Shown here: positions 1 through 24,000 of the stretch, piece by piece
Layout of the letters: each line of letters starts with the position of its first letter
How positions within the stretch are numbered: the stretch's first letter is position 1
Assembly (NCBI RefSeq): GCF_900055185.1
Contig: NZ_FIZX01000002.1
Coordinates: 228,586-252,585, forward strand
Length of the DNA: 24,000 nt
Reading direction: 5' to 3'
DNA from: Grimontia celer
GTDB lineage: Bacteria; Pseudomonadota; Gammaproteobacteria; Enterobacterales; Vibrionaceae
The notes under the pieces: generated by a model
Databases searched by the model: none
What the model saw: only the letters and a program-made list of their open reading frames with translations
Told to the model about the DNA's origin: nothing
Made by a program: the position numbers and the translations under genes

Positions 1-277
1 CAGCCTCAAAGTCGATGTGTGCCCGGGTCTGATAACCGTCCAGATATTTCACATAGCGGTGTTTGCTGGACTCGACATACTCATCGTCGCCCCATTGTTT
101 TTTCGCCTCTTTGGCAATGTAAGCGAACAGGGCGCTAATTGCCTTTTTGTTGGCATCAGATACGGGTTGGCTGGTGACAGGTAGCGGAGTGTTATCGCAG
201 TTGCAATCCGGGGTTTCGGGCGCTGCTGAGCAGCCAGTAAGCAGGGTTGCTGACAGCAGAAGAATGGCTTTTTTCAT
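1..277 (-). CDS. mltC: Membrane-bound lytic murein transglycosylase C, N-terminal part (gene runs off the window start)
   Basis: Reverse-strand reading from the ATG (complement of 275-277) gives MKKAILLLSATLLTGCSAAPE..., a signal peptide with lipobox L-T-G-C. It stays open to nt 1. The segment ...HRYVKYLDGYQTRAHIDFEA matches by eye the E. coli MltC segment ...[20 protein letters not shown] as I recall it. It is absent from the ORF track because it is truncated. Confidence 0.7.
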   Translation of the reverse strand, partial: MKKAILLLSATLLTGCSAAPETPDCNCDNTPLPVTSQPVSDANKKAISALFAYIAKEAKKQWGDDEYVESSKHRYVKYLDGYQTRAHIDFEA

Positions 278-392
278 CGTCACTTCTGATTGTTGTTTTT
301 GTTCTTAGTGAATAGAGGCGACGATGCTATGCCTGACCTTGAAAAAAGGAAAGAAATTTGTCGGCATCGAGGGAGCTAAAGAAAGAAATTTT

Positions 393-417
393 GCGCTAGC
401 ACACAAGGTGTTAGCGC
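393..417. terminator. Hairpin just downstream of lhgO (possible terminator)
   Basis: gcgctagca (393-401) pairs with tgttagcgc (409-417): 9 bp including one G-U, loop cacaagg. On the + strand it is followed by GCGCTTTTT. On the - strand (lhgO sense) the tail is AAAATTTCTTTC, which is not a classical U-tract. Confidence 0.35.
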
Positions 418-432
418 GCTTTTTGAGCAGGT

Positions 433-1620
433 CTAGTTGAGTTGTTCGACGATATGTTTAGCGATAGGAAAGCAAGATGTTGCTGCCGGTGAAGGTGCAT
501 TGCATACGACTAATGCGTGCTCGGTTTTGTGGAACAGGAAATCATCAACCAGATCGCCGTTTTGATAGACCGCTTGAGCACGAATACCGGAGGGGTAGGA
601 ACGCAAATCCTGATTGGTTAGGGAAGGGCAATACTTCTGCACTTCCTTTAAGTAGCCCGGTTTCCAGAACCCATTCCTGAGCTCCTTCATGGCGGATTTG
701 AAATTGCGGCGAATCACTTTGTAAAACCCGGGATACTGCAGCATCTCAACCACGTCACTCGGAGAGAAAGAAAAGCGAGAGTAGCCTTCACGGGCAAGAC
801 TTAGCACCGCATTTGGGCCAACAGTGACCGAGCCATCAATCATTTTGGTCAGGTGAACGCCGAGGAAGGGCAAAGCAGGGTCAGGGATGGGATAAATCAG
901 ACTGCTGATAATGGCATTATGTTCGCTCGCCAGTTGGTAGTAATCGCCGCGAAACGGCACCATTTGGAAATCCGGCGTCTCTCCCAGCATGCGCACAATG
1001 CGATCTGACATGATGCCTGCGCAGGAAATCAGCTTGCTGGTATGGAAGGTTTGTTCACCTGCCACCACAGTCACGCCATCTTTTGATTCCTGAATGTACT
1101 CAACAGGATGACTATAAAAAATATCCCCACCGCGCTCCTTGATCATACTTCCGAGTTTTTGGCAGATCTGGCGATAGCTAACGATGCCTGTGGAAGGGAT
1201 AAAGATAGCACCAAGCCCACTGATATTTGGCTCTTTATTCTCTAGCTGTGCCGCGTCCAGCACATCGAAATCCAATTCGTTGTCAGCTGCGCGGATTTTT
1301 AATGCTTCCATGCGTTCCAGTTCAACTTCACTGGTGGCAACCAGCAGTTTGCCGCATTCCTCGAAAGGGATTTGGTGCTCGGTACAGAAAGCTTTAATGG
1401 CTTGATTGCCTTCTTTGCAAAAACGCGCCTTCATGCTGCCCGGTGTGTAGTAAACACCAGCGTGGATGACACCGCTGTTGCGTCCTGTTTGGTGGCTGGC
1501 AGGTTGAGGTTCCTTTTCGACCACCACAACACGCGCATTGGGCTCCTGCTTTTGCAGTTCACTGGCGACACTCAATCCAACGATTCCTGCGCCAATGATC
1601 AAATAGTCGCAATTCACCAT
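433..1620 (-). CDS. lhgO: L-2-hydroxyglutarate oxidase/dehydrogenase (FAD-dependent)
   Basis: 395-aa ORF with an N-terminal Rossmann motif DYLIIGAGIVG. It is colinear by eye with E. coli LhgO/YgaF, e.g. HQTGRNSGVIHAGVYYTPGS, IYPIPDPALPFLGVHLTKMIDGSVTVGPNAV, CNAPSPAATS. AGGGA lies 7 nt upstream of the ATG. Confidence 0.9.
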   Translation of the reverse strand: MVNCDYLIIGAGIVGLSVASELQKQEPNARVVVVEKEPQPASHQTGRNSGVIHAGVYYTPGSMKARFCKEGNQAIKAFCTEHQIPFEECGKLLVATSEVELERMEALKIRAADNELDFDVLDAAQLENKEPNISGLGAIFIPSTGIVSYRQICQKLGSMIKERGGDIFYSHPVEYIQESKDGVTVVAGEQTFHTSKLISCAGIMSDRIVRMLGETPDFQMVPFRGDYYQLASEHNAIISSLIYPIPDPALPFLGVHLTKMIDGSVTVGPNAVLSLAREGYSRFSFSPSDVVEMLQYPGFYKVIRRNFKSAMKELRNGFWKPGYLKEVQKYCPSLTNQDLRSYPSGIRAQAVYQNGDLVDDFLFHKTEHALVVCNAPSPAATSCFPIAKHIVEQLN

Positions 1621-1769
1621 GTATCAATCCCTGATAAAGCCTTCTGTAAGAAGTTTGATTGAATGCTAAATCGTCAATGATGGGAAGGTGTTAGGAGTGA
1701 CTCTGTGACACGAGCTATACCCAAACGACCCGAATGCTGGATCTGCGTATTGTTTGAATATGAATGTTG

Positions 1770-4700
1770 TTAACCTGCAGACTTTCTATTGCTGGCTGCG
1801 TCTTTCTCGTAGGGATTTCTGATGCCGGCCTTAGAAGAGGAAATGACGCGCCCAAGCGGGATAGGTTCTCCGTACACATAGCCTTGGGTGTAATCAAGGC
1901 CCACTTCGCGCACATGGCGAAGGTCTTCCTCGCTGTTGACCTTGTGCGCGGAAGTTTTAACTTTCAGTGTATCCGCCACCTGTTTGATGGATTCAACAAT
2001 GCGTTTATCGACCTTGCTCGACTTCATCATTGAGATAATGCTGCCATCGATTTTGATTAGGCTGATATTGAATTTGCGCAAGTAACCAAACGAGGAGAGT
2101 TCTGAGCCAAAGTTGTCGACGGCGACTTCGCATCCGAGTTTACGCAGTGATGAAACGATGTCTTGAGAGCGAATGGTGTCGATAAGCAAAGTACTCTCTT
2201 TGACTTCGATACAAATCTGGCTGGCAGGCAGCACACTGTCTTTGATTAAACCGAGACAGTAACTCATGAAGCTCTCACTGTAGAAAGCGCCGGTTGAAAT
2301 ATTGACGGCAATACCCAATCCAGTTTCTGCGAGGGCATTTGCCTGTTCTACAAGCACTTCGTTAAACACCCAGCGCTCAATGCTGATCAGGCGACCTGTC
2401 GGCTCAGCAGCAGGGAGAAACTCGGCGGGAAGCAGTAAATCCCCTTCTTCAGTGATCAGTCTGACGAGCACTTCATGCCAGGTAGGAAGCTCCTGGCTAT
2501 TGGGTACCAATGGCATGCTAAGTAGACTGAAAGAATTCGTGGATATGGCAGTATCAATCCGCTGCAACAGGAAGTCGCGACGGAATGAAATGCCATCATT
2601 CAGCAATGAAGGGTCGAATACTGAAATGGCCGGCTTGCAGCTTTCAGTTAATGATTCAAGAGCAACCTGTGCTTGGTAAATCAGCTGGAACGGCGTGCTT
2701 TGCAGTGCCTCGGCAGCCGTTAAGCCAATTGAGCAATCCAACGGGTAAGACGTTTCGCCATGTTGGTATTTTAATGAGCAGATTTTCTCTGAAAGCTTGT
2801 TAAGAGAATGCTGGGCGTTTTCGATTGATTCGTTAGGCAGTAAGACGCCAAACTGCTTGTCACTGAGTCTGGCAGCGTTCTGTTTTCCAAAAGACTTGAT
2901 GATTAAACCAGCTGATTTAACAAGTTGATCCCTGATTTGGTTACCAAAGGCATCGGCCAGCGCTTCGAGTCCGCCGATTTCCACGACTGCCAGTGTATGT
3001 CTGTCTAAGGATTCCTCGAGACTGTCGATATGACCTTGCAGCTTGTGTTCAAAAGCGCGTCGGTTCGGAAGTTTGGTGAGCATATCTAAAGCCGACTTTT
3101 CCTCTTTTCCTGCAATACGCTCTTCCATAGAGACTGTGTGAAGATGGAAGGTGAGCACCCATCCGTTCGGTGCATTTCCATCTGGGATAACCGGAATCAC
3201 CTCTAAATAAACCAGTTGTTCCTGATGTTGCTCAGTTTGCAAGGTGAAGGTACCGTTCAGGCGGAAGTCCTGATGGTATGCAGAGAGTAGGTGAGCAAAG
3301 GTGTATTGATTTTGGCGGTCAAAAATATTGAACTGCTCATCAATGCTAGCGCCGATTAAATCATTGTTCGACAGGCCAGTGAAAGCTGCGGCATGGCGGT
3401 TGATAAAGGTGATTCTGAGCAGGGAATCAAGCGCGATTATACCATCACTGACGGATTCGGCAGCGGTTGCGAGCAGCAAGTTCTCCCTTTCGAGTTGCAC
3501 GTTTTCGCGGTGGATCGTAGTGGTCTCCTGACAGAGCCCGACCAACCGTGAACCGCTGTCTGGGTGTATTACGCGGGCGAGAATATGGTGGTATACCACC
3601 TGACCATTGGCATTTCTCACCTGAATGTTGATGTCGAGCTGCTCGTCGTGCATCCTTGCCACAGTGAACATGGCCTCAAGTTGGTGTTGGTCTGAAGGCA
3701 AGACTTTATCGCGCCACAGGGATCTAGATATACCGTCACTTTCCTGAAGGCCATACAAGGCGTACATCTCGGTATTCCAGTAAATCTCTTCTGTTTCTGG
3801 GTTGTACTCCCAAAGGCCGAAATCGCATACCTGGCCGACAAGTTCAGCTTGCTTGGCAGCGAGTGCTTCTTGCAGCGAAAGCTCGCGTTCATCATCAATA
3901 TCCGTGATGGTACCAATCACTTTGGTGGTTACGCCATGGCTGTCATGTTCGATAGGTTGGCAATGATCCCTCACCCAACGATAGCGCTCATTGTCATCCA
4001 GTAACCGATATTCAATGGCACCAAACTGGCCGCCATTGTATGTCACTGTGTGTTGGTATTCTCTGAGATCATCCGGGTGAATGCGGGACATCCACTCGTA
4101 CAGTCGTTTGACGTCACTGGCTTTGATGCCAATGGCTTGGCTGGCGTTTTCTGAAAGGTGCAGATACTTCGTGTGGCACTCCATTTCATAGACTGCGGTA
4201 CGGTTGATTCCAAGGGCAAATTCGAATTTCTTCGACCACATTTTCCGCTCATCATCGAAGCGACGATCTTTGTCGATATCCTGAACCTGATAGATAAACT
4301 GCAGGGTATTTCCTGTCCATTTGTCCCTGATGATGGAGACACCAATACGTGTCCAAACCACCTGTTTGTTTTTGCGCGTGAGGCGAACTTCAGTTTGAAA
4401 ATTATTGATTTTGCCTGAAGAGAGTAATTGAAGCTGCTCATTGGCTGCATCTTTATCGCGATGGAACACAAGCTGTCGGAAGGTTTTCTTTTCCAGCTCT
4501 TTTGCGGTGTAACCAATCAGGTCGATGAAGCTTTTGTTGGCATTACTCATTGTCCCGTCGGGCTGGACCATGACCGTTCCTATCACTGATGACTGCATGG
4601 CATTTGAAAACAAATCTGCCCGTTCATCACTCGTTTTCTGGATTTGAAGCAGGCGCGCCGACTTCACGGCGAGGATTGCCCCAAGCAACATGGCACCACT

Positions 4701-5537
4701 GATTGGGAGCAAAAGCCCAGTCGTACTGACGGGTTCAGTTGATATCACTAGGTTCTCTTCTGGGTTTACTAACAATAAATCCAGGGTCACCGAGACCACA
4801 AAGGCGGTGAAAAAAGCTGATAGCCTGTCCAATATGGCGCCCGCCACGGTCAGTGCGATGGCAATGGCAATAAAGGGGAAAGTAGCATGGGTAAGCAACC
4901 ATCCGCATAGCGCAGCGATGACAAATATCGTCATGACGGTAGTTGGGCGACAGAGGCTCGATGGCAATTCACGGTTGCTTTGCAGCAAGGTGTAAACCAG
5001 AGGTGTGATAGCCAAGATACCGATCACATCACCAAGGTACCAAGCAGGGGCAACGGCTTCGAAGGGGATGGACAATTCTCGGTTCAGCACCCAGCCGCCG
5101 AGGACGGCGCCAGCGAGGGGGCTAAGCAAGACAGTTAGCAGCACAAAGGAGGTAAAAGCCTTCATCGACAGGAAAGGTTCAGCGTATCGGGCGATATAGG
5201 CCAGTGACAGACTGCCAAGAATAATGGTGGAAGAGTTCGCGGCTGCGAGTTGAATGCTCTGAAGTGGGTCATCGCCGAAGATAATGTTGGAGAGTAATAT
5301 AGCGACGAAGGCCGTGCCAACAAGTGCTAATCGTTGGCTGGAAGGCGCCAGCGCTATCATGGCGATACTGAAGCCGTTGGTGTACCAGATAAAGGCTGCG
5401 CTGTTAGGCTGGCGGAGAAAGTAGATGGAATACAGCGACTCAATCAGACAACCCAGAAACAAAAGCATGATGCGTATTAATACCGCATTCTCGGGGAATA
5501 CGTCGCTGGACTGATTGGTCGCTGCCGTTGGGGTCAT
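1770..5537 (-). CDS. Membrane sensor protein: MASE1 - four PAS/PAC - GGDEF-like - EAL-like (both catalytic motifs degenerate)
   Basis: 1255-aa ORF. The first ~300 aa are multi-TM, consistent with MASE1. Four PAS/PAC-like repeats follow (e.g. ...GNTLQFIYQVQDIDKDRR, ...VIGTITDIDDERE). The GGDEF-family fold is marked by LTKLPNRRAFEHKL, but RLSDKQF (2850-2870) sits where RxGGDEF is expected. The EAL fold carries HEVLVRL (2457-2477), VNIS, IEVKES, VDNFGSE, IKIDGS and QGYVYGEP, but AHKVN (1935-1949) replaces AEGVE. Confidence 0.88.
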   Translation of the reverse strand: MTPTAATNQSSDVFPENAVLIRIMLLFLGCLIESLYSIYFLRQPNSAAFIWYTNGFSIAMIALAPSSQRLALVGTAFVAILLSNIIFGDDPLQSIQLAAANSSTIILGSLSLAYIARYAEPFLSMKAFTSFVLLTVLLSPLAGAVLGGWVLNRELSIPFEAVAPAWYLGDVIGILAITPLVYTLLQSNRELPSSLCRPTTVMTIFVIAALCGWLLTHATFPFIAIAIALTVAGAILDRLSAFFTAFVVSVTLDLLLVNPEENLVISTEPVSTTGLLLPISGAMLLGAILAVKSARLLQIQKTSDERADLFSNAMQSSVIGTVMVQPDGTMSNANKSFIDLIGYTAKELEKKTFRQLVFHRDKDAANEQLQLLSSGKINNFQTEVRLTRKNKQVVWTRIGVSIIRDKWTGNTLQFIYQVQDIDKDRRFDDERKMWSKKFEFALGINRTAVYEMECHTKYLHLSENASQAIGIKASDVKRLYEWMSRIHPDDLREYQHTVTYNGGQFGAIEYRLLDDNERYRWVRDHCQPIEHDSHGVTTKVIGTITDIDDERELSLQEALAAKQAELVGQVCDFGLWEYNPETEEIYWNTEMYALYGLQESDGISRSLWRDKVLPSDQHQLEAMFTVARMHDEQLDINIQVRNANGQVVYHHILARVIHPDSGSRLVGLCQETTTIHRENVQLERENLLLATAAESVSDGIIALDSLLRITFINRHAAAFTGLSNNDLIGASIDEQFNIFDRQNQYTFAHLLSAYHQDFRLNGTFTLQTEQHQEQLVYLEVIPVIPDGNAPNGWVLTFHLHTVSMEERIAGKEEKSALDMLTKLPNRRAFEHKLQGHIDSLEESLDRHTLAVVEIGGLEALADAFGNQIRDQLVKSAGLIIKSFGKQNAARLSDKQFGVLLPNESIENAQHSLNKLSEKICSLKYQHGETSYPLDCSIGLTAAEALQSTPFQLIYQAQVALESLTESCKPAISVFDPSLLNDGISFRRDFLLQRIDTAISTNSFSLLSMPLVPNSQELPTWHEVLVRLITEEGDLLLPAEFLPAAEPTGRLISIERWVFNEVLVEQANALAETGLGIAVNISTGAFYSESFMSYCLGLIKDSVLPASQICIEVKESTLLIDTIRSQDIVSSLRKLGCEVAVDNFGSELSSFGYLRKFNISLIKIDGSIISMMKSSKVDKRIVESIKQVADTLKVKTSAHKVNSEEDLRHVREVGLDYTQGYVYGEPIPLGRVISSSKAGIRNPYEKDAASNRKSAG

Positions 5538-5717
5538 CGTTTCATCCGGTGCTTTGAGCCAAATAATTAAACCCTCCCTGTTAGCGGGCGCTGACAGCGT
5601 CGCCTCACTTGATAGCCAGAGTTTTGTCTCAAAAGTTTAGATGATGTCTCATTTTTGTGCCGAGAAACCCTGATGCGTCGTAAATGGCTCTAAGTGATGA
5701 CTCACATCGTGGTTTGC

Positions 5718-6080
5718 TCAAAGTTCGTTGTACTTTACCGCGCGGCCAAAACATTTTTCCGGTGGGTATTTCTTCCGGTTATGTTCGATCTTCTCATCAC
5801 ACGCTTTTTCCAAATCAACGCCGCAGCGATCTGCAATGCGTATTAGATAGAGTTGGATGTCTGCCAGCTCATGTTCAAGTGCTTGTCGTTTCTCAGGAGG
5901 AAAGTTCTCAGCTTGTTCAGGTGTTAACCATTGAAAAAGCTCAGCCAGTTCTCCGACTTCCCCACTCAAAGCCATGACCAGATTTTTGGGGTTGTGGAAC
6001 TGTTCCCAATCCCGCTCGCGGGCAAATTCTGCCATTTCAGATTGCAGCCGAAGAAAAGCACTTGTTGGTTTATCCGTCAT
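5718..6080 (-). CDS. MazG-like nucleotide pyrophosphohydrolase (all-alpha NTP-PPase, DCTPP1/YpjD-like)
   Basis: 120-aa ORF with acidic metal-binding helices typical of the MazG/NTP-PPase superfamily: LSGEVGELAELFQW and EHELADIQLYLIRIA. The C-terminus has the NRKKYP pattern common in this family. Confidence 0.8.
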   Translation of the reverse strand: MTDKPTSAFLRLQSEMAEFARERDWEQFHNPKNLVMALSGEVGELAELFQWLTPEQAENFPPEKRQALEHELADIQLYLIRIADRCGVDLEKACDEKIEHNRKKYPPEKCFGRAVKYNEL

Positions 6081-6308
6081 GAGGGGCGTTGTCCTTGAGA
6101 TAATCTGGGGTGACGAAGTTATAAGATGCTAGTGTGTCATGGATTGAAGCACGGGAAAACTGATGTTTCGTATTGCCGCGCTAGTCACTAAATCACCTCT
6201 TCACCTGTCCTATTTTTGTGAAAAATAAGAATTTCTTTTCCAACTGAAAGCAAATGCCCGCCAATCCTGTCTATTCTGTAACTAGAACCATGGAGCTAGG
6301 CGCCTACC

Positions 6309-6887
6309 TTGAACGATATCACCGCAACATTGTTGACCTATTCCCCAGTGACCCTCTTTTTCGCGGTGATCCTGTTGTCTTATCTGCTCGAAGATTTAGC
6401 GATTGTGACCGCCAGCGTTGCTGCGTCGCAAGGGGTTATGTCAGTACCTGCAGCGTTGGCAGCCATCTTTGTGGGTATTGCGACAGGCGATATTGGCCTT
6501 TACGCACTGGGTTTATGGGCACGTCGCTGGAGAAAACTGCGCGGATTTTTGCTGACCAAACCGAGCGTGAGAATGATACGCCGGAAATTGCGCGCCCATG
6601 CGTTTGGCAATTTGTTCCTTATTCGCTTTGTGCCAGGTCTTAGGTTTGTCGGTTTTTGCCTGAGCGGTTTCTTCCGTGTCGGGCTAAAACCCTTTTTATC
6701 GGCCGTGCTGGTTGCAACTGCACTCTGGACGGCTCTGATTTTCGTGCTGGTTTACAAACTGGGCGAAATTGAATGGATTAATAACCACCTCAGCTGGGGA
6801 CTTATCCCTGTTGTGGTGATCTTGCTCATTGCCGTCAACCGTGTTGCAGGGAGCAAGCTGAAGGAGAAAGCCGTTTGCACAGATTAA
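6309..6887 (+). CDS. DedA / VTT (SNARE-associated) family inner-membrane protein
   Basis: 192-aa polytopic hydrophobic ORF with the DedA signature F-x-x-R-F-x-P-G-x-R (NLFLIRFVPGLRFVG). An in-frame stop at 6297-6299 makes TTG 6309 the first possible start. The true start could be a downstream TTG or GTG (6330-6366). Confidence 0.75.
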   Translation: MNDITATLLTYSPVTLFFAVILLSYLLEDLAIVTASVAASQGVMSVPAALAAIFVGIATGDIGLYALGLWARRWRKLRGFLLTKPSVRMIRRKLRAHAFGNLFLIRFVPGLRFVGFCLSGFFRVGLKPFLSAVLVATALWTALIFVLVYKLGEIEWINNHLSWGLIPVVVILLIAVNRVAGSKLKEKAVCTD

Positions 6888-8011
6888 AGCTGGTGGAAGA
6901 GAAAACCTCTCCTGCCTTGCCGGTTAACCATGGCATGCCGCCTTTAGACATGAGCGGCAAACCGGTGTCGTTTTTTGAATTCTGGCCGGGTTGGGTGTTT
7001 TACGCCCCGGTGGCCTTGCAATGGATATGGAACGGGCTGAAGTACAGAAGCTTTGGATTGCCATTGGTGGCAAACCCCGGCATTGAATTGAGTGGCATGG
7101 TGGGCGAATCCAAAGACGCTATTTTGTCACTGGCTGGTGACACAGCGAAGCCTTGGGTATTGCCTTACATCATGTGGGAAAAAACCGCGATGCCGCCAGA
7201 AACACAGGCGCATCAGGCACTGACTGCCTTGCAACAGGCAGGGCTCGGCTTTCCCGTGGTTGCCAAGCCGGATCTGGGCTGTCGTGGTGCGGGTGTGCGT
7301 TTGGTCGAGAACAAAGGCGAGCTGGAAGAATACCTGCGCCTGTTCCCAGATGGTGCCCGATTGATGTTGCAGGAAAAAGCGCCTTACAACGCCGAAGCAG
7401 GTGTGTTCTACGTGCGTTATCCCGATCAGAAAAGAGGTCAGATTTTCTCCATGACCCTGAAATACAACCCTTTCGTGGTGGGCGATGGAGAGAGCAATCT
7501 CGCCCAATTGATTGATGAGGATTCCCGTGCCGGAAAACTCGCACATTTATACCGAACACGCCATGAGGACAAATTGGATCTGGTATTGGCGAAAGGGGAA
7601 ACGTTCCGCCTTGCTTTTGCCGGCAGTCATTCGCGCGGTGCGATTTTCCGCGATGGACGTGACTATATCAGCGATGCGTTAGTCGAGCGCTTGGATGAAA
7701 TTTTTGATGACTTTCCCGGTTTTCACTATGGACGGATCGATCTCAAGTTCCGGGACATCAACAGCCTGATGCGAGGCGAAGATTTTGTATTGCTGGAAGT
7801 CAATGGCGCCAGCAGCGAAGCCGCGCATATCTGGGATCGCGGTGCGACCATCAAGAGTGCATTCGGCACCTTGCTGGATCAATACCGGATGCTGTTTGAG
7901 ATTGGCAATTTGCAGCGAAAGGCCGGGCACAAAGTCCCGTCGTTGTTGGAGCTTTACCGGGCATGGCGTCGTGAAAAGGCGTTGGTTCGTGATTATCCGT
8001 CCACCGATTAA
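6875..8011 (+). CDS. ATP-grasp family carboxylate-amine ligase (D-Ala-D-Ala-ligase-like fold), substrate unknown
   Basis: 378-aa ORF. ATP-grasp hallmarks are VVAKPDLGCRGAGVRLV (Lys plus Gly-rich loop), MLQEKA, and the Mg-binding E-x-N in FVLLEVNGASSE. The TTG start at 6875 has AAGGAG (6861-6866) 8 nt upstream and overlaps the upstream gene by 13 nt. An alternative ATG (MPPLD...) lies 60 nt downstream. Confidence 0.85.
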   Translation: MHRLKLVEEKTSPALPVNHGMPPLDMSGKPVSFFEFWPGWVFYAPVALQWIWNGLKYRSFGLPLVANPGIELSGMVGESKDAILSLAGDTAKPWVLPYIMWEKTAMPPETQAHQALTALQQAGLGFPVVAKPDLGCRGAGVRLVENKGELEEYLRLFPDGARLMLQEKAPYNAEAGVFYVRYPDQKRGQIFSMTLKYNPFVVGDGESNLAQLIDEDSRAGKLAHLYRTRHEDKLDLVLAKGETFRLAFAGSHSRGAIFRDGRDYISDALVERLDEIFDDFPGFHYGRIDLKFRDINSLMRGEDFVLLEVNGASSEAAHIWDRGATIKSAFGTLLDQYRMLFEIGNLQRKAGHKVPSLLELYRAWRREKALVRDYPSTD

Positions 8012-8055
8012 AACAACTAGCAATCGAGAAAAATCAGTCGATTTGAGGGGATACC

Positions 8056-8595
8056 ATGTTAGCGAGAGACACCAGGCCATCACTGAATGAACCCACTGCT
8101 GTTGAGGTAGAAGGGTGTCTGGATGTGGCGGCGCAGGCGCTTGAGCTTTTACACCAGCTTTCTGACGAGCAGTACAACTTTGTCGCAGCACCGTATTTGC
8201 AAAGTTCAATCGGTCAGCACATGCGCCATATTCTTGATGTGGTCCATGCTGCTTCCGCGCAGGAAATTGATTATGACGTTCGCCGCCGTGCGCACCCTGT
8301 TGAAACCGATAAAGAGATTGCGATTTCGGAATGGCGACACCTTTGCGAATGGTTGGAAAGCCTTTGTGAAGCAGATATGGATGCCGCGATTGATGTACGT
8401 CATGAGGTCAGTCTGAACCGTCAGGCTGCGGCAAAATCAGCGTCTACACTTGGCCGCGAACTAGCATTTGTCTCCAGCCATGCGGTGCATCATTTTGCGC
8501 TAATCCGTGTCAGCTTAAGTGCACAGAATATCAGTGTGGCAGAGACCTTTGGTCTTGCACCTGCCACTCTCAGTCATTTCCGTGGAGAAAAGTGA
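8056..8595 (+). CDS. DinB/YfiT-like four-helix-bundle metalloprotein (DinB_2-like)
   Basis: 179-aa ORF. His residues are arranged like the DinB-superfamily metal triad: GQHMRHILDVV near the N-terminus and SSHAVHHFALI (H-x3-H) near the C-terminus. GAGGGG lies 5 nt upstream of the ATG. Confidence 0.6.
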   Translation: MLARDTRPSLNEPTAVEVEGCLDVAAQALELLHQLSDEQYNFVAAPYLQSSIGQHMRHILDVVHAASAQEIDYDVRRRAHPVETDKEIAISEWRHLCEWLESLCEADMDAAIDVRHEVSLNRQAAAKSASTLGRELAFVSSHAVHHFALIRVSLSAQNISVAETFGLAPATLSHFRGEK

Positions 8596-9351
8596 ATGTG
8601 TACTGTCAGCTGGTTGCTGAACGATACCGGATACGACGTTTTCTTTAACCGTGATGAGCAAAAGGGTCGTGCGATTGCGCGTCCACCCCAACGTTTTCAG
8701 GACAAAGGCACTGCGTTTCTGATGCCCGTGGATCCTGATGGTGGCGGCACCTGGATTGCGACCAACCAACACGGACTCTCGCTTTGTCTGCTGAACTACT
8801 ATCAGGGAGATATCCCTGAGTTGCCTCTCATTAGCCGCGGGTTGCTGGTAAAAATGCTGGCGTCCTCATCATCTGTGGCAGAAGTGGTTAATACGCTCAA
8901 TGAGCTCCATATGGGCTCCTACGCGCCTTTCACCTTGTTGGTATTTGCGCCCGATTTAAACGCGCACCACGGCCATGTAATTGCTTTCCAATGGGATGGT
9001 CACGTGTTGACGCAGCGACCGAGTGTTGAACCAATGATCTCCTCGTCTGTGGCATTTCAGGAAGTGATGATTGCAAGGCGCGAGGCTTTCAAAAATATCA
9101 TGACAGAACCGCAGACGGTCGAGAAAGCCTGGGCGTTTCACAAGAGCCACGTCCCTGAAGCTGGGTACAAATCCGTCTGTATGCACCGTGACGACGCCAA
9201 CACAGTGAGCTTTACTCACCTGAGCGCGACGCCAGGTGCAATGGAAATGGTTTATGTCGATGGACCGCCATGCCGAAACGGCCCAGCGGTGACAGAAACT
9301 TTAGTTCGCAAGGTACCTAACATGCGTTTGGTGGCCAGCGAAAAAAGGTGA
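8596..9351 (+). CDS. NRDE / TANGO2-like protein (predicted N-terminal-Cys Ntn-hydrolase-like fold)
   Basis: 251-aa ORF beginning MCTVSW...VFFNRDE, i.e. Cys2 plus the eponymous NRDE motif. The ATG directly abuts the upstream TGA (8593-8595). GGAGA lies 7 nt upstream. Confidence 0.85.
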   Translation: MCTVSWLLNDTGYDVFFNRDEQKGRAIARPPQRFQDKGTAFLMPVDPDGGGTWIATNQHGLSLCLLNYYQGDIPELPLISRGLLVKMLASSSSVAEVVNTLNELHMGSYAPFTLLVFAPDLNAHHGHVIAFQWDGHVLTQRPSVEPMISSSVAFQEVMIARREAFKNIMTEPQTVEKAWAFHKSHVPEAGYKSVCMHRDDANTVSFTHLSATPGAMEMVYVDGPPCRNGPAVTETLVRKVPNMRLVASEKR

Positions 9352-9418
9352 AATTTTTACCTCCCCGACAGGTTCTTATTTAGCAAGCGAACCTGCCCAA
9401 AATAATAAGGAGTGAAAG

Positions 9419-9844
9419 ATGTCTCGCGTACTGTTACTGCTAACTTTGTTGTTCTCACCACTGACCTTCGCCGCCGATATTTATACTGGCTTTTTCAGCA
9501 GCAAAGCGGTGAGCGGTTATGACACTGTGTCTTTCTTCGATGGCACACCAGTCAAAGGTAAATCAGATTTCAAAACTGAATATCAGGGTGCTGACTGGTT
9601 GTTCTCAAGCCAGGAAAACCTCGATAAGTTTCTCGCAGACCCAGAGAAATATGCACCGCAATACGGTGGCTACTGTGCGTGGGCAATTGCTGAGAAAGAT
9701 GATCTGGCACCGGGCGATCCTGAGTTCTGGACGATCGTCGATAACAAGCTGTACCTGAACTACGACGATTCAGTGCAGAAAGCATGGGAAAAAGATATCC
9801 CGGGCTTTATCGACCTTGGCGACAAGAATTGGTCTAAGCGCTAA
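9419..9844 (+). CDS. Periplasmic YHS-domain protein
   Basis: 141-aa ORF with signal peptide MSRVLLLLTLLFSPLTFA/AD. Family pattern: AVSGYDTVSFF...KG...W.F.S.EN...F..DPEKYAPQYGGYCAWA...KLYLNY. A strong AAGGAG sits upstream. Confidence 0.85.
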   Translation: MSRVLLLLTLLFSPLTFAADIYTGFFSSKAVSGYDTVSFFDGTPVKGKSDFKTEYQGADWLFSSQENLDKFLADPEKYAPQYGGYCAWAIAEKDDLAPGDPEFWTIVDNKLYLNYDDSVQKAWEKDIPGFIDLGDKNWSKR

Positions 9845-9878
9845 GCCAGCCTGTTTAACTGGAAATGGAGAGTCATGA

Positions 9879-11621
9879 ATGATCAGTCCCTTTCAGATCC
9901 CGAGAAAAACGCCGTTTGGTGTGATTGAAAAAGCACTGGAGTCCGTGACAGGCCTTCGGGCCTTGGATAAGCACTACCGTCGTCGTCCGGAAGGGATAGA
10001 CACCGATCATTTTCTCTCCTATACCTTGGATGTGCTCGGCATTGACTACACCGTCTCTGCCGAGGACATGAACAATATCCCGACTACTGGCAGCACAGTC
10101 GTCGTGGCCAATCACCCGCTTGGCGGTGTGGAAGGCGTTATCCTTGCCAAGTTGCTTCGTCAGGTGCGCCCTGATGTGAAAGTGCTGGCAAATTACTATC
10201 TCAAACGTATTCCTGAACTCAGCGACATCTTTATCGGTGTGGATGTGTTTGAAGGGGAGAGTGCGCGTAAGGCGAACCTAAGGGCGTTACGCGAAGCACA
10301 TCAGCATGTCAGCGATGGTGGATTGCTGTTGATTTTCCCTGCTGGTGAAGTCTCGACGTTTGACGAAGATGGACAGCTAAAAGATAAAGCATGGAGCCGC
10401 TCAGTTGCTGCTTTGGTGAAAAAGCACAAGGCGACAGCGTTACCGATTTATATTGGCGGTCAGAACAGCCGTAAATTCTATCGCGCGGGGCGCATCCATC
10501 CGCTGCTCCGCACCGCGATGCTGGCACGTGAACTTCTCAATAAACGGGGCGATTCCATCCCACTTTCCATTGGTGAACCTATTGCATGGAAAGAGTGTCG
10601 GTCATTTGATAGCGACGACGCCTTGGTGAATTATCTCAGGCTCAATACTTACCTGCTCAACCGTGAGCAAGCGGTGACTGCCGTTGAGTTGGAACAGGCA
10701 GGCGAACCCATCATTGCGCCGCAGCCTGTCGATGCCATAGAGCAGGAACTGACGACATTGTCAGCGGAAGCAAAGCTTCTGTCGTCCAATGAGTTTGATG
10801 TCTACTGCACGGAAAGCGCGCATATTCCGGTGATCCTTCAGGAAATCGGCAGAATGCGCGAAGTGAATTTCCGTGCTGTTGGTGAAGGCACTGGCATGGC
10901 CTGTGATATCGACGAATACGATGATTACTACTTGCATTTGTTTATCTGGGACAGGGAAGCACGACAAATGGTTGGTGCTTACCGTTTGGGTAAAGTGCAG
11001 GAAATCGTGGCAGAGAAAGGGTTGGATGGGCTCTATTCCCGCAGCCTCTTTCAATACGACGGCCGCTTTGTCGAAAGCATGGGCAACTCGCTGGAAATGG
11101 GCCGTTCGGTGATTGATGAAAAGTACCAGCGAAGCCTGTCAGCCCTGCTGCTGCTCTGGAAAGGGATTGCTGCTTACGTGAGCAAACATCCAGATATCAC
11201 CACCTTGTTTGGCCCTGTCAGCATCAGCAACGACTACCCGCTGACTGCGCGTCGTCTTCTGGCTGAGAGCCTGAGTGTGCACCACTATGACGAGAACATT
11301 GCTCAGCTGGTGGAACCGACTACACCGCTGGAAACGTCTTCGCCTGTGCCTTGGCATACTTCAATGCTTGCAGGACTTGGCGATTTGCAGTTGTTGTCGC
11401 GAGTGATCAGCCGCATGAGCCAGGGCTTGGGCGTACCTGTGCTACTGAGGCAATACCTTGGCTTAAATGGCAAACTGGTGTGCTTTAACGTGGATCCAGC
11501 GTTCAACAATGCCTTGGATGGCTTGATTATGGTGGACTTGCGGAATGTGCCTGTGAAGACGCTCGGCAGATACATGGGCAAAGAACAAGCAGAAACGTAT
11601 CTCGACTATCACCAGTCATAA
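9879..11621 (+). CDS. olsF: Bifunctional acyltransferase: N-terminal PlsC-like O-acyltransferase plus C-terminal OlsB/GNAT-like N-acyltransferase (OlsF-like aminolipid synthase)
   Basis: 580-aa ORF. The N-terminal domain has VVANHPLGGVEG (H-x5-E variant of the acyltransferase H(X)4D box) and IFPAGEVS. The C-terminal half has REVNFRAVGEGTG...DEYDDYYLHLFIWD, typical of the hemolysin-like/OlsB N-acyltransferase family. Domain order and length match OlsF as described in Serratia and Vibrio. The symbol is tentative. Confidence 0.7.
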   Translation: MISPFQIPRKTPFGVIEKALESVTGLRALDKHYRRRPEGIDTDHFLSYTLDVLGIDYTVSAEDMNNIPTTGSTVVVANHPLGGVEGVILAKLLRQVRPDVKVLANYYLKRIPELSDIFIGVDVFEGESARKANLRALREAHQHVSDGGLLLIFPAGEVSTFDEDGQLKDKAWSRSVAALVKKHKATALPIYIGGQNSRKFYRAGRIHPLLRTAMLARELLNKRGDSIPLSIGEPIAWKECRSFDSDDALVNYLRLNTYLLNREQAVTAVELEQAGEPIIAPQPVDAIEQELTTLSAEAKLLSSNEFDVYCTESAHIPVILQEIGRMREVNFRAVGEGTGMACDIDEYDDYYLHLFIWDREARQMVGAYRLGKVQEIVAEKGLDGLYSRSLFQYDGRFVESMGNSLEMGRSVIDEKYQRSLSALLLLWKGIAAYVSKHPDITTLFGPVSISNDYPLTARRLLAESLSVHHYDENIAQLVEPTTPLETSSPVPWHTSMLAGLGDLQLLSRVISRMSQGLGVPVLLRQYLGLNGKLVCFNVDPAFNNALDGLIMVDLRNVPVKTLGRYMGKEQAETYLDYHQS

Positions 11622-11639
11622 AACCAAGCTGGCACCAAC

Positions 11640-11668
11640 AAAAAAGCGCCGGAACCCGGCGCTTTTTT
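11640..11668. terminator. Bidirectional rho-independent terminator between olsF-like gene and OM barrel gene
   Basis: Perfect 8-bp GC-rich stem agcgccgg (11645-11652) / ccggcgct (11656-11663), loop aac. It is flanked by A6 (11640-11645) and T6 (11663-11668), so both convergent transcripts see a U-tract. Confidence 0.9.
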
Positions 11669-11682
11669 GGTGTTCATAACAT

Positions 11683-12198
11683 TTAGAAATTCAGGCTGGC
11701 ACCAACACCAATAGAGCTGGTTTCTGCACTGCCCGCATCACGGTAAGTCAGTTCTACCGCAAGACCAGGACCAATGCCTGGAGACAAGTTAATACCTACC
11801 GCGCCCAGCAGACCCCATCCATCTTCTTTTTCCATCGCGTAGGTATTATCGTAATAGTTGCCACCGCCACGCACATACACATCACCCAAAACGATAGGAA
11901 TGTTCACCTGAAGTGCTAACGGGATGGAAGTAGATGTGAAATCTTGGTCGACACCGTTTTCATCTGGAATGTCGGCAGTCGTTTCACCATAACCCGTGTA
12001 AATACTGGTGAAGTCGTTCAGGTGCAGCTTACCGTTAATGGCCCAGAAATAACCGGTCGCGCTACGGCCCTTATATTTCACATCGGTGATACCTGCATCG
12101 GCACCCACAGAGATAGGCAGGATCAGCGCAGAGGCCGAGGTTGCAAAAAGGGCTGAACTTAATGCAGCCAGCGTTATCAGTTTCTTAGATTTAGCCAT
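11683..12198 (-). CDS. Small outer-membrane beta-barrel protein (8-stranded OmpA-like/OmpW-like class)
   Basis: The preferred start is MAKSKKLITLAALSSALFATSASA (signal peptide) at 12198; the track start at 12252 adds 18 non-signal residues. The sequence shows an alternating amphipathic beta pattern. The C-terminus ...GVGASLNF ends in Phe, the usual OMP signature. Confidence 0.75.
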   Translation of the reverse strand: MAKSKKLITLAALSSALFATSASALILPISVGADAGITDVKYKGRSATGYFWAINGKLHLNDFTSIYTGYGETTADIPDENGVDQDFTSTSIPLALQVNIPIVLGDVYVRGGGNYYDNTYAMEKEDGWGLLGAVGINLSPGIGPGLAVELTYRDAGSAETSSIGVGASLNF

Positions 12199-12363
12199 GT
12201 GGTCACCCCGTTTAGAAAAGCGCTCACCAGTAGCAAGCTTGCGACAAAACATATGGAATTCAGTTTAGGAGTGAATCGGCGGTGTAGCGGGGGAACTGAA
12301 CAGCTTTTGACAACAAGATCAGATATTTGTGAGCTGTACCAAAACAATCTGCTGTTAACGTGA

Positions 12364-12387
12364 CAAAAACGGCACCCGAAGGTGCCG
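12364..12387 (-). terminator. Rho-independent terminator of the DUF445-like gene
   Basis: 7-bp stem cggcacc (12370-12376) / ggtgccg (12381-12387). On the - strand the loop reads UUCG and the stem is followed by TTTTTG (complement of 12364-12369). It lies 26 nt after the stop codon. Confidence 0.75.
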
Positions 12388-12412
12388 TAAGCGTGCATCA
12401 GTGAAGGCTTTA

Positions 12413-13120
12413 TCAGGCTGCAACGAGTGCTGAAATTACGCCAATGACACCGCCGAACACGCCACCCCAGACGACCAGCCAGCCAAGGTGCTCACGGATC
12501 ATCTTCTGAACAATTTCTTTGACCATTTCTGGCGTCAGTTCATCCAGGCGTTGCTCGATAACCGACTCGATGTTAGCCGTGATATCACCCATCATTTCCG
12601 GTTGCTCAATTTGGCCTTTCAGCGCCTCACGGAAGTTATCTTGCTGAGTAATGTCGACTACGGAGGTTTTCATTTTCTCCACGAATGGCTGGCGCAGTGG
12701 TGCCAGTGCTTCCGAACCGCCCATCATGGCGAGCATACCGCCAAAAGGACTGTTGTTGATCACTTCTACCAAGCCATCAAACGTTGGGTTGAAATCGATT
12801 TGCTCAATCACAGGCTCAAGATTCATCGCGGTGCCGGCAGACATTTCTTTATTCAGGAAACGATCAACATTTTCCTTGGTAAAGAACTGGTCCATCATCA
12901 ATGATTTGATGCCAAGCTTGAATGCCTCAAAACGCGCCTGAATAACACCAGAACCGTAAAGACCCGGCACTTTTTCAAACAGCATGTGAACGGCCAACAA
13001 GTTGGTCAGCGAGCCGGACAGCGCAAATAGACCACCGTAAAGTGCCAGTGGTTGTTCAAAGTAGTAACCCGCTGCGAAAACTGCTGCCGCGATAAGATTG
13101 GTCAAAAAGCTTTTGTTCAT
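12413..13120 (-). CDS. Membrane protein, DUF445-like
   Basis: 235-aa ORF with N- and C-terminal TM segments (...LIAAAVFAAGYYF..., ...WLVVWGGVFGGVIGVISALVAA) flanking a soluble helical core. The family call rests on weak by-eye recognition only. Confidence 0.55.
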   Translation of the reverse strand: MNKSFLTNLIAAAVFAAGYYFEQPLALYGGLFALSGSLTNLLAVHMLFEKVPGLYGSGVIQARFEAFKLGIKSLMMDQFFTKENVDRFLNKEMSAGTAMNLEPVIEQIDFNPTFDGLVEVINNSPFGGMLAMMGGSEALAPLRQPFVEKMKTSVVDITQQDNFREALKGQIEQPEMMGDITANIESVIEQRLDELTPEMVKEIVQKMIREHLGWLVVWGGVFGGVIGVISALVAA

Positions 13121-13199
13121 TGTTTTTGCTCAATTTGTGCACTTGGAATTGGCGATGATTTTAGACAAGTCGAAGACAACGAACAACATGGCTTTTACA

Positions 13200-13958
13200 T
13201 CAAAACAGAGAAGAGAAAGACTGACGTTCCTGAATTTTTGTAAGAACGCGGCTAAGGGAATCCTGCAAATAACCATGGACATAATTACCCATACTGATCC
13301 GATTGACGCCTAATTGTTCAAGCGTGCCGAAATCTGGCAGGGTGGGTGTACACATGATATTCAGCGGAATCGCGATGACATTGGCAATGGCTTTGATATC
13401 TTCTGGCTTTGAGAGAAACGGCACGAACAGGCCATTGGCTCCTGCATCTGCATATCGCTGCGCTCGTCCAATCGTTTCTTCCTTCGCGTTATCTAAACCA
13501 AGCAAAAACGTATCGGTACGGACATTGATAAACACTTCATTTCGCTGACTGCCCAATAGCTTGATGATGTCTCTCAGTTTCTGCTGGAAGTCATCTGCGT
13601 TTTCAAGAACTCTTTCGCCTGCATGCATTTTACTGTCTTCGATGTTAATACCTTTGACGCCCATCTCGATGAGCGCGCGAATATTCGCGGCAATTTGATC
13701 TGCGCTTTCCCCATAGCCAGATTCAATATCCACATTCAGCGGCAAGGTAGAACAGGCAAGGATCCGCCTGACGATGAACAAGAGCTCATCGAATGTCATG
13801 GCTTCGCCATCTTCATAACCCAGAGAATGCGCAATGGCAGCGCTGGAGGTGCCAATGGTTCTGTAGCCCAGTGACTCAGCAATTTTAGCGCTGTTTGCAT
13901 CCCAGACATTTCCCAGCAAATACATTGGTTCGCTGGTGGATAACTGATAAAAATCCAT
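13200..13958 (-). CDS. Isocitrate lyase / PEP mutase superfamily enzyme (methylisocitrate-lyase-like)
   Basis: 252-aa ORF with characteristic motifs: GNVWDANSAKIAESLGY..IGTSSAAIA, LPLNVDIESGYGE, GINIEDS. Confidence 0.85.
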   Translation of the reverse strand: MDFYQLSTSEPMYLLGNVWDANSAKIAESLGYRTIGTSSAAIAHSLGYEDGEAMTFDELLFIVRRILACSTLPLNVDIESGYGESADQIAANIRALIEMGVKGINIEDSKMHAGERVLENADDFQQKLRDIIKLLGSQRNEVFINVRTDTFLLGLDNAKEETIGRAQRYADAGANGLFVPFLSKPEDIKAIANVIAIPLNIMCTPTLPDFGTLEQLGVNRISMGNYVHGYLQDSLSRVLTKIQERQSFSSLF

Positions 13959-14172
13959 ACGTGCTCCGTTTTTCTGTATAAAGTTGAGATAACTTTATCG
14001 TGTTTAGTCTTGAATGCTGGCCGAATACGGAACTGAACCCAAATCGCAGTTGAACAAGGGTGATTATTCCCGCGAAGTTAGAGACATAGCTCAGAGTTGA
14101 AGCACGAACATTTACCGTCTGGCTAGTCCACACCTACACTCATTGCGTCGACGGAATACGTAAAGAATCGGA

Positions 14173-14862
14173 ATGACGCTTCGTTTTGGGATTGCCGTTT
14201 TGCTAGCCTTGTCGTTAACCGCTTGCAGTGCAAACAACCGTCCCTTTGAATTTAAAAATCTCGCCAAATCTGACATGGACTTGATCACGGATATCCACAT
14301 TATGGAAATTCGCGATGCCATCCGTGAACTCACCGTGAAACTTTATAAGCGCAATCCTCGAGAGTTGGCCAAGGTGCCGGAGATGACCGTCTCTGAGCGC
14401 CTCGATGCTTTCATGACGGTAAAAAGACCAGAAGAAGGCTATGCGGAACTCGGAGGATTGGATGGTGTAGATGCACTTTATCTGGCGTTCTCAGAAGAGT
14501 TCGAGGGAGACAGAGTCTTTGCTTTGATGGTTGGAATTACCGGCATGATCAGCGCCAGTTACAACAACCAGCTAGAATTTTACCTTCTCGACGATATTGA
14601 TCAGCAAAAGCTCTACAACAGTGCCCGTAATCTGGAAACTGTCGCCTGGTTGCTTAATACAAGGAAAGACATACAGGGTGAGCTGATGTTACTGAGCAAC
14701 GGTATCGCACTGGATGGCACACCCAATTACAGCTATGAGCGGGTGCTGGCGAAGATGATCGTGATTCAGGATATGATGGCCAAGATGGTATCTGACAGCA
14801 CCAATCGTCATATCAACCAAGTCGTGCATGGTGTAGCTTCCATGACATTTTTCCCTATCTAA
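14173..14862 (+). CDS. Lipoprotein of unknown function
   Basis: 229-aa ORF with signal peptide and lipobox MTLRFGIAVLLALSLTAC. No family recognised. The SD is weak. Confidence 0.65.
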   Translation: MTLRFGIAVLLALSLTACSANNRPFEFKNLAKSDMDLITDIHIMEIRDAIRELTVKLYKRNPRELAKVPEMTVSERLDAFMTVKRPEEGYAELGGLDGVDALYLAFSEEFEGDRVFALMVGITGMISASYNNQLEFYLLDDIDQQKLYNSARNLETVAWLLNTRKDIQGELMLLSNGIALDGTPNYSYERVLAKMIVIQDMMAKMVSDSTNRHINQVVHGVASMTFFPI

Positions 14863-14891
14863 CGACTTCCTTCTGAGTGGGTTTATAGGGA

Positions 14892-16520
14892 CTACCCACG
14901 GCCCTCTTTACTCAGTATCGCACGGATATGTGCAATCAATTCATTCACCCGAAGTGGCTTCAACAAGAAGCCTTGAAGCTGTTGGCTTTCCCCGATTTTG
15001 TCGTCGAAATCATTGAGTCCTGTGTAGAGCACAACCGGCAGGCCTGGACTATGTTTGCGGGCCTCGTTGATGACCTGAAGCCCAGTTAGTTGAGGCATGG
15101 CCTGATCGGTCACCAGAATGTGGTACTTATCTGGCTCTCTTCCTATTTCCCAAAGCGCCTCAAGTGGGTCGCTGAAAGTATCTACCCGAAGACCAAAAAT
15201 GGGCAGGGTGGCTTTCACCACTTCAAGCATGACCTCTTCGTCATCAATAAAGACCACATTGGGCTGATCCTGATTCTCCTCGAGAGGGATACCTGAAGAG
15301 GGAAGGCTCTCAGGCCTTATCATATTGTCTTCGGAGCGTTTGCTGTATAGCGGAAGGTATATGTTGAACTCTGTACCTTCATTAATGCGTGTTTTGACGC
15401 TGATGCCACCTTGGTAGCGGCTGATGATACCGTGCACAATCGCCAGACCCATCCCGGTTCCTTCGCCGTGGGCGCGGGTGGTGAAAAACGGCTCGTAGAT
15501 GTGTTCCAACACCTTATCGACGATGCCCACGCCGTTGTCTTTTATGGTCACTTTCGCAAACATGCCGGGTTGCGCCAGCCACTCAGATTCAATGTCTTGA
15601 GCGGTGAGCTCGACGGCTGAAACATCAAAAGTAATCTGGCCTTCGCGATCTTTGCAGGCGTGATCAGCGTTAATGAGCAGGTTAGTAAGCAATTGGTGAA
15701 TGTGGGTGCTGTCAGCGTGGATGACAAGAATATCTTCCGGCAGGGTCAGTGTGAGGGATGATGTAAATTGTTTGCTCATCTTCAACGCGTGGGCCACTTC
15801 CTCGCAGATGCGGTTGAGATCAAGCTCGATCCTGTCTTCATCCTGCTTACGACTGAATGTGAGGATCTGTTTCACCAATAATCGCCCGCGTTCCAGCACT
15901 TCCTCAAGCTTCTCTAAATGTTCCCCAACGCGACCGTAAGAGGGCGTACTTTCGAGTTTTAGGGTAATGAGATCCGCAAGCCCAAACGCGATACCAAGCA
16001 AGTTGTTGAACTCATGGGCAATCCCTCCGGCAAACGCTCCCAGCGCTTCCATTTTTTTTGCCTGCATCAGTTGTGCTGCAAGCTGGTGGTTCAACTCTTC
16101 ACTGTGTTTCTGGCGGGTGATGTCTTTGTCTATGCCGACCATGCGCAATGCCACACCGTTTTCGTCTCTTTCAACGACTTTGCCGCGATCGAGATTCCAA
16201 CGGTACTGGCCGTTCTTCATACGAAGGCGATTTTCATGTTCATGGATCTCGACTTCGCCGTTGATGTGCGCACGTAGCGCCTTCCAGGTGGACTCCACAT
16301 CATCAGGGTGCAGCATAGATTGCCACTGCTCGATAGAAGAGGAGACCTCCTGGTTTTCATAACCCAGCGTTTTGTACCAACTGCCGGTCAGGTAAAGCTT
16401 GTTCTCAGTGATTTGCCAGTCGTAAATACCGTCTGAGGCAATGTTGATGGCATGCTTGAGCCGCTCATTCTCTGCTTCAAGTTCCGCAATACGTTTTCGC
16501 AGCTCATCGCTCTCAGACAT
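14892..16520 (-). CDS. Soluble hybrid sensor histidine kinase (coiled coil - PAS - HisKA - HATPase - REC)
   Basis: 542-aa ORF with no TM segment. Motifs in order: leucine-zipper-like ELRKRIAELEAENERLK; PAS/PAC (...WQSMLHPDD...NGQYRW...VGIDKDITRQK); H-box GGIAHEFNNLLG; N-box LLTNLLINADHA; G-boxes DNGVGI and GTGMGLAIV. The C-terminal receiver has FIDDEE, LVTDQAMPQLTG and LLKPL. Confidence 0.9.
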   Translation of the reverse strand: MSESDELRKRIAELEAENERLKHAINIASDGIYDWQITENKLYLTGSWYKTLGYENQEVSSSIEQWQSMLHPDDVESTWKALRAHINGEVEIHEHENRLRMKNGQYRWNLDRGKVVERDENGVALRMVGIDKDITRQKHSEELNHQLAAQLMQAKKMEALGAFAGGIAHEFNNLLGIAFGLADLITLKLESTPSYGRVGEHLEKLEEVLERGRLLVKQILTFSRKQDEDRIELDLNRICEEVAHALKMSKQFTSSLTLTLPEDILVIHADSTHIHQLLTNLLINADHACKDREGQITFDVSAVELTAQDIESEWLAQPGMFAKVTIKDNGVGIVDKVLEHIYEPFFTTRAHGEGTGMGLAIVHGIISRYQGGISVKTRINEGTEFNIYLPLYSKRSEDNMIRPESLPSSGIPLEENQDQPNVVFIDDEEVMLEVVKATLPIFGLRVDTFSDPLEALWEIGREPDKYHILVTDQAMPQLTGLQVINEARKHSPGLPVVLYTGLNDFDDKIGESQQLQGFLLKPLRVNELIAHIRAILSKEGRG

Positions 16521-16848
16521 TATGAGTATTTACATCACTGTAGAAAAAGCTGATGTTGGTGACCTTCTGGTTGACGCCGCGGTGAAGGGAAGCGATAGGC
16601 TCTTCATCGGCGGAGACCACGTCCCAGCAACGGTTCGCCTGTTCGTCATCTTCAAAGAACATGGCCACGAGTCCCTCTTGGTCTGGCGGGGCGAGGTTGT
16701 ATCCAGGGTGGGGACGACGGGAGAAGGACTGCCATCCAATGTTGAGTCCCATGTCGTACAGTTGTTTGGCATAAGCAGTAAATGCTTGTTCAAATTCGCT
16801 CTGGTCCTGTTCAGGTTTGAGCTCATACAATCCGTGCATTGAGATCAA
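16513..16848 (-). CDS. Small acidic cytoplasmic protein of unknown function, translationally coupled to the kinase
   Basis: 111-aa ORF (TTG start, AAGGAAG 5 nt upstream; alternative ATG at 16839). Its stop overlaps the kinase start as ATGTCTGA (8-nt overlap, 16513-16520). It is the only frame here with protein-like composition. Confidence 0.65.
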   Translation of the reverse strand: MISMHGLYELKPEQDQSEFEQAFTAYAKQLYDMGLNIGWQSFSRRPHPGYNLAPPDQEGLVAMFFEDDEQANRCWDVVSADEEPIASLHRGVNQKVTNISFFYSDVNTHNV

Positions 16849-16863
16849 AACAGCTTCCTTATT

Positions 16864-18039
16864 TTAGTTGTAAATCTGGTGGTTGAAGTTGGCGTTCCAG
16901 CTCATCAGGGTTTCAAGAGGCATAGGTTTGGCGATGTAAAAACCCTGCGCGGAATCGCACCATTCGTGTTGCAAGTGCTCGTAAATTTCGTGGGATTCAA
17001 CACCCTCTGCGATGACCTTAAGTTCCATGCGTTTCGCGAGGTCGATACAGGAGCGGACGATGTTGAGAGACTGTGCGTTGCTGAGCATGGTTTTAGTGAA
17101 GGATTTATCAACTTTGAGCTCAGAAAACGGGAGAGTATGGAATAGCGAAAGCGACGAATACCCGGTGCCAAAATCATCCAGAGACAGGCCAACACCTTTG
17201 ATTCGAAGATTAACAAGAATATCCAAAACGTCCTGATTGCCTTCCAAAAACTCACGTTCAATCAGCTCCAATGTGATTTGGTTGGGTGCAATCAATTTCC
17301 CGGCAATTAAGGAGTTAAAGCGGAATTGGTACTCTGGCGTGACTAAGGATGAGGCGCTGACATTAATGGAGATAGACTTGAAATGCGGGAGTTCGGAGAG
17401 TGATTCCGCATCCTCTGCGATTCTGTCGAGTACCCACAGCGACAGCCTCAGTTTGGTTATATCAGGCAGATCAGCCAGCATAAATTGGTGCGCACTCAAC
17501 AAGCCAAGCTCTGGGTGATGCCAGCGCAGTAAACACTCGTAAGAGGTGACCACGCCATCGCGCAGGTTGACCTGAGGCTGGTAGAAGATATCCAGTTGGT
17601 TGTGTTCTATAGCTTCTTCAACATCAATGGGGTTGACCTTGGCGACATTGTCTTTTTCCTCGCCGACTTTTCCCTGACTGGCAAACTCCAGCATGTTCAG
17701 CAATACCCTACGTGTAAACGGTTTGGATAAAGTGCCAATGACATTGAAATCGAGTGATTGAGCGAAAGTGGACGCAGAGTTCAGAATGGACTTGTCATAG
17801 CCACTCAACAAGATTACGCAGGGTTTGATGCTGAAGCTGCTTAGTTCTTTTAGCAGTGCAATGCCGTTTTTGTCCGGCATATGAACATCAAGGATCAGAA
17901 CGTCGCTGGATGTCGGGTCAGCGTGGCGCAGTAAATCCATACCTCGGTTAAAGCCTTTAGCGGGATAACCGGTTTCACAAAGCATCTGGGTGATGACATC
18001 AGTGAATTCGGTGTTATCGTCGACTACATATACGTTCAA
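16864..18039 (-). CDS. Response regulator with EAL c-di-GMP phosphodiesterase output (REC-EAL, RocR-like architecture)
   Basis: 391-aa ORF. The REC domain has DD (VVDDN), phospho-acceptor LILDVHMPD, LLSG and SKPF. The EAL domain has YQPQ, ECLLRW, INVS, ELIERE, SLDDFGTGYSSL, LKVDKSF, IAEGVES and QGFYIAKP, so all catalytic positions look present. The start is TTG (complement of 18037-18039) with AAGGA upstream; the first internal Met would delete the DD pocket. Confidence 0.9.
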   Translation of the reverse strand: MNVYVVDDNTEFTDVITQMLCETGYPAKGFNRGMDLLRHADPTSSDVLILDVHMPDKNGIALLKELSSFSIKPCVILLSGYDKSILNSASTFAQSLDFNVIGTLSKPFTRRVLLNMLEFASQGKVGEEKDNVAKVNPIDVEEAIEHNQLDIFYQPQVNLRDGVVTSYECLLRWHHPELGLLSAHQFMLADLPDITKLRLSLWVLDRIAEDAESLSELPHFKSISINVSASSLVTPEYQFRFNSLIAGKLIAPNQITLELIEREFLEGNQDVLDILVNLRIKGVGLSLDDFGTGYSSLSLFHTLPFSELKVDKSFTKTMLSNAQSLNIVRSCIDLAKRMELKVIAEGVESHEIYEHLQHEWCDSAQGFYIAKPMPLETLMSWNANFNHQIYN

Positions 18040-18234
18040 AGTCCCAATCCTTGACCAGCGTTTAAGGTATCCATTGTTTGAGGAAATGCTGAGGGCAGCA
18101 TGCGCGGTGGCAATAAACCTAGGTGCTAATATTGGGATTGTCTATGTTACTGGCGGGCTAAGTTCAGAAGGAATGCATCTGGATCTGATGCATTCCTGAA
18201 AGAGAGACGTAGTCTTTTTTATGAGTCGGCATTT

Positions 18235-18687
18235 TTAGGCAGAATTAACAATTTCATCGGGAAAGCGATATCTTTGGACGTTCGGTCTGCTTCTTACCAA
18301 TCTATAAAGTGTTCTCAGGAATTCTTTGTCTTCTTCGTCGTTGTCCCAGAAGAAATGCCCACCCGCTCTGACGGCACCCCAAATCATATTGGCGCGGAGG
18401 TTATCGACACCGTTCTGGCGCAACAACTCATATAGCATGTCGTCAGCCTGCTCTTGGTCTACCTGATGATTGTAGAAGAGCCAGTCATGCACCAGTGCTG
18501 GCATCATGATGTCAGGATGAAACGGTGTGAAGGTAATTTGCCAAGCCACGGCAGGAATGCTGGCACCGTCATAACGGAAATATTTAGGAACAACAATATC
18601 AACGCCTTGTACTTGGATCTCAAAGTCCCAGGTGAGTTCGTATTTATTGGTTAATGCGCTGGGTTGCAGTTTGGGTTGTTTGAGCAT
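18235..18687 (-). CDS. DUF1353 domain protein
   Basis: 150-aa ORF with the family pattern ...FRYDGASIP......ALVHDWLFY. GGAGG lies 7 nt upstream of the ATG. Confidence 0.75.
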   Translation of the reverse strand: MLKQPKLQPSALTNKYELTWDFEIQVQGVDIVVPKYFRYDGASIPAVAWQITFTPFHPDIMMPALVHDWLFYNHQVDQEQADDMLYELLRQNGVDNLRANMIWGAVRAGGHFFWDNDEEDKEFLRTLYRLVRSRPNVQRYRFPDEIVNSA

Positions 18688-18764
18688 GAGAGGCCTCCAA
18701 ATTGCTTCTGGAGGGTATAGGCTAACTAATACACTATTGTGATGACGTTTAAAGATTGGGAAAA

Positions 18765-18821
18765 ACAGAAAAGAAAAAGGACAGGCAATATGGAGTCAGC
18801 TCAACTGAGCATTGCCTGTCC
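18765..18821 (-). terminator. Probable rho-independent terminator (- strand) downstream of the orphan lipoprotein gene
   Basis: Perfect 11-bp stem ggacaggcaat (18779-18789) / attgcctgtcc (18811-18821) with a 21-nt loop that contains a 4-bp sub-stem (tcag/ctga). On the - strand it is followed by TTTTTCTTTTCTGTTTTT (complement of 18761-18778). Confidence 0.55.
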
Positions 18822-18873
18822 AAAATGCAAATAATTGCATTGAAATAATTTACACCAACTACAAGGAACTTCC

Positions 18874-18999
18874 ATGTTGTTTTACCAGATACCATCAACG
18901 CTGCCTGATGATGCCAGTAAAGTGGAGGCGGTAATGTATTGGGTGCATCAATTTATTACCAACCAAAAGGCTCGCTACCATAGCCAAAAACGAATTTAA
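18874..18999 (+). CDS. Possible 41-aa ORF (below ORF-track cutoff), function unknown
   Basis: An ATG at 18874 is preceded by AAGGA 6 nt upstream. Translation: MLFYQIPSTLPDDASKVEAVMYWVHQFITNQKARYHSQKRI*. The stop at 18997-18999 overlaps the convergent lipoprotein stop. The segment looks noticeably more GC-rich than the DNA to its right, judged by eye. Confidence 0.25.
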   Translation: MLFYQIPSTLPDDASKVEAVMYWVHQFITNQKARYHSQKRI

Positions 19000-19448
19000 A
19001 ACTGTTCAATACTCTCGCTATCTTCATGAATAAATCGTTTTGATATTCCGTTTTCCCTAACGAGTAACCCCGATTTATTCACGTGATATTTGTGATTGAT
19101 CTTTTGTCCATTGATCAATGCGCCTATCACCAAAAAGCAAAAGTGTGCGCCAACCTGACAATCTATTTGATAATTCCCTTTTCCTCTGTGCTTCAATGCC
19201 TTGGTGACTGAGCCGTCATGGCTGCTGACCATTGTGACCCGCGATACTGAGGCAATCCTCGCCTGCTTGTCTTCAAAAGTAACTTTCTCGCGTGTCCGTT
19301 CTTTATCTATGCCAAAGTGGGAATAATAATATCCACCTTGTCGTAACGCTGAATTTAAATCAGCTTCGCGCTGGTCATTACTATTAACGATACAAGCTGT
19401 TAAAAGTAAGCTCGAAATTGTTACTACTAAGCATTTAACTTTTTTCAT
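18996..19448 (-). CDS. Orphan lipoprotein in AT-rich DNA
   Basis: 150-aa ORF with signal peptide and lipobox MKKVKCLVVTISSLLLTAC. No family recognised. The gene and its upstream region are clearly AT-richer than flanking genes. Confidence 0.65.
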   Translation of the reverse strand: MKKVKCLVVTISSLLLTACIVNSNDQREADLNSALRQGGYYYSHFGIDKERTREKVTFEDKQARIASVSRVTMVSSHDGSVTKALKHRGKGNYQIDCQVGAHFCFLVIGALINGQKINHKYHVNKSGLLVRENGISKRFIHEDSESIEQF

Positions 19449-19539
19449 GGGATATCTCCCATTTTGTTAGTGAGTGTAAACACCCTGCTTAATCACATTG
19501 TTATTATTATTTGGCTCGATAAAAGGAGCCATTCCCCTA

Positions 19540-19623
19540 ATGTTTAATAACCTGCTTGTTGTGCTTATTACAGGTGCAAGTTTAATCACAGTATTCGTCG
19601 AAGACGTGTTTTTGTTTTTCTGA
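19540..19623 (+). CDS. Possible 27-aa hydrophobic peptide ORF
   Basis: AAGGAG (19523-19528) lies 11 nt before the ATG at 19540. Translation: MFNNLLVVLITGASLITVFVEDVFLFF*, a single TM-length hydrophobic stretch. It is divergent from the lipoprotein gene. It is too short for the ORF track and has no other support. Confidence 0.2.
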   Translation: MFNNLLVVLITGASLITVFVEDVFLFF

Positions 19624-19862
19624 TTTAAGCTTTATTCAAGAAGCAAAATTTTAAAAGTAAAAATTCACGGAAGGTTGAATAGATGTTAAATAATTGAAAC
19701 ATGACTGTCGGTTTATTTAATAGTGAGTGGTGAGGATTCAGGAGTGTCGCGCTTTCAGTACGCTAGTGATTTTGAGCTATTTATATGATTTTAATAACGA
19801 AATTTGATATTTTCGAGATGAGGGAGCCTGCAAGCTGCTTCGCGTGAAAAACACCAGAAAAA

Positions 19863-21935
19863 TTACGAATCCAGACAGGAGCTGTGCTTGGCTTGGCGGT
19901 TGGCGACAAACCGCATGAAGTCTTCAATGGTGAGAGGCTTGGCATAGAAGTAGCCTTGGGCGTACTCAAAGCCTTGGTTGAGGAGATAGGTTTCCTGGTC
20001 GAGTGTTTCTACGCCTTCGGCGATGACAGCCATGTCGAGCTTGTCAGCAAGGTATTTTACGACATTGAAGATGGCTTTAGCATCGTCATCTCCCGGTAAG
20101 ACTTGTGTGAACTGACGGTCGATTTTGATTTGGTCAAATCCATAGGTCAGTAGGTATTCAAGTGAAGCGAAGCCAGTACCGAAATCATCCAATGAAACGG
20201 TCACTCCGGCGTTCTTGAGCCAGTTACGGACCTTGTTGGTAGAGTCGGTATTGATCATTTGGGATGACTCGGTAATTTCGATATCCAGACTCTGTAGCGG
20301 CACATCGTTGTCTTCCGAGCAGGAGAGTAACTCGGCGATAAAGCCATCGGACGTGAGCTGTTGAGGCGAGACATTCACACTGAAGCGGAAATCGTCGGGT
20401 AAATGATCCAGTATATGGCTGACGTCATAAAACGCCCGACGCATGATCTCACGGCCCAAAGCAACAATCAGGCCCGTACGCTCCGCTTCCTCGACAATAT
20501 CTACATGGGCAACATTCTGTTGCCGCTCACTGTGATTAAGCCTCAGCAGCGCTTCACAGCCCGTCACTAACCCCGTTTTCATGCTGACTTTAGGCTGATA
20601 GTAGAGGGTGAATTCTTTGGTTTCGATAATACGCTGAAGTGCTTTACGCACTGCCTCGCGGTTGCTGCGGGCGATATCAGCATCTTTGTCGTAGAAACGC
20701 ACACAACGGCGCCCTGCTTCTTTGGCAACATAGAGGGCGATATCCGTAGCGTGAAGCAATTGCCGCGGTGTGTGGCCATTTTCTGGGAAAAAAGCGACCC
20801 CGATGGAGGTTGAGATCCAAGGTGTGCTGGCGACATCCTCTTTTACGGCAACATTCAGCAGAGGCGTCAGCAAGTCTTCAACGGTTTGCTGGTGACTTTG
20901 GGACGGGATAATACAAACAAATTCGTCACCGCCGGTACGACTGATAGATGCTTGTGGAAGCTGCTGTTTAAGCGCATGGGCAAACCTGACGAGCAGCACA
21001 TCTCCTTCCTGATGACCATTGGCATCGTTGTAGCCGCCAAAGTCATCAATATCGAGAGAAACCAGCGCGAAAGGGTGTTCGTTGTTACACAGGGTGTTGA
21101 GCTCAGAGAGCAGGGCTCGGCGGTTGGAAACATTGGTCAAGGGGTCTATTTCTGACAACGCCTTCAGTTCGGCCTTCGCGCTCTCGAGCTCCCGCATGTA
21201 GCTCACTGCCTGTTGAACGGAATTGTTATAGGCATGCACCAGCAAGCCGAATTCATCATTTTCGTGTCCATCGATTTTTAGCAGACGCGCATTTTTCTGC
21301 CGTGCCAGTTTGGCGTTCTTATCAATAGAATCGATGATCTTGGAGAGCGGTCTCCCAATCTGATTGTGGAACAGAATGGTCAGGATGATGGCGATCAAGA
21401 GTACTTCTGCCATGGTGGAAAGGCAGATGGTCCACACCAAATCGTAAAACTCTGCCTCTGAGGTGTGGAAGTTTACCAGCCCAATCAAGTTTCCGACATG
21501 TTGGTCAACGAATTGGCTGTCTCTGTATATCTTGAAGCTTAAAGGATATGAGAGGGTGTAGGTTTCATGAACAGGAAGCAGGGCATGCATCCACCCAGGT
21601 AAGTGATCTTCATGATGAGGTTGCTCGATGGAAGCCACCACATCGTCATAGTTATCGAGAATGGTGACCTCTTGAAACAGATGGTCGCCTTCAAAGCCTT
21701 TTAAAAGTGAAAAGCCCTGAGCTGAGTCGAGATTGAATGCAGCATAGGCAGCGCTATCAAGGATATTTTCCAATTGAAGACGGGCAGCCTGTTCCTTTTC
21801 GGTGTTAAGGTGATTGAGCTGGGCAGTCGCAATCACCACACTGATCACCACGCCGCCAATCATGCTTAATAGCATGACAGACGCAACAAAGCGTCGTAGC
21901 AGTGGTGCCTTGGTACCGAAAAGTCTGGAGGTCAT
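19863..21935 (-). CDS. Membrane-bound dual-domain c-di-GMP enzyme: TM - periplasmic domain - TM - HAMP - GGDEF - EAL (motifs intact)
   Basis: 690-aa ORF. Two TM segments (FVASVMLLSMIGGVVISVVIATA; LVWTICLSTMAEVLLIAIILTILF) bracket a ~130-aa periplasmic loop. Intact motifs: RTGGDEF (GGDEF codons at 20919-20933), GCEALLRL (EAL at 20547-20555), DDFGTGFASL, KIDRQF, AEGVET, QGYFYAKP. Confidence 0.9.
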   Translation of the reverse strand: MTSRLFGTKAPLLRRFVASVMLLSMIGGVVISVVIATAQLNHLNTEKEQAARLQLENILDSAAYAAFNLDSAQGFSLLKGFEGDHLFQEVTILDNYDDVVASIEQPHHEDHLPGWMHALLPVHETYTLSYPLSFKIYRDSQFVDQHVGNLIGLVNFHTSEAEFYDLVWTICLSTMAEVLLIAIILTILFHNQIGRPLSKIIDSIDKNAKLARQKNARLLKIDGHENDEFGLLVHAYNNSVQQAVSYMRELESAKAELKALSEIDPLTNVSNRRALLSELNTLCNNEHPFALVSLDIDDFGGYNDANGHQEGDVLLVRFAHALKQQLPQASISRTGGDEFVCIIPSQSHQQTVEDLLTPLLNVAVKEDVASTPWISTSIGVAFFPENGHTPRQLLHATDIALYVAKEAGRRCVRFYDKDADIARSNREAVRKALQRIIETKEFTLYYQPKVSMKTGLVTGCEALLRLNHSERQQNVAHVDIVEEAERTGLIVALGREIMRRAFYDVSHILDHLPDDFRFSVNVSPQQLTSDGFIAELLSCSEDNDVPLQSLDIEITESSQMINTDSTNKVRNWLKNAGVTVSLDDFGTGFASLEYLLTYGFDQIKIDRQFTQVLPGDDDAKAIFNVVKYLADKLDMAVIAEGVETLDQETYLLNQGFEYAQGYFYAKPLTIEDFMRFVANRQAKHSSCLDS

Positions 21936-22774
21936 AAATCCTCTGCACCACCACGGGCTTTAACAGCAGAACAGGAAAGCTCAAAGATATTTTCTGGGTC
22001 ATCTCTTGAGCAAATCTCATGGAGTGTACCGTTCTCAAGGAGGGTTGTGTAAGCTGCGCTCAAGCGGTCAATCACATCCTGATCGGAGCTAAGACTCATC
22101 GCCAGGTTCAGAATCAGTGGTTTTTTCGGGTCTCCCAAATAGAAATAGGCTTTGAGGTTATCATTGTTATTTTCGCTGTAGGCATAAACAGACCAAAGCC
22201 CAGTGACATAATCGCATTTGCGGTTTTGTAACAGTGATAGGTGTTTGGCAGGTCGTGCGATCCCGCCTGTATCGGTTTGTAGGGCAGAGAGCGTCCCTCT
22301 TAGGGTGAACAGGTTCTTGTTGGGCTGAAAGCCTTTGTTAACCAGATATTGGTAAGAGTAGGTTTCGAGCTCTGAGCAAACCCTGAATTGTTTGGCTTCA
22401 TCGAGTGTGGCTTTCGCAAGCTCCGGGCGGCTTTTCAAACCGATTAGTGAGGAACGCTCCAGTGCATACAAAGTGCCAATCCAATGGAAGAGATCTTTGC
22501 GTTTTTCTGAAAAGGCGATAGCGAATATCGCCACGTTTTTTTCTCTTTGCGCTGTTTTATATGCTCTCGCCCAGGGCATGACATCAATAGGGGAGTCGAA
22601 GTCTGCTTCGTCTAGAATCGCTTGAACCATTTCGACGGCGCGCCCTCCAAACTGCCCATCGTCATCAATGACTTGAAAGGGGGGGAGGGTTTCAGACACA
22701 ACACGAAGTGGCTGCTCTGCAAAAGCGAAAGCAGCTTGAAAAAACAAGCTTACAAAAACATAAAATCGTCGCAT
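21932..22774 (-). CDS. Periplasmic substrate-binding protein, family-3 (amino-acid-type) fold
   Basis: The preferred start is M21 (MRRFYVFVSLFFQAAFAFA/EQ, a clean signal peptide); the track start at 22834 has no SD. The pattern LRVVSETLPPFQVIDDDGQFGG.AVEMV is typical of SBP_bac_3-like proteins. The stop overlaps the downstream GGDEF-EAL start as ATGA (21932-21935). Confidence 0.78.
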   Translation of the reverse strand: MRRFYVFVSLFFQAAFAFAEQPLRVVSETLPPFQVIDDDGQFGGRAVEMVQAILDEADFDSPIDVMPWARAYKTAQREKNVAIFAIAFSEKRKDLFHWIGTLYALERSSLIGLKSRPELAKATLDEAKQFRVCSELETYSYQYLVNKGFQPNKNLFTLRGTLSALQTDTGGIARPAKHLSLLQNRKCDYVTGLWSVYAYSENNNDNLKAYFYLGDPKKPLILNLAMSLSSDQDVIDRLSAAYTTLLENGTLHEICSRDDPENIFELSCSAVKARGGAEDL

Positions 22775-23012
22775 AAATTCCCGTAAATCAATCCTTTGGT
22801 CGTGACTGCCAATTCCATCAAGCGACCTTTTCATTTCGTATCAGTGCATCAGCACCCTATTCTTCTAGGAGTATATTAATTAACCACAAGATTCATTGAT
22901 GTCTCATTTTTTGTACTTCAATGGACTTTTTTTACGTCTCGTTTTAAGTGCGTGTTGCATATGACTTATGCTCAAGTCACACCCAGCGGAAAAATACGAG
23001 CAGTATTGAAAG

Positions 23013-23708
23013 ATGATGCGGAGAAATCCGTTCTTATCGTTTATCCCCAAAACCGGAATGATTCGTTTGAGTAGATGGACTTACGCTTGGTTGCCCACTT
23101 TGTTTCTGCTTCAATTCTCAGCGGAAGCGAACGTGGTGCTCGATTATCAGGATCTTTCTGAATGGCAGGTCAAAGCGTTTAAAAACGAAACACGCTACCG
23201 TTTGATTGACGATGAATCAGTCAACAGACAGGTTCTTTATGGTGAAAGTCACGATGCTGCTTCTGGGCTGATCATGGAAAAAGAGATAGATCTGACCAAA
23301 ACGCCTTGGCTGAGTTGGCAATGGAAAGTTGATACTTTTCCTACAACCGATAATGAAAAGCTAAAAACGCAGGATGATTTTGCTTGGCGACTATCAGTGA
23401 CTGTCGTGCCGGGTATGACCATGATGAGCAGTAGAACCATTGTGTATGTCTGGACGCCGAATCAGCCGGAGAACAGCTTTTGGCCGAATCCTTTTGCACC
23501 CAAACGCTTTAAAATGCTGGCTGTTACCTCGGGAGAACAGAAAAACGAGTGGGTTACAGTTAGCCGGAATGTTCGGGAAGATTTTCTGCGCCTCTACGGG
23601 AAAGACTACAAAACACTGTCAGTGGTTGCTGTGACATCTGATAGTGACAATTCTCAATCTGAAACCTCCGCCTATATCACGCCGCTAACTTTCTCAGAAA
23701 GCCCATAA
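23013..23708 (+). CDS. DUF3047 domain protein (secreted)
   Basis: 231-aa ORF. The hydrophobic leader ...WLPTLFLLQFSAEA suggests export; the start may be M16 at 23058. The family call comes from size and the pattern WLSWQWKV...DDFAWRLSV....IVYVW. Confidence 0.7.
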   Translation: MMRRNPFLSFIPKTGMIRLSRWTYAWLPTLFLLQFSAEANVVLDYQDLSEWQVKAFKNETRYRLIDDESVNRQVLYGESHDAASGLIMEKEIDLTKTPWLSWQWKVDTFPTTDNEKLKTQDDFAWRLSVTVVPGMTMMSSRTIVYVWTPNQPENSFWPNPFAPKRFKMLAVTSGEQKNEWVTVSRNVREDFLRLYGKDYKTLSVVAVTSDSDNSQSETSAYITPLTFSESP

Positions 23709-23733
23709 AAACAGAATGTTAAAAGTATTATTG

Positions 23734-23757
23734 AACGGTCGATGAATCGTTATTTTT
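23734..23757 (+). terminator. Weak candidate terminator after the DUF3047 gene
   Basis: aacggt (23734-23739) pairs with atcgtt (23746-23751): 6 bp including one G-U, loop cgatga, followed by ATTTTTG. The stem is AT-rich and short. Confidence 0.35.
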
Positions 23758-23912
23758 GCATGTACACTTTCTAGTTTACTTTTGCAATTTGCTGAGTATG
23801 ATATGCGCCTCTCTAGGCTGCTGCGAAAGTCTCCCGCGCTCTTCTTCGCCCCTTCCGCAACTGCGCCTCCCTATTTTTTTCGCTCCTTTAAGGGGCATCT
23901 GGAAGCAGAAGT

Positions 23913-24000
23913 ATGTTCTCGTTAAAACGTGTGCTTGCTTGCAGCTGGCTGTTGTGTTCAACCGCGAGCTGGGCGGACTCATTTTCCCTCCCAATCTGGA
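23913..24000 (+). CDS. 5' end of a secreted protein gene (runs off window end)
   Basis: The ATG at 23913 opens MFSLKRVLACSWLLCSTASWADSFSLPIW..., signal-peptide-like (basic n-region, hydrophobic core, A-x-A-like cleavage context). It is open to nt 24000. The SD (GGAAG) is weak. Confidence 0.4.
   Translation, partial: MFSLKRVLACSWLLCSTASWADSFSLPIW

Follow-up and report, generated by a model that had tools for sequence, protein, structure and literature searches.

Organization of the locus

Within a 24,000-nt stretch of Grimontia celer DNA (the window), we found a run of same-strand genes that opens with a DedA-family membrane protein and closes with an OlsF-like aminolipid synthase (Table 1). 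An earlier note on this DNA had described the first four genes as an operon with no assignable pathway, and the coordinates, junctions, Shine-Dalgarno sites, and catalytic motifs it reported for them were all recovered. Specifically, the stop codon of the DedA gene (TAA, 6885-6887) lies inside the ATP-grasp gene, creating a 13-nt overlap, and a Shine-Dalgarno sequence (AAGGAG, 6861-6866) is located 8 nt 5' of the ATP-grasp TTG at 6875. The 44-nt gap between the ATP-grasp and DinB-like genes (8012-8055) holds the sequence GAGGGG (8045-8050), and the DinB-like TGA (8593-8595) directly adjoins the NRDE ATG (8596).

The four-gene extent of the operon did not hold up. The unit runs on via a YHS gene (67 nt downstream of the NRDE gene) to the OlsF-type synthase (34 nt farther on). 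The terminator read from the sequence after olsF is the sole clear intrinsic one, and nothing comparable to its hairpin occurs between 6309 and 11621. This terminator, which is probably bidirectional, closes a six-gene unit (dedA - ATP-grasp - dinB-like - NRDE - YHS - olsF). Because the operon continues to an OlsF-type synthase, the description "no assignable pathway" misses a decisive clue; it also overlooked the literature on VCA0646-0649 of Vibrio cholerae. Upstream of the operon, alignment of nine regions revealed three conserved blocks: AGTGTGTCAYGG (6131-6142), CCTGTCCTATTTTTGTGAA (6204-6222), and CCTGTCTATTCTGTAA (6267-6282). The motif was not repeated elsewhere in the window above chance, and the region had no Rfam match.

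Table 1. Genes and regulatory features of the locus, in window positions
Feature	Position	Strand	Details
Upstream regulatory region	6131-6282	+	blocks common to Grimontia and Enterovibrio (alignment)
DedA/VTT-family polytopic membrane protein	6309-6887	+	192 aa, TTG start
ATP-grasp amide ligase, uncharacterised family	6875-8011	+	378 aa, TTG start
DinB_2-superfamily protein	8056-8595	+	179 aa
NRDE/TANGO2-family Cys-Ntn-fold protein	8596-9351	+	251 aa
Secreted YHS-domain (seleno)protein-family protein	9419-9844	+	141 aa
OlsF-like bifunctional aminolipid synthase (O-acyltransferase and N-acyltransferase)	9879-11621	+	580 aa
Intrinsic terminator	11646-11670	+	GCGCCGG-AAC-CCGGCGC then TTTTTTGG

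The encoded proteins

The domain assignments and motif calls made earlier for the first four proteins (DedA/VTT, ATP-grasp, DinB-like, and NRDE) stood when examined with Pfam, AlphaFold, Foldseek, and alignments. The DedA protein, which contains hydrophobic segments, matched Pfam VTT_dom with 35.3 bits (gathering threshold, 33.9), and its TTG start is kept in nine of nine relatives. It has the VTT domain, typical motifs, and polytopic topology of DedA-family lipid transporters (UptA, PetA, and YqjA; VMP1/TMEM41B). It is coupled here to an ATP-grasp catalytic domain, and our literature search found no published DedA domain coupled or fused to such a domain. Orthology to UptA was ruled out (17.7 bits against a cut-off of 250).

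The ATP-grasp protein belongs to a family of 2680 representative clusters. Its Pfam ATP-grasp score (18.4 bits) falls under the gathering threshold of 27, but the fold is backed by an AlphaFold model (pLDDT 89.6) and by Foldseek. Family alignments revealed invariant K131, P132, G135, C136, R137, G138, and G140 (loop, G135-V141), together with E308 and N310. The top Foldseek matches were the ATP-grasp domain of GshF, the G-domain of cyanophycin synthetase, and Ddl (E, 1e-9 to 1e-7; TM, 0.3 to 0.5, with TMq up to 0.50; identity, 12 to 20%). The cyanophycin synthetase G-domain, the GshF C-terminal domain, and Ddl have the fold and catalytic residues in common with the window protein and activate an amino-acid or peptide carboxylate as an acyl phosphate; the closest structural relatives, GshF and the cyanophycin synthetase G-domain, join an amine to a peptide-like carboxylate. 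The window protein differs from all three in having a unique N-terminal region, conserved and marked by an FEFWP motif, and in its coupling or fusion to DedA. The earlier note had named RimK, Ddl, cyanophycin synthetase, and glutathione synthetase as possible full-length orthologues. NCBIfam scores of 18 to 29 bits against cut-offs of 143 to 877, in agreement with Foldseek, reject all of these. The annotation "D-Ala-D-Ala ligase" is wrong, and the protein is not orthologous to any characterised ligase.

The DinB-like protein matched Pfam DinB_2 with 31.7 bits (gathering threshold, 24.8), and its histidines H55, H58, H142, H145, and H146 are invariant among 21 sequences. For the NRDE protein (Pfam TANGO2, 39.6 bits against a threshold of 22.6; pLDDT 92.9), M1, C2, and N18-R19-D20-E21 are invariant across the family alignment. 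Foldseek matched it to TANGO2, acyl-CoA:isopenicillin N acyltransferase, bile-salt hydrolases, and acid ceramidase, a fold found in enzymes that cut or transfer acyl-amide bonds. The alpha-beta-beta-alpha fold, Met-Cys N-terminus, and NRDE motif recur in TANGO2 and in C45 IAT, bile-salt hydrolase, NAAA, and acid ceramidase, and some members of these families bind acyl-CoA or cleave or transfer lipid amides. TANGO2 itself uses the NRDE motif to bind acyl-CoA, and superposition places its Cys2 over catalytic cysteines (PMC11867700, PMC12359130). In contrast to TANGO2, to which it is 13 to 15% identical, the window protein is an operon partner of a membrane ligase, to which a family member is fused in P0380. 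The YHS protein has a signal-like N-terminal segment and matched NCBIfam NF041384 with 156 bits (cut-off, 70). Meanwhile, the OlsF-like protein contains Acyltransf_2 and Acetyltransf_5 domains (Pfam) and scored 435 bits with NF052615, under the cut-off of 620.

Conservation, fusions, and genomic neighbors

The DedA-ATP-grasp-DinB-NRDE set is kept in 77 of 80 related genomes. Since each protein is conserved there at 36 to 96% amino-acid identity and in unchanged order, the four open reading frames are real genes rather than chance. OlsF is next door in 70 of the 80, sometimes with altered gene order, and most related clusters include the YHS gene. The linkage is not confined to close relatives, a concern raised at the outset: it extends from Vibrionaceae, Marinomonas (DedA-ATPg-OlsF-DinB-NRDE, where ATPg denotes the ATP-grasp gene), and Psychromonadaceae (DedA-ATPg-YHS-DoxX-OlsF-DinB-NRDE in a MAG) to Burkholderiales and Pseudomonadales, and the fusions described below reinforce it. 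In the last two orders, olsB or olsBA takes the place of OlsF beside DedA-ATP-grasp. Divergent olsB or olsBA adjoins the DedA-ATPg operon in Burkholderiales JOSHI_001, a Ramlibacter MAG, a Pseudomonadales MAG, and locus L173. The ATPg-OlsF pair occurs alone on three gammaproteobacterial contigs, with an 8-nt overlap in L066, and OlsB/OlsF-like genes were found in several arrangements at 11 of 80 metagenomic loci, many of which are short. Across three classes of proteobacteria, olsF, olsB, or olsBA is thus adjacent in six or more distinct arrangements. The unit is genomically coupled to the aminolipid N-acyltransferases OlsF or OlsB/OlsBA.

Coupling of the ATP-grasp ligase to the DedA membrane domain is physical: it is translational here and takes the form of a DedA::ATPg fusion in 83 of the 150 best family representatives. 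Single cases of a DinB::ATPg fusion (P0314) and an NRDE::alpha/beta-hydrolase::DedA::ATPg fusion (P0380) were also found, and alpha/beta-hydrolase-DedA-ATPg operons and fusions exist in other lineages. It is exceedingly improbable that the four genes are mere neighbors with unrelated functions. Their order is kept, they overlap or abut, fusions involve all four proteins, and regulation is shared among the V. cholerae orthologues. Synteny and the fusions effectively refute that reading. Synteny, fusions, and the lack of a characterised ATP-grasp orthologue bear out the earlier proposal of a single functional unit, and the four proteins constitute one evolutionary and functional unit.

Other loci depart from this pattern. 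No adjacent olsF was present in five Vibrio and Marinomonas genomes, and roughly 45 of the metagenomic loci with a DedA::ATPg fusion lack an aminolipid gene in their vicinity. In Moritella and Amphritea, DinB-NRDE-YHS(-DoxX) is tied to two different ATP-grasp genes without OlsF or DedA. Recurrent redox and sulfur neighbors included MsrA, a DoxX-NDH2 fusion, YeeE, and a CoA-disulfide reductase-rhodanese, and one cluster has the lipid A deacylase PagL close by. The neighborhoods contained no recurring glycan or peptidoglycan genes, and the cluster no conserved cysteine or thiol biosynthesis genes.

A possible role in aminolipid head-group tailoring

The locus has a syntenic orthologue in V. cholerae, VCA0646-VCA0651, with the same DedA-ATPg-DinB-NRDE-YHS-OlsF content, although its proteins are only 44 to 63% identical to those of the window (58% for OlsF). 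Primer mapping assigned VCA0646 to OlsF, VCA0647 to YHS, VCA0648 to NRDE, VCA0649 to DinB, VCA0650 to ATP-grasp, and VCA0651 to DedA. The genes published as a "vca0646-0649 operon of unknown function" correspond to DinB-NRDE-YHS-OlsF, with ATP-grasp and DedA outside the published four-gene unit; we found no description of the module studied here in the literature searched. VCA0646-0649 is co-activated by HapR. In a delta-iurV mutant, VCA0650-1, VCA0648-9, and VCA0646-7 were together among only 21 down-regulated genes, falling with msrB, trxC, a glutaredoxin, and copA (PMC7600106).

The four proteins very probably act together at the membrane. We tentatively propose that they form a DedA-coupled amidoligase system that may tailor or turn over aminolipid head groups. 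This proposal is favored by the ols linkage, which survives rearrangement and the replacement of OlsF by a non-fused pathway, by the fusions, by the GshF/cyanophycin-like structure of the ligase, by the acyl-amide fold of NRDE, and by the co-regulation in V. cholerae (delta-iurV and HapR). Among the products considered in the earlier note, the evidence favors a lipid-linked molecule that is synthesized or recycled at the membrane.

Known aminolipid pathways offer further precedent. Cerilipin of Gluconobacter cerinus carries an ATP-dependent amide on the ornithine alpha-carboxylate, the reaction type expected of an ATP-grasp enzyme beside an ornithine-lipid synthase, although no taurine-ornithine lipid has been reported from Vibrionaceae. 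This taurine transfer to the ornithine carboxyl requires ATP and has no assigned gene (PMC12971839); an aminolipid review likewise names no enzyme for dipeptide and tripeptide head groups. In planctomycetes, OlsH/OlsI, an ATP-dependent amide-forming ligase and an alpha/beta-hydrolase encoded in one aminolipid operon and found via genomic context, already makes ornithine lipid. However, OlsH is an adenylate-forming GH3 enzyme rather than an ATP-grasp, has no DedA, DinB, or NRDE partner, and with OlsI replaces OlsB/OlsF, whereas the window ATP-grasp accompanies OlsF. By analogy, the ATP-grasp with an alpha/beta-hydrolase or NRDE could be an alternative synthase that joins fatty acid and amino acid with ATP, yielding a second aminolipid or salvaging free fatty acids. 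The OlsI-like O-acyltransferase role of an alpha/beta-hydrolase, the alpha/beta-hydrolase-DedA-ATPg operons and fusions, and the stand-alone fusions without olsB or olsF fit this idea. We nonetheless consider it very unlikely: ATP-grasp enzymes are not known to activate fatty-acid carboxylates, the closest structural relatives use amino-acid or peptide carboxylates, and a complete OlsF is already encoded in the window.

Several observations argue against the head-group proposal. VCA0646 (OlsF2), which is induced at low salt and raises polymyxin tolerance, makes ornithine lipid on its own in Escherichia coli (PMC12186959). Low-salt V. cholerae labeled with [14C]ornithine yielded ornithine lipid and origin material only, with no additional spot reported. 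Furthermore, DinB and NRDE were dispensable for cell death induced by overexpression, the sole phenotype tested. The genomes without olsF, the fusion loci without aminolipid genes, and the Moritella and Amphritea clusters point the same way, and the redox and sulfur neighbors are left unaccounted for.

The substrate of the ligase could instead be some other carboxylate or amine anchored in the membrane, with lipid A/Kdo, PE/PS, and an undecaprenyl-linked glycan or peptidoglycan precursor as candidates. In that case, the ligase gene and olsF/olsB would be neighbors because they belong to one envelope-stress regulon, not because their products have a substrate in common. The DedA fusion fixes only the site of action, at the membrane, and undecaprenyl phosphate or PE is the cargo of characterised DedA proteins, although the UptA model match is far under its cut-off. 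Some ATP-grasp enzymes amidate the carboxylates of sugars and others attach D-Asp to precursors of peptidoglycan, and both the many fusion loci without aminolipid genes and the nearby PagL are compatible with such a substrate. Against this stand the variety of ols arrangements, the minimal overlapping ATPg-OlsF pair, and the absence of recurring glycan or peptidoglycan genes, and we regard it as rather unlikely.

Somewhat less likely still is a soluble peptide-like or thiol compound that is made, conjugated, or recycled in an oxidative, sulfur, or metal stress response, with the ATP-grasp as ligase, DinB as thiol transferase, NRDE as conjugate amidase, DedA as exporter, and OlsF as a co-regulated neighbor. 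Enzymes with a DinB fold typically depend on a thiol and a metal, the YHS protein is a member of a (seleno)protein family, and DoxX is fused to an NDH2-like flavoprotein. The fall of the V. cholerae cluster with redox and copper genes in the delta-iurV mutant and the OlsF-free clusters with two ATP-grasps also fit, but the thiol handling suggested in the earlier note draws only circumstantial support, via the redox and sulfur neighbors. Fusion of the ligase to DedA, and in places to an alpha/beta-hydrolase, points to a lipid rather than a soluble substrate, co-regulation by itself would not explain so persistent a link to OlsF/OlsB, and conserved thiol biosynthesis genes are missing from the cluster.

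If aminolipid head groups are the substrate, the six-gene operon would encode an amidoligase system associated with the membrane and acting on, or side by side with, ornithine-lipid-type acyloxyacyl aminolipids. At the cytoplasmic leaflet, OlsF would synthesize the aminolipid. The ATP-grasp would phosphorylate a carboxylate, most likely the alpha-carboxylate that is free on the N-acylated amino acid of the head group, and then join an amine to it, extending or amidating the head group in a manner comparable to taurine-ornithine or serine-glycine lipids. DedA may flip or present the lipid substrate or product, while the secreted YHS protein (with DoxX where present) would work on the periplasmic side. 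NRDE, whose Cys-Ntn fold is that of acyl-amide hydrolases and transferases, and the DinB metalloenzyme with its His triad may tailor, proofread, or reverse the modification, a place that an alpha/beta-hydrolase could fill in other lineages.

Layout and surroundings of the six-gene unit

The earlier note had described a four-gene operon at 6309-9351 with no assignable pathway. The four genes stood as a unit, each at the position it had been given, but the unit runs on through two further genes for a YHS-domain protein and an OlsF-type aminolipid synthase. All six genes are co-directional, with junctions of -13, 44, 0, 67, and 34 nt, the last two being the gaps 5' of YHS and olsF. The details of the first three junctions were likewise recovered. 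Specifically, AAGGAG (6861-6866) lies 8 nt 5' of the TTG start of the ATP-grasp gene at 6875, the DedA stop codon at 6885-6887 produces the 13-nt overlap, GAGGGG (8045-8050) sits inside the 44-nt spacer before the DinB-like gene, and TGAATG (8593-8598) places the DinB stop directly against the NRDE start. The sole clear intrinsic terminator follows olsF, and none comparable to it was found inside the unit.

Features of the six-gene unit in the window
Feature	Position	Strand or place	Assignment or basis
DedA	6309-6887	+	VTT_dom
ATP-grasp	6875-8011	+	ATP-grasp fold
DinB-like	8056-8595	+	DinB_2
NRDE	8596-9351	+	TANGO2
YHS-domain protein, secreted	9419-9844	+	NF041384 156 bits, signal-like N-terminus
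OlsF-type bifunctional aminolipid synthase, 580 aa	9879-11621	+	Acyltransf_2 + Acetyltransf_5
Intrinsic terminator GCGCCGG-AAC-CCGGCGC-TTTTTTGG	11646-11670	directly 3' of olsF	read from sequence

The TTG start of dedA is kept in all nine aligned Grimontia and Enterovibrio sequences; an ATG ORF of 129 aa in another frame (6254-6643), which overlaps this start, is probably spurious. In the 228-nt leader of dedA (6131-6282), three or four blocks are common to Grimontia and Enterovibrio, and about 60 nt separate two related CCTGTC-TATT-TGT elements. Rfam gave no match in the leader to a known RNA or riboswitch, and a sigma-70 promoter scan gave none 5' of dedA. PhoB control, as for the other V. 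cholerae olsF, was considered and set aside, with no convincing Pho box seen by eye upstream of dedA. Among close relatives, the leader of G. sedimenti carries an insert of about 260 nt (locus L002, 8946-9446), and the NRDE-YHS spacer of G. indica is 335 nt (locus L001, 12472-12808) versus 67 nt in the window. Both indels are small and fall at regulatory junctions of the predicted operon.

Upstream of dedA, a MazG-like gene and the gene for a large PAS-GGDEF-EAL protein are divergent from the cluster. The latter protein, of 1,255 aa, is one of several related to c-di-GMP signaling, in which the window is rich (1770-5537, 14892-18039, and 19863-21935); others are a hybrid histidine kinase and a response-regulator-EAL protein, and a GGDEF-EAL protein gene adjoins a solute-binding protein gene. 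A PEP-mutase/isocitrate-lyase-family gene (13200-13958; PF13714, 230 bits) is shared with G. indica at 76% identity. G. sedimenti, G. marina, G. hollisae, and Enterovibrio lack it at this position, and it is therefore read as a strain-variable insertion. The stretch at 18000-20000 has a low GC content (0.40 to 0.44, versus about 0.49 elsewhere in the window), contains two 150-aa ORFs (18235-18687, with a DUF1353 match, and 18996-19448), and may have been horizontally acquired.

Families of the encoded proteins

The ATP-grasp protein scores under the Pfam threshold; its fold is nonetheless confident from a predicted model (pLDDT 89.6), for which Foldseek returned 336 PDB matches at E ≤ 1e-3. 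The protein has the ATP-binding lysine, glycine-rich loop, and Mg-binding E-x-N of the superfamily. These catalytic motifs, which had been read as intact from the sequence, do not vary across family alignments (K131/P132, the G135-V141 loop, and E308-x-N310). The best structural matches were the C-terminal ligase domain of GshF, the G-domains of cyanophycin synthetase, and Ddl (E of 1e-9 to 1e-7, TMq up to 0.50, identity 12 to 20%), and the best PDB sequence match was CphA2 (E = 5e-5). A check for full-length orthology to Ddl, RimK, or CphA found none at cut-off. Every NCBIfam match fell far short of its cut-off; the RimK-, cyanophycin synthetase-, and glutathione synthetase-like models gave 28.7 bits against 850 for cya_phycin_syn, 21.6 against 877 for PRK14016, and 18.4 against 143.4 for rimK_fam. 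Many homologs carry the name D-alanine--D-alanine ligase in their sources. No Ddl model was among the NCBIfam matches, and comparison with Ddl itself gave PDB profile E values of at least 0.004 over 36 to 75 residues and Foldseek TMq of 0.32 to 0.41 at 12 to 18% identity. This label is not justified, since the structural likeness is at the level of the fold only and none of the models for Ddl, RimK, or CphA reached its cut-off. The protein represents a new family within the clade that activates amino-acid or peptide carboxylates.

DedA passes the Pfam gathering threshold for the VTT domain (35.3 versus 33.9 bits) and is polytopic by hydropathy, with several hydrophobic segments; the ATP-grasp, DinB-like, and NRDE proteins are soluble. 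Identity of DedA with the undecaprenyl-phosphate transporter UptA was rejected (17.7 bits against an equivalog cut-off of 250). The DinB-like protein is a divergent member of DinB_2 (31.7 versus 24.8 bits), and its predicted metal-binding histidine triad (H55/H58 ... H142-x3-H146) was invariant in 21 sequences. As a candidate thiol S-transferase of the bacillithiol/mycothiol type, it had no NCBIfam match and no PDB sequence match. The OlsF-like protein combines an N-terminal Acyltransf_2 domain (PF19576) with a C-terminal OlsB-like GNAT domain (PF13444); its score for NF052615 (435.3 bits) is below the equivalog cut-off of 620, and an ornithine head group in Grimontia is thus putative, although the syntenic V. 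cholerae VCA0646 makes ornithine lipid. An anti-phage role was raised as a possibility in a V. cholerae preprint (10.1101/2024.09.23.614608), and none of the six proteins had a PADLOC match.

The NRDE protein belongs to the TANGO2 family (39.6 versus 22.6 bits; model pLDDT 92.9), and the M1-C2 terminus and N18-R19-D20-E21 motif noted earlier are invariant in its family alignment. Its best Foldseek matches were the TANGO2 structures 9bwa and 8sv7 (human TANGO2), followed by acyl-CoA:isopenicillin N acyltransferase, CV2077, bile-salt hydrolases, penicillin V acylases, and acid ceramidase. Each of these is a Cys-Ntn enzyme, and the bond acted on is an acyl amide. TANGO2 uses the NRDE motif to bind acyl-CoA (PMC11867700), and on superposition its Cys2 coincides with the catalytic cysteines of the matched Cys-Ntn enzymes (PMC12359130).

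Fusions, gene order, and genomic context

A library-wide search with the ATP-grasp protein yielded 2,680 representative clusters at 50% identity (E ≤ 1e-3), 1,023 of them at E ≤ 1e-30. In 83 of the best 150 representatives, DedA/VTT is fused directly upstream of ATP-grasp; the fused representatives are metagenomic proteins. Several carry an additional N-terminal alpha/beta-hydrolase (P0303, P0335, and P0370), and one of 1,121 aa (P0380) reads NRDE, alpha/beta-hydrolase, DedA, ATP-grasp. Another, of 543 aa (P0314), joins ATP-grasp to a DinB domain with the same subfamily motifs as in the window. Taken together, these fusions mean that DedA, DinB, and NRDE are each covalently joined to the ligase somewhere. 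ATGA overlaps between the DedA and ATP-grasp genes occur in other loci; such loci, like the window with its 13-nt overlap, have the DedA::ligase enzyme in unfused form. The N-terminal hydrophobic helix of the ATP-grasp protein (residues 39 to 57) was considered as a transmembrane anchor and rejected (maximum 19-residue Kyte-Doolittle mean, 0.98); its place right after DedA in the fusions makes a membrane-proximal linker more likely. With the ligase covalently fused to DedA in many relatives, we consider a pathway for a soluble peptide or thiol compound unlikely.

The ATP-grasp protein is 96% identical to its counterpart in G. indica, and a genome scan with its alignment found relatives in at least 576 species-level genomes. 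We kept the best 80 loci and determined their cluster content by tblastn with the window's proteins. DedA, ATP-grasp, DinB, and NRDE genes occurred together on one strand in 77 of these 80 loci; OlsF was adjacent in 70, YHS was present in most, and 30 had one more gene, for a DoxX-like membrane protein, between YHS and OlsF. Conservation of the flanking genes does not reach beyond Grimontia and Enterovibrio, and the conserved entity is the cluster, not its neighborhood. Gene order varies: three Marinomonas genomes have DedA-ATP-grasp-OlsF-DinB-NRDE, and a Psychromonadaceae MAG has DedA-ATP-grasp-YHS-DoxX-OlsF-DinB-NRDE. The ATP-grasp-OlsF pair stands alone on three contigs, namely two from Gammaproteobacteria MAGs and a third (L086) with similar flanking genes; in L066 the two genes overlap by 8 nt. 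An adjacent olsF is truly absent in five Vibrio and Marinomonas genomes. The linkage of DedA, ATP-grasp, OlsF, DinB, and NRDE outlasts rearrangement, and we regard chance adjacency as extremely improbable. At the level of comparative genomics, these patterns show DedA, ATP-grasp, DinB, and NRDE to be one functional unit, with a ligase that works attached to a DedA membrane domain.

Several variants were also observed. In Moritella and Amphritea (L083, 7468-11525; L085, 3297-8879), a locus of the form YHS-(DoxX)-ATP-grasp A-ATP-grasp B-(448-aa membrane protein)-DinB-NRDE has neither OlsF nor DedA, and its two ATP-grasps are other, unrelated proteins. Apparent frameshifts split olsF in two V. 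cholerae assemblies (L081/L082, 9201-10935; 48 + 534 aa) and in V. mimicus CAIM 602 (L058, 13304-15104; 132 + 505 aa). They lie at differing 5' positions and reflect strain-specific pseudogenization or assembly error.

Relatives of the ATP-grasp protein also occur in Burkholderiales, Pseudomonadales, and Sphingorhabdus. In the Burkholderiales locus JOSHI_001, an olsB-like gene adjoins, and is divergent from, a run of alpha/beta-hydrolase-DedA-ATP-grasp-DinB-YHS-DoxX-YeeE. In a Pseudomonadales MAG, olsB-olsA is divergent from alpha/beta-hydrolase-DedA-ATP-grasp-DoxX, with YHS beside it, and in a Ramlibacter MAG and locus L173 an olsB-like gene is divergent from an alpha/beta-hydrolase-DedA-ATP-grasp operon. 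Locus L088 has DoxX, the DedA::ATP-grasp fusion, alpha/beta-hydrolase, and YHS. A metagenome scan that started from the fused proteins gave 80 loci, of which many are short. Adjacent OlsB/OlsF-like genes were present in 11 of the 80, in several orientations, along with DinB (8), NRDE (8), DoxX (7), and alpha/beta-hydrolases (12). The roughly 45 loci nearest the lead sequence are stand-alone DedA::ATP-grasp fusions with variable neighbors. By reading of the sequence, a diacylglycerol/lipid kinase-like gene lies directly 3' of the stand-alone fusion in six loci (L101, L107, and four others), which would be another association with lipid metabolism. From these contexts, the aminolipid link of the family is strong and recurrent and persists when OlsB/OlsBA replaces OlsF, but it is not universal. 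Gene context shows the unit to be coupled to aminolipid N-acyltransferase genes.

The secreted YHS "(seleno)protein" and, in many genomes, the DoxX-like membrane protein accompany the cluster (window 9419-9844; loci L081, L087, L090, and L172). DoxX is fused to an NDH2-like flavoprotein in one contig, and MsrA, YeeE, and a CoA-disulfide reductase-rhodanese recur nearby.

Vibrio cholerae orthologs and a proposed role in aminolipid tailoring

V. cholerae has the same six-gene cluster, with OlsF as VCA0646, YHS as VCA0647, NRDE as VCA0648, DinB as VCA0649, ATP-grasp as VCA0650, and DedA as VCA0651. We mapped the tags by placing published primers on V. cholerae and V. mimicus loci and from the annotation of VCA0650-1 as "D-alanine-D-alanine ligase, hypothetical protein." A DoxX gene was absent from this locus in the V. 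cholerae sequence examined. Expressed in E. coli, VCA0646 produces ornithine lipid; the gene is also required for this lipid to form at low salt and contributes to polymyxin tolerance (PMC12186959). The cluster is co-regulated in V. cholerae but also has a low-salt promoter of its own around NRDE and YHS. Promoter activity of a fragment 5' of VCA0649 was low under every condition (PMC12186959), as read-through from a dedA promoter would predict. HapR activates vca0646-0649, described as "four genes of unknown function," and overexpression of VCA0646 with VCA0647 causes cell death, for which VCA0648 and VCA0649 are dispensable (10.1101/2024.09.23.614608). The YHS gene is thus the one required with OlsF for this phenotype. 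Only 21 genes are down-regulated in a delta-iurV mutant, and VCA0650-1, VCA0648-9, and VCA0646-7 all belong to them (PMC7600106).

We tentatively favor aminolipid tailoring as the function of the unit, at a confidence short of probable. The ATP-grasp enzyme would form an amide on the aminolipid head group, for which the free alpha-carboxylate of the N-acylated amino acid is the chemically obvious site; this carboxylate is an analog of the peptide C-terminus used by the nearest structural relatives. DedA would present or flip the lipid, and NRDE (or an alpha/beta-hydrolase elsewhere) and DinB would tailor, edit, or reverse the product. The proposal is attractive because ATP-dependent transfer of taurine to the ornithine carboxyl is described and its gene unknown (PMC12971839), and because OlsH/OlsI, an ATP-dependent ligase with an alpha/beta-hydrolase, is an established aminolipid pathway that was found through gene context.

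Other observations count against aminolipid tailoring. OlsF alone suffices for ornithine lipid, and labeling of V. cholerae gave only ornithine lipid and origin material (PMC12186959). That the unit is instead an alternative aminolipid synthase we judge improbable, the window already encoding a complete OlsF. Many family members have no adjacent aminolipid gene, and OlsF is missing from the Moritella/Amphritea variant. Action on another membrane-anchored substrate would accommodate the former cases and the DedA fusions, while leaving the recurrent OlsF and OlsB neighbors aside, and is somewhat unlikely. Nor does aminolipid tailoring account for the recurrent redox and sulfur neighbors (MsrA, the DoxX-NDH2 fusion, YeeE, and CoA-disulfide reductase-rhodanese); these and YHS/DoxX suggest a periplasmic or membrane redox function outside the main explanation.

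The superfamilies of the parts were already known, and the downstream olsF ortholog has been characterized in V. cholerae. The literature searched contained no description of the DedA-coupled ATP-grasp/DinB/NRDE module, of its fusions, or of its link to aminolipid synthases, and nothing linking OlsF, DedA, NRDE, or DinB to an ATP-grasp; a search for YHS with DoxX likewise did not return this module. The module is real and conserved, and its chemistry is what we infer. There is a realistic chance that it will reveal a new enzyme class. A more specific proposal, which we put forward as doubtful, is that the DedA-coupled ATP-grasp would perform non-ribosomal, lipid-templated peptide ligation at the membrane, extending a lipid-anchored amino acid by residues joined to its free carboxylate. 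DedA would then be the first flippase or substrate channel dedicated to aminolipids, and bacterial TANGO2/NRDE would hydrolyze or transacylate lipid amides and so edit or reverse the modification.

The family concerned is large (2,680 clusters at 50% identity) and often mislabeled D-Ala-D-Ala ligase by NCBI. If aminolipid tailoring is correct, several questions would become testable. One is the gene for ATP-dependent head-group amidation of ornithine lipids, an activity reportedly known biochemically since the 1970s, with the gene still unknown. Others are the origin of dipeptide and tripeptide aminolipid head groups, the role of a DedA protein coupled to a catalytic domain, and the biochemistry of TANGO2-family proteins, whose human member is a disease gene of disputed function. 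In V. cholerae, the quorum-sensing "cell-death operon" vca0646-0649 and low-salt ornithine-lipid formation with polymyxin tolerance would then belong to one six-gene membrane-remodeling locus, the first two genes of which have so far been ignored.
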